DNA from: an uncultured Thermoanaerobaculia bacterium
GTDB taxonomy: Bacteria > Acidobacteriota > Thermoanaerobaculia > Multivoradales > JAGPDF01
DNA: 64,000 nucleotides
NCBI GenBank assembly: GCA_964471955.1
Contig: CAYYIK010000007.1
Span: 2,729 to 66,728 of the forward strand
Reading direction: 5' to 3'
A program made the translations under genes and the position numbers. Numbering within the stretch: position 1 is the first letter of the stretch; the number at the start of each line of letters is the position of its first letter. Of this stretch, positions 1-64,000 are shown in pieces. Under the pieces are notes generated by a model. It was not told the DNA's origin. It saw only the letters and a list, made by a program, of their open reading frames with translations, and made no database searches.

Positions 1-24
1 CCGTCGGGGCCACTCGGGGAAGGA

Positions 25-60
25 AATTACCTCTGACTGAATTTTCGGGGGAGGGGCGGG
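25..60. repeat. Copy 1 of a 36-37 bp direct repeat with an AT-rich core
   Basis: The exact 20-mer AATTACCTCTGACTGAATTT (25-44) is followed by CGGGG and AGGGGCGGG. The same string recurs at 3290-3326. It is an AT-rich island in a very GC-rich window, and the core carries TGA in two forward frames. Confidence 0.8.
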
Positions 61-79
61 ATCCGGGTAACATCGGCGC

Positions 80-874
80 ATGTCCCCGGTGCCGCTCTCT
101 CCGGAGGCTTCCCGCCCGCGTCGCGATCGGACGGCGTGGCGCTGGCCGCTGGTGACGATCCTCCTCGCCGGCCTGTTCGCCGCTGCCTATTTCGTGACGC
201 TGGAGCGCTTCGTCGCCGCGGGCCGTGGCCTGGCGGCCGCTCCGGGGGCGGCAGTCGCCGGCCTCGAGCGGCTCTCGCGCGGCCTGCTGCGCGGTGAGGT
301 GACTCTGCGCTTCCTCTCCTCGGTCCCGGAGGTAGCCGGCTCGCCCGCCGGCCGTCTCGAACTGGCCACCGCCGAGGTCATCGAAACGATCACGCGCACC
401 GACGAGCGCAGCGCCCTCTGGGACCTCGTCCCGCTGGGCACGACGACGGTCGAGATCCGCGTGCCGGTCGTCTATCGCTACCACGTGCCGATGGACGGCG
501 ACTGGCGCGTGACGGTCAGCGGAGACCGCGCCGAGGTCGTCGCGCCGCGCCTCCGGCCCTCCCTGCCGCCGGCACTGCGTACCGACCGGATGGAGCGCCG
601 GGTCGAGAGCGGCTGGCTGCGTTTCGACGGGGCGGTCCGCCTCGCCGAGCTGGAGCGCCAGCTCGTCCCGCTGGTGGTGGCGCGGGCAGGTGATCCCCGC
701 CACCTCGCTCTGGCCCGCGAGAGCGCCCGCCGCTCCCTCGCCGGCTTCGCCCGCGGCTGGCTCCTGGCCGAAGGCGAGGCAGCCGGGGACATTCGCACCC
801 TGATCGTCCGCTTCGCCGACGAAGGGCCGGATACGGGGGCTCACTCTCCCGCTTTCCGCGTCGGCCGGGACTGA
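80..874 (+). CDS. Membrane-anchored hypothetical protein (pattern reminiscent of DUF4230-type proteins; family not verified)
   Basis: 264-aa ORF with ATG at 80. A basic N-terminus is followed by one hydrophobic helix (WPLVTILLAGLFAAAYFV). Third codon positions are GC-rich. The stop lies 6 nt before the patatin gene start. Confidence 0.7.
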   Translation: MSPVPLSPEASRPRRDRTAWRWPLVTILLAGLFAAAYFVTLERFVAAGRGLAAAPGAAVAGLERLSRGLLRGEVTLRFLSSVPEVAGSPAGRLELATAEVIETITRTDERSALWDLVPLGTTTVEIRVPVVYRYHVPMDGDWRVTVSGDRAEVVAPRLRPSLPPALRTDRMERRVESGWLRFDGAVRLAELERQLVPLVVARAGDPRHLALARESARRSLAGFARGWLLAEGEAAGDIRTLIVRFADEGPDTGAHSPAFRVGRD

Positions 875-880
875 CTCCGA

Positions 881-2077
881 GTGGATCCCGACGCCAGCGC
901 CGCAGCCGCTCCGGTCGACCGCCTGGCCCTCGTGCTCTCGGGCGGCGGCGCCCGCGCCGCTTACCAGGCCGGCGTGCTCGCCGGGCTCGCGAAGCTTCAC
1001 CCCGACCTCGCCCCGGCGATCTACACCGGCGTGTCGGCCGGGGCGATCAACGCGACCTTCCTCGCCGCGCACCCCGGCAGCTTCGTCGAGGCGACCGGGG
1101 ATCTGGTCGGACTCTGGCGCGCGCTGTCGATCGAGCGGGTGCTGCGCACCGACGTCGGGACGATTGCCGCCTCGTTCGCCCGCTGGGGCGGGCGACTGGT
1201 CTCGGGAGGACGCGGACGCGTCTCGCGCAAGGCGCGCGCGCTGGTGGATGGCTCGCCGCTGCGCGAATTCCTCGCCAGTCACCTCCAGGGCAGCGACGGC
1301 GCCATCACCGGCATCTCCCGCAATCTCGACGCCGGGCGGCTGCACGCGGTCGCCATTTCGACCCTGCACTACGGCTCCGGCGACACGTTCAACTGGCTGC
1401 AGGCCCGCGACGTCGAGCCCTGGTTGCGCCCGGGGCGACGGATCGTCCCCGCCCGCCTGGCGGTGGCGCACGTGCTCGCTTCGGCGGCGCTGCCGATCGT
1501 CTTCCCGGCCGTCCGTCTGCACGGGGGATGGCACGGCGACGGCGGCGTGCGGCTGACCGCCCCCTTTTCGCCCGCGATCCACCTCGGCGCGACGCGCATC
1601 CTGGCGGTGTCGACGCGGCGACAGCGCAGCGGTGAGGAGAGCGACCCGCGACGCCAGCGGCGCTACCCGTCGCCGGCGCAGATCGGCGGCCACCTGCTCG
1701 ACGCGGCATTCCTCGACCTGTTCGACGAAGATGCGCGCAGGCTCGAGAAAGTGAACCAGATCTGCCGCGCCCTGCCCGGCGCGAGCGACCTCGGCTTCCG
1801 GGTGATCGACACGCTGGTCGTCCGCCCGTCGCGCGACCTGCGACCGCTCGCGGCGCGCTTCGAGTCGCGGCTGCCGCGGGCGCTGCGCTTTGCCGGACGC
1901 GGACTCGGTGCCGGTGAAGGCGGAGCCGGCTCGATGCTCTCGCTCCTCCTGTTCATTCCGGAGTTTCTCGAATCGCTGATCGAACTCGGTCAGTTGGACG
2001 CCGCGCGCTATGGCGCCGGCGGCCTGCCCGCTCCGCCCGAGGAGTGCCGCAGCTCCCGAATCCCTTCCCCGGGTTGA
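881..2077 (+). CDS. Patatin-like phospholipase
   Basis: 398 aa, GTG start. It has the oxyanion motif LSGGGARAAYQAGVL (G-G-G-x-R), the nucleophile motif GVSAG (G-x-S-x-G), and the Asp-dyad motif GDGGV further on. Confidence 0.88.
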   Translation: MDPDASAAAAPVDRLALVLSGGGARAAYQAGVLAGLAKLHPDLAPAIYTGVSAGAINATFLAAHPGSFVEATGDLVGLWRALSIERVLRTDVGTIAASFARWGGRLVSGGRGRVSRKARALVDGSPLREFLASHLQGSDGAITGISRNLDAGRLHAVAISTLHYGSGDTFNWLQARDVEPWLRPGRRIVPARLAVAHVLASAALPIVFPAVRLHGGWHGDGGVRLTAPFSPAIHLGATRILAVSTRRQRSGEESDPRRQRRYPSPAQIGGHLLDAAFLDLFDEDARRLEKVNQICRALPGASDLGFRVIDTLVVRPSRDLRPLAARFESRLPRALRFAGRGLGAGEGGAGSMLSLLLFIPEFLESLIELGQLDAARYGAGGLPAPPEECRSSRIPSPG

Positions 2078-2120
2078 CCTCCTCCCCGCCGGCGGGAGAT
2101 GATTTGAACCGTGGTTCAAA
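2074..2120 (+). promoter_or_regulatory. Candidate sigma70-type promoter plus palindromic TetR operator overlapping the tetR start
   Basis: TTGACC (2074-2079), an 18-nt spacer, then GATGAT (2098-2103). A perfect 8+2+8 palindrome TTTGAACC-GT-GGTTCAAA (2103-2120) is centred on the GTG start at 2111. This geometry would give a leaderless or near-leaderless transcript. Confidence 0.4.
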
Positions 2121-2743
2121 CAGCGTCTCCCCTACGCGCGGAGGCCTCCGGCCCCGCCGCCGACCGGCGGCGGCGCGCGATCCTCGCCGCCGCGTCGCGC
2201 CTCTTCCGCGAGCGCGGCCTGCATGCGACCGGTATGCGCGAGATCGCCGCCGAGCTCGGGATGACGGCCGGAAACCTCTACTACTACTTTCCGTCCAAGC
2301 AGGATCTGCTCGCCTACTGCCAGGAGGCGACGCTCGACGAGCTGCAGGCGCTCGCCGTAGAGGTCGCAGCGAGCCGGGACGCCGCCGGCGAGCAGCTCGC
2401 CCGGCTGCTGCGTGGGCACGTCCGGATCCTCAACGAGTCGACGCCGGGCTCGCTCGCCCACCTCGAGCAGAACGAGGTCCCGGAGGCGCGGCGCGCCTCC
2501 CTGCTCGCCCGGCGCAAGCGATACGAAGAGGTCTTCCGGCGGCTGATCGAGGCGGGGATCCGCACGGGCGAGTTCCGGCCCGTCGATCCCGGCCTCGTCG
2601 CGCTGGCGATGCTGGGAGCGGTCAACTGGACCGTCCGCTGGTTTCAGGCCGAAGGCCGCAAGAGCGCCGACGAGGTGGGGCGGGAGTTCGCCGACCTGCT
2701 GGTCGCCGGCCTGAGGAACCTTCCGACGAGGAGCGACGCGTGA
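2111..2743 (+). CDS. TetR/AcrR family transcriptional regulator
   Basis: 210 aa. The N-terminal HTH signature is RRRAILAAASRLFRERGLHATGMREIAAELGMTAGNLYYYFPSKQDLL. Confidence 0.9.
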   Translation: MVQTASPLRAEASGPAADRRRRAILAAASRLFRERGLHATGMREIAAELGMTAGNLYYYFPSKQDLLAYCQEATLDELQALAVEVAASRDAAGEQLARLLRGHVRILNESTPGSLAHLEQNEVPEARRASLLARRKRYEEVFRRLIEAGIRTGEFRPVDPGLVALAMLGAVNWTVRWFQAEGRKSADEVGREFADLLVAGLRNLPTRSDA

Positions 2744-3282
2744 GCGCAGACTGCGAGATGGTGGTGCGCCGGCTGAAGGTCAACGGCGAGGAGCGGACGG
2801 TCGCCTTCCCCGTCCATCACACGCTGCTCGAGGTGCTGCGCGAAGAGCTCGGTCTGCCCGGCACCAAGCACGGCTGCGAACTCGGCGAGTGCGGCACCTG
2901 CACGGTACTGGTCGACGGGGCCCCGATCCTCTCCTGCCTCGCCCTGGCCGACGAGATGGAGGGTCGGGAGATCGAGACGGTCGAAGGGTTGGCGCGGGGC
3001 GGCGAGCTGCATCCGCTGCAGCGCACCTTCGCGGACCTCGGCGCCGCGCAGTGCGGCTACTGCACGCCGGGGATCCTGATGACCGCCAGGGCGCTGCTCG
3101 CCGAGAACGCCACACCGACGCGCCCGGAGATCCGCACGGCCCTGGCCGGCAACCTCTGCCGCTGTACGGGCTACCAGAAGATCCTCGAAGCGGTCGAAGG
3201 CGCTGCGGCGCTCGAGCGCGGAGAACCCTGGGAGCCGACCTCCGAGGCACTGCGCGGCTCCCCCGAGCCGGGGGAACAGTGA
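2740..3282 (+). CDS. Xanthine dehydrogenase family [2Fe-2S]-binding small subunit (CoxS/HcrC-like)
   Basis: This is the C-terminal part of the ORF-track frame 2044..3282. The GTG at 2740 overlaps the tetR stop (GTGA); an alternative ATG lies at 2758. Motifs: CELGECGTC (plant-type cluster), CGYCTPG and CRCTGY (second cluster). Confidence 0.9.
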   Translation: MSADCEMVVRRLKVNGEERTVAFPVHHTLLEVLREELGLPGTKHGCELGECGTCTVLVDGAPILSCLALADEMEGREIETVEGLARGGELHPLQRTFADLGAAQCGYCTPGILMTARALLAENATPTRPEIRTALAGNLCRCTGYQKILEAVEGAAALERGEPWEPTSEALRGSPEPGEQ

Positions 3283-3289
3283 CAATTTT

Positions 3290-3326
3290 AATTACCTCTG
3301 ACTGAATTTACGGGGTCAGGGGCGGG
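3290..3326. repeat. Copy 2 of the 36-37 bp direct repeat
   Basis: AATTACCTCTGACTGAATTT (3290-3309), then A, CGGGG, TC, AGGGGCGGG. It fills the 33-bp convergent gap between the small-subunit stop (3282) and the stop of the minus-strand small ORF (3316), and runs into the end of that ORF. Confidence 0.8.
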
Positions 3327-3510
3327 CGCCGAGGAGGCGGGCGGGCAGGAAGAGGACGGCTTTGAGCAGGGCGAAGACCCCTTCGACGGCGACGCCGAGC
3401 AGGCGGAAGGGGAGCAGCAGCAGCCAGACGATCGGGTAGAGGACGAGCGCCAGCAGGGCGAGCGGCCAGCAGAGGACGAAGAGCAGGAGCCAGAGCAGAA
3501 ACGTGAACAT
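3316..3510 (-). CDS. Small hydrophobic membrane protein (64 aa; two predicted helices)
   Basis: Protein MFTFLLWLLLFVLCWPLALLALVLYPIVWLLLLPFRLLGVAVEGVFALLKAVLFLPARLLGARP. The ATG at 3510 is preceded by GGTGGAGGGGG (Shine-Dalgarno, SD). Codon third positions are GC-rich as in neighbouring genes. It lies on the opposite strand between the small and large molybdoenzyme subunit genes. Confidence 0.6.
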   Translation of the reverse strand: MFTFLLWLLLFVLCWPLALLALVLYPIVWLLLLPFRLLGVAVEGVFALLKAVLFLPARLLGARP

Positions 3511-3587
3511 GTGCACCCCCTCCACCACCTTCTACGCAGCCGCCTCCGCCGGGTTCCAGCCGGCGGGCGGGCGGCGGGAGACCGGCC

Positions 3588-6155
3588 GTGGCTGATCCCG
3601 ATCGCGACGTCCCCGCAGCCGCGCCGAACGCGCGTCCGCTGCGCGTCGTCGGCACCCCCTTCCGCCGGGTCGACGGCTTCGCCAAGGTGACCGGACAGAC
3701 CCGCTACGCCGACGACCTGGACTTTCCGCGCACGGCGCACGTCAAGCTCGTGCGTTCGACGATCCCCCACGGGCGCATCCGCTCCATCGACCTCGAGGAG
3801 GCCGCGAGGCTCCCCGGCGTCCTCGGTTTTCTCACCGGACGCGACCTGCCGACCACCTTCGGCATCCTGCCGGTGTCACAGGACGAGCACCCGCTGGCGC
3901 TCGACCGGGTACGCCACGTCGGCGACCCGGTGGTCGCCGTCGCCGCGACGAGCGAGGACGCCGCCCACGCGGCGGCGCTGGCGGTGAAGGTCGACTACGA
4001 GCCGCTGCCGACCATCGCCACGGTCGAAGAGGCGATCGCGACGCCCGAGCCGCAGCTGCACGAGTACGCCGACCAGGGGAATCTGCACAAGGTCGTGTCG
4101 ATGGAGTTCGGCGACGTCGAGGCCGGCTTCGCCGCCGCCGATCGGGTTTTCGAGGACGTCTTCTTCTACGACGGAAACACCCATCTGCCGCTCGAGCAGC
4201 ACGCCACGGTGGCGCTGCCCGAGGGGGACGACCGGATCACCGTCTGGTCGTCGACCCAGACGCCGCACTACCTGCATCGCGCCCTGACCCGCGTGCTCGG
4301 CCTGCCGGCGTCGCGCATCCGCGTCGTCGCGACCCCCAACGGCGGCGGCTTCGGCGGCAAGAGCGACCCGTTCGGCCACGAGATCGTCTGCGCCGCGATG
4401 GCGCGCAAGCTCGGCCGTCCGGCGCGCATCGCGCTCACCCGCGAGGAGGTCTTCTACTGCCATCGCGGCCGCCACCCGGTGCTGATGCGCCTCAGGACGG
4501 GCGTCTCGAAGGACGGGGCGCTCACCGCGCAGACCCTGCAGACGACCCTCGACGGCGGCGCCTACGGCAGCTACGGCGTCGCGTCGACCTACTACACCGG
4601 GGCGCTCGAGACGGTCACCTACCGGCTGCCGAACTACAAGTTCGAGTCGATCCGCGCCTTCACCAACAAGCCGGCCTGCGGCCCCAAGCGCGGCCACGGC
4701 ACCCCCCAGCCACGCTTCGGCTTCGAGGTGCAGCTCGACAAGATCGCCGTGGCGACCGGGCGCAATCCGGCCGACCTGCGGCTCGCCGTCGTCGAGCAAC
4801 CGGAGACCATCACCGCCAACTGGCTCAAGCTCGGCACCATCGAGCTGGCGCGCTGCATCGAGGCGGTGGTCGCCGGGTCGGGCTACCGCGAGCGCTGGGG
4901 CAGGCTGCCGCGCGGGCGCGGCCTCGGACTCGCCTGCGGCTCCTATCTTTGCGGCGCCGGCCTGCCGATCTACTGGAACCACATGCCGCAGTCGGGCGTG
5001 GCGATCCACGTCGACCGCGGCGGCGGCGTCGCGGTCTTCTGCGGCGAGACCGAGATCGGCCAGGGGTCGGACTCGGTGCTCGCCGCAGTGGTGGCCGAAG
5101 TCCTGGGCGTCGAGATCGCCGACCTGCGGCTCCAGGTCGCCGACACCGCCTTCACCCCGGTCGACCTCGGCAGCTACTCTTCGCGCGTCACCCTGATGAT
5201 GGGGCAGGCGGCGCGCGACGCTGCGGAGAAGGTGCGCGCCACGATCGCCGAGGCGGTCGCGCGGCAGCTCGAGGTCGCCCCCGACCGGCTCGTCTTCGCC
5301 GACCGCCGCGTCTTCGACGCCGCCGATCCCGGGCGCGGCCTCACCTGGGAGGAGGCGGTGATCGCCGCCGAGGCCCGCTTCGGAACGATCGCCACGGCCG
5401 GCAGCTACACCCCTCCCCGCTCGCCCGGCAAGTACCGCGGCGCCGGCGTCGGCCCCTCCCCCACCTACTCCTACTCCGCCGCCGTCGTCGAGGTCGAGGT
5501 CGACGAGCACACCGGCATCTGGCGCCCGCTGCACGTCTGGGTGGCGCACGACATCGGCCGCGCCCTCAACCCGGCACTGGTCATGGGTCAGGTCGAGGGG
5601 GGCGTCTACATGGGTCTCGGCGAAGCGATGATGGAGGAGTCTGCCTTCCGCCGCCTGCCCAGGGCGCGCTCGCAGGCGCTGGTGCACAAGTTCCCCAGCC
5701 TCCTCGAGTACAAGAGCCTGACCTTCGAGGAGATGCCGCCGGTGACCACCTACCTGATCGAAGAGCCCGATCCGGCCGGCCCCTTCGGCGCCAAGGAGGT
5801 CGGCCAGGGGCCGCTGCTCCCCCTGCCGCCCGCCTGCGCCAACGCCATCTTCGACGCCGTCGGCGTGCGCGTCGACCAGGTGCCGATCCACCCGCACATG
5901 GTGCTCAAGGCGCTCGAAGCGAAGGCGAAGGGGAGCGAGCCCCGCTACGGCCCGGCGACCTTCCCCGAGGTCGACTTCGGCTTCACCCTGCAGGTGCCGA
6001 CTCCCTGGGAGGGGGGCGACGGCAGGGCGTCGAACGAAGAGGAGTTCAAAGCGGCCACCGGGCGCAAGTCCCGCGCCGGGACGATGACCGAGCGCAGCGA
6101 AGCGCTGCGCTCGGGAAGCGTCGCAGCCCTGACGACGAAGCTGAAGGAATCGTGA
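3588..6155 (+). CDS. Xanthine dehydrogenase family molybdopterin-binding large subunit (CoxL/HcrA-like)
   Basis: 855 aa, GTG start. The N-terminus RVVGTPFRRVDGFAKVTGQTRYADD matches the a/b-hammerhead signature. It has the NGGGFGGK motif and FGAKEVGQGP near the C-terminus. A C-terminal tail of roughly 85 aa (KGSEPRYGPATFPEVDFGF...KLKES) extends beyond the usual family end. Confidence 0.92.
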   Translation: MADPDRDVPAAAPNARPLRVVGTPFRRVDGFAKVTGQTRYADDLDFPRTAHVKLVRSTIPHGRIRSIDLEEAARLPGVLGFLTGRDLPTTFGILPVSQDEHPLALDRVRHVGDPVVAVAATSEDAAHAAALAVKVDYEPLPTIATVEEAIATPEPQLHEYADQGNLHKVVSMEFGDVEAGFAAADRVFEDVFFYDGNTHLPLEQHATVALPEGDDRITVWSSTQTPHYLHRALTRVLGLPASRIRVVATPNGGGFGGKSDPFGHEIVCAAMARKLGRPARIALTREEVFYCHRGRHPVLMRLRTGVSKDGALTAQTLQTTLDGGAYGSYGVASTYYTGALETVTYRLPNYKFESIRAFTNKPACGPKRGHGTPQPRFGFEVQLDKIAVATGRNPADLRLAVVEQPETITANWLKLGTIELARCIEAVVAGSGYRERWGRLPRGRGLGLACGSYLCGAGLPIYWNHMPQSGVAIHVDRGGGVAVFCGETEIGQGSDSVLAAVVAEVLGVEIADLRLQVADTAFTPVDLGSYSSRVTLMMGQAARDAAEKVRATIAEAVARQLEVAPDRLVFADRRVFDAADPGRGLTWEEAVIAAEARFGTIATAGSYTPPRSPGKYRGAGVGPSPTYSYSAAVVEVEVDEHTGIWRPLHVWVAHDIGRALNPALVMGQVEGGVYMGLGEAMMEESAFRRLPRARSQALVHKFPSLLEYKSLTFEEMPPVTTYLIEEPDPAGPFGAKEVGQGPLLPLPPACANAIFDAVGVRVDQVPIHPHMVLKALEAKAKGSEPRYGPATFPEVDFGFTLQVPTPWEGGDGRASNEEEFKAATGRKSRAGTMTERSEALRSGSVAALTTKLKES

Positions 6156-6170
6156 AGAGATCGTGAAGAG
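6149..6170. repeat. 11-bp perfect tandem duplication spanning the large-subunit stop codon
   Basis: ATCGTGAAGAG (6149-6159) is repeated at 6160-6170. The first copy contains the TGA stop at 6153-6155. Confidence 0.85.
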
Positions 6171-6330
6171 GAAAGAAGCAAAGGCCTTTTTGTTCAAGAC
6201 AAAGGCAAAGGCAGAAGCTTCCATAGAAGGGAAAAGAGGGGACTGGGGCGTGGGCTGGGCGGGTGAGTCGATTGCGGCGGGCCAGAAGCCGGGTGAAGCC
6301 TGGATTCCTTTCTCCGATGCCGAGGGCGAG

Positions 6331-6493
6331 GGGGCCGGGAAAGTTTCCCGGCAGGGAAGCTCGAAGGCCCCATCACCTGAGCGGTGGGCCGGCACTCCCG
6401 GTTCAGATCGGGGCCTGAGCGCAGGAGCGCACCCGCCGTCGTTGCCGGCACTCGTGCGCGCCGGTTCCCGGCCGGGGAACTTTCCCGGCCCCC
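6331..6493. repeat. Inverted-repeat pair (about 22 nt) inside the 405-bp repeat-rich spacer 6156-6560
   Basis: GGGGCCGGGAAAGTTTCCCGGC (6331-6352) matches the reverse complement of 6470-6493, GGGGGCCGGGAAAGTTCCCCGGCC. Each arm is itself nearly palindromic (CCGGGAAAGTTTCCCGG). Between them, GCCGGCACTC...CCGGTTC occurs twice, at about 6388 and about 6444. Confidence 0.75.
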
Positions 6494-6560
6494 TCGCTTC
6501 CACCTCCCGCTGAACGAGGACGAACATGTCCAGAACCAGGAAGTCCGAGAGGAAGCACCG

Positions 6561-7571
6561 ATGCTGAGAATGCCGGGGTTCCGGCTGCTGCGCCCCGAGA
6601 GTCTGGCGGAGGCGGCGGCCATGCTGGCGGGCGAGGGCGAGGGGGCGCGGCTGGTCGCCGGCGGGACCGACCTCTTCCCCAACCTCAAGCGCCGCCACCA
6701 GAAGGCGACGGCCGTCATCTCGCTCGCCCGCGCCGCGCGACGCGATCCGGCCCTCGCCGCGGTGTCGGTCGGGCCCGGTCCCGTCGGCGACTTGCGGCTC
6801 GGTCCGATGGCCCGCCTGTCGGCCATCGAGCGCGATCCGCGCGTGCGGGCCGGCTGGCCGGCGCTCGCCCGGGCGGTGGCGTCGATCTCCTCGCCGGTGC
6901 TGCGCAACATGGGGACGATCGGCGGCAACGTCTGCCTCGACACCCGCTGCACCTACTACAACCAGAACGAGGAGTGGCGGCGGTCGATCTCCTACTGCAT
7001 GAAGGCCGAGGGGAAGGTCTGCTGGGTCGCGCCCTCGTCGCCGCGCTGCTGGGCGGTGCAGAGCGCCGACTCGGTGCCGATGCTCATCGCGCTCGGTGCC
7101 CGCGTCCGTCTTCTCTCGGCCGCCGGCGAGCGCGAAGTGCCACTCGAGGCGCTCTACCGCGACGACGGGATGGACTACCTGACCCTGAGCCCCGGCGAGA
7201 TCGTCACCGGCATCGCGGTCCCCGCCGCATCCGCGGCCTCCCGGCTGCGCACCGCCTTCTTCAAGCTGCGCCGCCGCGGCTCGATCGACTTCGGCGTCCT
7301 GTCGGTCGCCGTCGCGCTGCGGCTCGAGGCGGATGTCGTCGCCGATGCGAAGATCGTCCTCGGCTCGATCGCGTCGTTCCCCTCCCCCGCCGCTGACGCC
7401 GCCGCCGAGCTCGTCGGCAAGCCGCTCACCGAGGAGACGATCCGCGCCGCCGCCGCGAAAACACGCACGGCCGCGACGCCGATGGACAACACCGACCTCG
7501 ACCCGCGCTGGCGCGGCCAGGTGACGCCGGTGTACGTCGAGCGCACCCTGCGCGAGGCGGCCGGTCTCTGA
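6561..7571 (+). CDS. Xanthine dehydrogenase family FAD-binding subunit with extra Cys-rich loop (HcrB-like)
   Basis: ATG at 6561 within the ORF-track frame 6384..7571; 336 aa. FAD motif LVAGGTDLFPNLK. A Cys-rich insertion C125-x4-C130-x15-C146-x7-C154-x8-C163 is absent from ordinary CoxM/XdhB-type subunits. Confidence 0.9.
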   Translation: MLRMPGFRLLRPESLAEAAAMLAGEGEGARLVAGGTDLFPNLKRRHQKATAVISLARAARRDPALAAVSVGPGPVGDLRLGPMARLSAIERDPRVRAGWPALARAVASISSPVLRNMGTIGGNVCLDTRCTYYNQNEEWRRSISYCMKAEGKVCWVAPSSPRCWAVQSADSVPMLIALGARVRLLSAAGEREVPLEALYRDDGMDYLTLSPGEIVTGIAVPAASAASRLRTAFFKLRRRGSIDFGVLSVAVALRLEADVVADAKIVLGSIASFPSPAADAAAELVGKPLTEETIRAAAAKTRTAATPMDNTDLDPRWRGQVTPVYVERTLREAAGL

Positions 7572-7573
7572 CC

Positions 7574-7590
7574 GGCCGCGCCGCGCGGCC
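7574..7590. terminator. GC palindrome in a 19-bp convergent gap (possible bidirectional terminator)
   Basis: GGCCGCGC-C-GCGCGGCC lies between the stop at 7571 (+) and the stop at 7591 (-). There is no U tract. Confidence 0.25.
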
Positions 7591-9219
7591 TCAATTCGCC
7601 GCCACCTCCGACCAGCGCAGCAGGTCGCCACGCTCGAAGCCGTCGCGGAAGAGACCCAGCGCGTAGAAGACGTTCACGGCGCCGGCGTTCTCGACCGCTC
7701 CGGCGTCCTCGTCCGGCGCGCCGACGGCGAGATCTTCGAACCCGTTGCCGTCGAAGTCGCCGGCGGCGAGGGCGGTGCCGAGCCGGTCCCCCGCCTCGGG
7801 AGTGCCGGGAGCCGTGCCGGCCTGGTTGAGCTCTACGTGGAACAGCGGCGCGCCCGCGGCCCGGCCGGTGAACGCGAAGGCGGAACCGGCGGCGTTCTGC
7901 CCGGCGACGTCGACGCCGTATCCGCCGACGACGAGGTCCGCCGTGGGGCCGGCATCGAATCTCCCGGCCGCCACCGCGGATCCGAAGTGATCGAAGCCGG
8001 CCGGCGAGCTTCCGGTGTCGGTTCGCTGGATCTTCCAGGCGAAGGTCGGCTCGAGGCCGCCGCCGGCGCCGCGCAGGACGTGGACCGATCCGGCGCTCGG
8101 CACGATGGCGGGCGCCTCGATGTCCTCGTAGAGCGAGCCCACCGCGAGGTCGTCCCGGCCGTCGCCGTTGAAATCCGCCGCCACCAGAGAGAAGCCGAAC
8201 CAGTCCTCGGCCTCCACCTCGGCCGGCACCGCCTGGCTCTGGGTGACGAAGCGCGCGCGGCTCGCACTCAGGCCGAGGCCGGTTCCGAAGATCACGGACA
8301 CGGCGCCGGCGTCCTCGAGGACGCCGATGTCCTCGCGCGGCGAAGCCACCGCCAGGTCGTCGTGCCCGTCGCCATCGAAGTCGCCCGCCGCGAGCCGCCA
8401 ACCGAAGCCGTCACCGGCCTCCTCGATCGACAGGTTGAGGTCCGCCTGGACCCAGATCTGGTCCGCCACCGGCGCGAAGTCGGGCGACAGGCCCGACGGC
8501 GACCCGTAGAGGACGTTGACGGCCCCCGAGTCGGCGACCGCACCGACGTCCTCGCCCGGTACGCCGATGGCAAGGTCGACGAAAGCGTCGCCGTTGAAGT
8601 TGCCCGCCGCCAGGGAGCGGCCGAATCCGTCCTCCGACTCGGCGACTCCCGCGACGCCCCCGGCGCCCTGGTGCCAGAGCTGGCTGCCGGCGGCGGTGAT
8701 CCCGGAGAGACCGCCGTGGAGCACCAGCACGGCGCCCCCGCTGTACGCCGTGCCGCCGGAACCGGGGACGTTGCGCCCGGGGATCCCCACCGCGAGGTCG
8801 TCGAAGCCGTCGTCGTCGAAGTCTCCGGCCACCAGCGCCGTGCCGGCCAGGTCCTCCCACTCGCTCGGACCGTGGGCGGTCCAGTCGATCGCCCACGTCT
8901 CCGACCCGCTCGGGTCGAGACCCGAGGCCAGCCCGTAGACGACCGTGACCTGCCCCCCCATCGAAGCCCCGGCCAGGACGGTCTCGCCCGGGGCCGCGAT
9001 CGCCAGGTCGTCGAAGCCGTCGCCGTTGAAGTCTCCGACCGCGAGCTCCCGCCCGAACAGATCGCCGGCCTCCGCGCCGTCCGGAACGCCACCCGCCCCC
9101 TGTTCCAGAATCTGTGCCCCGGCCAGCCCGAGCTGCGCGTGAATCGACGTGGAAAAGGCGAGCGCGCCCGCCAGCGAGAGGACGGCCGCCGGCCGCCCGA
9201 TCGATCGATCGAAACCCAT
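7591..9219 (-). CDS. Secreted FG-GAP/integrin-alpha-like repeat protein carrying the C-terminal GFExGD-W tag
   Basis: The start at ATG 9219 is preceded by AAGGGGGA (SD); the track ORF extends to 9315. Signal peptide MGFDRSIGRPAAVLSLAGALAFSTSIHAQ. There are at least 7 repeats of the type GDFNGDGFDDLAIAAPGE. The protein ends LFRDGFERGDLLRWSEVAAN. Confidence 0.88.
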   Translation of the reverse strand: MGFDRSIGRPAAVLSLAGALAFSTSIHAQLGLAGAQILEQGAGGVPDGAEAGDLFGRELAVGDFNGDGFDDLAIAAPGETVLAGASMGGQVTVVYGLASGLDPSGSETWAIDWTAHGPSEWEDLAGTALVAGDFDDDGFDDLAVGIPGRNVPGSGGTAYSGGAVLVLHGGLSGITAAGSQLWHQGAGGVAGVAESEDGFGRSLAAGNFNGDAFVDLAIGVPGEDVGAVADSGAVNVLYGSPSGLSPDFAPVADQIWVQADLNLSIEEAGDGFGWRLAAGDFDGDGHDDLAVASPREDIGVLEDAGAVSVIFGTGLGLSASRARFVTQSQAVPAEVEAEDWFGFSLVAADFNGDGRDDLAVGSLYEDIEAPAIVPSAGSVHVLRGAGGGLEPTFAWKIQRTDTGSSPAGFDHFGSAVAAGRFDAGPTADLVVGGYGVDVAGQNAAGSAFAFTGRAAGAPLFHVELNQAGTAPGTPEAGDRLGTALAAGDFDGNGFEDLAVGAPDEDAGAVENAGAVNVFYALGLFRDGFERGDLLRWSEVAAN

Positions 9220-9332
9220 GAGTTCCCCCTTTCGCCGCGACGGGTCGTGCCCGTCCCTCGCTTGCATCGCGAAAAGGGGAGAGACTGCGACAGTGCCATT
9301 CGGGGCGGCCTCCACGGCGCCGGACAGAGCGC

Positions 9333-9361
9333 GGGGCGACCCCGCGCCGCGGAGTCGCCCC
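9333..9361 (-). terminator. Hairpin downstream of the M16 peptidase gene (candidate terminator)
   Basis: GGGGCGAC (9333-9340) pairs with GTCGCCCC (9354-9361) around a 13-nt loop. It sits about 40 nt after the M16 stop on the minus strand and has no U tract. Confidence 0.3.
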
Positions 9362-9399
9362 GGGTGAGGCCGTCGACCGGCCGGCAGCCGCCGGCGAAC

Positions 9400-12159
9400 T
9401 CACTCGACGACGTTGCCCTCGTCGTCGAGCACGACGACCTCGCCGAGCTCACGCAGGCCGGCCTCGATCTTCGCCCGGTCGCCGACGACCAGGATCGCCG
9501 CGGCCTCCGGCTTCGCCCAGCGGTCAGCGGCGGCGCGCACCTGGTCGAGGGTGAGGGTCGCCAGCGCGTCGGCGGCCTCCTGCAGCTCACTCATCGGCAG
9601 CCCCTTGACCCACAGGTCGCCCACCTGCTGGGCGACGCGGCCGTACGCCTCGAACTGCTGCGCGTAGCCGCGCTGCTTGCGCTGACGCGCGCCCTCGAAC
9701 TCCTCGGGGCTGATCGGCCTCTCCCCGGCGAGACCGTCGAGCTCGCTGCGGAATTCGACGACCGACTCCTTCGTCTTGTCGGTCTGCACGCCGCCGCCGG
9801 CGTTCCAGAAGCCGCCGTGGCGGTACTGGCCGAGCTGCGAGAAGACGCCGTAGGAGTACCCCTTGTCTTCGCGCAGGTTGAGGTTGAGGCGGGTGCCGAA
9901 GCCGCCGCCGCCCCACACCGCGTCGGCGAGGTCGAGCGCATGGCGATCCTGCGTGCCGACCGGAGGCGCCGGCAGGAACTCGGCGACCACGGACTGCGCC
10001 GAGTCCTGGCGATCGACCAGGTAGATACGGCCGGCCGCCGCCGGCGCCGCCGGCGGGATGGCGATCTCGGGCGCGGCGCCGCCGCTCCAGCCGCCGAACT
10101 CGCGCTCCGCCAGGGCGAGCGCCTCGTCGAGCGAGACGTCGCCGACGAAGACGAGCGCCGAGCTTCCGGGACGCCAGCGCTCGGCGTGGAACGCGGCGAG
10201 GTCGTCGCGCGTGATGCCTTCGACGGTCGACGGAAGCCCCTGGGCCGGCCGGCCGTACGGGTGCCGGCGCCCGAAGGCGAGGATGCCGCGGACCCGGGCG
10301 GCGACGGCGTTGCCGTTTTTCGCCTGCTGGGCGAGCGCATCGAGGTGCCGCTGGCGCTCGCGGTCGAACTCGCTCTGCGGATAGACCGGGTTGCGGATCA
10401 CGTCGGCGACGATTCCGAGGGCCGCCGGCAGGTTGCGTTCGAGCACCTCGAAGGAGAGCGTGGAAGCCTCGCGCCCGGCGGCGCCGGTGAGCGACGTGCC
10501 GAGGTCGCCGAGCTCCTGCTCGATCTCGAGCGCCGTGCGGCTCGTCGTACCGAGGTCGATCATGGTCAGCGCCAGATGAGCGACCCCCTCCCTGCCGGCC
10601 GGGTCGGCGACGACGCCGGCGCGGGTGGTGAAGGTGACGGCGACCTTCGGCAGGTCGGCCCGCTCGACGACGAAGACCTCCAGTCCGTTGGCGAGGCGAC
10701 CCGCCGCGACGTCCGGCGCATCGAACGTCTTGTCCGCGCCGAGGTCGGGGATGATCGAGCGATCGATCGCCCCCGCCTCGGGCCGGCCCGACGTCTCGGG
10801 GTGGAAGCGCAGGGCGAGCCGGCGCGGCGTCGCGAGCCAGCGCGTCGCAGTCTCCCGGATGCTCTCGGGCGTCACCGCGGCGTAGCGCGAAAGATCCCAC
10901 TCGAAGCGGTCCGGATCACCGAGGAAGGTGTTGTACTGGTTGAGCAGGTCGGACTTGCCGCCGAAACCGCCGATCCGCTCGAGCCCCGAGACGAAGTTGA
11001 ACTCGTGCTTGACCCGGGCGCGCTCGAGTTCGGCGGCGGTCGGACCCTCCGCGGCGAGGCGGGCGATCTCGGCGACGATGCCCCCCTCGACCTCGGACAG
11101 CTCCACGCCGGGGCGCGCCGTGCCGATGACGACGAAGGCACCGGCAATCTCCTGCGAGATCTGGAAGGCGGAGACCGACGAGGCGAGCTGTCGGTCGTAA
11201 ACCAGGGCGCGCTGCAGGCGCGAGGAGAGCCCGTCGGCGAGGATTCCGGCGATCAGGTCGAGCTCGGCGTCGCCCGCCTCGTAGAACGGCGGGCTCGGCC
11301 AGGCCAGATAGACGCGCTCCTGCGGCACCCGGTCGGCGACCTCGATCACCTTCTCGCCGGGCAGCTCGGGGATCCAGCGCGCCGGCCGCGCCAGCGCCGG
11401 GCCGGGCGGAATCGGCCCGAAGTACTTCTCGACCAGGCGCTTCGCCTCGGCCGGGTCGAAGTCGCCGGCGATCACCAGCGAGAGGTTGTTGGGCGTGTAA
11501 TAGGTGCGGAAGAACTCCTTGACGTCGTCGAGCGTCGCCGCCGAAAGGTCGGCCATGCTGCCGATCACCGACCAGGAGTACGGGTGGCCGGCCGGGAAGA
11601 GATTCTCGGCGAGCAGCTCGAACCAGCGGCCGTAGGGCTGGTTCTCGAGCCCCTGCCGGCGCTCGTTCTTGACCACATCGCGCTGGTTGTCGAGCTTGGC
11701 GTCGTCGGTGACGTCGAGCAGGGTCGCCAGGCGGTCGGACTCGAGCCAGAGCAGGTTCTCGAGATTCGCCGAGGGGACGGTCGCGAAGTAGTTGGTGCGG
11801 TCAGTGTTCGTGGTGCCGTTGACGCCCCCCTCGAAGAGGTTGGCGCCGGCCCGCTCGACGTAGGCGAAGTACTCCTCCTTCGCGTTGGCCGAGCCCTGGA
11901 ACATCATGTGCTCGAAGAGATGGGCGAAACCGGTGCGGCCGGGCTTCTCGTTCTTCGAGCCGACGTGGAACCACTGGTTGACGTGGACCACCGGCAGCTT
12001 GCGGTCGACGTGCAGGATCACCTGCAGCCCGTTGGGCAGCGCGTACTTCTCGAACTCGATCTTCGGCACGTCGGGGGTCCCGGCAGCCGGGGCGGCCTGG
12101 ACGGCGGCCAGCGGCGCGAGACCGAGGCTCAGGGTGAGGGCGAATGCGGCGGTTCTCAA
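9400..12159 (-). CDS. M16 (pitrilysin/insulinase) family zinc peptidase, tandem double module, secreted
   Basis: 919 aa. Signal peptide MRTAAFALTLSLGLAPLAAVQA. The inverted zinc motif H-x-x-E-H appears in FAHLFEHMMFQGS. A second M16-like half follows. Confidence 0.9.
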   Translation of the reverse strand: MRTAAFALTLSLGLAPLAAVQAAPAAGTPDVPKIEFEKYALPNGLQVILHVDRKLPVVHVNQWFHVGSKNEKPGRTGFAHLFEHMMFQGSANAKEEYFAYVERAGANLFEGGVNGTTNTDRTNYFATVPSANLENLLWLESDRLATLLDVTDDAKLDNQRDVVKNERRQGLENQPYGRWFELLAENLFPAGHPYSWSVIGSMADLSAATLDDVKEFFRTYYTPNNLSLVIAGDFDPAEAKRLVEKYFGPIPPGPALARPARWIPELPGEKVIEVADRVPQERVYLAWPSPPFYEAGDAELDLIAGILADGLSSRLQRALVYDRQLASSVSAFQISQEIAGAFVVIGTARPGVELSEVEGGIVAEIARLAAEGPTAAELERARVKHEFNFVSGLERIGGFGGKSDLLNQYNTFLGDPDRFEWDLSRYAAVTPESIRETATRWLATPRRLALRFHPETSGRPEAGAIDRSIIPDLGADKTFDAPDVAAGRLANGLEVFVVERADLPKVAVTFTTRAGVVADPAGREGVAHLALTMIDLGTTSRTALEIEQELGDLGTSLTGAAGREASTLSFEVLERNLPAALGIVADVIRNPVYPQSEFDRERQRHLDALAQQAKNGNAVAARVRGILAFGRRHPYGRPAQGLPSTVEGITRDDLAAFHAERWRPGSSALVFVGDVSLDEALALAEREFGGWSGGAAPEIAIPPAAPAAAGRIYLVDRQDSAQSVVAEFLPAPPVGTQDRHALDLADAVWGGGGFGTRLNLNLREDKGYSYGVFSQLGQYRHGGFWNAGGGVQTDKTKESVVEFRSELDGLAGERPISPEEFEGARQRKQRGYAQQFEAYGRVAQQVGDLWVKGLPMSELQEAADALATLTLDQVRAAADRWAKPEAAAILVVGDRAKIEAGLRELGEVVVLDDEGNVVE

Positions 12160-12286
12160 GGCGGAGTCCTCCCGGGAAGTGGTCCAGCAGAATACGCGGA
12201 AAGGTCGCCCCGGGTTGCGTCGGGAGGGATCTCTCCGAGCACGGGCGCTGCGGATTCCCGCCGCCCGCTGCTATCCTCGTCCGGCC

Positions 12287-14353
12287 TTGCGTCCCCTTCG
12301 CCCCGCTCTCGCCCTGGCGTTGCTGCTCTTCGCCGCGCCGGTCTTCGCCGCGCTCCCGGAGCACGCCGAGCGGGTGGTCGACTACGACATCGAGGTGCGG
12401 CTCGATGCCGAGAAGCACGCGCTGACCGGCACGCAGCGACTGACCTGGCGCAACCCGTCGGACGATGCCGTCCCCGACCTCTGGTTCCATCTCTACCTGA
12501 ACGCCTTCCGCAACAGCGAGAGCACCTTCTTCCGCGAGTCCGGCGGCCAGCTGCGCAGCGATCGGACGGTGCAGGACAACTGGGGGTGGATCGACGTCAC
12601 CGCCCTGCGCCTGGCCAGCGGCGCGGACCTGCTGCCGGCGCTGACTTTCGAGGCACCGGACGACGGCAACCCCGAAGACCGCACGGTGGCGCGCGTCGTG
12701 CTCCCCGAGCCGGTCGCCCCGCGCGGCGAGATCACGCTCGAGATCGAGTTCCACGCCGTGCTGCCGCGCGTCTATGCGCGCACCGGTCACGCCGGCGACT
12801 TCCACATGATCGGCCAGTGGTTCCCCAAACTCGGCGTCTACGAGCCGGCCGGCATGCGCGGGCGCCAGACCGGCGGCTGGAATTGCCATCAATTCCATGC
12901 CCACTCCGAGTTCTACGCCGATTACGGCCGTTTCCGGGTCGCCATGACCGCGCCGGCCGACTTCGTCCACGGCGCCACGGGCCGCCGAATCGAGGTGCGC
13001 GACAATCCGGACGGCACGCGGACCTGGGTGCACGAGCAGGAAGACGTGCACGACTTCGCCTGGACCGTCGATCCGCGCTACGTCGAGGTGGTCGATCGCT
13101 TTGTCGCCGCCTCGGACGTGTCGGCCGCCGACCTCGCCGCAGCCGCCGCGCTGCTCGACCGGCCGGCCGAGGAGCTGCACCTCTCCGACGTCGAGATCCG
13201 CCTGCTGCTGCAGCCCGAGCACCGGGCGCAGGCCGATCGGCACCTGAGGGCGGCGAAGCTCGCCCTGCGCTGGTACGGGCTCGCCTACGGCCGCTACCCC
13301 TACCCGACCCTGACCATCGTCGACCCGCCGGCGCACGCCGGCGGCGCCGCCGGCATGGAGTACCCGACGCTGATCACCGCCGGGACCTCGATCGCGGTCG
13401 GGCGCGGGCCGTTCGCCCGCGTCCGGCTTCCCGAGATCGTCACCGTGCACGAGTTCGGCCACCAGTACTGGTACGGCCTGGTGGGCAGCAACGAGTTCGA
13501 GGAGTCCTGGCTCGACGAAGGGTTCACCACCTATTCGACCGAGCGCGCGCTGGCGGCCGGCTATGGCGAGGCGACCGCCAACGCCGAGCTGCCCGGCGGC
13601 CTGCGCATCGGCGCCTTCGACATGGCGCGCATGCAGAACGGCCCGGACCAGCGCTTCGACCGCATCCGCACGCCGTCCTGGGGCTTCTCGCGCTCGGGCG
13701 CCTACGGTTTCAACTCGTACGGCCGGCCGGCACTCGTCCTGCGCACCCTCGACGGCCTGCTCGGCGAGGCGACGATGGCGCGGGCCCTGCGCACCTACCA
13801 CGAGCGCTGGCGCTTCCGGCACCCGCGCTCGGAGGACTTCTATGCCGTGGTCGAGGAGGTCTCCGGGCGCGATCTCGACGACTTCTTCGCCCAGGTCGTC
13901 GAAGGCCCCGGCGTCTTCGATCCCGCGGTCGACCGGCTGCGGCACGAGATGGTCCGCACGCCGCGCGGCCGGATCGAACGCGGCGGCGTCGTGACGACGG
14001 TCGACGAGGCGATGGCGCGGCTCGAGGACGAGGCGGCGGAGCTCGACGTCCGCTCGATCGTCGAGCTGCGTCACCTCGGCGAGGTGCGCCTGCCGGTCGA
14101 GGTCGAGCTGCGCTACGACGACGACACCACCGAGCGGCGCACCTGGCAGGGTGAGGCGCGCTGGGTGCGCTGGGAAATCGTCGATCCGCGGCGGGTCGTC
14201 GAGGTCGTCCTCGATCCCGACCGCAAGCTGGCGCTCGACGCCAGCCGGCTCAACAACGCGCGACGCGAGGAGCCGGACCGTCGCGCCGCCGCACTCTGGT
14301 CGCTCCGCCTGCTGGCGTGGACACAGCGCCTGATGGGGATGGTCGGCCTGTGA
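12287..14353 (+). CDS. M1 family metallopeptidase (aminopeptidase N-like), secreted
   Basis: Motifs GMEYP (a GAMEN variant) and HEFGHQYWYGLVGSNEFEESWLDEG (HExxH-x18-E). The start is uncertain. TTG at 12287 gives a clean signal peptide (M)RPLRPALALALLLFAAPVFAA. In-frame GTG 12180 and TTG 12216 are alternatives. Confidence 0.82.
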   Translation: MRPLRPALALALLLFAAPVFAALPEHAERVVDYDIEVRLDAEKHALTGTQRLTWRNPSDDAVPDLWFHLYLNAFRNSESTFFRESGGQLRSDRTVQDNWGWIDVTALRLASGADLLPALTFEAPDDGNPEDRTVARVVLPEPVAPRGEITLEIEFHAVLPRVYARTGHAGDFHMIGQWFPKLGVYEPAGMRGRQTGGWNCHQFHAHSEFYADYGRFRVAMTAPADFVHGATGRRIEVRDNPDGTRTWVHEQEDVHDFAWTVDPRYVEVVDRFVAASDVSAADLAAAAALLDRPAEELHLSDVEIRLLLQPEHRAQADRHLRAAKLALRWYGLAYGRYPYPTLTIVDPPAHAGGAAGMEYPTLITAGTSIAVGRGPFARVRLPEIVTVHEFGHQYWYGLVGSNEFEESWLDEGFTTYSTERALAAGYGEATANAELPGGLRIGAFDMARMQNGPDQRFDRIRTPSWGFSRSGAYGFNSYGRPALVLRTLDGLLGEATMARALRTYHERWRFRHPRSEDFYAVVEEVSGRDLDDFFAQVVEGPGVFDPAVDRLRHEMVRTPRGRIERGGVVTTVDEAMARLEDEAAELDVRSIVELRHLGEVRLPVEVELRYDDDTTERRTWQGEARWVRWEIVDPRRVVEVVLDPDRKLALDASRLNNARREEPDRRAAALWSLRLLAWTQRLMGMVGL

Positions 14354-15237
14354 GGGCGCTCGCCCTGACCCGTCGCGGCCTGCGTCGGGCCGGCCGCGAG
14401 TGGCGCCTGGCGCTGCTGCTCTGGCTCACCCACTTCGTCGTGGCCGCGGTCGCTCTGGCGCCGGTGGCGGCGGCGCTCCTGGCGGCGCTCGGCGCAGCGC
14501 CCGAGGGGGACCTGCTGCTGGAGAGTCCGTCGCTCGCACTTCTCGTCGACCTGCTGCGCCAGGCTCCCGAGCTCGGCGCCCGCCTCGCACCGGCCCTTGT
14601 TGCCGCGACGGCGGTCGCCTGGGCCGGCGGCGCGCTGCTCGCCGGCGGGGTGCTCGAAGTACTGGTCACCGACGACCGGCGCCCGCTCCTCCACCGCTTC
14701 GGCCGCGGCGCCGGCAAGTTCGCCGGCCGCTTCCTGCGCCTCGGCCTCGTCGCCACGCTCGCCGCCCTCATCGCCGCGGCGCTGCTCGCCGGGCCGCTGT
14801 TCGCCCTGCGCGCCTCGCTCGAGTCGACCGGCCCGGAGGGGCTGCGCCTGGCCCTCGGCCCGGCCGGCCTGCTGGTCGCCCTCGCCGCGATGACGGCGGT
14901 GCAGATGGCGCTCGACCTGGCGCGTGTCCGGATCGCGCGCGACGACCGCCATGACACCCTGCGCGCGCTGCTCGGGAGCACCGCCACCCTGCTGCGCCAT
15001 CCGCTGCGGGTGTTCGACATCTGGGGCTGGAACGCGCTGGCGCGCGCCGCCGCCTTCCTGCTGGTCACCCTGGCCGCGCGCCCCTTCGGCGGCGGCTCGG
15101 TGCTCGCCCTCACCGCACTGCTGCTGGTGCAGCAGGCGGGCTTCTTCGTGCGCGCCGGCCTGCGCGTCGCCCTGTGGGAGAGCGAGGTCGCCCTGGCCGA
15201 GTCGCTCGACCGCGGCATCGCCCGGCCCCGCCCCTGA
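14350..15237 (+). CDS. Polytopic membrane protein, unknown function
   Basis: The GTG at 14350 overlaps the M1 stop (GTGA). 295 aa with several long hydrophobic segments (LALLLWLTHFVVAAVALAPVAAALLAAL and others). Confidence 0.65.
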   Translation: MRALALTRRGLRRAGREWRLALLLWLTHFVVAAVALAPVAAALLAALGAAPEGDLLLESPSLALLVDLLRQAPELGARLAPALVAATAVAWAGGALLAGGVLEVLVTDDRRPLLHRFGRGAGKFAGRFLRLGLVATLAALIAAALLAGPLFALRASLESTGPEGLRLALGPAGLLVALAAMTAVQMALDLARVRIARDDRHDTLRALLGSTATLLRHPLRVFDIWGWNALARAAAFLLVTLAARPFGGGSVLALTALLLVQQAGFFVRAGLRVALWESEVALAESLDRGIARPRP

Positions 15238-15246
15238 GCAGCTCCC

Positions 15247-15996
15247 TCAGGGAAGCGAGCCCGACCAGTGCGTGGTATCTCCGGTCTCGAAACCGTCGGC
15301 GAAGATGTCCGCCGTGCAGTAGAGAATCCGCACGTCGTCGAGATACCAGCCCATCCGGTTGACCACCGTGGTGGCGTGCAGCCTGAATTCGATGTCGATC
15401 GCAGGCATGCCGGCGAACGCGGAGAGATCCACCAGCTGCAGCTGCCAGTCGGGCGTCGGCGTGGCGTCCGGCACGAAGTACTGGCTCACCCCTTCGACGA
15501 AGACGTCGGCGCGATCGAAGGTCATGAAGACCTCGTACCAGTGGGCCCATTCGAGCGCGATCGGCGCCTGCAACGTGCTGAAGTCGAAGCTCTGCGACAG
15601 CGAGCTGTCCTGGCCGCTGTTCTGGTAGCAGCCGTCGAGATTCGTCCCCATGACGGCCGCGCCGTTGTACACCCCGGAGGGCTCGGGGCGCGGCGTGGTG
15701 TCGCACAGCTCGTAGACGCCCGTCGTCACCCCGCCGCGCTCCCAGTCGCCGAATCCGCTCTCGACCCAGCCCCCTTCGTCGACTTCGAAATCGGCGGCGT
15801 GGAACTCCGCGACACCCGTGCCCGGCGGGCAGACCATCCCCACCCCGTTCGCCAGGGCCGCCGGGGCGGCGGGTGACCGCCGGGCGCGCTGGTCGGCGAT
15901 CATCTCCTCGATCGGTGAGTCGGCGGCCAGAGGGAGCGGCAGCAATGCCGCCAGACAGAGGGGTGCGATCCACTTCGCGTTGCGAAAAGTGACCAT
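15247..15996 (-). CDS. Secreted hypothetical protein carrying the C-terminal GFExGD-W tag
   Basis: 249 aa. Signal peptide MVTFRNAKWIAPLCLAALLPLPLAA. The body looks like a jelly-roll fold (GWYLDDVRI). The protein ends IFADGFETGDTTHWSGSLP. Confidence 0.75.
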   Translation of the reverse strand: MVTFRNAKWIAPLCLAALLPLPLAADSPIEEMIADQRARRSPAAPAALANGVGMVCPPGTGVAEFHAADFEVDEGGWVESGFGDWERGGVTTGVYELCDTTPRPEPSGVYNGAAVMGTNLDGCYQNSGQDSSLSQSFDFSTLQAPIALEWAHWYEVFMTFDRADVFVEGVSQYFVPDATPTPDWQLQLVDLSAFAGMPAIDIEFRLHATTVVNRMGWYLDDVRILYCTADIFADGFETGDTTHWSGSLP

Positions 15997-16164
15997 GCGA
16001 CCTCCTTCCGGGGCCGGGCGCCACCGCCTTGCCTCGCGAGCCGATCGCGACCGGCGCTGTTCGGAACTGCGCCGAATCTAGGCCCTTCTCCTCGCCGCGT
16101 CAAACCGGGCGCGGATGCTACGATCGCGCCGTCCCGGCGGGCCTTCTCCCGCCGCGGAGGGACC

Positions 16165-17841
16165 ATGACCCGAGAGCGCGAAACGCTGGAGATGGACGTC
16201 CTCTTCGTCGGCGCCGGGCCGGCGAGCCTCGCCGGGGCCTGTCACCTGGCCCGGTTGCTCAAAGCCCACAACGCGCACGCCGCGACGCCGGTCGAACTGA
16301 CCCTCGCGGTGCTCGAGAAGGGCGCCGAGGTCGGTGCCCACGGCTTCTCCGGAGCGATCGTCGACCCGCGCGGGTTCCGCGAGCTGTTTCCCGAGAAGTT
16401 CGACCAGATCCCCTTCGAGGCCGAGGTGGGCGCCGAGCACCTCTGGTGGCTCACCGAGAGGCGCGCCCGCTCGCTGCCCGAGCCACCGCCGATGCAGAAC
16501 CACGGCAGCTACGTCGCGTCGCTCGGCCGGCTGGTCAAGTGGATGGCGAAGGAGGCCGAGGCGCTCGGCGTCGACGTCTTCTGCGAGTTTCCGGGCCGCG
16601 AGCTGCTGATGGAAGGCGACCGGGTCGCCGGCGTACGCACCGGGGATCGCGGCGTCGGCAAGGACGGGCGGCCGAAGCCGAACTACGAGCCCGGGGTCGA
16701 CATCCGGGCCGGCATCACCCTGCTCGGTGAGGGGCCGCGCGGCACGCTCGCCAAGCAGCTCGACGCCCGTCTCGACCTGTCGGCGGACGCCAATCCGCAG
16801 GTCTACGCCATCGGCATCAAGGAGGTCTGGGAGCTTCCCAGGGGGCGCTTCGAGGCCGGCGACATCTGGCACACCATGGGCTGGCCGCTGTGGCCCGACC
16901 TGTTCGGCGGCGGCTTCCTCTACGGCATGCAGGACGACCTGCTGATCACCGGCCTGGTCGTCGGGCTCGACGCCGAGAACCCGTGGACCGACCCGCACCT
17001 CGAGTTCCAGCGCTACAAGACCCACCCGGCGATCGCCTCCCTGCTCGAGAACGGGAAGATGGCGTACTACGGCGCCAAGGCCATCCCCGAGGGGGGGTAC
17101 TGGGCGATGCCGCGACTCGGCGGCGACGGCTTCTGCCTGATCGGCGATTCGGGCGGCTTCGTCGACGGCCAGCGGCTCAAGGGGATCCACCTGGCGATCA
17201 AGTCCGGCATGCTGGCCGCCGAGGCGATCTTCGCCGCCGCCGTCTCCGGCCGGCCGCTCGCCTCGGCGGGCACCGACTATCCGGCCCGCTTCGAAGCGAG
17301 CTGGGCGAAGCAGGAGTTGTGGAAGAGCCGCAATTTCCATCAGGGGTTCGAGCGCGGCGGTCTCGACGCGCTGATCAACGCCGGCCTCGGCGTGCTGACC
17401 GGCGGCCGCGGCTGGGGGGTCGTCGACCGCCTGCACTCGGTGGCCGGGCACGAGCGCCTGCTGCGCCTCGACAGCGAGCGCAGCGACCTGCGCCCCGCTC
17501 CGCCGGTGCCGGTCGACGGCGAGCTGACCTTCGACCGCCTGGCCGACGTCTACAACTCCGGAACCGCGCACGAGGAGGACCAGCCGGTGCATCTCCTGGT
17601 GGCCGACCTGTCGATCTGCGTCGACCGCTGCGTGCGCGAGTTCGCCAACCCCTGCACCCGCTTCTGCCCGGCCGCGGTCTACGAGATGGTCGACGATCCG
17701 ACGCAGCCGCGCGGCAAACGGCTGCAGATCAACGCCAGCAACTGCGTCCACTGCAAGACGTGCGACATCGCCGATCCGTACCAGATCATCACCTGGGTGC
17801 CGCCCGAGGGGGGCGGCGGGCCGAACTACGGTCGCATGTAG
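16165..17841 (+). CDS. Electron-transfer flavoprotein:ubiquinone oxidoreductase (ETF-QO)
   Basis: 558 aa. N-terminal FAD fold DVLFVGAGPASLAGA. The C-terminal 4Fe-4S region is CTRFCPAAVYEM...NCVHCKTCDIADPYQIITWVPPEGGGGPNY. SD GGAGGGACC precedes the ATG. Confidence 0.93.
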   Translation: MTRERETLEMDVLFVGAGPASLAGACHLARLLKAHNAHAATPVELTLAVLEKGAEVGAHGFSGAIVDPRGFRELFPEKFDQIPFEAEVGAEHLWWLTERRARSLPEPPPMQNHGSYVASLGRLVKWMAKEAEALGVDVFCEFPGRELLMEGDRVAGVRTGDRGVGKDGRPKPNYEPGVDIRAGITLLGEGPRGTLAKQLDARLDLSADANPQVYAIGIKEVWELPRGRFEAGDIWHTMGWPLWPDLFGGGFLYGMQDDLLITGLVVGLDAENPWTDPHLEFQRYKTHPAIASLLENGKMAYYGAKAIPEGGYWAMPRLGGDGFCLIGDSGGFVDGQRLKGIHLAIKSGMLAAEAIFAAAVSGRPLASAGTDYPARFEASWAKQELWKSRNFHQGFERGGLDALINAGLGVLTGGRGWGVVDRLHSVAGHERLLRLDSERSDLRPAPPVPVDGELTFDRLADVYNSGTAHEEDQPVHLLVADLSICVDRCVREFANPCTRFCPAAVYEMVDDPTQPRGKRLQINASNCVHCKTCDIADPYQIITWVPPEGGGGPNYGRM

Positions 17842-17873
17842 CCCTCCGCGGCCGGCCAGAAGGGAACGACTTC

Positions 17874-20099
17874 ATGCGCGCGACGACGAAATCACGGTGG
17901 ATACCCGGGATCCTGCTGGCGCTCTGCGCCACGACGCTGCCCCTGCCGGCCGCGGCCGCGACGGGCGAGACGCCGGGTGGCGAAGTCCCGTTCGAGGCGC
18001 TGTTCGATCCGGCCCTGATGCCTCGTCTGACGGGCCTCGCGTGGAATGACGACGGCAGCCGCTTTGCCGGAGTCTGGCGCGACGGCAAGCGGCGGGGAGT
18101 CCGGATCTTCGACGGCGCGACCGGCGCCGATCTGGTGACGGCCTTCGCCGACGAACTGATCGAGGGGCCGCCGGTGCCCGACGCCACGGCGGCGGCCGCC
18201 ACGCTCGGCAAGCTCTCCGGCTTCGCCTTCCGCCCCGGCTCGAACGAGCTGCTGCTGGTCGCCGACGACGACCTCTTCCTCTGGGACCCGGCGGGGCGTA
18301 CGGTCCGCCGCCTCACTCGAGGCCCCGCCGAGGAGGAGGGGGCGACCTTCTCCCCCGACGGCCGTCGCCTCGCCTTCTCGCGCGATGCCGATCTCTGGGT
18401 GCTCGACCTGGCCAGCGGCGGTGAGCGGCGGCTGACCGAGGACGGCCGCCCCGACGAGATCCTCAACGGCACGACCGACTGGGTCTACTGGGAGGAGATC
18501 TGGGGGCGCGACGCGACGGCCCTCTGGTGGTCGCCGGACTCGCGCTCGCTCGCCTACTACCGCTTCGACGAGACCGGCGTGCCGACCCATCCGCTCCTTG
18601 CGGAACGCGAAGTGACAGCGAAGGTGACGCTGCAGCGCTATCCCAAAGCCGGCGATCCGAATCCCGACGTCGCCGTGCGCGTCGTCGAAGTCGACAGCGG
18701 CGCGATCGTCGAGCTGGCGACCGGCGAGGCGCCGGGCGACTACCTGGCGCGCGTGCACTGGGCGAGCGACCCGGGTGCCGTGGCGGTCGAGCGACTCGAT
18801 CGCGACCAGACGCGGCTCGACCTGCTGCACTGCCGGGCCGACAGCGGCAGCTGCGTCGAGCTGGCGAGCCAGCAGGCCACGACCTGGGTCAATCTCTCCA
18901 AGGACTACCGCCCGCTCGACGACGGTGGCTTCCTGTGGAGCCACGAGGGGGGCGGCTGGCGGACGCTGCACCGCCACGACCGGCTCGGACGCAGCCGCGC
19001 CGATCTCCTGCCGTCCGGCTGGGCGCTCGAAGAGGTCGTGCAGGTGCTTTCCGAACGCGGCGAAGTCATCGTCACGGCACACCGCACGTCCGCGCTCGGA
19101 GCGCTCGGCCGCAGCGTGCTGGCGCTCGACCTGACGGGACGCAAGGCGCCTCGCCTGCTGGCCGACGGACCGGGTTGGCATGGCGCACATGTGGCGGCCA
19201 CCGGGACCTGGATCCACAGCTGGAGCGACGCCCATACCCCGACCGAGCTGCGCCTGCGCGACGCCGAGGGCGGGGAACTCGCTCTGCTGCCCGGCGGCGT
19301 CGAACTGCCCGCCGCGCTCGCCGCCCTGCCGCGCTGGGAGGTGACGACGATCCCGGCGGCCTCCGGAGCTGCGCTGCCGGCGCGTTTCATCCCGCCGGCC
19401 GGGGCGCCGGACGAGCGCCACCCGGCGATCACCTACCACTACGGCGGCCCCGCCTCCCAGGTGGTGATCGATCGCTGGGAGGGGCCGCGCGGGCTCTGGC
19501 ACCGCTGGATGGCGAGCCGCGGCTATCTCGTCCTGTCGCTCGACAACGAGGCCTCGCGCTTCTTCGGCAAGCCCGGCGAGGATCGGCTGCACCGCCGCTT
19601 CGGCGAGCTCGAGCTGGCCGGCCAGCTCGACGGCGTGCGCTGGCTCGGCAATCGGTCCGACGTCGACGTGCAGCGCATCGGCCTCTGGGGGTGGTCCGGC
19701 GGCGGATCGAACACGCTCTACTCGGTGCTCCACCGACCCGGTACCTGGAAGGCGGCGGTGGCCGGCGCGCCGGTGACCGACTGGCGCCTCTACGACTCGA
19801 TCTGGACCGAGCGCTACCTCGACACGCCGCAGGACAACCCCGACGGCTACCGCGACTCGTCGCCGATCAGCGCCGCCGAGAGCCTCGCCGACGCGGTGCT
19901 CCTCGTCCACGGAACCGGCGACGACAACGTCCACCCGCAGAACTCGATCGCCCTGATGGCGAAGTGGATCGCCGCCGGCAAGCGCTTCGAGGAGGCGATC
20001 TACCCGGACGAAAAGCACGGCTTCTCACCCGCGGCGGGCCGCCACTTCTATCGCCGGATGACCGACTTCTTCGACCACCAGCTGCAATCGGCGCGCTGA
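17874..20099 (+). CDS. S9 family serine peptidase (dipeptidyl-peptidase IV-like), secreted
   Basis: ATG at 17874 in track frame 16890..20099; 741 aa. Signal peptide MRATTKSRWIPGILLALCATTLPLPAAAA. WWSPDSRSLAYYRFDETGV marks the beta-propeller part. Triad motifs: GLWGWSGGGS (Ser), VHGTGDDNVH (Asp), DEKHGF (His). Confidence 0.9.
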   Translation: MRATTKSRWIPGILLALCATTLPLPAAAATGETPGGEVPFEALFDPALMPRLTGLAWNDDGSRFAGVWRDGKRRGVRIFDGATGADLVTAFADELIEGPPVPDATAAAATLGKLSGFAFRPGSNELLLVADDDLFLWDPAGRTVRRLTRGPAEEEGATFSPDGRRLAFSRDADLWVLDLASGGERRLTEDGRPDEILNGTTDWVYWEEIWGRDATALWWSPDSRSLAYYRFDETGVPTHPLLAEREVTAKVTLQRYPKAGDPNPDVAVRVVEVDSGAIVELATGEAPGDYLARVHWASDPGAVAVERLDRDQTRLDLLHCRADSGSCVELASQQATTWVNLSKDYRPLDDGGFLWSHEGGGWRTLHRHDRLGRSRADLLPSGWALEEVVQVLSERGEVIVTAHRTSALGALGRSVLALDLTGRKAPRLLADGPGWHGAHVAATGTWIHSWSDAHTPTELRLRDAEGGELALLPGGVELPAALAALPRWEVTTIPAASGAALPARFIPPAGAPDERHPAITYHYGGPASQVVIDRWEGPRGLWHRWMASRGYLVLSLDNEASRFFGKPGEDRLHRRFGELELAGQLDGVRWLGNRSDVDVQRIGLWGWSGGGSNTLYSVLHRPGTWKAAVAGAPVTDWRLYDSIWTERYLDTPQDNPDGYRDSSPISAAESLADAVLLVHGTGDDNVHPQNSIALMAKWIAAGKRFEEAIYPDEKHGFSPAAGRHFYRRMTDFFDHQLQSAR

Positions 20100-21148
20100 G
20101 CGGCCGGCGTCGCGAGCCAGTCCCGCAGGTCGCCGGCGACTTCGGCCGCGAGGGGTCGCCGGGCGGGGTCGGAGCGCAGGCAGGATCGCACCAGGCGACC
20201 GAATCGGCGGTCGACGAGCTGGCCGGCCGGCGGACGCTCCGCCGCGAGACCCGAGAGGACGAGGGCGAGCGGGCGGCCGGAACGGTTCCACAGTCGGCTT
20301 CCCGTGGCCGCCTCGAAGAGCAGCAGGCCGACGCCGTAGATGTCGGCCGGCGCTCCGACCGGCTGGCCGCGCAGCTGCTCCGGTGCCGCGTAGTCGAGCG
20401 TGAAGACCCACAGGTCGCTGCTCGAAGCGCGATCCCCTCCTTCGGCGATCAGGGCGGCGATGCCGAAGTCGAGCAGGTGCGCCCGTCCGTCCGCCCCGAC
20501 GATCACGTTGGAAGGCTTCACGTCGCGGTGCGCGACACCGTGGCCGTGCGCCCAGGCGAGCGCTTCGCAGACCTCCGCGATCCTCTCGACTCGCGCGTCG
20601 AAGTCCGACTCGGCGCGCGCCATCCAGGTCCGCAGGCTCTCGCCTTCGACCCACTCGGTGACCAGGTAGGGGCGCCCCGTGGGCGTCTCGCCGGCGCCGA
20701 GGAAACTCACGATGCCCGGATGAGAGAGCGACGCGAGAATCCTGCCTTCGCCGAGGAAGCGCCGCGCCAGGGCGCCGCCGGAAAACTCCCGCCGCAACAG
20801 CTTGAGCGCCACGGGCGGCCCCCCGACCCGCGGCTCGGCCCGGAAGACCTCGGCCGCCGCCCCGGCGCCGACCCGCGCGAGCCGGACGTAGCCGGGGACC
20901 TCCGGCGTGGCCCCGGCCGCGCCCGGGTCCGGCGACTCCGATCGCGTCACCAGGGCGAGCAGATTCGCGGCGTCGAGGTCGAGAACGGACCGGTCGGCGC
21001 CGAGCAGCGACGCCAGCCTTTCGGCGAGCGGGCGGTCCGCGGTGGCCAGCTCGGCCAGCCGGCGCCGGCGCGCTGCCGTTTCGAGATCCAGCAGCTCGTC
21101 GAGGAGCGGTTCGATCGCGCTCCAGGGAGGGCCGGGATCCGGGGTCAT
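20048..21148 (-). CDS. Ser/Thr protein kinase, short soluble form, translationally coupled to the ECF sigma factor
   Basis: The ATG at 21148 overlaps the sigma-factor stop (ATGA). 366 aa. Motifs VALKLL (Lys), HRDVKPSNVIV, DFGIA, YAAPEQ. No hydrophobic segment follows the kinase domain. The 3' end overlaps the convergent S9 peptidase gene by 52 nt. Confidence 0.88.
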   Translation of the reverse strand: MTPDPGPPWSAIEPLLDELLDLETAARRRRLAELATADRPLAERLASLLGADRSVLDLDAANLLALVTRSESPDPGAAGATPEVPGYVRLARVGAGAAAEVFRAEPRVGGPPVALKLLRREFSGGALARRFLGEGRILASLSHPGIVSFLGAGETPTGRPYLVTEWVEGESLRTWMARAESDFDARVERIAEVCEALAWAHGHGVAHRDVKPSNVIVGADGRAHLLDFGIAALIAEGGDRASSSDLWVFTLDYAAPEQLRGQPVGAPADIYGVGLLLFEAATGSRLWNRSGRPLALVLSGLAAERPPAGQLVDRRFGRLVRSCLRSDPARRPLAAEVAGDLRDWLATPAAQRADCSWWSKKSVIRR

Positions 21149-21723
21149 GCGGGATATCCGAGGCGTTCGAGCTCGAGGCGGAGGAAGGCGCGGGCCTTGC
21201 GCCAGTCGCGGCGAACCGTCCGCTCGCCGCGCCCGATCACCAGCCCGATCTCGCACTCGGTCATGCCGCCGAAGAAGCGCATCTCGACGATGCGCGCCAG
21301 CTCGGGCGCCGCCTTCTCGAGCTCGCCGAGAGCGGCGTCGACCGCCAGCAGCTGCCCCGCCTGCCAGGTCGCCGGATCGGCGATCTCTTCGGGCAGCGGA
21401 ACGTGGTGCGCGTCGCCGCCGCGCTTCCGGCGGTGGAGCCGCTCGGCTTCCGAGAGCAGGACCTGCCGCATGGCGCGCGCCGCCAGGCTGAAGAAGTGCA
21501 CCCGATCGACCGGAGTCAGGCGCGACGTCCCGCTCACCCGCAGGTAGAACTCGTGGACCAGCGCCGTCGTGTCGAGCGACGAACTGCCGCGAATCCGCCG
21601 CAGCTGGGCGCGCGCCAGCCGGGCCAGCTCGCCGTAGACGCGTTCGAAGACGCGGTCGAGGCTGGCACGGTCGCCGCCTCGCGCCGCCGCGAGCAGCAGA
21701 GTGAGATCCTCTTCGGTCTCCAT
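21145..21723 (-). CDS. ECF-type RNA polymerase sigma-70 family factor
   Basis: Region 2 (LVHEFYLRV) and region 4 HTH (MTECEIGLVIGRGERTVRRDWRKARAFL). ATG 21723 (METEEDL...) is preferred; the track ORF allows a GTG at 21804. Confidence 0.88.
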   Translation of the reverse strand: METEEDLTLLLAAARGGDRASLDRVFERVYGELARLARAQLRRIRGSSSLDTTALVHEFYLRVSGTSRLTPVDRVHFFSLAARAMRQVLLSEAERLHRRKRGGDAHHVPLPEEIADPATWQAGQLLAVDAALGELEKAAPELARIVEMRFFGGMTECEIGLVIGRGERTVRRDWRKARAFLRLELERLGYPA

Positions 21724-21724
21724 C

Positions 21725-21768
21725 GGGTGGGTCGCCGGCGCCCATGTTAGCGCCGGAGCGACCCACCC
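21725..21768 (-). terminator. Strong GC-rich hairpin between the S8 peptidase stop and the ECF sigma start (terminator/attenuator or translational-control candidate)
   Basis: An 11-bp stem (21725-21735 with 21758-21768), a 2-nt bulge, a 6-bp stem (21736-21741 with 21750-21755) and an 8-nt loop. On the minus strand, the arm nearest the start codon ends 1 nt before ATG 21723. Confidence 0.45.
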
Positions 21769-21782
21769 GCGGATGTCCTGCG

Positions 21783-24599
21783 TCACAGGGCGGTGGCCGA
21801 CCACTCCAGCAGATCGCCGCCTTCGAAGTCGTCCGAGAAGAGCGATGCCGGCAGGACGATCACCTGGAAGGAGACCGCGCCACCGGTGAGATTCGCCACT
21901 ACCAGGCCGAGCCAGTCACCGAGAGCCGCGGGATTGTTCAGGCCCCCCCGCTCGGTCGCGGTCCCGGAGCTGGAACGGTTGCGCGCCAGCACGTACTCGC
22001 TCTTGCGCTTCGTCCAGCTGGCGGAGTTCGCCGGATCGGAGCGGTATCCGTAGATGGCGAGGTCGGCGCTGCCGCTCACCGGGACGACGCGGACACGGCG
22101 ATGGCTCGCCGCCGGAACCCAGACGTCGAAGACCGAGAGGACGTTCGCGGCTGCGTGCGTCACCGGCCCGAGCGTGATCGGTGAGCTGGAGCTTCCGGCT
22201 CCCAGGCCGAGGTTGGTGAACTGCAGATTGTAGCCATCCGTGCCCGCGAACCGGTAGACGCGGTAGTGCTCCTGGGTCGTCGTCCGGTGATTGCCGTCCA
22301 CCGCGACGAAGTCGATGGCGCTGCCGGCGTAGGTCGACGTCTCGTTGACCGTCCGCACGCCGGGGTTGACGAACAGCGAGTGACTGGCGAGCTCGAGGTC
22401 GTGATCCGAGGTTCCCGCCGGACGGATTCCAACGGCGCGCCAGTAGTTGTTCGGCGACCAGTCGGCCGGAAAGACCGCGAGGTGGGTGCCCGTCGGCGCG
22501 GGCACCTGATCGGTATAGCCGACCTCGGGCACGATCCGGTACTCGCCGCGCCACCAGCCGGCGCCGAGCCAGGTGCCGCCCGAGCTCCAGTCGGACGAGA
22601 AGAGCGAGGCGCGGAAGCGGTAGGTCTCCGAGGCTGGAGCGATGAAGTCGATGATCTCGTAGGCGTTGCGGACGCTCGACGAGCAGGTGATCACCGTCGT
22701 GTTGTCGGCGCGATAGGCGCACAGGTCGATGTCGGCCGGCAGCGGGTCCGTGGTGTAGGCCGCGTTGGGGTTGGTCGACCAGGCGATGGCGAAGCGCACC
22801 CGCTCGCCCGCGTAGGCGTACTGCGAGTAGTTGATGGGGAACGTCGTCGTCGAACCGATGGACTGGACCGCCCAGTTGCCGCGCTCGGCCGAGGCCGCCG
22901 CCGCCGCGCCGACGATGCCACCCGCGCCGTCCTTGTCCGAAAGGCGCGTCGCCCCTTCGACGTTGTGGATCGCCGTCGCCATCAGCAGCGCTTTGACCGC
23001 CTCCGGGTCGTTCTCGATCGCCGGGTCGACTTCCATCACGTCGGCGGCGAGCGCCGTGACCATCGGTGCCGAGTAGCTGGTGCCGCTGCCGACGGGGCCG
23101 ATCCAGGGGCTGGAGGTCGTCGTGCTGGTGATCGAGGAGCCGACGCCGGCGATTTCGGGCTTCTCCTGCGTCCCGGTGCCGGCCGAGTTGTTCGGGTTGC
23201 CGAAGCTCGAGCAGTTCGACATCACGTCGCCGGTCCACGTCAGGCTGTCGAGGTCGTCGTAGTTGCCGACCGCCAGGATGTTGTGCCCCTTGGCGGGCGA
23301 GGTGACGTAGGTCGAGAAGTTGCCGCCGCACCCGTTGCCGAAGTTGCCCGCCGCAACGACCACCGTGTCGAAGTGGGAGCGCACGAAATAGTCCATCTGC
23401 CGATCGACACTCCAGAAGTTCGGGTTGTTGGCGCTGTCCCAGTACCAGCTGTTGTTGAGCACGCGGGCGTTGGACGACCCCCACTCCATCGCCGCCGACA
23501 TGACGCCGAAATCGGAGTAGCTGCCGTTGGCGCTGTGCAGGTCGACTTCGTCCGCCAGGCCGTGCTGCGTCGCGTCGGTGCTGCGCACCATGCCGCCCAC
23601 GGCGGTCGGATGGCTGGCGTAGGGCTGTCCGCAGGCGTAGCAGGCGGAGAGGGTGAGGAACGGATTGGCGAACGAGGCGCGCTCCCCCTCGGTGATCGAC
23701 ACCTCGACGCCCGTGCCGTCGTAGCCCACGTTGTTGGGCACCAGCATGTTCTGCGTCGGGCGCGCGTTGGCGAGCAGCGGGCCGCCCTGCCCCGAAGCGT
23801 CGTAGAGCGCGTCGATCTCGGGCCAGAAGGCGAGTTCCTCGAGGACCTCCCGGCGCCCTTCGAGCACGACGAGCGGGGAGAGCTCGCCGGCGAACGTGAT
23901 GTCGAGGTCGAGCGCCGTCACGCGGCCGAGGAAGTCGGCGCGCGCCGGCGCGATGAGCTCGCGGATCAGTCGCTGGCGCTCGGCGTCCTCGGCGCGCAGG
24001 GCCGCCTGGACCGCTTCGCGGTGCGCCTCGCGGCGCGGATCGACGATACGAAGATCGCCCGGCTCACCCTTGGAGAGCTCGGGGGCGGCGTCGGCGCGGG
24101 TCACCGGAGCGTCCGGATCCGGCTCGGCGGCCTCGCCCAGCGCGCTGCCGGCCTCGCGGCCGGTCGGCTTCGGAGCGAGTCGCTCGTCCGGCAGGGCCGA
24201 CAGGTCGACGGCGAGCCAGGCCGTGACGCGCAGGCGATCCGCCGGGCCGAGCTGGTCGAGGTGCCGGCGCAGGTCCGGGGTAACGGCGCCGTGGCGGGCC
24301 CGCCAGGCGTCTCCCGCCCGCCGGATCTCGGCGTAGCGGTCGACCACCCGCTCGCCGTCGAGCGCCACGCCGACGATCTCGCCGGTTGCCCGGTCGATCG
24401 CCTTGACGGTCTCGATCCGGCGGCCGTCGGCCAGCGTGTCGACGGTCGTCTCGATCTTCTCGATCGAGTCGGGATCCAGGCCCAGGGCGGCCGCCAGGCG
24501 ATCGCCGGCATCCTCCGCCCGGACGGGAGCCGCCAGGGGGAGCGCCCCCAGCAGCAATGAGGTGAGCAGTGCGGTTCTGATTCGACCGGAATTTCGCAT
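21783..24599 (-). CDS. Secreted subtilisin-like (S8 family) serine peptidase with long N- and C-terminal extensions and the C-terminal GFExGD-W tag
   Basis: 938 aa. SD GAGGAGGAATCG precedes the ATG. Signal peptide MRNSGRIRTALLTSLLLGALPLAAPVRA. Serine motif GTSYSAPMVTALAADV, His region ASHPTAVGG, and AAGNFGNG. The protein ends LFSDDFEGGDLLEWSATAL. The catalytic Asp could not be placed by eye. Confidence 0.78.
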   Translation of the reverse strand: MRNSGRIRTALLTSLLLGALPLAAPVRAEDAGDRLAAALGLDPDSIEKIETTVDTLADGRRIETVKAIDRATGEIVGVALDGERVVDRYAEIRRAGDAWRARHGAVTPDLRRHLDQLGPADRLRVTAWLAVDLSALPDERLAPKPTGREAGSALGEAAEPDPDAPVTRADAAPELSKGEPGDLRIVDPRREAHREAVQAALRAEDAERQRLIRELIAPARADFLGRVTALDLDITFAGELSPLVVLEGRREVLEELAFWPEIDALYDASGQGGPLLANARPTQNMLVPNNVGYDGTGVEVSITEGERASFANPFLTLSACYACGQPYASHPTAVGGMVRSTDATQHGLADEVDLHSANGSYSDFGVMSAAMEWGSSNARVLNNSWYWDSANNPNFWSVDRQMDYFVRSHFDTVVVAAGNFGNGCGGNFSTYVTSPAKGHNILAVGNYDDLDSLTWTGDVMSNCSSFGNPNNSAGTGTQEKPEIAGVGSSITSTTTSSPWIGPVGSGTSYSAPMVTALAADVMEVDPAIENDPEAVKALLMATAIHNVEGATRLSDKDGAGGIVGAAAAASAERGNWAVQSIGSTTTFPINYSQYAYAGERVRFAIAWSTNPNAAYTTDPLPADIDLCAYRADNTTVITCSSSVRNAYEIIDFIAPASETYRFRASLFSSDWSSGGTWLGAGWWRGEYRIVPEVGYTDQVPAPTGTHLAVFPADWSPNNYWRAVGIRPAGTSDHDLELASHSLFVNPGVRTVNETSTYAGSAIDFVAVDGNHRTTTQEHYRVYRFAGTDGYNLQFTNLGLGAGSSSSPITLGPVTHAAANVLSVFDVWVPAASHRRVRVVPVSGSADLAIYGYRSDPANSASWTKRKSEYVLARNRSSSGTATERGGLNNPAALGDWLGLVVANLTGGAVSFQVIVLPASLFSDDFEGGDLLEWSATAL

Positions 24600-24682
24600 C
24601 GATTCCTCCTCGCGAAAAGGCGTGATTCCATTCAGAGTAACGCCGACGCCGCGGCGAACCGGACACCGGCGCCGGCCCCGGG

Positions 24683-26305
24683 TCAGACCTGGCTCTCGAG
24701 CGGCAGCCTGGCGAGCAGCCAGGCGAGCAGGCGGCGCCAGGTGGAGGCGCGCGGTTCGCGGGTGCGCAGAGGCCGCTCGGGGTCGCCGGTCCAGACGACC
24801 CGCTGGCGCTCGATCGGACCGGCCGACGTGCGCACCCGCTGCGCCTCCAGCTCGACCTTCCAGCTGTAGGCGGGGTCGTACCCCCGCTCCAGCCGGGCGG
24901 CAACCGCCGCGGCGACCGGAGGCGCGTCGACGAAGAGGCCGATCTCCGTGTTGAGCACCACCGAGCGCGGATCGAGGTTCAGCGATCCGACGAAGAGGTG
25001 GCGGCGATCGAAGACCAGGACCTTCGAGTGGAGGCTGGCCCGCGACCGGCGCGACGGGCGGAGAAACCGCCCGTCGTCGTGCCCGCCGGGACGCAGTTCG
25101 TGCAGCTCGACGCCGGCCTCGAGCAGTCGCCGGCGCGTCGAGACGTAGCCCGAATGGGCGGCCACCACGTCGTTGGTGGCCAGGGAGTTGGTCAGGACCC
25201 GCACCCTCACTCCCCGCTCGACCAGCCGCGCGAGCTCGTCCGTCGTCGCCTCCGGCAGAGCCAGGTAGGCCACCTCGACCAGCAACTCCTCGCCGAGCAG
25301 CGCCGTCTCGCCGCGCAGCCGCTCGGCGATGACGCTGGTGACCTGCTCCGCCTCGCCGATCTTTCCGGGGTCATCCACCAGCAGTTCGACCGGCGCCCAG
25401 AACAGCTCCGGCACGATCCGGTCGAAAGCCGCGCCGGCCGTCTCGGGCGTCGGCCGGGAGGCGTACGGAATCCGCTCCTGGCCGGCCTCGAAGCGCTCGA
25501 GCGCCTGCCGGGCGCGCTCGAGCCGGCGGTCACGGGCGTGGGCCAGCTCCTCGATCGGTACCGCCCAGCGGCTGTTCCAGTAGCGGTCGAACGCCGCGCT
25601 CGAGTCGGCCGCCACGGGGCCCGCCGCGAGCAGGTCGAGGTCGCGGAAGTTGAGGTCCTCGGCCAGAAGGAAGTAGTGATCCGCCACGTTGCGGCCGCCG
25701 ACGATCGTCCAGCCGCCGTCGAAGATCCACTGCTTGTTGTGCATGCGTCGGTTGAGGCGGCGGAAGTCGGCGATGAACTCGATGGTGCGTTCGACCCAGG
25801 TGTCGCCCGGGCGGGTGCGAAACGGATTGAACAGGCGGACCTGGAAGTTGGGATGCCGATCGAGAGCGGCGAACATCCGCTCGTTGCGGAAGGTCGCGGT
25901 GTCGTCGAGCAGCACCCGGACGCGCACGCCGCGATCCGCGGCGGCGAGCAGCCGGCCGAGGATCAGGCGTCCCGAATGGTCGAGATCCCAGATGTAGGTC
26001 TGGACGTCGATCGACCTGCCGGCCAGCTCGATCATCGCCAGGCGGGCGTAGAGGGCGTCCTCACCCGTGGCGAGAGAGGCCACCCCGCTGGTGCCCGCCG
26101 GCGCCCCGACCCGCTGCCGGTCGAGCCGCCGGTCGAGCACTGTCCGCTCGCCGAACGGCTGCCGCGAGATCGCGGTCTCTTCGAGGGTGCGCGGGCCGCG
26201 CCAGGAGCTCGCGCAGCCGGGCAGCAGCAGCGCCGCCGTCCAAGGCAGAAGGCGCACCAGGGTGCGGCGGACGCGGATGCCGAGCGAGGGACGCATCGCC
26301 GGCAA
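24683..26305 (-). CDS. Phospholipase D / cardiolipin-synthase-like family lipoprotein (two HKD motifs)
   Basis: 540 aa. Lipobox LLLPGC. HKD motifs MHNKQWIFDGGWTIVGGRN and LHSKVLVFDRRHLFVGSLN. Confidence 0.85.
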   Translation of the reverse strand: MPAMRPSLGIRVRRTLVRLLPWTAALLLPGCASSWRGPRTLEETAISRQPFGERTVLDRRLDRQRVGAPAGTSGVASLATGEDALYARLAMIELAGRSIDVQTYIWDLDHSGRLILGRLLAAADRGVRVRVLLDDTATFRNERMFAALDRHPNFQVRLFNPFRTRPGDTWVERTIEFIADFRRLNRRMHNKQWIFDGGWTIVGGRNVADHYFLLAEDLNFRDLDLLAAGPVAADSSAAFDRYWNSRWAVPIEELAHARDRRLERARQALERFEAGQERIPYASRPTPETAGAAFDRIVPELFWAPVELLVDDPGKIGEAEQVTSVIAERLRGETALLGEELLVEVAYLALPEATTDELARLVERGVRVRVLTNSLATNDVVAAHSGYVSTRRRLLEAGVELHELRPGGHDDGRFLRPSRRSRASLHSKVLVFDRRHLFVGSLNLDPRSVVLNTEIGLFVDAPPVAAAVAARLERGYDPAYSWKVELEAQRVRTSAGPIERQRVVWTGDPERPLRTREPRASTWRRLLAWLLARLPLESQV

Positions 26306-26366
26306 GCCTAGCCCGGATCCGGGAAGGCCGCGCGGGCGAGAACCGGCTTGTCGGGGGCGCCGCCGT

Positions 26367-27617
26367 TCAGGCGTGCCGGCGCATCAGCAGGGCGCCGTTG
26401 GTGCCGCCGAAACCGAAGGAGTTCGTCAGCGCGACGTCGATCTTCGCCGCGCGGGCCGCGCCGGGGACGAAGTCGAGGTCGCACCCCTCGCCGGGCGTCT
26501 CCAGATTGATCGTCGCCGGCATCACCTGCTCGCGCACCGCCATCGCCAGGATGCCGCACTCGAGGCCGCCGGCGGCGCCGAGCAGGTGTCCGGTCGACGA
26601 CTTGGTCGACGACATCGCCAGCTTCTCGGCGTGGGCGCCGAAGACGTCCCGTACCGCGTGCACTTCCGCGAGGTCGCCCAGCGGGGTCGAGGTGCCGTGG
26701 GCGTTGATGTAGTCGACGGCCTCCGGAGCGAGCTCCGCGTCGGCGAGGGCATTGCGCATCACCGAGGCGGCACCCCTTCCCTCCGGGTGCGGCGCCGCCA
26801 TGTGGTAGGCGTCGCCACTCATGCCGTAGCCGACGATCTCGCAGTAGATCGGAGCGCCGCGGCGGCGCGCCCGCTCGTACTCCTCGAGCACCAGGATGCC
26901 GGCCCCCTCGCCGATGACGAATCCGTCGCGCTCCCGGTCCCACGGGCGGGAGGCGCGCTGCGGATCGTCGTTGCGCGTCGACAGGGCGCGCATCACCGAA
27001 AAGCCGGCGACGGTGATCGGCGTGATCGCCCCTTCCGACCCGCCGGCGATCGCCGCGTCGGCGTAGTCGTGCTGGATCAGGCGAAAGGCGTCGCCGACCG
27101 CGTGCAGCCCCGACGTGCAGGCAGTGCAGGGGGCGGTGTTGGGACCGCGGGCGCCGAAGCGGATGGAGACCTGGCCGGCGGCCAGGTTGACGATGACGCC
27201 CGGAATGAAGAACGGCGAAACGCGCGACGGGCCACGCTCGACCAGGGTGCTGTGCGTCTTCTCGATCATCGGGAAGCCGCCGATCCCCGAGCCGATGACC
27301 ACTCCGACGCGGTCGGCCAGCTCCTCGTCGATCTCGAGACCCGAGTCGTCCATCGCCATCTGGCTCGCCGCCAGCGCGTAGAGGATGAAGAGGTCCATCT
27401 TCTTGACCTCCTTCTTCTCCACCCAGCGCTCGGCTTCGAAGCCGGAGAGTTCTCCGGCGATACGCGTCTCGTAACCGGAGGTGTCGAAACGCGAGATCGC
27501 CCCGACGCCGCTTCGCCCCGCCATCAGACCCTCCCAGGTCTCGCGGGTTCCGATGCCGAGCGGGGACACCAGTCCCACCCCGGTCACGACGACGCGTCGT
27601 CGGTCACTTCTCGCCAT
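26367..27617 (-). CDS. fabF: 3-oxoacyl-ACP synthase II
   Basis: ATG at 27617 (MARSDRRRVVVTGVGLVSPLG) within the track ORF; 416 aa. Active-site regions APCTACTSG, INAHGTSTP and NSFGFGGTN. It follows acpP. Confidence 0.95.
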   Translation of the reverse strand: MARSDRRRVVVTGVGLVSPLGIGTRETWEGLMAGRSGVGAISRFDTSGYETRIAGELSGFEAERWVEKKEVKKMDLFILYALAASQMAMDDSGLEIDEELADRVGVVIGSGIGGFPMIEKTHSTLVERGPSRVSPFFIPGVIVNLAAGQVSIRFGARGPNTAPCTACTSGLHAVGDAFRLIQHDYADAAIAGGSEGAITPITVAGFSVMRALSTRNDDPQRASRPWDRERDGFVIGEGAGILVLEEYERARRRGAPIYCEIVGYGMSGDAYHMAAPHPEGRGAASVMRNALADAELAPEAVDYINAHGTSTPLGDLAEVHAVRDVFGAHAEKLAMSSTKSSTGHLLGAAGGLECGILAMAVREQVMPATINLETPGEGCDLDFVPGAARAAKIDVALTNSFGFGGTNGALLMRRHA

Positions 27618-27663
27618 GATGTCTCGGTGACTCGTTGCCGCCCGCCCGCCGGCGGGCGCGCAC

Positions 27664-27909
27664 TCAGTTCTTCTGTCCGGCGTGCTGCTCGATGTAGCTG
27701 ACGGCCTCGGAGACGCGGCCGATCTTCTCGGCATCCTCGTCCGGGATCTCGATGCCGAACTCCTCCTCGAAAGCCATCACGAGCTCGACGATGTCGAGGG
27801 AATCGGCTCCGAGATCGTCGGTGAAGCTGGCGTCGGCGGAAACCTCGTCGGCTTCCACGCCCAGCTGCTCGACGATGATGCTCTTGACCTTCTCGGCTAC
27901 GGTCGACAT
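27664..27909 (-). CDS. acpP: Acyl carrier protein
   Basis: 81 aa with the phosphopantetheine site [20 protein letters not shown]. Confidence 0.97.
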
Positions 27910-28018
27910 GTGATGCGTTCCTCCTTGAAGGGGGGCCCGGTCCGGGCCGGGCGATTTTTAGCACACTCCGCGCGGGCGAGTCCAACGCCGCACGGCGGCG
28001 CCGGAAGGGCCGCGAAGC

Positions 28019-28762
28019 TCAGATGTACAGGCCTCCGGAGACGTTGAGCACCTGTCCGGTGACGTAGCCCGCCTCGTCGCTGGCGAGGTAGACCACCGCC
28101 GCCGCGACCTCCTCGGCGGCGCCGAACCGGCGCAGCGCGATGTCCTCGAGCATGGCGGCGCGGGTCGCCTCGGGCAGGGCATCGGTCATCGCCGTCTCGA
28201 CGAAGCCGGGCGCCACGACGTTGGCCGTGATGCCGCGGCTCGCCAGTTCGCGCGCCACCGACTTGGTGAAGCCGATCAGCCCCGCCTTGGCGGCCGCGTA
28301 GTTGGCCTGGCCGGCGTTGCCCATCAGCCCGACCACCGAGGAGATGGTGACGATCCTCCCCCGCCGCCGGCGGAGCATGCCGCGCGAGATCTCCCGGGTG
28401 ACGACGAAGGTCCCGGTCAGATTGACGTCGATCACCGACTGCCACTGCTCCAGCGACATGCGGGCCAGCAGTCCGTCGGCGGTGATGCCGGCGTTGTTGA
28501 CCAGAATGTCGATCTCCGCCCACTCGGCCGGCAGCTCCCGGAGCCGGTCGGCGATCTCGCCGCCCTGCGCCAGGTCGAGGCGCAGCGTCGACGCTTCGCC
28601 GCCGGCTTCGCGGATGCGCGCCGCGAGCACCGCGAGCTTCTCCTCACCGCGGGCCGCCAGCACCACGCGCGCCCCCTGCGCCGCCAGCCGCGTCGCGATC
28701 GTCTCGCCGATGCCCTGCGACGCGCCGGTCACCAGCGCGGTTCTGCCGTCGAGTCGGAACAT
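28019..28762 (-). CDS. fabG: 3-oxoacyl-ACP reductase
   Basis: 247 aa SDR with TGASQGIG and the YAAAKAG catalytic motif. It sits between fabD and acpP. Confidence 0.92.
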   Translation of the reverse strand: MFRLDGRTALVTGASQGIGETIATRLAAQGARVVLAARGEEKLAVLAARIREAGGEASTLRLDLAQGGEIADRLRELPAEWAEIDILVNNAGITADGLLARMSLEQWQSVIDVNLTGTFVVTREISRGMLRRRRGRIVTISSVVGLMGNAGQANYAAAKAGLIGFTKSVARELASRGITANVVAPGFVETAMTDALPEATRAAMLEDIALRRFGAAEEVAAAVVYLASDEAGYVTGQVLNVSGGLYI

Positions 28763-28776
28763 GTTCGATTCGCTCC

Positions 28777-29703
28777 TCAGGCCAGCTTCGCCAGCCCGTC
28801 GGGCTCGGCGAGCGAGAATGCTTCGGCGTCCGGCACGATGCGGCGCACGAGGCCGGAGAGCACGGCTCCCGGGCCGACCTCGACGAAACGGGTGATGCCG
28901 AACTCCTCGCGCAGACGACGCACGGAATCGATCCAGCGCACCGGACCGTCGATCTGGCGGATCAGGGCGTCACGCGCGGCGGCGCCGGTGGTGACCGGAG
29001 AGGCGTCGATGTTGACCATCACGGGCACGGACGGATCGGCGAACCCGGCCGCCTCGAGGTCGGGCGTCAAGCCGCGGCGCGCCGGTTCCATCAGCGAGCA
29101 GTGGAAGGGCGCCGAGACGGGAAGCGGCAGGGCGCGCCGCGCGCCGCGCTCGCGGCAGAGAGCCATGGCGCGCTCGACCGCCGCGCGGTGGCCGGCGATC
29201 ACCGTCTGCTCCGGCGAGTTGTAGTTGGCCACCGCGCAGACCTCGTCGCCGGCCGCCTCGGCGGCCGCAGCCGCCACGGCCTCGGGCGCCAGGCCGAGTA
29301 TCGCCGCCATCGCGCCGACTCCGACCGGCACCGCCTCCTGCATCAGCTGGCCGCGCCGGCGCACCAGACGCGCCGCGTCGGCCAGGGCGAGGGTGCCGGC
29401 GACCACGTGGGCCGAGTACTCGCCCAGGCTGTGCCCCGCCATCGCATCGGCCGCGACGCCGCGCTCGGCCAGGACGCGGCCGATCGCCACCGAGACGGCG
29501 AGGATCGCCGGCTGCGTGTTGGCGGTCAGCTGCAGCTCCTCCTCCGGGCCGCTGGCGCACAGCTGCGCGAGGTCGAAACCGAGGGCCGCAGAGGCTTCGG
29601 CGAAGGCGGCGCGCGCGGCGGGAAACTCCGCCACCCAGGCGCTGCCCATGCCGACCTTCTGCGAGCCCTGGCCCGGAAAGACGAATGCGGTGCGCGGCGA
29701 CAT
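28777..29703 (-). CDS. fabD: Malonyl-CoA:ACP transacylase
   Basis: 308 aa with FVFPGQGSQKVGMG and the nucleophile motif GHSLGEYSA. Confidence 0.95.
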   Translation of the reverse strand: MSPRTAFVFPGQGSQKVGMGSAWVAEFPAARAAFAEASAALGFDLAQLCASGPEEELQLTANTQPAILAVSVAIGRVLAERGVAADAMAGHSLGEYSAHVVAGTLALADAARLVRRRGQLMQEAVPVGVGAMAAILGLAPEAVAAAAAEAAGDEVCAVANYNSPEQTVIAGHRAAVERAMALCRERGARRALPLPVSAPFHCSLMEPARRGLTPDLEAAGFADPSVPVMVNIDASPVTTGAAARDALIRQIDGPVRWIDSVRRLREEFGITRFVEVGPGAVLSGLVRRIVPDAEAFSLAEPDGLAKLA

Positions 29704-29736
29704 GCCTCTCCCCTCCCTGCGTCCAGCGGTGACGGT

Positions 29737-30762
29737 TCAGGCGCCGGCGTCGGCCGCCAGCGGGCCTCCGGCGGCCGCCAGCTCGGCGAGCTTGGCGCCG
29801 ATGCGGGTCGCCACGTCGGCGCGGCCGAACTCGACGGCGCGGCGCACGGCGTTGCGCACGGCGCGGGCGTTCGAGCGCCCGTGCCCGATGAAGCAGCCGC
29901 CGGCGACCCCGAGCAGCGGCACGGCGCCGTACTCGGCGTAATCGGTGCGGCGGGCGAAATTGGCGAACGCCGGCCGGGCCAGCCAGCCACCGAAGCGAGT
30001 GCGGGAACTGCGCAGCAGCTCTTCGCGCACCATGCCGACCACCAGCTCGGCCATCCCCTCGGTGGCCTTGAGCAGCACGTTGCCGACGAAGCCGTCGCAG
30101 ACCACCACGTCGACGCCGCCCGAGAAGACCTCGCCGCCCTCCACGTTGCCGACGAAGTTGAGCCCGGTGGCGGCGATCGCCGCGTGGGCGTCGCGCACCA
30201 CGTCGTTGCCCTTGACGTGCTCCTCGCCGATCGAAAGCAGGCCGATGCGCGGCCGCGAGGTGCCGATCACCTCGCCGGCGTAGAAGTGTCCCATCACCGC
30301 GAACTGGCGCAGATGCTCGGCCCGGCTGTCGACGTTGGCGCCGACGTCGAGCACGACGGTGCGGCCGCGCCGGTTCGGAAAGACCGCCGCCAGCGCCGGC
30401 CGGTCGACACCCGGTACGGCGCCGATGAGCAGCTTGGCGGCGACCATGGCCGCGCCGCTGTTGCCGGCGGTGACCATCGCATCGGCGCGCCCTTCGCGCA
30501 CCAGCTCGGCGCACATCGCGAGCGAGGAGCGGCGCTTGCGGCGCACCGCGGTGGCGGGCTCGTCCATGCCGACGGTCTCCGGGGCGTGCACGACCTCAAC
30601 GCGCCCGGACGCACCGCCCAGCTTCTCGATCTCGCTCTCGACGATCCCGCGGTCGCCGACGAGCAGAATCGACACGCCCTCCTCGAGCGCGGCCAGGAGA
30701 GCTCCCTGGACCGCGGCGCGCGGGGCGAGATCGCCCCCCATGGCGTCGACGGCGATCCTCAT
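29737..30762 (-). CDS. plsX: Phosphate acyltransferase
   Basis: 341 aa starting MRIAVDAMGGDLAPRA. It is in the conserved position after rpmF. Confidence 0.94.
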   Translation of the reverse strand: MRIAVDAMGGDLAPRAAVQGALLAALEEGVSILLVGDRGIVESEIEKLGGASGRVEVVHAPETVGMDEPATAVRRKRRSSLAMCAELVREGRADAMVTAGNSGAAMVAAKLLIGAVPGVDRPALAAVFPNRRGRTVVLDVGANVDSRAEHLRQFAVMGHFYAGEVIGTSRPRIGLLSIGEEHVKGNDVVRDAHAAIAATGLNFVGNVEGGEVFSGGVDVVVCDGFVGNVLLKATEGMAELVVGMVREELLRSSRTRFGGWLARPAFANFARRTDYAEYGAVPLLGVAGGCFIGHGRSNARAVRNAVRRAVEFGRADVATRIGAKLAELAAAGGPLAADAGA

Positions 30763-30787
30763 CCCGGCGTGCGGGGCGGGATCCGGA

Positions 30788-30973
30788 TCAGGACTGCGGG
30801 CCGGTCTCGACCACTTCCCGGCCGCGGTAGCTGCCGCAGCTCGGGCAGACGCGGTGCGGCAGCTTGCGCTCGCCGCAGCTCGGGCAGAGCGAGGTGCCCG
30901 GCACGGTCAGCGCATCGTGGGCGCGCCGCTTGTCGCGCCGGTGCTTGGAGTGGCGGTGTTTCGGATTCGGCAT
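30788..30973 (-). CDS. rpmF: 50S ribosomal protein L32
   Basis: 61 aa, [19 protein letters not shown], plus Cys-x2-Cys ... Cys-x2-Cys. Confidence 0.95.
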
Positions 30974-31004
30974 CGTCGGTCCCTCTCGGCTTCCTGCCTG
31001 ACCG

Positions 31005-31541
31005 TCAGTCGCGGTCGTCGTCGTTGCTGCTCCGCAGCGCGGCCAGCGCGGCCCAGCGCGGATCCGGCGGCGGCGCGGCGCAGCCGCACGGCCCCGGGTT
31101 CAGATTCGCTCCGCAGCGCGGGCAGAGCCCGGCGCAGTCGGGTCGGCAGAGCGGATGGGTCGGCAGGTTGAGCTGCACCTGCTCGGCGACCAGGAGCCCG
31201 CTGTCGAGCACGCCGCCGTCCACTTCGACCACCCCCAGCTCCTCCTCCCGCAACTCGCGCTCGCCGGCGACGGGACGCTCGCGCCCCTCGACCACCAGCA
31301 ACTCGAGCGGCAGGACGACCGCCTCTTCGGCCGGCGCCAGGCAACGATCACAGGGCACCGTCTGGCGCCAGGCCAGGCGCGCCGCCAGGACGTAGCCGGT
31401 GTCGATCCGCGTCAGAGTCCCGTCGACGGCGACCAGAGTCAGGACGACCTCCGGCCCCAGCTCGAGGGCTGCGGGTTCGAGAGCGATCTCTTCCTGCCAG
31501 CGAAAGGGCTCGTCGCGCGCGGAATCCAGGTGAATCTTCAT
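31005..31541 (-). CDS. yceD: YceD/DUF177 family protein
   Basis: 178 aa with C-terminal [17 protein letters not shown]. It is in the conserved position upstream of rpmF. Confidence 0.85.
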
Positions 31542-31582
31542 CGGCCGAGCCCTCCGCGGAGAGCCGACGAAGGGTATCGGAT

Positions 31583-32815
31583 TCAGCGGGTTGGGTCAAT
31601 CGCGGCGGCCCCGCCGGCGGGCCGCCCGTGGCACGGGACGAGGCGCACCCAGGCTCCGCCGGGACCCACCGCGAGAGAGGCGCGGCCGCAGCCGCGCAGC
31701 GGTTCGAGCAGTGCCGCCAGACGCTCGAACGGCCGCGCCTCGGCCGCCCCGAAGACGGGCACCTGGCGCAGCGCGCGGGCGATCCCGGCCGCCGCGGGGG
31801 CCATCCGGTCGGGGTCGGCCCCCGCCGCCCGGTCCAGCCCGGCGGCCAGCAGCGCCTCCGCGGCGGCCGCGAAGCGTGCCGCCGGTGCGAGAGCGGTGCG
31901 CTCGAGCGAGCGGATCCGCAGGTCCGCCTCGAACCGTTCCGGCACCTCGCCGCCCACCAGCTCCACGAGCTCCTCGCCCGGCAGGTCGAACTCCGCACCG
32001 CCGCGGGCGAACACGGCGATCCGGGGCAGGCCGAGCCGGTCCGCGCCTCCGGCCTCCACCAGCACTCCGCGCCGCCCTTCCCCCGCCGTCCGCTCGACCC
32101 ACCAGGCATCGGGCAGCTCCCGCCGCAGCCAGAACGGCCCTTCCGGCGCCAGGGGGCCGATCGCCGGAGGGTCGCCGGCGCGCAGTTCGAGGCGAGCCGG
32201 GGTGCCCGCCTCTCGCGGAACCCGGGCCAGCCGGTAGAGGCCGGCCGGCAGCGGCCCCGCGGGGCGGACGAGACGCACGAGGCCGAGCACGGGGCTCTCC
32301 GGCAGGCGGAGCGCCACCGCCGGAGGCGCCCCCGCGGGACCGCGCCGATAGCGCCAGAGCCGACCCTCCCAGCGGACCTCCTCCCCCTCCCCGACGGGGC
32401 CCCCGGCCAGCCAGGGGTTGCCGGCCAGCCGGCCCGCCCAGCGGGCCAGCACGGCCACCGTGGGCAGGAGGCGCGCGGCGGCGCGCACCCCGCCGTCTGC
32501 CGTCGTCACCACCACCAGCTCGCGGGACGGGGGGACGACGAACGGGCCGAAGCCGGGGATCGCCTCACCGGATCTCCCGGCGGGGCCGAGCCGGGCGATC
32601 CAGCGCCGCAGATCGCCGGTGCGCCGCTCGAGCCGGCGCAGATTCTGGTGCGGAAAGGGGAGCCAGACTCCGGCGACCACGTCGGGAGCGGCGAGCTCGG
32701 CCGCCAGAGAGCCCGAGACGGCCGCCCGCTCGCGGCCGCCGTACCAGAAGACGACGTGGCCGGCCGTGGCGGCGAGCAGCAGCAGGCCCAGCGCGATCCG
32801 GCTGCGCCGGCTCAT
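31583..32815 (-). CDS. Hypothetical protein with N-terminal membrane anchor or signal
   Basis: 410 aa starting MSRRSRIALGLLLLAATAGHVVFWY. Its start overlaps the stop of the upstream glycosyltransferase (ATGA). I recognised no motif. Confidence 0.6.
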   Translation of the reverse strand: MSRRSRIALGLLLLAATAGHVVFWYGGRERAAVSGSLAAELAAPDVVAGVWLPFPHQNLRRLERRTGDLRRWIARLGPAGRSGEAIPGFGPFVVPPSRELVVVTTADGGVRAAARLLPTVAVLARWAGRLAGNPWLAGGPVGEGEEVRWEGRLWRYRRGPAGAPPAVALRLPESPVLGLVRLVRPAGPLPAGLYRLARVPREAGTPARLELRAGDPPAIGPLAPEGPFWLRRELPDAWWVERTAGEGRRGVLVEAGGADRLGLPRIAVFARGGAEFDLPGEELVELVGGEVPERFEADLRIRSLERTALAPAARFAAAAEALLAAGLDRAAGADPDRMAPAAAGIARALRQVPVFGAAEARPFERLAALLEPLRGCGRASLAVGPGGAWVRLVPCHGRPAGGAAAIDPTR

Positions 32816-34185
32816 CGCCCCTCCGGGGCCCAGCCGAGGTCGGCCAGCGTCGCCGCCAGCCCGGGCAGCAGGTCGGGGGCGCTGCGGTCCAGGCCGAGGT
32901 CGGCGAAGTCCGCCGCCAGTCCGGCCGCCAGCGCCACCCGCGGGTCCCCCTCCGCCCCGGCGGCGAGCGGCGCAACGGCGACAGCGGGCGGCGGGGCCGC
33001 GGCCACGCGCGCGAGGGCCTCGCGCCAGCGCCTCGCCGCCGCGGGCAGGGCGTGCTGCCGCTCGACGTGCCGGCGGCCCGCCGCACCGACCGCGGCGCGC
33101 AGTGCCGGATCCGCGGCGAAGGCCTCGAACAGCGCCGCGAGAACCGGCGTCTCGCAGTCGTCGAGCGACACCCGGGCGACCGCGCCGGGCGGCACTTCGG
33201 CGAACGAGCCGGTATGCGAGACGATCGTCGGCACGCCGGCGGCGAGCAGGTGCAGCAGCGCCGCCGAGGTCTCGCCGCCGGTCGGGTGGCGCAGATTGAC
33301 CGCCACGTCGCAGGCCGCCATGGCGCCTTCGAACTCGCCGGCCGGCAGGCGCCCCGTCACCGTCACCCCGTCGGCTCCGTGCGCCGCGAGCAGCGCCGCG
33401 AGATCCTCGCGCGCCGGCACCTCGCCGACGATCAGGAAGCGGGCGTCGGGTCGCGAACGGCGCAGCCGCGCGAAGGCGGCGAGCGCCGGACCCAGCCGCT
33501 TCTGCGGCGTGACGAAGCCGAACGAAGCGAGCACGAAGGCGCCCGTCGGAAGGTCGAGGGCGCGGCGGGCCGCCAACCGCGCCGCGGCATCGACGGGCGC
33601 GACGGCCCCGGTGTCGACGGCGAACGGCACCACCTCGACGCGCGCCGCCGGCCGGCTGGCGAGCACCCGGTCGGCGGCGAAGCGGGAGTGGACGAGTACC
33701 GCGCGACTGCGATCGACCACCCGCTCGAAGAGCGGGAAGGACCAGATGTCGAGCGGATGGTGGGTGTCGAGCAGCCGCCGGGCGGCGCGCCGGCCGGTCT
33801 CCCCCGCCGCGTAGCGCATCTCCTCGACGTAGCCGGCGGGGTCCCCGGCGCCCAGCGTTCGTGCGCGGAAGAGGTGATGGAGCATGAATTCGTGCAGCAC
33901 CACGACTCCCGGCAGCTCGAGCAGCAGATCGAGCATGCCGGCATGGTGCGGCAGGCTGTTGCCGAGGTGGTACAGCAGCACGTCGTAGTCGCCGGCGCGC
34001 GCCGCCAGCTCGCGCACCGGCCGCGCGGCGAAGCGGTCGGCGAGCGCCGGCGGAGGCGGCGTCCGCCCTTCATGGTAGAGATCGATCGCGAGCCCGGTCG
34101 CGGCGAGCCCCGGCGCCAGCGTCGCGGCGTAGTCGGCGATACCCGAATCGAGCGGCGGCAGCGGCGAGACGAAGGCGATGCGCAC
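32812..34185 (-). CDS. Glycosyltransferase (GT-B fold, GT4-like)
   Basis: 457 aa, GTG start. N-terminus (M)RIAFVSPLPPLDSGIADYA. The C-terminal half resembles typical GT1/GT4 nucleotide-sugar binding domains. Confidence 0.78.
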   Translation of the reverse strand: MRIAFVSPLPPLDSGIADYAATLAPGLAATGLAIDLYHEGRTPPPPALADRFAARPVRELAARAGDYDVLLYHLGNSLPHHAGMLDLLLELPGVVVLHEFMLHHLFRARTLGAGDPAGYVEEMRYAAGETGRRAARRLLDTHHPLDIWSFPLFERVVDRSRAVLVHSRFAADRVLASRPAARVEVVPFAVDTGAVAPVDAAARLAARRALDLPTGAFVLASFGFVTPQKRLGPALAAFARLRRSRPDARFLIVGEVPAREDLAALLAAHGADGVTVTGRLPAGEFEGAMAACDVAVNLRHPTGGETSAALLHLLAAGVPTIVSHTGSFAEVPPGAVARVSLDDCETPVLAALFEAFAADPALRAAVGAAGRRHVERQHALPAAARRWREALARVAAAPPPAVAVAPLAAGAEGDPRVALAAGLAADFADLGLDRSAPDLLPGLAATLADLGWAPEGR

Positions 34186-34199
34186 GCGGCCGCTCCCGT

Positions 34200-35246
34200 T
34201 CAGACCGCCGCGAGCAGGCGCTCGACGACGCGGTCCCAGCCGATGGCCGCCACCCGCTCCCGTCCGGCGACGCCGAGCCGGACGGCCTCGTCGCGATCGT
34301 CGAACAGGCGGTCGAGCCGGGAGGCGATCTCGCGCGGCGAATCGGGGGCGCAGACGAACCCGTTGACGCCGTCGGCGACGAACTCGAGCACGCCGCCGGA
34401 GTCCGCGGTGGTGACGACCGGCCGCGCCGAGCGCATCGCCTCGACGGTGACGTAGCCGTAGTCCTCGTCGAACGGGGCATAGAAGACCGCCAGCGCGCCG
34501 GCGTAGAGCTCGATCAGGGTCGCGTCGTCGATCCGCCCCGGCAGCGCCACCCGGTCGCCCACGCCGAGTCCGGCGGCGAGCGCCGCGAGCCGCTCGCGGT
34601 CCGGCCCGTCGCCGGCGATGACCGCGCGCAGCGGCCGCCGGCTGGCGGCGATCGCGCGCACCAGCAGGTCGAAGCGCTTCATCGGGTCGAGGCGGCCGAC
34701 GGTGACCACGCAGTCGCCGGGGGGGTCGGCGCGGTAGCGCTCGCCGAGCGCCGGCGGCGGGTAGAGCACTTCGGCGTCGAGGCCGTTGTGGGCCTTGAGC
34801 CGCTCGGCGGTGTTGCGCGAGATCGAGAAGAGGCCGCGCGCCTCGCCGAGCGCCCGCTGGTCGACCGAGCGGATCATCGCCGCCACCTCCTCGTCACCGC
34901 GCTGGGCGCCGAAGTCGGAGAAGCGGGTTCCGGCCAGGTCGTAGACCTGGCGGAACTGGTGGATGAGCCAGACGACCTTGCGCGGATGGCGGACGACGTA
35001 GGAGGGGAAGCGCGTCGCGATCACCAGGTCGACCCGCTCGCCGGCCGCCTCCCCCAGCTCGACGAGCCGCCAGGCGAGGGCGCTGCGCAGGATCGCCTGG
35101 CGGTTCGACCAGTTGAACGGCAGGGCGACGATCTCGACCCGGTGACCCCGCCGCACCAGCTCGTCGCGCAGCGACTCGTAGAGCACCTCGGCACCGCCGC
35201 GGGTAAAGGGTACCTGGGCGGCGCAGATCGCGATGCGCGCGCTCAC
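34200..35246 (-). CDS. Glycosyltransferase (GT4-like)
   Basis: The GTG at 35246 overlaps the upstream stop (GTGA). 348 aa. N-terminus (M)SARIAICAAQVPFTRGGAEV. The E-x7-E region is YAPFDEDYGYVTVEAM. Confidence 0.8.
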   Translation of the reverse strand: MSARIAICAAQVPFTRGGAEVLYESLRDELVRRGHRVEIVALPFNWSNRQAILRSALAWRLVELGEAAGERVDLVIATRFPSYVVRHPRKVVWLIHQFRQVYDLAGTRFSDFGAQRGDEEVAAMIRSVDQRALGEARGLFSISRNTAERLKAHNGLDAEVLYPPPALGERYRADPPGDCVVTVGRLDPMKRFDLLVRAIAASRRPLRAVIAGDGPDRERLAALAAGLGVGDRVALPGRIDDATLIELYAGALAVFYAPFDEDYGYVTVEAMRSARPVVTTADSGGVLEFVADGVNGFVCAPDSPREIASRLDRLFDDRDEAVRLGVAGRERVAAIGWDRVVERLLAAV

Positions 35247-35671
35247 GCAGCCGGTCCGGGAGGCTCGGGACGGGGCGCCAGTTCTTCGATCCGGGCGCGC
35301 AGGCGCTCGATCTGGCGCTGCGCTTCGCGCTCCCGTTCGGCCAGCTCGACGATCAGCGCCGCGGCGGCCTGGTTGAACTCGTTCTGCTGTTGCATCACCG
35401 CGCGCGCGTGCCACTTGAATCCGAGGTGGTAGAAGAGTTTGCGGGCCAGGACGAGCAGGCGCCCGATGCCCGGCCGCGGTGAAACCGGCTGCGGCTCCTG
35501 CACGAACTCGCGCTGGCGCAGCTCGGCCAGCCGGGCGGCGAGCCCCTCGCCGCCCGCGCCGAGCGCCGCCAGCTCGCCGCGCCGCAGGCGCACGCCCGCT
35601 TCGAGCGCCGCCAGTGCCGCCGCGGCGGCTTCGCGCCCGGCGTCGCCCCCCTCGTCTCCGCTCGCCTGCAT
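35243..35671 (-). CDS. Hypothetical coiled-coil protein
   Basis: ATG at 35671 (MQASGDEGG...); the track ORF extends to 35761. It is Ala/Glu/Arg-rich with a heptad-like C-terminus (EREREAQRQIERLRARIEEL). It is the first gene of the minus-strand glycosyltransferase arm. Confidence 0.5.
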   Translation of the reverse strand: MQASGDEGGDAGREAAAAALAALEAGVRLRRGELAALGAGGEGLAARLAELRQREFVQEPQPVSPRPGIGRLLVLARKLFYHLGFKWHARAVMQQQNEFNQAAAALIVELAEREREAQRQIERLRARIEELAPRPEPPGPAA

Positions 35672-35814
35672 CGCCGCCAAGTCTACGGGAAGCGGCGCGC
35701 GACGCCGCTCCCACCCCGCCGCGCGCCGGAGCCACCCGGCCGGCCGGTGCCCCGGGGCCACCCGGCGGGTAGCTTGAGCGGGGAGCGCACCGCTCGCTCC
35801 CGAGGAGGAGTGGG

Positions 35815-36285
35815 ATGAGAGTCCGGGAGATTCTTCGCCGCGAAGTCCGGGTCGCCCGGCCCGAGAGCGACCTCGCCACCATCGGCCGCACCATGGACGA
35901 AATCGGCTGCGGCATCGTGCCGATCGTCAACGAGCGCGGCCAGGCGGTCGGTGTGCTGACCGATCGCGATCTCTGCCTGGCCCTGGCGCGCGCCGACCGC
36001 CGGCCCTCCGAGATCAGGGCGCGGGACGTGATGTCGGGCGACCTGTTCACCTGCGGCGCCGGAGATTCGATCGAGGAGGCGCTGGCGCAGATGGCGCTGC
36101 ACCGCGTCCGACGCCTGCCGGTGCTCGACGAGCGCCAGCAGATCATCGGCCTGCTGTCGCTCGACGACGTCGTCCTCTACGCACGCGCCCTGGCCACCGA
36201 AGATTTCACCGGTCCGTTCTACGCCGACATCGCGCGGACCCTGATGGCGATCTGCGAGCACCCGCTGCCCGCCCCGGTCCACTGA
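35815..36285 (+). CDS. CBS domain pair protein
   Basis: 156 aa with two CBS repeats (IVPIVNERGQAVGVLTDRDL and RRLPVLDERQQIIGLLSLDDV). Confidence 0.85.
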   Translation: MRVREILRREVRVARPESDLATIGRTMDEIGCGIVPIVNERGQAVGVLTDRDLCLALARADRRPSEIRARDVMSGDLFTCGAGDSIEEALAQMALHRVRRLPVLDERQQIIGLLSLDDVVLYARALATEDFTGPFYADIARTLMAICEHPLPAPVH

Positions 36286-36455
36286 GCCGGTCCGGGGGCG
36301 GCCCGCCGCGCCGCCGGCGACGATAGACTTGCCGGGTTCCGGCCGGCCGCGAGACGCGCCGGCCGCCGCCCCCGGAGGATCCGATCCCGTCTTCGCGCCG
36401 TCCCCGCATCGCCGTCGACCTGCGCGCCGTCGTCGCCGAGCCGACCGGCATCGGG

Positions 36456-37520
36456 GTGCACACCCTCGAATTGCTCGAACGGCTGGCGCGCGCCGGCGAG
36501 TTCGAGTTCGTCGGCCTCGCCCACCGCGAACCGCGACCCGCCGCCCGCCTGCGCGCCGCCGGCGTCGCGATCGAGTGGCAGCGCGCGCCGCTCGGCGTCG
36601 TCTGGCAGCAGCTCGTGCTGCCGCGCCGGCTCGCGGCGGGTGACCTCGATCTCTTCTGGTCGCCGCTGCAGACGCTCCCCGGACGGCTGCCGATTCCGGC
36701 GATCGCGACGATCCACGACCTCGCGGTGCTGCTCTACCCGGAGACGCTGCCGCTGCGGGTGCGCTGGAGCCAGATCCCCTTCCTCGCCACGACGGTCGAC
36801 CGGGCGACGCGCCTGATCGCGGTGTCGCGCGCGACCGCGGACGACCTGGTCGCCGCCTTCCCCGCCGCCGCCGGCAAGGTCGAGGTCATCGCCAACGGCG
36901 TCGACGCCGCCTGGCGCCCCGGCGAGGCCCCGGCGATCGCCGCCACCCGGGAGGCCCTGGGGGCGCCGGGTGGCTACCTGCTCTCGGTCGGCACGCTGGA
37001 GCCGCGCAAGAACCTCGACCTGCTGCTCGACGCCTGGCTGCTGCTGCGCGACGAGCTCGGCGAGGCGACGCCGCCGTTGCTGCTCTCCGGCTCCCCGGGC
37101 TGGAAGAGCCGCGCCCTCGACGCCCGGCTCGCCGCGCTCGCGCCGCTCGGCGTGCGCCGGCTCGGCCGGCTGCCGCTGGCCGACCTGCGGGCCGCCGTGC
37201 AGGCGGCCACCGTCTTCGTCTACCCGTCGCTCTACGAGGGGTTCGGCCTGCCGGTGCTCGAAGCGATGGCCTGCGCCGTACCGGTCGTCGTCTCGCGCAC
37301 CCCCGCTCTGCTGGAGGTCACGGGAGACGCCGGCTGCGCGATCGAACCGGACGACCCGGCCGGGCTCGCCGCCGAGCTGGCCGCTCTGCTCGCCGATCCG
37401 CGGCGCGCCGCCGCCTTCGGCCAGCGGGGCCGCGAGCGCTCGCTGGACTTGTCCTGGGACGCGGCGGCGCAGCGGCTCGGCGAGCTCTTCCGGGCGGTTC
37501 TCGCGGAGGGCCGGGCGTGA
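36456..37520 (+). CDS. Glycosyltransferase (GT4-like); the true N-terminus probably lies upstream (see finding)
   Basis: 354-aa ORF from GTG 36456, with YPSLYEGFGLPVLEAM (E-x7-E). The in-frame upstream peptide PRIAVDLRAVVAEPTGIG looks like the missing first beta-strand and Gly loop, but no ATG, GTG or TTG is available there. Confidence 0.8.
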   Translation: MHTLELLERLARAGEFEFVGLAHREPRPAARLRAAGVAIEWQRAPLGVVWQQLVLPRRLAAGDLDLFWSPLQTLPGRLPIPAIATIHDLAVLLYPETLPLRVRWSQIPFLATTVDRATRLIAVSRATADDLVAAFPAAAGKVEVIANGVDAAWRPGEAPAIAATREALGAPGGYLLSVGTLEPRKNLDLLLDAWLLLRDELGEATPPLLLSGSPGWKSRALDARLAALAPLGVRRLGRLPLADLRAAVQAATVFVYPSLYEGFGLPVLEAMACAVPVVVSRTPALLEVTGDAGCAIEPDDPAGLAAELAALLADPRRAAAFGQRGRERSLDLSWDAAAQRLGELFRAVLAEGRA

Positions 37521-38662
37521 CGACGATCGCCATCGACGCACGCAAGATCGCCGACTTCGGCATCGGCACCTACCTGCGCGGACTGATCGGCGCCCTGGCG
37601 CGCCTCGATCGCGACCACCGCTACCTCCTGCTGGGCGGCGCCGAGGGGGCCTCGGCGCTCCCCCTGCTGCCGGGCAACTTCCGCTGGATCGAGGAGAGGT
37701 CCCCCGGCTACTCCCTGCGCGAGCTGGTCACCGTTTCGCGCGCCGTCCGGCGCGAGCGGGTCGACCTCTTCCACGCGCCCCACTACGTCCTGCCGCTCGC
37801 TCTCCCGTGCCCGGCGGTGGTGACGATCCACGATCTCATCCACCTGCGCTTCCCGGAGCTGCGCAGCCCGCTCGAACGGGTCTACGCGCGCTGGATGATC
37901 GGCCGCGCGGCGCACCGGGCGGCGCGGGTGATCGCCGTCTCGCAAGCCACCGCCGGGGAGCTCGCCGGCCGCTTCGGGGTCGATCCGCAACGGGTCGAAG
38001 TCATCCCGAACGGCGTCGACGAACGGTTCCACCGCGAAGTGCCGGCGGCCGAGGTCGAGGCGACGCTCGCCGCGCTCGATCTCGCGCCCGGTTACCTGCT
38101 CTTCGTCGGCAATCCGAAGCCACACAAGAACCTCGATCGGCTGCTGGCGGCGGTTGCGCGCCTGGCCGGCCGGCCCGGCGGAGCGCCGATGCTGGTTCTG
38201 GCGGGCGACCGGGACGAGGCGTCGCCGCTGCCCCGGCAGATTGCCGCCGCCGGGCTGGTGCCCACCGTCCGCCATCTCGGCCACCTGCCCGACGCCGACC
38301 TGCCGGCGCTCTACCGCGGCGCGGCGCTGCTGGTCCAGCCATCGCTCTGGGAGGGGTTCGGCCTGCCGGTGGCCGAGGCGATGGCGCTCGGCGTGCCGGT
38401 CCTCGCCGCCGACCGCGGGGCCCTCCCCGAAGTGGCCGGCGACGCGGCGCGACTGGTCGACCCGGAGGACGTCGGGGCCATCGCCGCCGCCATCGCCGCC
38501 CTGCTGGACGATCCGGCGGCGCGCGCCGAGCTGTCCCGGCGGGGGCGTCAGCGCGCCGCCGGGCTGCACTGGGAAGCGGCGGCCCGCCGCACGCTGGCCG
38601 TCTACGAGGCGGTGCTCGGCGGCGGGGACGGAGCGCCGGCGCCGCGGGAGGGCGGGCGATGA
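37517..38662 (+). CDS. Glycosyltransferase (GT4-like)
   Basis: 381 aa. The GTG overlaps the upstream stop (GTGA). N-terminus TTIAIDARKIADFGIGTYLRG, plus QPSLWEGFGLPVAEAM. Confidence 0.85.
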   Translation: MTTIAIDARKIADFGIGTYLRGLIGALARLDRDHRYLLLGGAEGASALPLLPGNFRWIEERSPGYSLRELVTVSRAVRRERVDLFHAPHYVLPLALPCPAVVTIHDLIHLRFPELRSPLERVYARWMIGRAAHRAARVIAVSQATAGELAGRFGVDPQRVEVIPNGVDERFHREVPAAEVEATLAALDLAPGYLLFVGNPKPHKNLDRLLAAVARLAGRPGGAPMLVLAGDRDEASPLPRQIAAAGLVPTVRHLGHLPDADLPALYRGAALLVQPSLWEGFGLPVAEAMALGVPVLAADRGALPEVAGDAARLVDPEDVGAIAAAIAALLDDPAARAELSRRGRQRAAGLHWEAAARRTLAVYEAVLGGGDGAPAPREGGR

Positions 38663-39765
38663 GGGCTCCCGTCGGGCTCGTCCACGACTGGCTGACCGGC
38701 CAGCGCGGCGGCGAGAACGTCCTGGTCGAGATCGCCCGCCTCTTCCCGCGGGCGCCGATCCACACGCTCTTCCACTTCCCGGGCAGCGTTTCGCCGGAGA
38801 TCGAGGCGCACCCGATCGTCACCAGCTTCCTGCAGCGCGCGCCCGGGCTCGATCCCGGCTATCGCTGGTTCCTGCCGCTCTTTCCGTTCGCCATCGAGGA
38901 CCTGCCGACCACCGACCACCGGCTGCTCGTCTCTTCGAGTCACTGCGTCGCCAAAGGGGCGCGGCGCGGCCCCGGCGCCTTTCACCTCTGCTACTGCCAC
39001 ACGCCGGTGCGCTACGCCTGGGACCAGCAGGAGGCCTACTTCGGCGGCCGCGGCGCTCTGCGCCTCGCCCAGCGGCTGGTGCTCGCCGGCCTCCGGCGCT
39101 GGGACGTCGCCACCGCCGGCCGGGTCGATCACTACGTCGCCAACTCCCGGTTCGTCGCCGAACGGATTCGGCGCTACTACGGCCGCCGGGCGGACGTTCT
39201 GGCACCGCCGGTCGACACGGAGTGGTACCAGCCCGGCGGCGAAGGTCGGCGCGAGCACGTCCTGGTCGTCGCCGCCCTGGCCCCCTACAAAAGGGTGGAT
39301 CTGGCGATTCAGGCCTGTGAAAGGGCGGGACTCCCCCTGGTGGTGGTCGGCGAAGGCCCCGAGCGGGGCCGCCTCGAGAGGATGGCGGGGGGCCGGACCC
39401 GCTTCGCCGGCCGGGTCGATCCCGACCGGCTGCGCGAGCTCTACCGGGGGGCGATCTGCTTCCTGCAGACGGGCATCGAGGACTTCGGCATCGCCGCGGC
39501 CGAGGCCCTGGCCTGCGGCACTCCGGTGGTCGCCGCCGGCGCCGGCGGGGTGCTCGATATCGTGGTCGACGGCGAGCACGGACGGCTCTACGATCCGGAG
39601 GCCCCCGGGGCGGTGGATGCCGCGATTGACAATTGTCTCCGGATGGAGTTCAATTTCGTGAACCTACGGAGGCGGGCGGAGACGTTCTCCGCCGGGCATT
39701 TCGCCCAAGGGCTCAGGGAGATGCTCATCTCCCGCTGGCCGGACGCGGAGGGGATCCCGGTTTGA
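38659..39765 (+). CDS. Glycosyltransferase (GT4-like)
   Basis: The ATG at 38659 overlaps the upstream stop (ATGA). 368 aa. N-terminus MRAPVGLVHDWLTGQRGGENV, plus EDFGIAAAEALACGTPVV. Confidence 0.82.
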   Translation: MRAPVGLVHDWLTGQRGGENVLVEIARLFPRAPIHTLFHFPGSVSPEIEAHPIVTSFLQRAPGLDPGYRWFLPLFPFAIEDLPTTDHRLLVSSSHCVAKGARRGPGAFHLCYCHTPVRYAWDQQEAYFGGRGALRLAQRLVLAGLRRWDVATAGRVDHYVANSRFVAERIRRYYGRRADVLAPPVDTEWYQPGGEGRREHVLVVAALAPYKRVDLAIQACERAGLPLVVVGEGPERGRLERMAGGRTRFAGRVDPDRLRELYRGAICFLQTGIEDFGIAAAEALACGTPVVAAGAGGVLDIVVDGEHGRLYDPEAPGAVDAAIDNCLRMEFNFVNLRRRAETFSAGHFAQGLREMLISRWPDAEGIPV

Positions 39766-41189
39766 TCCAGCAGCGCCACCGCATCACCGCGGCGGTCCTC
39801 TTCGCGGGGGACGTCGTCGCAACGCTGGCCGCCTTCTTCGGCGCCTGGCTCCTCCGTTTCGAAGTCGAACTCGTTCCGCTGACCAAGAGCACGCCGGAGC
39901 TCGGCCGCTACGTCGAGCTGCTGCCGATCATCCTGCTGCTCTTCCCGCTGGTCTTCTACTTCCTCGGCCTCTACCGGCCGCGGCCGAGCGCCAGCCGGGT
40001 CGAGGAGGCGGTGGCCGTCCTCTCGGCGGTGCTGCTGGCGACCATCCTGCTGTCGGGCGTCGTCTCCTGGTACCGGCCGGCGCTGCGCCCCGGCAGCATC
40101 GAGTACTTCACCTACAGCCGCGCCTTCCTCGCCCTCTTCGCGGTGGTCCAGGTGGCGATGGTGGTGCTCGGCCGGGCCGCGGTGCGCTGGTTGCTGCACA
40201 GCGCCAGCGTCCACGCCGGCAGCGCGCAGCGCATCCTGGTGGTCGGCGCCGGCAAGCTCGGCCTCGAGATCACCTCCAAGCTGCTCGCCCACCGCGACCA
40301 CGGCCTCGAGGTCGTCGGCTTCCTCGACGACGACCCCAACAAGCTCGGCCGGCAGATTCTCGGCCGACCGGTGCTCGGCATGACGCGCGACGTCGAACGC
40401 GTCCTCGCCGAGCAGAAGATCGACCAGCTCTTCGTCGCCCTCCCCCTCGAAGCCCACAAGAAGATGATGCGCCTGCTGCAGGCGGTGGGCAGCGAGTGCG
40501 TCGAAGTCAAGCTCGTCCCCGACATCCTGCAGTACGCGACGATCAAGGCGACGCTCGAGGAGATCGACGGCACGCCGGTGATCAACCTCTCGCAGCTGCC
40601 GCTGCAGGGCTGGAACAGCCTGGTCAAGCGGCTGCTCGACGTCGTCCTGTCGGCCGCCGGCCTGGTGGTGCTGCTCCCGTTCTTCCCGCTGCTGGCGCTG
40701 ATCATCTGGCTCGACGACCGCGGCCCGATCTTCTACCGCCAGGAGCGCATGGGCCTCGACGGCCGCCCCTTCTGGATCTGGAAGTTCCGCTCGATGCGAG
40801 TCAACGCCGAGGCCTCCACCGGGCCGATCTGGGCCATCCAGGGGGATCCGCGGCGCACCGTCGTCGGCGGCGTGCTGCGCCGCTGGTCGATCGACGAGCT
40901 GCCGCAGCTGTGGAATGTGCTGCGCGGCGACATGTCGCTGGTCGGTCCCCGCCCCGAGCGCCCGACCTTCGTCCAGGAGTTCAAGCAGCGCCTGCCGCAG
41001 TACATGCTGCGTCACAAGGTCAAGGCCGGAATCACCGGCTGGGCCCAGGTGCACGGCTGGCGCGGCAACACCTCGATCCGCAAGCGGCTCGAGTACGACC
41101 TCTACTACATCGAGAACTGGTCGCTGGGGCTGGATCTGAAGATCCTCTGGATGACGCTCCGGCACGGCCTGCGCCACAACGCCCACTGA
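39762..41189 (+). CDS. Polyprenyl-phosphate glycosyl-1-phosphate transferase (WbaP/EpsB-type priming sugar transferase)
   Basis: The TTG at 39762 overlaps the upstream stop (TTGA). 475 aa. N-terminal TM helices are followed by the conserved C-terminal bacterial sugar-transferase domain (RMGLDGRPFWIWKFRSM...DELPQLWNVLRGDMSLVGPRPERP...YIENWSLGLDLKIL). Confidence 0.92.
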   Translation: MIQQRHRITAAVLFAGDVVATLAAFFGAWLLRFEVELVPLTKSTPELGRYVELLPIILLLFPLVFYFLGLYRPRPSASRVEEAVAVLSAVLLATILLSGVVSWYRPALRPGSIEYFTYSRAFLALFAVVQVAMVVLGRAAVRWLLHSASVHAGSAQRILVVGAGKLGLEITSKLLAHRDHGLEVVGFLDDDPNKLGRQILGRPVLGMTRDVERVLAEQKIDQLFVALPLEAHKKMMRLLQAVGSECVEVKLVPDILQYATIKATLEEIDGTPVINLSQLPLQGWNSLVKRLLDVVLSAAGLVVLLPFFPLLALIIWLDDRGPIFYRQERMGLDGRPFWIWKFRSMRVNAEASTGPIWAIQGDPRRTVVGGVLRRWSIDELPQLWNVLRGDMSLVGPRPERPTFVQEFKQRLPQYMLRHKVKAGITGWAQVHGWRGNTSIRKRLEYDLYYIENWSLGLDLKILWMTLRHGLRHNAH

Positions 41190-42694
41190 TGACCGACCAT
41201 CGCTTCGAGCCGCGGGCGCCCGCCGCCCGCCCGGCCATCGCCTCGTTCGCCGTCTTCGCCCTGGCCATGCTCGCCGCCGCCGGATGCCGCCGGCCCGAGG
41301 CTCCGGCCGCGGCCTCCACCGCCGCGACCCCGACGACGCCGCCGAACATCCTGCTGATCACCGTCGACACGCTGCGCGCCGACCATCTGTCGGCCTGGGG
41401 CTATCCCCGTCCCACCTCGCCGCGCCTCGACCAGCTCGCCGCCGAAGGGGCGCGCTTCGCGGCCGCCCAGGTACAGTGGCCCAAGACGGGGCCCTCCTTC
41501 GCCTCCATGTTCACCTCGACCTACCCGAAGGACAACGGCAACGTCCGCCAGGTCGGCATCCCGCTCCCCTGCGAGTTCACCACCCTCGCGGAACGCCTGC
41601 AGCGGGCCGGCTGGGCGACGCGCGCCGTGGTGGCCAACGGCGCGCTGGCGCGCGAGTTCAACTTCGACCAGGGGTTCGACGCCTACGTCGAGGCGTGGCA
41701 GAACCCGCACCCCGGGGGCGGCGATCCGATTCGCGCCGAGAACGTCACCCGCCTGGCGCTCGAGAACGCGGCCGAGTTGCCCGCCGACCGTCCATGGTTT
41801 CTCTGGGTGCACTACATCGATCCACACTTCCCCTATCGCGCCCCGGACGCCTGGCGCGACCGGTTCCAGGGGGACGAGCACTTCCGCGACGAGCCGCGCA
41901 TTCGGGTGCTCGACAAGTATTCGCAACAGCTGGCCGGCATCGGCAAGCGGCAGACCCTCGACGGCGAGGATCGCCTCGCCTTCTACGTGGCGCGCTACGA
42001 CGCCGAGATCGCCTACGCCGACGAACAGATCGGCGTCCTGCTCGACCGCCTGCGCGAGACGGGGCGAATGGCCGACACGGTGACCGCCTTCACTTCCGAC
42101 CACGGCGAGTCGCTCGGCGACCACGAGTACTACTTCGATCACGGCCGATTCGCCTTCCAGACCTGCCTGCACGTGCCCCTCGTTCTGCACTGGCCGGGGC
42201 GGATCGCGCCGGTGGTGCGCGAGGAACCGGTCGCCCTGCTCGACCTGGCGCCGACGCTGCTCGCCGCCGCCGGGCTGCTCCCCGAGACGGGTGCCTGGGC
42301 GCAGGGAGAGAGTCTCTGGCCGGCGCTGCGCGGCGGCGAGCCGGGGCGCCCGATCGTCTTCGCGGAAGGGGGCACCGCGACGAAGCGCCAGTGGATCAAG
42401 ACGGCGCGCGACGGCCGCTTCAAGCTGCAGCACACCAATCAGGCGGGCGAGCAGCGCTGGATCGCCGGCAAGGGGGTCGACTACGCCCTCTTCGACCTCT
42501 CCGCCGATCCCGGCGAGACGCGCAACGTCGCCGCCGAGCACCCCGAGGAGCTGGCGCGCCTGCAGCGCGCCCTCGCCGAGTGGTGGCGGCAGCCGCCGTT
42601 CGACGTTCGCACCGACGAACGGACCGACTGCGCCGCCGGCCGCGCCGTCGAGGCCGGCACGACCGAGCAGCTCGAGGCTCTCGGCTATCTCTGA
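41189..42694 (+). CDS. Sulfatase-like (alkaline phosphatase superfamily) lipoprotein with Thr at the nucleophile position
   Basis: The ATG shares 1 nt with the upstream stop. 501 aa. Lipobox LAAAGC. It has NILLITVDTLRADHL, and the site that normally reads C/S-x-P-x-R reads T-G-P-S-F (TGPSFASMFTSTYP). Confidence 0.8.
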   Translation: MTDHRFEPRAPAARPAIASFAVFALAMLAAAGCRRPEAPAAASTAATPTTPPNILLITVDTLRADHLSAWGYPRPTSPRLDQLAAEGARFAAAQVQWPKTGPSFASMFTSTYPKDNGNVRQVGIPLPCEFTTLAERLQRAGWATRAVVANGALAREFNFDQGFDAYVEAWQNPHPGGGDPIRAENVTRLALENAAELPADRPWFLWVHYIDPHFPYRAPDAWRDRFQGDEHFRDEPRIRVLDKYSQQLAGIGKRQTLDGEDRLAFYVARYDAEIAYADEQIGVLLDRLRETGRMADTVTAFTSDHGESLGDHEYYFDHGRFAFQTCLHVPLVLHWPGRIAPVVREEPVALLDLAPTLLAAAGLLPETGAWAQGESLWPALRGGEPGRPIVFAEGGTATKRQWIKTARDGRFKLQHTNQAGEQRWIAGKGVDYALFDLSADPGETRNVAAEHPEELARLQRALAEWWRQPPFDVRTDERTDCAAGRAVEAGTTEQLEALGYL

Positions 42695-42715
42695 GCCGGC
42701 GTCCTCTCCTTGGGT

Positions 42716-43074
42716 CTTCACCGGTTCGAGTGGGTGATCCCTTGTCGGGGCGGGACGGCTGGGCGGAACGACGCGTCCGGTTCAAGAGTGCGGACACAAG
42801 CTTCCAAAGAATGGAATGACGGCTCCCGGTGGAGTCTGGATCGGGCGTGGCGGGCTCGAAGCGACCGGAGTCCACCCCCGCCGTCTGGCCCCACCGGTCG
42901 CTGGCCGACCCCTACTCTGGCTTTTCCCCTATCTGGAAGCTTGTGTCCCCGGGCGTACACCTTGCGTCGGCATCGACCAGTTCGAGTTTCGGTGCCTGTC
43001 CCCGAGATAGGAGTCTTGGTGCCTGTCCCCGAAATACCGCCTCGCGGTGGCGCCACCCACTCGAACCGGGGAAG
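42716..43074. mobile_element. MITE-like non-autonomous element or structured non-coding element (359 bp)
   Basis: 21-bp terminal inverted repeats CTTCACCGGTTCGAGTGGGTG (42716-42736) and CACCCACTCGAACCGGGGAAG (43054-43074), with 1 mismatch. It is flanked by an identical 13-bp direct repeat GCGTCCTCTCCTT (42699-42711 and 43074-43086). A nested 15-bp perfect inverted repeat is GGACACAAGCTTCCA (42792-42806) with TGGAAGCTTGTGTCC (42934-42948). GC is lower than the surroundings, and there is no credible ORF. Confidence 0.55.
42991..43036. repeat. Two-copy direct repeat (27-bp period) inside the MITE-like element
   Basis: GGTGCCTGTCCCCGAGATA (42991-43009) and GGTGCCTGTCCCCGAAATA (43018-43036). Confidence 0.8.
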
Positions 43075-43085
43075 CGTCCTCTCCT

Positions 43086-44762
43086 TCAGCTTTCGACGAG
43101 AGATACAGCCGGCTCGGACCCGCGACCCCGGCGCAGCGCCAGGACGGCGAGCAGCGCCGCCAGGCCGAGCAGCACGGCGGCCGAGAGGCCATTCCAGAAC
43201 CCGACCTCGCCGAGGGCGGCGCCGAGGTTCGCCCACGCCAGCGTGGCGAGCGCCCAGATGGTGATCGTGGCTACGAAGAGCAGCGGCAGCAGGGTGAACA
43301 GATAGGGGCGGCGCCGGCGGCGCAGCCAGATGGTGAGCACCAGCAGGGTGAGCGCCGCCAGCAGCTGGTTGCTGGCGCCGAACAGGGTCCAGAACTTCGT
43401 CCAGGCCCCCTGCCCGCCGGCGAGCACGAACCAGACCGCCGGCGCCACCGTGGCCAGGGTGGCGATCGCCGCGCCGGTCCTGCCGCGCCAGCCCGACAGC
43501 TCCTGCAGCAGATAGCGGCCGAGCCGCGTCGAGACGTCGAGGGTGTCGAAGACGAACGTCGAGAAGGCCATGGCCCCGAACGTCACCGCGAAGGCGAGGT
43601 GCTGCTCCCCCACGACGAGGGCGAGGAAGCGCCCGATGCCGTTGCCGTAGATCGTCCCGGGCGACAGTCCGGCGATCGCCTCGGGGGGCGCGATCATGAT
43701 CGTCACCAGGGCGATCAGCGCGACGAACCCTTCCGCCAGCATGGCGCCGAAGCCCACCGGCTGACAGTCGCTCTCGCGCGCGATCTGCTTCGAGGTCGTC
43801 CCCGAACAGACCAGGCCGTGAAAGCCCGAGCAGGCACCGCACGCGATGGTGACGAAGAGGAAGGGAAAGAGTCCCCCCGTCACGCCGCCGGCGTTCCAGG
43901 CACGGAAGAAGGGCTGCTCGATCGACCAGCCGCCCAGCAGCACGCCGATCACGCCGGTGGCGAGCGCGGTGTAGAGGACGAAGCCACCCAGGTAGCCGCG
44001 CGGCTGCAGCAGCGCCCAGACCGGCACGACCGAGCCGAGGGCGCAGTAGACGAGGATCAGCACCGCCCAGGTCGCGTGATCGAACTGCAGCCAGGTCGAC
44101 ATCCGGGTGCCGGCCCAGCAGGCGGCGAAGGTGGCGGGGACGAAGATCGCGGTGACCAGCCAGAGCGGCGGCGCCAGGAAACGCTGCACCAGGCCGAGCA
44201 GCAGCGACAGCCCGAGGTAGAGCACCGCCGCCGCGGCCACCGCGCCGCCGGCGTGGAAGCTCGTTCCGCCCTCGCGCAGCTCTTCGGTGCCGGCGACGAA
44301 GCTGCCCGCCGTGATGTCGGCGAAGGCGACGATCACGTAGACGAGGGCGATCCAGATGAACAGCATCATCGCCCGCCCGGCGAGCGGTCCGAGCTCGTGG
44401 CGGGTGATCTCGGCGATCGAGTCGCCGCCGTGGCGCACCGAGACGGCGAGCGCCGAGAAGTCGTGCACCGCGCCGATGAAGACGACGCCGAATGCGATCC
44501 AGGCGAGGCAGGGGCCCCAGCCGAACGCCTGGCAGGCGAGGATCGGCCCGGCGATCGGTCCGGCCGCGGCGATCGCCGAGAAGTGCTGCCCGAACAGGTA
44601 GAAGCGACGGGTGGGAACGAAGTCGACGCCGTCGCGTCGCGACACCGCGGGCGTGGCGCGGCCGTCGTCGAGGCGGAACTGGCGTGCCACCCAGCCGCCG
44701 TAGAAGTGGTAGGCGGCGGCCAGCAGGCCGAGCAGCGCGACGCTGAGCAGTGTGAGGGACAC
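43086..44762 (-). CDS. cstA: Carbon starvation protein A (CstA family peptide/pyruvate transporter)
   Basis: 558 aa, GTG start. The conserved N-terminus is YHFYGGWVARQF...FVPTRRFYLFGQHFSAIAAAGPIAGPILA, and the protein is polytopic. Confidence 0.92.
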   Translation of the reverse strand: MSLTLLSVALLGLLAAAYHFYGGWVARQFRLDDGRATPAVSRRDGVDFVPTRRFYLFGQHFSAIAAAGPIAGPILACQAFGWGPCLAWIAFGVVFIGAVHDFSALAVSVRHGGDSIAEITRHELGPLAGRAMMLFIWIALVYVIVAFADITAGSFVAGTEELREGGTSFHAGGAVAAAAVLYLGLSLLLGLVQRFLAPPLWLVTAIFVPATFAACWAGTRMSTWLQFDHATWAVLILVYCALGSVVPVWALLQPRGYLGGFVLYTALATGVIGVLLGGWSIEQPFFRAWNAGGVTGGLFPFLFVTIACGACSGFHGLVCSGTTSKQIARESDCQPVGFGAMLAEGFVALIALVTIMIAPPEAIAGLSPGTIYGNGIGRFLALVVGEQHLAFAVTFGAMAFSTFVFDTLDVSTRLGRYLLQELSGWRGRTGAAIATLATVAPAVWFVLAGGQGAWTKFWTLFGASNQLLAALTLLVLTIWLRRRRRPYLFTLLPLLFVATITIWALATLAWANLGAALGEVGFWNGLSAAVLLGLAALLAVLALRRGRGSEPAVSLVES

Positions 44763-44836
44763 TCGGGCGCGGATCCTACGCCGAGTCGGCGCGCGCTGGG
44801 GCGCCGGCCGCGTGCTAGCATCCGCGGACTTCGCCG

Positions 44837-46327
44837 ATGAGCCGAGAGAAGAAGCCCCCCGGGCTGGGTCAGGCGCTGATCCCCGTCCTCGTCCTGATCG
44901 CCCTGCTGGCGTCGTCCGTGCGCCTGTTCGGCGACGGCTCGTCGAGCGGCCCGAACCAGATCGCCCTCATCCTCGCCGCCGGCGTGGCCAGCCTGATCGG
45001 CATGCGGCTCGGCTTCTCCTGGCGCGAACTCGAAAGCGGCATCGTGCACGGCATCTCGCTGTCGATGGGTGCCGTGCTCATCCTCTTCGTGGTCGGCTCG
45101 CTGATCGGCACCTGGATCCTCGCCGGCATCGTGCCGACGATGATCTATTACGGTCTCCTGCTGCTCAGCCCGGGGATCTTCTACGCCGCGAGCTGCGTCA
45201 TCTGCGCCCTGGTTTCACTGGCCACGGGCTCGTCGTGGACGACCGCCTCGACGATCGGCATCGCCCTCATCGGCGTCGCCACGGCGCAGGATCTCCACCT
45301 CGGCCTGACCGCCGGGGCGATCATCTCGGGTGCCTACTTCGGCGACAAGATGTCGCCCCTGTCCGACACCACCAATCTCGCCCCGGCGATGGCGGGGACC
45401 GACCTGTTCACCCACATCCGGCACATGGTCTGGACGACGGCTCCGAGCATCGTGATCGCGGTGATCGGATTCGCCGTCGCCGGATGGCTGGGCACCACGC
45501 CGGACGAAGCGCGCAATCTCGAGGAGATCCTCGCCGCCCTGCGCTCGACCTTCGAGATCGGGCCGCACCTCCTGCTGCCGGCCGCGCTGGTGATCTTCCT
45601 GGTGGTCAGGCGGGTGTCGGCCTTCCCGGCGCTGCTGATCGGCGCCCTGGTGGGCGGCGTCTTCGCGATGATCTTCCAGCCGCGCGCCGTCCTCACCTTC
45701 GTCGGCGAGACCGACCTGCCCGCCGGAGTGGCGCTGCTCAAGGGATTCTGGATGGCCCTGTTCGACGGATTCCGGCTCGAGTCGGGGCACGAGACGCTCG
45801 ATGCCCTGCTGACCCGTGGCGGCATGTCGAGCATGCTCAACACCATCTGGCTGATCCTCTCGGCGATGATGTTCGGCGCGGTGATGGAGAAGACCGGCAT
45901 GCTCGCCGAGATCGCGCGCAGCATTCTCGCGCTGGTGCGCGGCACCGGCTCGCTGATCGCCGCGACGCTCGGCACGTCGATCGGCATGAACGTCCTCGCC
46001 TCGGACCAGTACATCGCCATCGTCCTGCCGGGCCGGATGTTCCGTGCCGAGTTCACGCGGCGGGGCCTGCACCCGAAGAACCTGTCGCGCGCCCTGGAGG
46101 ACGCCGGCACCCTGACCTCGCCGCTGGTGCCGTGGAACACCTGCGGCGCGTTCATGGCGCAGACGCTCGGCGTGGCGACCCTGACCTACCTGCCGTTCTG
46201 CTTCTTCAACCTGCTCAATCCGCTGATCTCGGCGGGCTACGGCTTCACCGGCTTCACCATCGAGCGGCTCCCCGCCGGCGAAGAATCGCTGTCGGCTCCG
46301 GAGACCGCGCCCGCCGGTCCCGCCTGA
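44837..46327 (+). CDS. nhaC: Na+/H+ antiporter NhaC family transporter
   Basis: 496 aa polytopic membrane protein. Its N-terminus and overall pattern (GPNQIALILAAGVASLIG..., GSSWTTASTIGIALIGV) match NhaC-type antiporters. Confidence 0.82.
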   Translation: MSREKKPPGLGQALIPVLVLIALLASSVRLFGDGSSSGPNQIALILAAGVASLIGMRLGFSWRELESGIVHGISLSMGAVLILFVVGSLIGTWILAGIVPTMIYYGLLLLSPGIFYAASCVICALVSLATGSSWTTASTIGIALIGVATAQDLHLGLTAGAIISGAYFGDKMSPLSDTTNLAPAMAGTDLFTHIRHMVWTTAPSIVIAVIGFAVAGWLGTTPDEARNLEEILAALRSTFEIGPHLLLPAALVIFLVVRRVSAFPALLIGALVGGVFAMIFQPRAVLTFVGETDLPAGVALLKGFWMALFDGFRLESGHETLDALLTRGGMSSMLNTIWLILSAMMFGAVMEKTGMLAEIARSILALVRGTGSLIAATLGTSIGMNVLASDQYIAIVLPGRMFRAEFTRRGLHPKNLSRALEDAGTLTSPLVPWNTCGAFMAQTLGVATLTYLPFCFFNLLNPLISAGYGFTGFTIERLPAGEESLSAPETAPAGPA

Positions 46328-46328
46328 G

Positions 46329-47543
46329 TCAGGACTTGCTCTCGCGCGAGCGGGGGAAGAAGTCGCCGAGGGCACCGAAGCCGCCGGGAGCAGGGGTCGC
46401 GCCGGCGGACTCGCCGGCCGCCCCCTCCTCACCGCCGCGCGCCAGCGCCAGGGAGATGCGACGCGTCTCGGGCGAAATCGAGAGCACGGTCACCTCGACC
46501 TGCTGGCCGGCCTTCAGCACGTCGCGGGCGTGACGGATCTCCCGCTTGCCGAGCTCGGCGAGCTCGGAGACGTGCAGCAGGCCGTCGACCCCCGGCGCCA
46601 GCTCGACGAACGCGCCGAAGCTCTCGAGCCGCGCCACCCGCCCGCTGCGCCGCGCGCCCGGCTCCAGCTTCGCCGCCTCGCCGAGCCACGGATCGGGCGT
46701 CAGGGCGCGGCGCGACAGCGAGATCCGCTCCCGCCCCCGCGCGTCGGGCGGCGCGATGGCGAGGATCTGCACTTCGACCTCGTCGCCGATTCGCAGCACC
46801 TCCTGCGGATGCTCGATCCGCCCGTGGCCGAGCTCGGAGACGTGCAGCAGCCCCTCGAGGCCGCCGAGGTCGACGAAGGCGCCGTAGGAGGCGAGCGAGG
46901 TGACGGTGCCGCGCACCGTCTTGCCGACCTCGATGCGCGCCCGCGCCGCCTCGGCCTTCGCCTTCGCCTCCTCCTCGAGCAGCGCGCGGCGCGAGAGGAC
47001 GAGGTTCATGCCGCGGCCGCGCCCCTCTTCGAGACGGGTGATGCGGAAGTCGAGCCGCTGGCCGACCCAGGTCGACGGATCCTCGACGTAGCGGCTGTCG
47101 AGCTGCGAGATCGGACAGAAGGCGCGCTGTCCGGAGACCGAAACCTCGACGCCCCCCTTGACCACCGCCTGGACGACACCGGCCACCGGCAGGCCATGCT
47201 CGTACGCCTGCTGCAGCTCGGCGGGCGCCGCCGGGCCGCGTCCGGCGCGCACCCTCAGGACGGCCACGTCGTCCTCGATCGACGCCACCACCCCCTCGAC
47301 GACGTCACCCACCGCGACGGTGACGATGCCTTCGTCGTCGGTGAGCTGGGTGAGTGGAATCACCCCCTCGGCCTTGCCCCCCAGGTCGACGAAGACCGAC
47401 TCCTCCCCCACGCCGACGACGCGGGCGCTCACCCGCTCGCCCACCGCCGGCGGCGCCTTGCGGGTCTCGGCCTGCCGACTCTCGAACGCTGCGAGGATGG
47501 CGGCGAATTCGCCGTCTCCGGAATCTCCAACGCGACGCTTCAT
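46329..47543 (-). CDS. S1 RNA-binding domain protein (four S1 repeats, RpsA-like but shorter)
   Basis: ATG 47543 is preceded by GGGAG; the track ORF extends to 47843. 404 aa. It has repeated S1 signatures (GTVTSLASYGAFVDLGGLEGLLHVSEL; GRVARLESFGAFVELAPGVDGLLHVSEL). Confidence 0.85.
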   Translation of the reverse strand: MKRRVGDSGDGEFAAILAAFESRQAETRKAPPAVGERVSARVVGVGEESVFVDLGGKAEGVIPLTQLTDDEGIVTVAVGDVVEGVVASIEDDVAVLRVRAGRGPAAPAELQQAYEHGLPVAGVVQAVVKGGVEVSVSGQRAFCPISQLDSRYVEDPSTWVGQRLDFRITRLEEGRGRGMNLVLSRRALLEEEAKAKAEAARARIEVGKTVRGTVTSLASYGAFVDLGGLEGLLHVSELGHGRIEHPQEVLRIGDEVEVQILAIAPPDARGRERISLSRRALTPDPWLGEAAKLEPGARRSGRVARLESFGAFVELAPGVDGLLHVSELAELGKREIRHARDVLKAGQQVEVTVLSISPETRRISLALARGGEEGAAGESAGATPAPGGFGALGDFFPRSRESKS

Positions 47544-47652
47544 GGGGAACTCCCGCCCGGCGGCCGCAGCACCGGACCGCGGTGCGCGATCGGGGGAGCC
47601 GCCGGTAGCGCCATTGTAGCGGCGGGCGCGTGTCGGCAAGTAGGATCGGCAG

Positions 47653-47961
47653 GTGGAAGCCGCCGACTTTCTCCCGCTGCTCGGTAGCCGGTTCCAGGTC
47701 GACCGCTCCGGCCCTACGATCCACCTCGAACTCGTCGAGGTACGACGCTCGCCGCCGGGCAGCGAGGCCGAGGCGCGGCACCGTGCCGCCGCCGGCATCC
47801 GGGAAGAACCGTTCACCCTGCTCTTTCGCGGCCCGCGCGACACTCCCCTCGACCAGCGGATCCATCGCCTCGAGCAGGACCGGCTGGGGACGCTCGAGAT
47901 CTTTCTGGTACCCGTGCGGCCCGACGACCGGGGGCCTCTTTACGAGGCGGTCTTCAACTGA
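47653..47961 (+). CDS. Small conserved hypothetical protein (resembles the roughly 100-aa family ending ...YEAVFN, possibly DUF6916; name from memory, unverified)
   Basis: 102 aa, GTG start. Pattern F.PL.G..F.V...L.LVEV...PF.L.F.GP...L.Q....L....LG.LE.FLVP....YEAVFN. Its 3' end overlaps the convergent GNAT gene by 8 nt. Confidence 0.65.
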   Translation: MEAADFLPLLGSRFQVDRSGPTIHLELVEVRRSPPGSEAEARHRAAAGIREEPFTLLFRGPRDTPLDQRIHRLEQDRLGTLEIFLVPVRPDDRGPLYEAVFN

Positions 47962-48454
47962 CCGGACGCCATTCGAGGAGCCGGTAGACCTCGCCCGCCG
48001 CGCCGATCTCGCGGAAGCCGAGTCGGTCGTACAGGGCGCGCGCCGGATTGAAGCGCTCGACGTGGATGGTCAGAGGAACCCCGACGGCTCCGGCCTCGCG
48101 TTGAAGGTCTCCGATCAGGCGGGTTCCGGCGCCGAGCCGGCGGAACCCGGGGAGCAGCGCGATGTCGACCAGCCGGATCTCTGCCGGCCGTCGATCGACA
48201 TAGAGGCGCCCCGCGGCATGGCCGTCGATTTCGACGACCTGGAAGCTGCACCCGGGATACTGCAGCCGCCACCAGCGATCCTGCGCCTCGAACTGCTGGC
48301 GCAGAAACGCCTCTTTCTGCGCCGCCGTCCACGCGACCGGCGCGAGTTCCTCGGCTCGGGTAGAGGCGTAGACGCCGAAGAGGAACTCCCGATCCGCAGC
48401 CGTCACCGGCCGCAGCGCCAGCGACGCCTTCGGCTCAGGCCTCGTCGCCGACAC
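47954..48454 (-). CDS. GNAT family N-acetyltransferase
   Basis: 166 aa, GTG start. The acetyl-CoA region is LLPGFRRLGAGTRLIGDLQREA, with NPARALYDRLGF at the C-terminus. It is the last gene of the long minus-strand operon. Confidence 0.82.
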   Translation of the reverse strand: MSATRPEPKASLALRPVTAADREFLFGVYASTRAEELAPVAWTAAQKEAFLRQQFEAQDRWWRLQYPGCSFQVVEIDGHAAGRLYVDRRPAEIRLVDIALLPGFRRLGAGTRLIGDLQREAGAVGVPLTIHVERFNPARALYDRLGFREIGAAGEVYRLLEWRPVS

Positions 48455-49220
48455 TCTCGACAGTCATCACCAGCGAGGCGAGCGCCGCGGGAAATGGCTC
48501 CTCCTCCCCTGGCAGGTACCGCTCCAGGTCCCAGGCCCCCTCGGTGAGGCCGAGGAAGTAGACGCCGGCCTGGAGTCGTGGCACGCCACCTTCCTTGCCC
48601 AGAGTGAGCCTGGCCCGGCGCCGGACTCCCGAGTCCGGGATCGCCGTTCGATCGGTCGGCCGCCGGTCGCCGGCCGCCCCGTCAACGCGCACTTCGAGCA
48701 CCAGCGGGTCGTACTCGTCGAGCCAGCTGCGGAACCGGATCGGCGACGACGCACCAGAGGCTCTCCGGTAGCTCCAGGCGTGGAACGGGAGCTGTCGCCC
48801 CAGCTCGTCACGCACCAGGACGTCGAGATCGATCTCCCGCGGCGGTGTCACGCCGCGCTCCGGACCCGCGAGGAGGCCCTGGACGCGGATCCGGACGCTC
48901 CCTGCGGCGAGTCGCGGGTCGCCTGCCGGCAGCGAGAAGGCGGGCACGACGATCGACTCGGCCGCGAACGGCCGCTCCTCGTCCGCCTCGAGCGGCACCG
49001 ATACGGGCCACCGCGGTGTCGCGAGTGCGTCGCTGCCCAGCAGGTAGCCGACGGAGAGGGCCGCAGCGGCAGCCGTTTCTCTCTTCGTCGTGGCGGCCAG
49101 CGCCCAGCCGGGCGACAGCGCCAGTGCCCCTCCGGCGACCAGCAGCTCGCGCCGGCCGAACGGCGTCGAAACCCACGCCGGTTCGTGTGAAGACTTCGCC
49201 CTGCGTTCCTCGTGGCTCAA
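48435..49220 (-). CDS. Hypothetical exported protein with a twin-arginine-like signal
   Basis: The TTG at 49220 is preceded by GAGGAG and overlaps the methyltransferase stop (TTGA). 261 aa. The signal is FGRRELLVAGGALALSPGWALA. I recognised no domain. Confidence 0.6.
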   Translation of the reverse strand: MSHEERRAKSSHEPAWVSTPFGRRELLVAGGALALSPGWALAATTKRETAAAAALSVGYLLGSDALATPRWPVSVPLEADEERPFAAESIVVPAFSLPAGDPRLAAGSVRIRVQGLLAGPERGVTPPREIDLDVLVRDELGRQLPFHAWSYRRASGASSPIRFRSWLDEYDPLVLEVRVDGAAGDRRPTDRTAIPDSGVRRRARLTLGKEGGVPRLQAGVYFLGLTEGAWDLERYLPGEEEPFPAALASLVMTVESVGDEA

Positions 49221-49786
49221 GATCCACTCCTCGGCGGCGAGGCCGCCTCCGGCTCCGGCGGCGCCCCGACCCGCCAGAGCCGGATCGTCCGCGGCGTCCC
49301 GTCGCCGTCGACGAAGCGCTCGGTGCGCGCCGGCTCCGGGGACTTCAGAGCGAAGCTGTGGGAGACGATGCGCGTCCCCGCCGGCAGCTCCGCGATCAAC
49401 CGATTGCCGATCCGTTCGGTCGACCACTCGACCAGGTAGAGAGTGATGACCGTCGCCTCGCGCGGAACCAGGTCGCTGGCGTCGCGGACCTCGAAACGGG
49501 TGCTCGCCGCGACGCCGGCCCGCTCGGCCTCCTCGCGGGCCCGCTCGACCCAGAACGGCTCGACGTCGTAGCCGATTCCGCGCGCGCCCCGGCGCGCCGC
49601 CGCGATCACGATCCGGCCGTCGCCGCAGCCGAGATCGCAGACGACGTCGTCCGCGCCGACCTCGGCCAGGTCGAGCATCCGTTCCACGACCTCGGGCGGC
49701 GTCGGCACGTACGGAGCCAGCACGTAGCGTGGAGCGACCGGTCCGTTGTCCGGTGTGATCGAGTCTGCGACGGCGGCGATCGTCAT
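49217..49786 (-). CDS. Class I SAM-dependent methyltransferase
   Basis: 189 aa with motif I VVCDLGCGDGRIV and an acidic loop GYDVE. Its start is 1 nt after the stop of the third tail-collar gene. Confidence 0.78.
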   Translation of the reverse strand: MTIAAVADSITPDNGPVAPRYVLAPYVPTPPEVVERMLDLAEVGADDVVCDLGCGDGRIVIAAARRGARGIGYDVEPFWVERAREEAERAGVAASTRFEVRDASDLVPREATVITLYLVEWSTERIGNRLIAELPAGTRIVSHSFALKSPEPARTERFVDGDGTPRTIRLWRVGAPPEPEAASPPRSGS

Positions 49787-49787
49787 C

Positions 49788-50309
49788 TCAGGTCCGCGGC
49801 GGGAAGACGCCCTGCAAGGCGATCGCGAAGTAGCACGTCAGGTACGGCTGCATGTTGTTGTGCGGCTGGTCGCCGCCGCCAGGAGCCAGGGCCTGGTCCG
49901 ACGCGCTCGCGTTCGGAGACGCCTGATACAGAGCTCCTCCGCCGGAGAGTGCGAAGGACGCAGAGGCGCTCGCAACATTGGTGTCGGCCAGGTCGACGAC
50001 GTTGGCGCGCAGAGTGTGGGAATGCGCGGGAATCTCCGATTGAAGGAGCGAAACCGTCTCGCTGCCTCCCGTCTCCCCCAGGTCGTGCAGGGACAATCCC
50101 GGGCCTTGTCCCGGCTGCATCGGTGCGCGACCCTGAAGGTCCGGCAGTGCGAAGTTGCTCTTGCCGTTGCCTCCGTATGTCGTGCCGAGCAGCGAAAAGA
50201 GCGCCGTATTCTGCGACAGGGGAAGAAGCTGCCCGTCGCACCACGCCCAGCCCTTCGGGGCGAAGTTGAACGGGAAGATCCGGATCTCAGCGACGAAGGG
50301 ATCTGCCAT
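49788..50309 (-). CDS. Phage tail-collar domain protein (MdpB/COG4675-like), paralogue 3
   Basis: 173 aa: MADPFVAEIRIFPFNFAPKGWAWCDGQLLPLSQNTALFSLLGTTYGGNGKSNFALPDLQGRAP...QPYLTCYFAIALQGVFPPRT. Confidence 0.9.
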   Translation of the reverse strand: MADPFVAEIRIFPFNFAPKGWAWCDGQLLPLSQNTALFSLLGTTYGGNGKSNFALPDLQGRAPMQPGQGPGLSLHDLGETGGSETVSLLQSEIPAHSHTLRANVVDLADTNVASASASFALSGGGALYQASPNASASDQALAPGGGDQPHNNMQPYLTCYFAIALQGVFPPRT

Positions 50310-50321
50310 GACGTCTCACTC

Positions 50322-50825
50322 TCAGGCCGGGCTCGGGAAGATTCCGAACAACGAAATGATGAAATTGACGCAGAGATAGGGCTGGAAGTTCGTGTGCGGC
50401 TGGCTGCCGCCCGTCGACCCGATCGCCGCAGCATTCATGTTTCCGCTCGGAGCGTCGTTGATGTACGGGGTGACGTTGAAGGAGTTCGCCGGGAGATTGC
50501 CCGAAGCGTTGATCTGGTCCCCGGTAACTCCGGCGGCGAGCAGCGGATGGCCGTGCGCCGGAATCTGCTGAATCGTGAGCGTGATCTCCTCCGCGCCTCC
50601 GGTCTCCGCGAGGATGAATCCGCTCCCCTGATGAATCGGAATCCGCCCGCGCAGGTCGGGCAGCGCGAAGGTGGACTGCCCGTCGCCTCCGTAGGTGGTG
50701 CCGATCAACTGGAACAACGTCTCGTTCTCCGAGATCGGCAGCAGCTGACCCTCGCACAGCATCCAGCCTGCCGGCGCGAAGTTTCCGCCGAACATCCGGA
50801 TCTCTCCAACGTAAGGTTGCGCCAC
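50322..50825 (-). CDS. Phage tail-collar domain protein, paralogue 2
   Basis: 167 aa. The GTG start is preceded by GAGGAGG, which overlaps the upstream stop. MAQPYVGEIRMFGGNFAPAGWMLCEGQLLPISENETLFQLIGTTYGGDGQSTFALPDLRGRIP...QPYLCVNFIISLFGIFPSPA. Confidence 0.9.
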   Translation of the reverse strand: MAQPYVGEIRMFGGNFAPAGWMLCEGQLLPISENETLFQLIGTTYGGDGQSTFALPDLRGRIPIHQGSGFILAETGGAEEITLTIQQIPAHGHPLLAAGVTGDQINASGNLPANSFNVTPYINDAPSGNMNAAAIGSTGGSQPHTNFQPYLCVNFIISLFGIFPSPA

Positions 50826-50835
50826 GACGGCCTCC

Positions 50836-51336
50836 TCAGTTCGGGCTCGGGAAAATGCCCTGGAGGGCGATACAGAAGCTGATCGTGAGGAACGGCTGCA
50901 TGTTCAGATGCGCCTGGCTTCCTCCGACGGCGGTCACGGTGGCGGAGCTCATGGCGACCAGGGATGCCGGCGCGTGGTAAGCGTTGTTGGCCCCTCCGAG
51001 GACCCTTCCCGCCGGATTCACGTTGCCGCCGGTCGAGGCCGAGGAGACCGCCAGCACATGCACGTGTTGCGGCATCTCCGCGATCGACAAGGTGTGGGCC
51101 TGCTCTCCCCCGCGCTCACCGAGCGTGTGCGCCGATCCGACGTGAATCGGGGCGCGCCCGCGCAGGTCGGGCAGCGCGAAATTGACGCGGCCGTCGCCGC
51201 CGAAGGTCGTTCCCAGGAGAGAAAACAGGGCCTGGTTCTGATTGATCGGCAACAGCTGGCCGTTGCAGAGGGCCCAACCCTTGGGAGCGAACTGGAAGCT
51301 GAACAGTCGAACTTCGCTCAGGAACGGTTCGGCCAT
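50836..51336 (-). CDS. Phage tail-collar domain protein, paralogue 1
   Basis: 166 aa with SD GAGAGGAAG. MAEPFLSEVRLFSFQFAPKGWALCNGQLLPINQNQALFSLLGTTFGGDGRVNFALPDLRGRAP...QPFLTISFCIALQGIFPSPN. Confidence 0.9.
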   Translation of the reverse strand: MAEPFLSEVRLFSFQFAPKGWALCNGQLLPINQNQALFSLLGTTFGGDGRVNFALPDLRGRAPIHVGSAHTLGERGGEQAHTLSIAEMPQHVHVLAVSSASTGGNVNPAGRVLGGANNAYHAPASLVAMSSATVTAVGGSQAHLNMQPFLTISFCIALQGIFPSPN

Positions 51337-51372
51337 GGTCTTCCTCTCATCCGCGACTCGTGCACCAGCGCG

Positions 51373-54300
51373 TCACGGCAGCGGGCAGGCAGCGCCGCCC
51401 GGGGTATTGACGAAACCGCCGCCCGTAGGCACGGTATTCGACGCGATCGCCGAGGGCACTCCGTCTCCCGAGTTCCGCGCGATCAGGTAGTTCTGGACCG
51501 CGGTGTTGTCGTTGTTGGCGCCCGCGTATCCGCGCAGCGCAACGGTCGTCGCCTGCCGCTGGCGGAGTCGGATGTCTTCGCCTCCCGCCGGAATGTCGCT
51601 GGGCGCGCCCGCGGTCGAAACCGAGTTCTGGAGAGCCCCGGCTCCGCCCGCGTCGAGGCAGATCTGGTAGGTGTCTCCGGGCACTGTGCCGGCGTTCAGG
51701 TGAATCCCGTTCTTCGGGATCGAAGCGGTGGCCGGATTGGTACCCGGAAGCGTGATCAGATTGCCCGTGATCGTGGCGTTCAGGGCGCCGGGCTGCGCCG
51801 TCGCCCCGCCGCCAGTCAGCAGCTCGATGCCGAAGTTGTTGTACCAGCGGATCGTGTTGCCGCTGATCAGCGCGTCGATCGCCCCCTGGCCGACGCTCTG
51901 GATTTTGAGCGCCGATCCCTCCAGCGATCCGGAGTTGGGCGTCGCGGCCGCGCCGATCGTATTTCCCTGGAACGTCAGATCGAGGCTGCCCACGCCGGTC
52001 GGCTTGACGATCAACACCGCCGGCCCGACCGCGTCGCGGAAGCTGTTGTTCTGAACGACGAACGTGTCCGAGCTCGTGGCGCCGGCGAAGAAGGAAACTC
52101 CACCGCCGCCCGTCGCGATTCCGCCGTGGTTGTTGCTCAGCGTATTGCCCGTGAAGGCGAAGGTGAAGGCGCCGTTCGAGTTGTTGTTGACCTGGATCAG
52201 GTCGCCACGGGCGGACGTGAAGGCTCCATTCTGGACGGTGACGTTCATCGTCGCGCCAGCCGAACCGAGAGTCTCGAAGTAGGCCCCGTCGTTGCCGTCG
52301 GACAGGCTGTTGGCGCCGATCGTGACCCCGGAGAGAGTCACCGTGAGCGCTCCAGCGGTGTTGACGATCCTGAGATTGTCTTCGAAACCGCCGCTCACGT
52401 TGCAGTTCGTGAAGGTCGCCGTACCGGTCAGCTCGCTGAACCGGATACTCCCCTCGTCCGCCGCGGCGCTGTTGCCGTTGACGCCGTTGACGACGCTGTT
52501 GTCGAGGTTGAAACCCGTGACGGAAGCGCCGCGAATCGCGAAGTCGCCGAAGTCGTCGAGCTGCATCCAGGAGAACGACGGGTTCAGCGTGCTGGTGAGC
52601 GAGATACCGGTGCTCGTCGCGTTCCGAATCGTGCCGCCGGTCGCGGCCGAGCCCGTTCCGGAGACGATGAGCCTGCCTGCACCTCCCGTCGCATTGAGGA
52701 TCAGGCCGTTGGCCGGATCAGCAGCGGCCGTCGCATTTCCCGAGCTGATCGACCGGAAGCTCAGGTTCGAGGTCCCGATCGGCGTGCTGGTCACCCGCAA
52801 TGCGGTCGCGCTGACCGAGTCGATGGTGTTGATTCCGGTGATGTTCAAACCGAGCGCGTTGGTGTTGCTGGTCGCCGCGAAGCCCTCGCCGGTGGTGGTG
52901 TCGATGTCGAGTCCGCCGCTGAAGGTGATCGCCCGGCTGCCGGCGTTGCCGTTGAGCAGGATGCCGGCGCCGTTCTCGTCGACGGCGCCCGAGAGCAGCA
53001 AGTCGTCGCTCGCGTCGTCTCCGGCCCAGGTCGTGATCGAGACGGCTCGCGCCGTCGCCGAGTTGTTGGTGATCGTCCCGGCGTAGTTGATGCGGCCGTT
53101 GCCACCGCTGACGTTGAAAGCGGGTCCGGCCGCTCCCGCCGCGGTCGTGATCGTGCTGCCGGCGCCGGCGGTGAACTGGGCGTCGAAAGCCGGATTGATC
53201 GCGTCGAGCACCGTCGCCAGCGAGACGCCCGTCGTCGTCGTGTTCGTGCTCCGAATCGTGGTCAGCGGCAGCGAGGCGGTCAGGTTGGAAAGGTCGACCG
53301 CCGGACCGCCCGTCGCTTCCGCCATCCCCACGCCCGCGCCCACCGACACGCGCGTACCCGTTCCCGCACCGACGTTCACGGCGCCGGTGCCGCTGACGCG
53401 GATCGCGGCGCCGTTGTCGGCGAAGACGTCGAGGTCGGTGAAGGCGAGGTCGCCCGAGACGTTGGTCAGAACCAGACCGCTCGCGCCGACGCCGTTGCCC
53501 GGCGCGCCGACCACCGTGGCGCCGCCCGCGACCTGCTGATAGGCGCCTCCCGGCGTGGCGTCGAGCGTCAACGGACCCGTGAGCACCAGGCCCGAGCCGC
53601 CGGTGTTGCCGGAGACCACGTTGTCGTCGAAGGCCGTGACCTGAACGGTGCCGTTGGTCCTCGCCACGTCGAGGCCGGTGCCGCCGGCGGTGATGCTGTT
53701 GTCGTGGATCGAGAGCGTCAGCGTCCCGGTGCCGCCGGCGTTGACGTCGATCCCCTCGGCACCGGAGGCACGCACGGTGTTGTTCGCGATCGTCAAAGCG
53801 CCCGACCCGCCGAAGGCGCCGGTGAGCGTGACGTCGACGGCGTTCGCGTTGCCGGCCAGATTCAGGCCGACGATCTCGGTCGGGATCAGATCGGTGGCCA
53901 TCACCGCGCTGCCGCCGACCGTGGTGTTGTCGAGCATCGGCCGGGTACCCGGTGCGATCAGCACGACGGGCGAGGCACCGCCGTTCAGCACGACCGGGAT
54001 CGAGAGCCCCGCCCCTTCGCCCACCAGATGCTGACCCGCCTTGAGCGTGATGCCGGCGTTCTGCCCGGTGGTGGCGCCGTCGCCGTTGTAGACGAAGATC
54101 CAGTCGTTGGCACCCGAGGCGGTCTGCGCTTCGACCAGGGTGTCGAATGGATCGATCGAACGTCCGAGACCGCCGGCGGTCGCGTCGTTGCGGACGTACC
54201 AGACCCGCTGGAGGAACGAAATCGTCACCGTGCCCTGGACGCTCACGTCGCCGTCGGAGACGTTGTACGTGAAGCTGTCGTCGACCGTTCGCCCGGCCGG

Positions 54301-56514
54301 CGACGTGTAGCTGAACGTGCCGTCCGAGGCGACCGCGACCACCGCGCCGGCGGTCGCCGTACCGAGCGACGTGGTCAACGCCGCCGGGCCGTCCGGATCG
54401 CTGTCGTTGGCGAGCAGGTTCCCCGCCGCGAAGACGTAGGGACCGTTCGCGTCCGGCCCGGGATCGATTGCCGCGACCCGCAGCCGGGTGTTCGAAATCG
54501 TCTGGAACGACTCGCCGGTGATCACCGGAGGATCGTTGACCGGCGTAACGGTGACGCTCTTCGACGCCGTGTTGCTCGGATCGGCGCCGTCGTTCGCGAC
54601 GAAGGTGACGAGGCGGTCCGGCAGGGCCGTCGGGCTCTGGGAAGCGTTGGCGTAGAGGACCGAGCGCAGGCAGCCCTGGTAGACCGCGACCGTCGCCGTT
54701 CCCGAGATCGCCAGCGCGTGGCCCGGCGCGGAGACGACGAGGCCCGGGCAGGTTGTGCCCGGCGCAGCGACCGAGAGCGCCTCCTGGCCGCCGTTCTGCG
54801 GATTCGTCAGCGACACGATCGCCGAGACGAGATCCGCGTCGTCGGCGTCGGTGACGTTCAGCGCACCGTCGACCACCACCGCGCCGGCGTCTTCGACGAA
54901 CGAGGTCGCGCCGCCGCTGGTTGTGACCACCGGTACATCGTTGACCGCGGTGATCTCGACCGTCGACGTCGCGGCGGCGCTCGACTCGACGCCGTCGCTC
55001 GCGCTCCAGGTTACCGTGCGGTCGGACGGGTCGGGATCCTCCGAGCTGTTCTCGTAGGCGACCGAGCGCAGCGCCGCCTGCCAGGCAGCGACGGTATCGA
55101 GTCCGTTCAGGGCGAGGGTGCCGGTCGCCGGCGCGAAGACGCCGGTGATGCTGGGCGTGTTCGTGAACGACAGGACGTCTTCCCCGCTCTGGAAGTTGCC
55201 GGTGATCTGCACCGTCGCCGAGACCAGATTGGCGCTGTCGACGTCGCTGACCGTGAGCGCGGCGTCGACCGCGGTCGGCGGATCGTTCTCGGTGTAGGCG
55301 AGCGTGCCGCCGGCGACGACGACCGGCGGCGCGCGGTCGATCACGATCCGGGCGCGGGCCGTGGCCGGGCCGATCGGCGCGCCCGAGGCGTCCACCGTCG
55401 GGTCTCCCGCCGCCGCGGCGATCGTGTAGGCGAAGTCGTCGACGCCGTTGAAGCCGGCCGGCGGCGTGTAGACGAAGTGCCCGTCGGCGGCGACGTCGAC
55501 GCTGCCCCCCTGGCTGGTTGCCTGCCCCGCCGCCGGCACCGCGGCGAGCGAGTCGCCGTCCGGATCGGTGTCGTTGCCGAGCAGCGCGGGCAGCGCCGCC
55601 GTCGAGCTGTCGATCGGCTGGTCGGTGACCGTCCGGTAGACGTCGGGTCGTGCCAGCGGCGTCGTGCGCACCGAACCGGCGACCAGCGCCAGATTGGAGT
55701 CGAGGATGTCCGCGAGCTCGACGCCCGTGGCGCCGCCACCGGCGTTCGAGATCGTGATCCGGTAGCGAATGGTGTCTCCCGGCACGACCGCGCCGGGAAT
55801 CGGATCCCCGGCCGGCGTGCGGTCGACCTTGAGCGCCGCGAGTTCGGGAGCCGCCGTGCGCAGCTCCGAGAGCATCAGCGCCGGCGTCGCTTCCCCCGAC
55901 TCGACGCGAAGGACGATCGCGCCCACCGCGGAGAGATCCGCCGGCGTCGCCGCGCCGGGCGCCTGCGCCAGGCTCGAGAAGTCGACGAAGATGTCGACGG
56001 GAGCCGCGATCGCCGGCAGGACCAGGGCGCCGCGCGACACCGAATCGGCGTCCTCGTAGATCTCGAGCACCAGGGAGGTGCCCGCCGCCGCCGCGTCGAT
56101 GGTGAAACGGAAGGCGCCCGCGCCGCCGGCGGTCAGGTCGACGCCGCCCAGCCCGGCCGGGTCGATCGCGTCGGGGTCGCTGTCGCCGTCCCAGATCACG
56201 AAGACCGCACCGCGCGAGTCGGGCGTGGTCGCGGTGACGCCGACGTCCAGCGCGCCGCCCGCCACGCCGGCGGTGACCGGCCCCGCTCCGGCGAAGCGTT
56301 GCACCCGCAGTCCGCGGTTCTGACCGAGGATGTCGGCGCCGCCGGTGACCGCGTTGCTGGCGCCGCCGGGCGGATCCGAGATCACGGTCTGGTTGGTCGT
56401 GAACTGATCGACGACGACCTGGCCGGCGACCGGTGCGGCGGCCAGGACCAGTCCGGCGACGAGTGCGGCGAGCGCGGCGGGCCGTCGCGGCGAGGGTCTC
56501 ATGGCGCCTCTCAT
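51373..56514 (-). CDS. Giant secreted protein (1713 aa): unknown N-terminal domain, DUF11-like and cadherin/VCBS-like modules, then a long right-handed parallel beta-helix region
   Basis: The ATG overlaps the upstream stop (ATGA). Signal peptide RRPAALAALVAGLVLAAAPVAG. Modules seen: GDTIRYRITISNAGGGATGVELADIL (DUF11-like); NDTDPDGDSLAAV...GFNGVDDFAYTI (cadherin/VCBS-like); repeated ...VSDVDS.NLVSATV.I...AL.SV.Y.N... modules; and many Gly/Asn/Thr-rich beta-helix turns (NNTVRASGAEGIDVNAGGTGTLTLSIHDNSITAGGTGLDV). Confidence 0.85.
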   Translation of the reverse strand: MRGAMRPSPRRPAALAALVAGLVLAAAPVAGQVVVDQFTTNQTVISDPPGGASNAVTGGADILGQNRGLRVQRFAGAGPVTAGVAGGALDVGVTATTPDSRGAVFVIWDGDSDPDAIDPAGLGGVDLTAGGAGAFRFTIDAAAAGTSLVLEIYEDADSVSRGALVLPAIAAPVDIFVDFSSLAQAPGAATPADLSAVGAIVLRVESGEATPALMLSELRTAAPELAALKVDRTPAGDPIPGAVVPGDTIRYRITISNAGGGATGVELADILDSNLALVAGSVRTTPLARPDVYRTVTDQPIDSSTAALPALLGNDTDPDGDSLAAVPAAGQATSQGGSVDVAADGHFVYTPPAGFNGVDDFAYTIAAAAGDPTVDASGAPIGPATARARIVIDRAPPVVVAGGTLAYTENDPPTAVDAALTVSDVDSANLVSATVQITGNFQSGEDVLSFTNTPSITGVFAPATGTLALNGLDTVAAWQAALRSVAYENSSEDPDPSDRTVTWSASDGVESSAAATSTVEITAVNDVPVVTTSGGATSFVEDAGAVVVDGALNVTDADDADLVSAIVSLTNPQNGGQEALSVAAPGTTCPGLVVSAPGHALAISGTATVAVYQGCLRSVLYANASQSPTALPDRLVTFVANDGADPSNTASKSVTVTPVNDPPVITGESFQTISNTRLRVAAIDPGPDANGPYVFAAGNLLANDSDPDGPAALTTSLGTATAGAVVAVASDGTFSYTSPAGRTVDDSFTYNVSDGDVSVQGTVTISFLQRVWYVRNDATAGGLGRSIDPFDTLVEAQTASGANDWIFVYNGDGATTGQNAGITLKAGQHLVGEGAGLSIPVVLNGGASPVVLIAPGTRPMLDNTTVGGSAVMATDLIPTEIVGLNLAGNANAVDVTLTGAFGGSGALTIANNTVRASGAEGIDVNAGGTGTLTLSIHDNSITAGGTGLDVARTNGTVQVTAFDDNVVSGNTGGSGLVLTGPLTLDATPGGAYQQVAGGATVVGAPGNGVGASGLVLTNVSGDLAFTDLDVFADNGAAIRVSGTGAVNVGAGTGTRVSVGAGVGMAEATGGPAVDLSNLTASLPLTTIRSTNTTTTGVSLATVLDAINPAFDAQFTAGAGSTITTAAGAAGPAFNVSGGNGRINYAGTITNNSATARAVSITTWAGDDASDDLLLSGAVDENGAGILLNGNAGSRAITFSGGLDIDTTTGEGFAATSNTNALGLNITGINTIDSVSATALRVTSTPIGTSNLSFRSISSGNATAAADPANGLILNATGGAGRLIVSGTGSAATGGTIRNATSTGISLTSTLNPSFSWMQLDDFGDFAIRGASVTGFNLDNSVVNGVNGNSAAADEGSIRFSELTGTATFTNCNVSGGFEDNLRIVNTAGALTVTLSGVTIGANSLSDGNDGAYFETLGSAGATMNVTVQNGAFTSARGDLIQVNNNSNGAFTFAFTGNTLSNNHGGIATGGGGVSFFAGATSSDTFVVQNNSFRDAVGPAVLIVKPTGVGSLDLTFQGNTIGAAATPNSGSLEGSALKIQSVGQGAIDALISGNTIRWYNNFGIELLTGGGATAQPGALNATITGNLITLPGTNPATASIPKNGIHLNAGTVPGDTYQICLDAGGAGALQNSVSTAGAPSDIPAGGEDIRLRQRQATTVALRGYAGANNDNTAVQNYLIARNSGDGVPSAIASNTVPTGGGFVNTPGGAACPLP

Positions 56515-59444
56515 GGCACGACGGCGCTCCAGCGCGAGGTATCGCCCGTCTCGAATCCGTCATTGAACAGCAGCGGCGAGGGCCGCACGTAGAGCTGATC
56601 GAAGTGCGCGGTAAACAGGGCGTCCGTGGTTGTCCTGGCCTCGATCGTCCAGCGAGCCGAGGCGGTGCCGGCGGGCGCCCGCTGCGGGTCGACCAGTTCG
56701 AGCCAGGCTCCGGCCGAGTCGAAGAACGGCTGGGCGACTTCGACCGAACCCGCCGTTCCCGTGCAGCCGGCGCCGGTGAAGTACTCGACGCGTCGCGCCA
56801 CGGTCACCGGCGTGCCGGCGCTGGCGGCGATCCGCACGCGGGTCACCAGCTCATAGTCGGCGGCGACCAGCGGCGTGCACTGGGCGACGGAGAATTCCGA
56901 CGGACCCTGCGGCGGGCCGAGCAGCGGATCGATCCGCAGCGCCCCCGAGACCGGCGCGTCGTCGAGGTCGACGGCCGGATCGTGGATCACGTCGCCGGTG
57001 CCCTCGGGCGTCGCCTGCCAGGCCCGCAGGTCGCAGTCGAAGTGGCCGTTGAGCAGGCGATTGCCCGCATCGATCCGGAATCCGAGCTCGTGCTCGTCGT
57101 CGCCCGAGGGGGTCGAATCGCCGTCGAGCGGGTTGCCCGCGACGTCCTCGAGCGTCGGGCAGACCAGCAGCCGGTAGGGGCGGTCGCCGAGCGCTTCGCC
57201 GAAGGTCACGGTCGCGACCGACGGAGAAGCCTGATAGACGACTGCGGTGGCGTCGATCGCCACGTCGTCGCCGGCCGGTGGCCCGCACAGCGCGGTCGAG
57301 AACGCGCCGTCGGGACCGGTCGCGAACAGCCGGTAGTTGTCCGGGTTGGTGACGTCCTCGGGGTCGGCGTCGCCGGCCGGATCGGCCATCTCCTCGCTGA
57401 ATTCGAGCGCGAGCGCGGTCGGCGTGGCGAGCACCGTGTCGCACTCCGCGATCTCGCCGTCGGGGCTCGCGGGGACCGAGTCGACGATCACGATCGTCGG
57501 TGCGGTGAGGTCGAGCGCCACCGTCTCGCAGTCGTCGTTGTCGCCCGGGACCGGGTCGGGCCCGTTCGAGCCGTCGTCGGCGATCGAAGCGCAGTTGTCG
57601 ATCTCGGTCGTGCCCGGCGGCAGCGGGTCGTCGAGCTCGACGGCGAAGACGGCGATGCCCGCGCCGCCACCGCCATCGAGAGATCCGATCGCCAGATCAC
57701 AGGCGGTGCCGGCGGGTGCACCGTCGGCGCACGACCAGCCGGCGGTCGAGGCCGCGGCGTCGAAGGTGGTGTCGACCGGCACCGTCTCGGACAGGACGAC
57801 GCCGACAGCCGTCTGGTTGCCGGCGTTCGAATAGGCGAGATCGAAGGCGATCGTGTCACCCGGGAACGGCACGCCGCCCGAATAGCTCTTGACAATCGCC
57901 AGGTCCGGCGCGGCTTCGATCGGCGTGGAGTCCTCGGCGCCGTTGTCGCCCGGGTTCGGGTCGGCACCGTTGGCGCCGTCGTCGGCCACGCTGGCGACGT
58001 TGACCACCTCGCTGACGCCGGCGGGCAGCGGCGTCTCGACTTCGACGGCGAACGTCGTCGAGCCGCTCCCCCCGCCCGCCACCGCACCTACCGCGTACGT
58101 GCAGGCGGTGCCCTCGGGCGAGCCGTCCGGGCACGACCAGCCGGGCGTCGAAGCCGCGGCGTCGAAGACCGTGAACGGCGGCACGAGCTCCGACAGTACG
58201 ACGCCGGTCGCCCCCTGGTTGCCGCCGTTCGACCAACCAAGCGCGTACGGGATCGTGGAACCAGGAGTCGACGTGATCCCGCCGTCACTCTTGGTCAGCG
58301 CGAGGTCCGGCTGGGCGTCGACAGGCGTGGTGTCCGAGGCCGAGTTGTCGCCGGGATTCGGATCGGCGCCGTTGACGCCGTCGTCGGCGATCGAGGCCGT
58401 GTTGGCGATCTCGGTGACGCCGGCGGGGACCGGATTCGCGACGGTAACCGCGAAGGTCGCCGAGCCCGAGGCGCCGCCGCCGACGAGCGAACCGACCGCG
58501 AGCGTGCAGACCGCGCCCGGATTGCCGTCGGGGACGCACAGCCAGCCGGCCGTCGACGCGCCCGGGGCGAAGACCGCGTTGGCCGGAACGGTCTCGCTGA
58601 GCGTCACGCCGGTCGCCTCCTGATTGCCGTCGTTGGCGTAGGAGAGGACGTAGGCGACGGTCGCGCCCGGGACCGCCGAGATTCCGCCGTCGCTCTTGGC
58701 CAGGGTCAGGTCGGGCGCGGCGTCGACCGGAGTGGTGTCGGTCGAGCTGTTGTCGGCCGGCGTCGGGTCGGCGCCGTTGGCACCGTCGTCGGCGATCGTC
58801 GCCGTGTTCGAGATCTCGTCGAGCCCCGCCGGCACCGGCGAGTCCACAGTGACCGCGAAGGTCGCCGAACCCGCAGCGCCGCCGCCGGCGAGCCCGCCGA
58901 CCGTCAAGTTGCAGACCGACCCCGGGTTGGCGTCCGGAACGCAGATCCAGCCCGCGGTCGAGGCGCCGGCGTCGAAGGTGGTGCTCGCGGGCACCACTTC
59001 GCTCAGCGTCACGCCGCTCGCCGCCTGGTCGCCGTCGTTGGCGTAGGCGAGCAGGTAGGCGACGGTTCCGCCCGGAACGACCGAAACGCCGCCGTCGCTC
59101 TTGGCCAGGCTGAGATCCGGCTGGGCAACGACCGGTGTGAGGGTCGGGTCCTGGGCGCCCGGCTCGCCGGGATCGTCCGTGAGCAGCGTGGCGGCGTTGG
59201 TCGCCTGGATGGTCGCCTGATTGGTCACCTCGACGACTCCGGCCGGCAGCGGCGTGTCGACGGTCACCAGGAACTCGATGGTGACCGCGCTGCCTGCCGG
59301 CAGGATGCCGATCGACGTGTCCTGCGCCCACGCGGTCGCGGCGGCGCCGAAGGCCGCGCCTGCGATCAGCCATCTGCGAAGCCACGCGTGCCGCGAAACC
59401 AACCGCTCGCTCCTTCCGTCGACGACGGGATGCGGACGCAGCAT
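56511..59444 (-). CDS. Secreted DUF11-repeat protein (4 full and 1 partial repeat of about 133 aa) with an Ig-like and a CenC/CBM4_9-like domain and the C-terminal GFExGD-W tag
   Basis: ATG 59444 is preceded by GGAG; the track ORF starts at TTG 59468. Signal WLRRWLIAGAAFGAAATAWAQD. Repeats read PDL.LAKSDGG......G.TVAY.L.YAN.G.Q.A.GV.LSE.VP, each with two Cys. Then NGHFDCDLRAWQ (CBM-like). The protein ends LFNDGFETGDTSRWSAVVP. Confidence 0.88.
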   Translation of the reverse strand: MLRPHPVVDGRSERLVSRHAWLRRWLIAGAAFGAAATAWAQDTSIGILPAGSAVTIEFLVTVDTPLPAGVVEVTNQATIQATNAATLLTDDPGEPGAQDPTLTPVVAQPDLSLAKSDGGVSVVPGGTVAYLLAYANDGDQAASGVTLSEVVPASTTFDAGASTAGWICVPDANPGSVCNLTVGGLAGGGAAGSATFAVTVDSPVPAGLDEISNTATIADDGANGADPTPADNSSTDTTPVDAAPDLTLAKSDGGISAVPGATVAYVLSYANDGNQEATGVTLSETVPANAVFAPGASTAGWLCVPDGNPGAVCTLAVGSLVGGGASGSATFAVTVANPVPAGVTEIANTASIADDGVNGADPNPGDNSASDTTPVDAQPDLALTKSDGGITSTPGSTIPYALGWSNGGNQGATGVVLSELVPPFTVFDAAASTPGWSCPDGSPEGTACTYAVGAVAGGGSGSTTFAVEVETPLPAGVSEVVNVASVADDGANGADPNPGDNGAEDSTPIEAAPDLAIVKSYSGGVPFPGDTIAFDLAYSNAGNQTAVGVVLSETVPVDTTFDAAASTAGWSCADGAPAGTACDLAIGSLDGGGGAGIAVFAVELDDPLPPGTTEIDNCASIADDGSNGPDPVPGDNDDCETVALDLTAPTIVIVDSVPASPDGEIAECDTVLATPTALALEFSEEMADPAGDADPEDVTNPDNYRLFATGPDGAFSTALCGPPAGDDVAIDATAVVYQASPSVATVTFGEALGDRPYRLLVCPTLEDVAGNPLDGDSTPSGDDEHELGFRIDAGNRLLNGHFDCDLRAWQATPEGTGDVIHDPAVDLDDAPVSGALRIDPLLGPPQGPSEFSVAQCTPLVAADYELVTRVRIAASAGTPVTVARRVEYFTGAGCTGTAGSVEVAQPFFDSAGAWLELVDPQRAPAGTASARWTIEARTTTDALFTAHFDQLYVRPSPLLFNDGFETGDTSRWSAVVP

Positions 59445-59503
59445 AGAGACTCCGCAGGCGCGATACAAGCGTCACGCGACGGTTTCGTCGTGGCGCGCGC
59501 GGC

Positions 59504-59532
59504 TTGACGTGCGGAGAGCGACGCCGTACGGT
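59504..59532 (+). promoter_or_regulatory. Candidate sigma70-type promoter for the 59573 gene
   Basis: TTGACG (59504-59509), a 17-nt spacer, then TACGGT (59527-59532), about 40 nt upstream of ATG 59573 (SD GGAAGGGAG). Confidence 0.3.
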
Positions 59533-59572
59533 TGCCGCCGCCGCTGGGCGCGGCAACGCTGTGGAAGGGAGC

Positions 59573-60208
59573 ATGATGCCTACCGGAAGAGTCCTCAGTC
59601 TCCTCGTCGCCGGGCTGCTCGCCGCCGGGCAGCTGCGCGCCGCCGAGCTGCTGCCCAACGGTCGATTCGACGACCCGGGAACGGGAACCGCCGGCTGGGT
59701 GGCAGTCGATCCGTTCTCGAACCTCGCCTGGGACGGTAGCCGCGACGCCGATGGTTGCGCCGGCTCCGGCTCCGCCGCCCTGACCAACAGCGCCACTACT
59801 TCCGATGCCGGGGCGCGCTTCGCCAGCTGCGCCGCCGCGGTCCCCGGCGCCACGGATTACGGCTTCGGCGCCTCGATCCTCTTCCCGATGCAGGAGCGCG
59901 AGGGCTCGGCCTCCGTCGCCGTCCACTGGATCGAGGGTACGGGGTGTGCCGGCGCCGTGCTCGGCACTTCGAACACCCCCCCCGCGCTGTCGTCGATCGA
60001 AGAGGTGTGGATCTCCCTCGCCGGCACGGCGACGGCGCCGGCGGCGACCGGCAGCGCGCTGATCGTGGTAACCCTGACCAAGAAGGTCGGCGGCTCCGAA
60101 CTCACGGCGCGGCTCGACGAGGTGGCGCTGCGGCCGCCCGGCGAGATCTTCGGCGAGGGCTTCGAGGTTGGCGCCGTCTGTCGCTGGACCGCCGCTGCGA
60201 CCGACTGA
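59573..60208 (+). CDS. Small secreted CenC/CBM4_9-like protein with a variant of the C-terminal tag
   Basis: ATG 59573 within the track ORF 59504..60208; 211 aa. Signal peptide MMPTGRVLSLLVAGLLAAGQLRA. AELLPNGRFDDPGTGTAGW is a CBM-like start. The protein ends IFGEGFEVGAVCRWTAAATD. Confidence 0.8.
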   Translation: MMPTGRVLSLLVAGLLAAGQLRAAELLPNGRFDDPGTGTAGWVAVDPFSNLAWDGSRDADGCAGSGSAALTNSATTSDAGARFASCAAAVPGATDYGFGASILFPMQEREGSASVAVHWIEGTGCAGAVLGTSNTPPALSSIEEVWISLAGTATAPAATGSALIVVTLTKKVGGSELTARLDEVALRPPGEIFGEGFEVGAVCRWTAAATD

Positions 60209-60259
60209 GCCCACACCGGGCTTCCCCCGACTCGACACCCCGCCGTGCGCCGCCCGGGG

Positions 60260-63109
60260 TCAGCGCGGCAGGCGGGCCAGCAGCGGATCGTGGTCGCTGG
60301 CGCGCTCGGCGTCGGGGCAGTCGGAGTCGAGGTGCACCGCTTCGATGCGTGCTCCGCGCGCCAGCGACGGCGACACGAGGAGATGATCGATCGCCGCCGA
60401 GCCCCCTTCGAAGGAGAAGGTGTAGCGCTCCTCGGGCGCCAGGCGCAGGACCAGGTTCTCGAGCGGCGGCCGGCCGATCTCGCGCATCGGTTCGCTGCCC
60501 GCGACATCGTTGAAGTCGCCGATGACGATCAGCCGCGCCGTCGGATCGGCGGCGAGACGCGACATCGCGAAAGCGCGTACCTCGCGCGCCTGGGCGAGGC
60601 GGCGCGCCGCGGTCGGCCGGCGTGGCGGCTGGACAGCGCCGAAGGCGCGGTCGTCCTCGTACTTCGAGGACCAGTGGTTGACCACGACGACGACCGGCCG
60701 CCAGCGACGGAAAAAGCGGCGCCCGGTCGGCACCTCGACCTCCACCACCAGAGAGCGACGCACCCCCTCACCGTCGGCCCCAGAAGGCGCGAATGCGGCC
60801 GATGCCGGCGCGAGCCGGGCCGGGTTGACCTCCAGCCGTCCGTCGGCGCCGAAGCGCGCCTCGGTCCTCGCATCGGGCTGGCCGCGCGGTGCGAAGCGGA
60901 CGCGCGCCGGATCGAGCAGCAGAGCGACCCGGATGTTGCCCCCCGGCTGCCCCCCCTCGCGGTCGGCTTCGGGGTCGATCTGCACGGCCCGATAGGTCGG
61001 CCCGCCGGCCCGCTCGATCGCCGCTACGAGCTTCGCCAGCGTCCCTTCGGCGGAGACGACAGCGTCGCCGCCGCGCGGACCGGAGTCGTCCTGAACCTCC
61101 TGCAGCGCCACCAGCTCGGGCGCTCCGAGGCCGCGCACGATCCGCGCCGCGAGGCGCTCGAAGCGGTCCTCGTCGTCGGCCGCCGAGAGGTTGTAGAGGT
61201 TGTACGACGCGATGGCGAAGCGCCCCGGCTCGTTCTCCGAGCGCGCCGGGCGCGAGCAGGGGGCGCCCGACGGGAGAATCTCCGGCGGCGCGAGCGGCTG
61301 CAGGCGGTAGTTGGAGAAGGCGTAGTCGACGATTCCGGTAAGCGGTCCGGCCACCCGGTCGCCCACCGCGGCGCGCGGCATGCCGCCCGCCAGGCGTCCG
61401 GAGACGAAGACGCGCGCCAGCGGGCCGCCGCCATCGCGCAGCGCCAGGGCCCCCCCGGCCGCCGACGCACCACTCGACGGCACCCCTTCGGGCAGGACGA
61501 CGATCTCGCCGAACGAGCGGGTGGCGCCGGCCACCACGCTCTCGGGCAGCGTGGCGCGCATCCCCTCGAGGCTCTCCCAGAAATCGATCGCGTCTTCGCC
61601 CGGCTGAAAGAGCGCCAGCGCGTCGTCGTCGACCTGCGGCGGGATCTCGAGCTCATACCAGAGCAGCGGCGGCTCGGGCAGCGCCGCGCCCGCCGGCACG
61701 AATTCGAACGCCGCCAGCTCGAGCGTCGTCACGCTCAGCTGGTCGCGCCCGGGGACCCGCTCGAGGAGCCGGCCGCCGACCCGCACTGTCGCGCCGACCG
61801 CGACGCCGTCCAGCCGCGCGGCCGCGACGAAGAGCCCCTCGGAGGTCCGCGGGTCGCCGTCCGGCCGCGTCGACTCGATCCAGAAGCCGCGATCGCGCGG
61901 GCGATCGACCCGCGCGGTCACCGTCCCCTCGATTCCCGTCACCCAGCGTCCGGCCAGCGGCGAATGGTGACCGGCGCCCTGCAGGTCGGCGATCGTCAAC
62001 GGCGAGAAGTCGACCGCGAAGGCGAGGACCTGGGTCACCTGCTCGGCGGGCGAGAAGTTGTCGTCCGACACGACGACCAGCGAGCTGCGGCCGTCCGGCA
62101 GCCGAGGTCCGAAAGCGATCCCTTCGAGGTTGTCCAACCGCAGGCCGAGGCCGGCGAAGTCGAGCAGCAGGAGTTTGCCGGCGGCGCGCGGCGGCGGCTC
62201 GGGCAGGCGGTCGAAGTCGGCCACCGGCGCGGCGCCGGCGAGGTCGACGAGGAAGAGCCTCGCTTCGACCCCCACCCCTTCGACGTACTGCCGCTCGAGC
62301 GCCAGCAGACGGCTGGGCGAGAGCGCCAGCAGATCGACCAGGCCGTTGACCCGGAAGGCCCCCTCGCCCGGCGGCGTGCCGCGGATCGGCTCGACCGCGA
62401 GGACGAACTCTTCCGGCGGCGCCTCCGGTGCGGTGAGGTTCCAGCGCAGCAGGCGCGCCGAGGCGGCGACCCCGAAGTCGGCCTCCGGTCCGTCCTGGGC
62501 CAGCGCCGACTCGGTGGCCCCGAACAGGAATCGGCCGTCGGGCGAGCGCGCCAGACTCTCGAAACCGAGGTTCTCGCGCACGCCGCGACTCCCCCGGTCG
62601 TCGGGCAGGAAGCGGTCGCGCAGGGGCAGATCGCGACGCCAGCGACCGCCGCGATCGAACTCGGCGACGAACGGCGCCAGGCCGACCTTGGCCTCCCCCT
62701 CCGAGCCGACGAAGAGGGCGTCCGGCGCGAGGGCGAAGCCCTCCGGATCGAGGCTTCGGGGGGGGAACGGCCGGCCCAGCCGGTCGGCGAGGGGGATCTG
62801 GCCGACGACCGACACCCCATCCGGAGGGAGCCGGCCGGAGGTCAGGTCGACGCGCAGCCGCATCACCCGCGCCGGACCGTGGACGCTGCGGTCGTCGCTC
62901 ATCGCCAGGAACTCGCCGCTCGCCGGATCGAACGAGAGCGAGGAGAGACCGCCCACCGGAACCCCGTCGAACGTCGTGCCGCGCGGCAGCTCCGCGGCGC
63001 CGATCCACTCGAACGAAGTCGGGACGGCGATTTCGGCGGCGGCGGCTGCGGCGGCGAAGAGAGAGAGGATCGCCGCGAGGGCGAAGCGCGGCGGCGGGCG
63101 ATCGGGCAT
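60260..63109 (-). CDS. Secreted multidomain nuclease/phosphatase: N-terminal phytase-like (esterase-like) beta-propeller plus an ExeM/NucH-like extracellular endonuclease (EEP fold)
   Basis: 949 aa. Signal peptide FALAAILSLFAAAAAAA. GGLSSLSFDPASGEFLAMSDD marks the phytase-like part. IADLQGAGHHSPLAGRWVTGIEGTVTA...GFWIES marks an ExeM/NucH-type OB-like module. The C-terminal EEP motifs are ASYNLYNL, LVALQEVQD, VVNHWSSK, GDFND and ASDHDPLLARL. Confidence 0.82.
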   Translation of the reverse strand: MPDRPPPRFALAAILSLFAAAAAAAEIAVPTSFEWIGAAELPRGTTFDGVPVGGLSSLSFDPASGEFLAMSDDRSVHGPARVMRLRVDLTSGRLPPDGVSVVGQIPLADRLGRPFPPRSLDPEGFALAPDALFVGSEGEAKVGLAPFVAEFDRGGRWRRDLPLRDRFLPDDRGSRGVRENLGFESLARSPDGRFLFGATESALAQDGPEADFGVAASARLLRWNLTAPEAPPEEFVLAVEPIRGTPPGEGAFRVNGLVDLLALSPSRLLALERQYVEGVGVEARLFLVDLAGAAPVADFDRLPEPPPRAAGKLLLLDFAGLGLRLDNLEGIAFGPRLPDGRSSLVVVSDDNFSPAEQVTQVLAFAVDFSPLTIADLQGAGHHSPLAGRWVTGIEGTVTARVDRPRDRGFWIESTRPDGDPRTSEGLFVAAARLDGVAVGATVRVGGRLLERVPGRDQLSVTTLELAAFEFVPAGAALPEPPLLWYELEIPPQVDDDALALFQPGEDAIDFWESLEGMRATLPESVVAGATRSFGEIVVLPEGVPSSGASAAGGALALRDGGGPLARVFVSGRLAGGMPRAAVGDRVAGPLTGIVDYAFSNYRLQPLAPPEILPSGAPCSRPARSENEPGRFAIASYNLYNLSAADDEDRFERLAARIVRGLGAPELVALQEVQDDSGPRGGDAVVSAEGTLAKLVAAIERAGGPTYRAVQIDPEADREGGQPGGNIRVALLLDPARVRFAPRGQPDARTEARFGADGRLEVNPARLAPASAAFAPSGADGEGVRRSLVVEVEVPTGRRFFRRWRPVVVVVNHWSSKYEDDRAFGAVQPPRRPTAARRLAQAREVRAFAMSRLAADPTARLIVIGDFNDVAGSEPMREIGRPPLENLVLRLAPEERYTFSFEGGSAAIDHLLVSPSLARGARIEAVHLDSDCPDAERASDHDPLLARLPR

Positions 63110-63193
63110 CGGGCTCGGGCTCCTGGGCGGTGACGGGCGAGTTTATCCGAGGGCCGGGCAACCCGCCCCCCCGCTCGCCCGTAAAATGTCGCA

Positions 63194-64000
63194 GTGAGTC
63201 ACTCGAAGCGCCGCCGCAGCGCCCGCCGCCCCGACCTGCTCCGGCGCTCGAAAGAGGCGCTGTCGCGCTACGCCGAGGGGTTCGATCCGTCGACGCTCGG
63301 GCGCTACGTCGAGCGCGACGCGCCGCGCGTCTACTCGGTGCTGCTGCGCGAGCGCGCCGGCGAGGCCGAGGGGCGCAAGGGCGCCGACCGGTTCTTCCTC
63401 GTCGTCCGCCTCCTCTTCCAGTCGATCTCCGAGAAGCTCTCACCGCCGCGGCGGCTGATCTTCCTGCTCTCCCTCGCGGCCGCGGCGCTGGCGATGATCG
63501 ACATCCGCTTCACCTGGAACGAAGCGAACTTCGAGTTCTCGCCCGGGTCGACCCTCTACGTGGTCGCGATCGCCGGCCTGCTCTACCTGCTGGCCGGCGA
63601 GCTGGTCGAACGCGTGCTGGTGCGCGACGAGCTGCAGGTGGCGCGACAGATTCAGCAGGAGCTGCTGCCGCGCACGCCGCCGATCCTCACCGGCTGGGCG
63701 GTGGCCCACTCCTGGCGCACCGCGGCGGAGATCGGTGGCGACTATCATCACTTCCAGACCCTGCCCGATGGCCGCCTGGCGATCGTCGTCGCCGACGCCT
63801 CCGGCCACGGCATGGCGGCCGGCCTGCTGATGGCGATCGCCGACACGACGCTGCGCATCGGCCTCGAGCAGGATCCGACGCCGGCGACGGTCGCCGATCT
63901 GCTCCACCGCGCCCTGCACCGGGCCGGCAACCGGCGCAGCTTCCTCACCCTCTTCTACGGCCGGCTCGACCCGGCCAGCGGGGAGCTCGACTACGTCTGC
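63194..64000 (+). CDS. PP2C/SpoIIE-family serine phosphatase (RsbU-like), 5' partial, runs off the window end
   Basis: Not in the ORF track because there is no stop in the window. GTG at 63194, and the frame stays open to 64000. Two hydrophobic helices are followed by ARQIQQELLP...AAEIGGDYHHF...LAIVVADASGHGMAAGLLMA, the classical SpoIIE/PP2C signature. Confidence 0.85.
   Translation, partial: MSHSKRRRSARRPDLLRRSKEALSRYAEGFDPSTLGRYVERDAPRVYSVLLRERAGEAEGRKGADRFFLVVRLLFQSISEKLSPPRRLIFLLSLAAAALAMIDIRFTWNEANFEFSPGSTLYVVAIAGLLYLLAGELVERVLVRDELQVARQIQQELLPRTPPILTGWAVAHSWRTAAEIGGDYHHFQTLPDGRLAIVVADASGHGMAAGLLMAIADTTLRIGLEQDPTPATVADLLHRALHRAGNRRSFLTLFYGRLDPASGELDYVC

Follow-up and report, generated by a model that had tools for sequence, protein, structure and literature searches.

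An undescribed C-terminal tail on unrelated exported proteins of Acidobacteriota, derived from the first strand of a jelly roll

C-terminal sorting tags serve to predict surface proteomes, and behind the LPXTG motif, PEP-CTERM, the T9SS domain and others a dedicated machine was discovered in each case. The tripartite signals (LPXTG with sortase, PEP-CTERM with exosortase, IPTL-CTERM, GlyGly-CTERM with rhombosortase and MYXO-CTERM with myxosortase) resemble the tail described here in being short, lineage-restricted C-terminal homology regions found on many unrelated signal-peptide proteins per genome. The tail differs from them in having neither a transmembrane helix nor a basic cluster; it is acidic, ends in Pro and could not serve as an intramembrane or membrane-embedded sortase substrate in the usual manner. 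The T9SS domain (Por_Secre_tail, TIGR04183/PF18962) is likewise a helix-free C-terminal signal on Sec-exported proteases, glycosidases, peptidyl-arginine deiminase and adhesins, but it is a folded beta-sandwich of 70-100 residues, compared with about 20 in the tail, and its hosts are Bacteroidota whereas those of the tail are Acidobacteriota. Cellulosome dockerins, which we compare for their way of working only, are small acidic C-terminal modules, sometimes duplicated, on many secreted enzymes, and bind a jelly-roll partner (cohesin) non-covalently. They are about 60-70 residues long with two Ca2+-binding helical F-hand repeats, to which the tail has no sequence or predicted structural similarity, and a cohesin-like partner was not found here. 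In donor-strand systems (chaperone-usher, type V pili, TasA fibres, archaeal cannulae) a terminal strand of one protein completes the incomplete beta-sandwich of another, and the subunits of TasA fibres, archaeal cannulae and AbpX have jelly-roll folds and act as strand donors. Any likeness to the tail would be hypothetical. Those homopolymerising subunits give the strand to their own copies, the tail strand is found on many unrelated cargoes, and no acceptor without a first strand was found for it. Finally, ConA-like domains (PF13385, PF02018, PF14099 and NTTRR-F1, NF033675) start with the strand F-x-D-G-F-E-S-G-D-x-S-x-W that the tail shares, and proteins in which the chain continues match these families from the very start of the profiles. 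The other 150-250 or so residues are missing from the tail form, which has Thr in place of the core-facing Leu/Phe at position 12 and adds a T-V-P-COOH end.

The window, the whole stretch of DNA that was analysed, is 64 kb of a Thermoanaerobaculia MAG. A six-frame regex scan over its full length detected five copies of the motif, of which a preliminary description had noted two, at the ends of genes D and E below; the three further copies lie at 7609-7653, 15262-15306 and 21798-21842, all on the minus strand. Each of the five sits 4-6 residues ahead of a stop codon, no internal copy was present anywhere in the window, and 200 first-order Markov simulations of the window gave no match. The carriers represent five unrelated architectures within 64 kb of ordinary chromosome, and all five have a signal peptide. 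The features are:

7591..9219, minus strand: gene A, exported FG-GAP repeat protein with six FG-GAP repeats and signal peptide MGFDRSIGRPAAVLSLAGALAFSTSIHAQ
7594..7656, minus strand: tail of A, GLFRDGFERGDLLRWSEVAAN then stop (tail-profile score 22.0 bits)
15247..15996, minus strand: gene B, tail carrier of 249 aa, an exported jelly-roll protein of MAM/InhA-like type
15250..15309, minus strand: tail of B, DIFADGFETGDTTHWSGSLP then stop (tail-profile score 33.3 bits)
21783..24599, minus strand: gene C, exported peptidase of the subtilisin family (S8), 938 aa, with signal peptide MRNSGRIRTALLTSLLLGALPLAAPVRAED
21786..21845, minus strand: tail of C, SLFSDDFEGGDLLEWSATAL then stop (tail-profile score 10.3 bits)
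56511..59444, minus strand: gene D, exported DUF11 (PF01345) repeat protein of 977 aa (public gene call)
56514..56573, minus strand: tail of D, canonical form LLFNDGFETGDTSRWSAVVP then stop (regex scan)
59573..60208, plus strand: gene E, small exported all-beta protein, probably of 211 aa, with a diverged tail
60143..60205, plus strand: tail of E, diverged variant EIFGEGFEVGAVCRWTAAATD then stop (regex scan)

Re-reading the sequence returned the open reading frames of D and E and both C-termini exactly as previously described. The frame of D spans 56511-59468 on the minus strand, with the public gene call beginning at 59444; it encodes four DUF11 repeats (Pfam) behind the signal peptide MLRPHP...AAATAWAQD and ends in ...PLLFNDGFETGDTSRWSAVVP before the stop. 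Gene E is divergent from D across a gap of about 128 bp. Its frame covers 59504-60208 on the plus strand, the true start is probably 59573, and it ends in ...GEIFGEGFEVGAVCRWTAAATD before the stop. Against the tail profile built from other genomes the tail of D scores 42.3 bits, and that of E scores only -0.8 bits, so the D/E pair is not the best example in the window. The tail of E, kept as ELFGDDLEVGAVCRWSAATTE with an invariant Cys in six homologues, is a diverged, family-specific variant. The CenC/CBM4_9-like domain that had been placed directly ahead of both tails found little support, since neither the last 180 residues of D nor E matched any Pfam or NCBIfam family.

The tail comprises about 20 residues with the consensus [LIV]-F-x-D-G-F-E-[ST]-G-D-T-S-x-W-S-x-[TV]-V-P-COOH. 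Individual tails end in V-P, A-L, A-A-N or A-T-D, and they contain two Phe and one Trp, a D-x-x-E-x-x-D spacing and a net charge of -3 to -4. Both in the five window tails and in a consensus of 69 sequences from other genomes, 5-6 mostly polar residues follow the Trp. A sortase, exosortase or rhombosortase signal can thus be rejected, as the preliminary description had argued, because the hydrophobic helix after the motif and the basic C-terminal cluster are both absent and the charge is negative. The window contains no sortase-like gene, and we know of no cognate processing enzyme for the tail. Neither Pfam-A nor NCBIfam gave a match to the tail even at E<=10, no PDB sequence covering it was found, and no paper in the published literature that we found describes it, in agreement with the earlier view that it is not one of the named C-terminal signals. 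A T9SS domain, already judged far too long, is rejected by the length of the tail and by the lack of a TIGR04183/PF18962 match at the same threshold. A dockerin (two F-hand repeats of about 22 residues, Dockerin_1) is rejected too, as the tail is a single 20-residue unit, duplicated only now and then, with no Pfam match at E<=10. A type I secretion signal does not fit five window carriers that all have Sec-type signal peptides and no RTX domains. For an outer-membrane beta-signal the last residue, closing a beta-barrel, should be aromatic, usually Phe or Trp; it is Pro in 58 of 69 tails among the matches listed, and the carriers are soluble-domain proteins.

The C-terminal placement recurs in other genomes. 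Species genomes were sampled by an unbiased DNA-pattern scan, and the taxonomic proportions are those of this sample, among the matches listed. Of the 132 motif copies among the matches listed, 105 reach a stop codon no more than 10 codons after the Trp. Exactly five residues follow the Trp in 69 copies among the matches listed (consensus WS-x-[TV]-V-P-stop); these are the tails that mostly end in Pro, and the Pro is retained even where the spacing from Trp to the end reaches 7-8 residues. The distance from Trp to stop is sharply bimodal, with 0-16 or at least 33 residues in the genomes (among the matches listed) and 1-6 or at least 58 in viral contigs. Among the matches listed, nearly all C-terminal copies come from Acidobacteriota MAGs, and copies in which the chain continues are mostly found in Chloroflexi, Actinobacteria, archaea and phages, Acidobacteriota accounting for a minority. 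In the sequence library 3,830 representatives reach E<=0.001, a figure that includes domain-start copies.

The carriers form many small families with unrelated domains ahead of the tail. As for sortase-type signals, these are unrelated signal-peptide proteins: among 58 tail proteins at least 37 different Pfam families are represented, including FG-GAP, S8, C1 and M14 peptidases, BNR, beta-helix, PAD, GH8 and cytochrome c7. Signal-peptide-like N-termini, assigned heuristically, occur in 63-69% of tail ORFs versus 31-38% of neighbouring coding ORFs (p ~1e-6). Among the neighbours of tail genes there is no conserved gene, only a loose association with ECF sigma/Ser-Thr kinase pairs, and no candidate partner, receptor or processing enzyme. 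The extreme C-terminal place and the fixed end suggest recognition of a free C-terminus, which might also mean that a periplasmic C-terminal protease or chaperone removes the tail, in the service of maturation or turnover and not of location. Many carriers are indeed proteases, which often have removable C-terminal extensions. But many others are not enzymes, such as the adhesin-like repeat proteins and cytochromes, internal and tandem copies occur, and the terminal Pro is unlike the hydrophobic last residue that is normally needed for PDZ-type C-terminal recognition (Tsp/Prc, DegS). We regard a cleaved propeptide or degradation signal as improbable.

Conservation is far higher in the tail than in the linker or at the end of the domain before it. 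The tail is found as tandem duplicates about 20-25 residues apart at C-termini, and as isolated modules between Pro/Thr linkers. Duplication would add avidity, as in low-affinity binding modules, raising the question whether the acidic, aromatic peptide could itself bind Ca2+ and by this means, or directly, tether its carrier to the cell's own lipopolysaccharide or exopolysaccharide without a protein receptor. The negative charge, the acidic spacing and the lectin/CBM nature of the parent fold would be in keeping with this, and the window also contains a glycosyltransferase/EPS cluster, which has no specific link to the tail genes. Against direct binding, the sugar-binding site of a lectin fold does not reside in a single strand, the tail fits no known Ca2+-binding consensus, and its very strict conservation suits a protein-protein interface better than contact with a polymer. 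There seems to be only a slim chance that this explanation is correct.

The resemblance of the motif to the opening strand of ConA/LamG-like domains, pointed out in the preliminary description, proved to be an identity of sequence that includes CBM4_9-like jelly rolls. The tail originates from the first beta-strand and turn of a ConA-like (LamG/CBM4_9/polysaccharide-lyase-type) jelly roll whose remainder is absent. It retains the N-terminal strand motif F-x-D-x-F-E-x-G-x(4)-W, and tails and domain-opening strands are indistinguishable at positions 1-11 and 13-15. They differ at position 12, which is Thr in 65% of tails versus Leu/Phe in 72% of domain starts, and at positions 18-20, which are T-V-P in tails versus variable in domain starts. 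Where the chain goes on, Polysacc_lyase (PF14099) is matched above its cut-off, at 39 bits and starting with profile position 1, and CBM_4_9 (PF02018) and Laminin_G_3 (PF13385) are matched weakly, also from the profile start. In viral contigs 33 of 44 copies are internal or N-terminal and open a following domain, and 184 of the 243 copies in the top 150 library hits are internal, a ranking that favours multi-copy proteins. In all five window copies the complete beta-sandwich of about 130-250 residues is absent after the first strand, and nothing jelly-roll-like follows in any frame, as previously stated.

Since thousands of proteins use the identical motif as an ordinary structural strand, a structural role rather than a signalling one is possible. 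The tail could be a leftover of jelly-roll truncation, a first strand that pairs with or caps an edge strand of the beta-rich domain ahead of it and has no sorting or recognition role. Most carriers are beta-rich, and in the family of E the invariant Cys of the tail lies beside three other invariant Cys, a pattern suggestive of intramolecular packing through a disulfide between tail and domain. Truncation after the first strand also recurs, as two homologues of B (P0062 and P0065) end in a second, unrelated orphan first strand (VPVELLDASVE). It is questionable, however, whether such a cap would follow folds as different as beta-propellers, subtilisins with accessory domains, DUF11 Ig-like repeats, beta-helices and cytochromes, be conserved far above its surroundings, keep a fixed end with a terminal Pro, and be duplicated in tandem or placed between flexible linkers. 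Independent truncations are moreover unlikely to converge on Thr at position 12 and T-V-P-stop within one phylum. We therefore consider a structural leftover unlikely, though still deserving of attention. The preliminary description had set its tag hypothesis against a motif equally frequent inside proteins, and on this point the result is divided. The motif is common in internal and N-terminal positions across taxa and its use as a domain start counts against a tag, but the idea survives because the distance to the stop is bimodal, the C-terminal form is concentrated in Acidobacteriota and has its own signature, and the tail is swappable with known sorting signals in one family.

This exchange is seen in homologues of B, a protein whose domain before the tail is a MAM/InhA-like/CBM-type jelly roll. 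The swap junction is at an identical position, after ...NRMGWYLDD-x-I-x-x-C. There, three homologues carry the tail (complete in two, truncated in one), 14 have a transmembrane helix with an Arg cluster (some of the IPTL type), three have PEP-CTERM and one (P0066) has a T9SS-type C-terminal domain. In this one family the tail is interchangeable with known sorting signals. The AlphaFold2 model of B gives pLDDT 80-96 for the jelly roll and below 50 for residues 236-249, with a strand-free tail that is not docked on B; with about four tail-bearing alignment rows behind it, the model predicts that the tail of B lies outside the fold ahead of it. For E the AlphaFold model is of poor quality (mean pLDDT 56.7).

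Our best reading is that the tail is an exapted orphan strand that acts as a sorting or docking tag recognised in trans. We lean, with moderate confidence, towards a self-contained, modular tag with which Acidobacteriota, chiefly Thermoanaerobaculia and Holophagae, mark Sec-exported proteins and which probably sorts or docks its carriers outside the cell. This reading rests on positional precision, on the promiscuity and export of the carriers, on the predicted place of the B tail outside the preceding fold, on the autonomy of tandem and isolated copies, on the exchange of signals in the single family of B, on the differences from domain starts, on the restriction to one lineage, and on abundance, with five carriers in these 64 kb and the thousands of library representatives, domain starts included. 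The tail may serve as a secretion tag, an anchor, a cleavage site or a donor strand. After Sec export it would stay unpacked against its own protein, its terminal Pro shielding it from carboxypeptidases, and a single shared partner would recognise it in trans, most simply by beta-strand augmentation. The partner could retain the cargo at the cell surface or matrix, or pass it to an outer-membrane export step; the tail would thereby fill the role that PEP-CTERM, IPTL-type anchors or the T9SS domain have in homologues from other lineages. More tentatively, and with rather low confidence, we suggest a 'strand dockerin', in which the tail is a donor strand in trans for a surface, matrix or outer-membrane jelly roll of Acidobacteriota that has no first strand. 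The C-terminal strands of different exported enzymes, adhesins and cytochromes, dozens to hundreds in number, would slot into this acceptor, giving a non-covalent, cellulosome-like display by beta-strand complementation; alternatively, a new outer-membrane export route might read the strand.

Thermoanaerobaculia and Holophagae are abundant and mostly uncultured in soil, sediment and wastewater, and the tail marks a large share of their exported proteases, glycosidases, adhesin-like proteins and cytochromes. Current annotation leaves it unnamed, and with a simple profile thousands of proteins would be marked as extracytoplasmic. It is also a direct handle for a partner search and a clean example of a structural strand exapted as a signal. 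Should the partner prove to be a jelly roll that accepts the strand, or a novel component of export, surface display would gain a new mechanism and engineering a compact 20-residue tag; a strand dockerin would be a new class of protein-sorting signal, with neither membrane helix nor folded domain.

That the stops after the motif are premature, through assembly errors or frameshifts, was the remaining concern raised earlier; in MAGs, gene-calling errors could have the same effect. The carriers found come from metagenome assemblies throughout, 33-49 junk-like residues behind a few copies suggest occasional errors, and one locus (L001) is apparently ridden with frameshifts. Nevertheless, the artefact is effectively refuted by more than 100 independent loci from many assemblers and from short-read as well as long-read projects. 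Tails in other genomes are followed by each of the three stop codons (TGA 52, TAG 41 and TAA 12, among the matches listed). A protein identical to E (P0211) is present on 14-18 independent public contigs from different samples. In the window, the gene after D begins within the stop of D and encodes a signal peptide of its own, and D is therefore not read through.

A six-frame search of the whole 64-kb window with the regular expression [LIV]F-x-[DE]-[DG]-F-E-x-G-x4-W-[ST] gave five matches, each 4-6 residues ahead of a stop codon, and no internal copies. Markov simulations of the window (n=200) yielded zero matches. The preliminary description had reported this C-terminal motif, here called the tail, as common to two proteins, D and E. 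That pair is real, with open reading frames, C-terminal ends and divergent orientation as described, but it was incomplete, since the search adds the carriers A, B and C. The earlier observation is confirmed and greatly extended.

Proteins of the window that end in the tail
A: 7591-9219, minus strand, six FG-GAP repeats, signal peptide; ends GLFRDGFERGDLLRWSEVAAN
B: 15247-15996, minus strand, 249-aa jelly-roll protein, signal peptide; ends DIFADGFETGDTTHWSGSLP
C: 21783-24599, minus strand, S8 peptidase, signal peptide; ends SLFSDDFEGGDLLEWSATAL
D: 56511-59468, minus strand, DUF11-repeat protein; ends ...PLLFNDGFETGDTSRWSAVVP-stop
E: 59504-60208, plus strand; ends ...GEIFGEGFEVGAVCRWTAAATD-stop

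In the public gene calls D starts at 59444 (977 aa) and E at 59573 (211 aa), and both proteins have Sec-type signal peptides. The window comes from a MAG of the Thermoanaerobaculia (Acidobacteriota). The nearest relative of B is P0042 (90% identity), whose cluster includes KAB2962279.1 from a Thermoanaerobaculia bacterium; for the exact B sequence with the start codon chosen here, no encoding contig is on record. The five carriers do not form a dedicated island but are scattered amid housekeeping genes; their neighbours are plsX-fabD-fabG-fabF, ETF-QO, xanthine dehydrogenase, M16, M1 and S9 peptidases and a glycosyltransferase cluster. The stretch at 32812-41189 combines four GT4 glycosyltransferases with one undecaprenyl-phosphate sugar transferase (Bac_transf) and resembles a locus of the exopolysaccharide or O-antigen type. 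The start of a 1713-aa Big_9/cadherin-like protein (51373-56514) overlaps the stop of D, and just downstream of it lie three tandem genes of ~170 aa with phage-tail-collar domains (PF07484; 49788-51336, minus strand); together with D these look like one surface-protein operon. Carrier genes can also expand locally, as a Candidatus Multivoradales MAG (L168, 213-3112 and beyond) has three tandem paralogues, every one of which terminates in the tail, the two complete ones clustering with protein A in the FG-GAP family.

A tripartite architecture has been described for C-terminal sorting signals. Searches with hmmscan (E up to 10), run on the complete proteins and on isolated tails, found that neither Pfam-A (2025) nor NCBIfam r20 (June 2026) has a model for the tail. 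Had a dedicated one existed, these searches would have picked it up, because a 20-position tail profile that we built gives D 42 bits. The consensus tail retrieved only chance-level HasA matches from the PDB (E ~0.2), and our literature search found no paper with the motif string or with such a signal in Acidobacteriota or Thermoanaerobaculia. To our knowledge all known C-terminal sorting signals use a membrane helix, whereas the tail has none.

For a census independent of gene calls, F-x-D-G-F-E-x-G-D-x3-W was back-translated to a degenerate DNA pattern and scanned against two collections. The species-representative genomes contain at least 120 loci with at least 136 motif copies. Among the matches listed, 132 copies have their stop codon within the locus; in 105 of these it comes no more than 10 codons after the Trp, and 69 copies end exactly five residues past the Trp. 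These 69 tails have the consensus x-[LI]-F-A-D-G-F-E-S-G-D-T-S-A-W-S-x-T-V-P, and 58 of them end in Pro. The open frame upstream is mostly several hundred and up to ~1,900 codons long, and shorter near a locus edge. Almost all hosts among the listed matches are Acidobacteriota MAGs (Thermoanaerobaculia, Holophagae, Ca. Multivoradales, Ca. Sulfomarinibacteraceae), the others being a few Myxococcota/'Deltaproteobacteria' and one Pirellulaceae MAG. The possibility that the stop is recoded or read through is excluded, because the stop codons after the tail are mixed (TGA 52, TAG 41 and TAA 12 among the genome copies listed); no jelly-roll frame lies downstream, and in the case of D the next gene overlaps the stop.

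The motif as such is not specific to the C-terminus, since internal and N-terminal copies are common. Viral contigs from IMG/VR show the opposite trend: of 44 copies, only 11 stop within 6 residues and 33 continue for 58-700 residues. Many viral copies are found at the extreme N-terminus of ~310-aa phage proteins (M-A-R-I-F-I-D-G-F-E-S-G-D...). This family, starting M-A-R-I-F-I-D-G-F-E-S-G-D-L-x-L-W-D, is represented by L002, L012, L022, L026, L027, L033, L048, L051 and L053; Pfam gave no match for L002 and L026, the two members tested. Among 1.84 billion representative proteins scanned with an HMM, 3,830 reach E<=0.001. The best 150 of these 3,830 matches, a ranking that favours multi-copy proteins, hold 243 motif copies (184 internal, 14 N-terminal, 45 C-terminal); in the single-copy proteins among them the motif is C-terminal in 28, internal in 19 and N-terminal in 3. 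The distance from Trp to stop is sharply bimodal, with 0-16 or >=33 residues among the genome matches listed and 1-6 or >=58 on viral contigs. The few tails with extensions of 33-49 residues look like lost stops, and their extra residues contain no hydrophobic helix, for which reason a hidden membrane anchor after the tail was rejected. Positional statistics come from the DNA-pattern searches and the complete HMM search; a five-tail profile run against a 5.8-billion-protein index favoured fragments of 25-76 aa and served for the consensus only. One locus, L001 (reached from P0001), appears frameshift-ridden and was uninformative.

In chains that continue, the motif is the opening strand of ConA-like jelly rolls. 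Such copies align with Polysacc_lyase (PF14099) from profile position 1 with 39 bits, above the cut-off, and more weakly with CBM_4_9 (from position 2), Laminin_G_3 and 3-keto-disaccharide hydrolase. On its own, the tail gives a faint match to positions 5-22 of NTTRR-F1, a domain that one tail carrier contains whole. In tandem arrays the motifs are spaced by a median of 249 residues, typically ~200-290. When 167 tails were compared column by column with 153 domain-opening copies, the two were identical at positions 1-11 and 13-15. They differ at position 12, with Thr in 65% of tails versus Leu/Phe in 72% of domain starts, and at positions 18-20, where tails have T-V-P and domain starts are variable. 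The tail is therefore a first strand that has been exapted without its domain and slightly remodelled. The one Acanthopleuribacter copy encountered (L178) is a domain start. Full domains and classical sorting tags can coexist in other phyla, as a Fimbriimonas MAG (L093) encodes two paralogues with a signal peptide and a motif-opened jelly roll (3416-4162 and 4389-5135), and the one tested (3416-4162) also has a PEP-CTERM signal.

By sequence and distribution, the C-terminal form constitutes a distinct, lineage-restricted and promiscuous module on exported proteins. The 58 tail proteins from the genome loci listed cover 37 Pfam families, including FG-GAP, S8, C1 and M14 peptidases, BNR, beta-helix, PAD_porph, GH8 and cytochrome c7. 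By BLAST, the tail proteins split into many small groups whose pre-tail domains differ, so a larger tag with a universal pre-tail domain was rejected. A co-occurrence with signal peptides, proposed earlier as a check, is borne out: signal-peptide-like N-termini are present in 63-69% of tail ORFs versus 31-38% of neighbouring coding ORFs (p ~1e-6), and in all five window carriers.

The homologues of B have a common domain end, ...NRMGWYLDD-x-I-x-x-C, and diverge beyond it. Past this junction the tail is kept in two and truncated in one, fourteen have a transmembrane helix and Arg cluster (an IPTL signature is present in some), three a PEP-CTERM signal and one a T9SS-type C-terminal domain. In this one family the tail is interchangeable with known sorting signals. 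An AlphaFold2 model of B (32 sequences, few tail-bearing rows) gives the jelly roll a pLDDT of 80-96, with residues 236-249 below 50 and no strand in the tail; Foldseek relates the body to InhA/meprin MAM domains and to CBM35/22/4/11. Tails also occur as C-terminal tandem duplicates 20-25 residues apart (P0185, P0101, P0093, P0125, P0127, P0128, P0131, P0179, P0184) and as isolated units between Pro/Thr-rich linkers inside large proteins (P0130, P0154). The C-terminal Pro is kept even at a spacing of 7-8 residues after Trp. Many carboxypeptidases cleave Pro ends poorly, and this residue would fit an exposed, persisting tail.

We lean towards the tail being a sorting or docking tag: a jelly-roll first strand, exapted into a C-terminal tail, would be recognised in trans and sort or dock its protein. 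The sorting-tag idea of the preliminary description is partly supported, in that the C-terminal form is a module of the kind described above, but the motif itself also occurs elsewhere in proteins. The main rival, which we consider rather unlikely, is that the tail is a structural leftover. Simple truncation after a first strand does occur: two B homologues, P0062 and P0065, end in VPVELLDASVE and IPVELMEFSVGEEDVR, and in a third (P0066) the same sequence opens the next domain as its first strand, ahead of a T9SS-type C-terminal domain. This end is a second orphan first strand at the C-terminus, unrelated to the tail. The tail of E (60143-60205, plus strand; P0211-P0217) is a diverged, family-specific variant that is kept in six homologues (ELFGDDLEVGAVCRWSAATTE). 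It includes one of the exactly four Cys that are invariant in the mature E family, which hints that the tail may be disulfide-bonded to the body and have an intramolecular role there. AlphaFold2 of E (7 sequences; mean pLDDT 56.7) was too poor for fold or tail.

Recognition in trans could also take the form of a strand-complementation docking or export system, which we consider unlikely. Donor-strand complementation systems exist (TasA, archaeal cannulae, AbpX) and set a precedent for a mechanism in which a strand acts in trans, but are not evidence that the tail works this way. Neighbourhood clustering of the 120 genome loci listed found no conserved partner gene near the tail genes. The sole recurrent neighbours, within 8 kb at 16 of the 120 loci, are pairs of an ECF sigma factor (PF07638) and a Ser/Thr kinase-TPR protein; they were not accepted as partners, as their order is inconsistent and the count has no background frequency. 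In the window, an ECF sigma factor and Ser/Thr kinase lie directly downstream of C (20048-21915, minus strand). The same order of tail gene, sigma factor and kinase is repeated in L144, and further sigma/kinase entries are found at L084, L089, L126 and L158.
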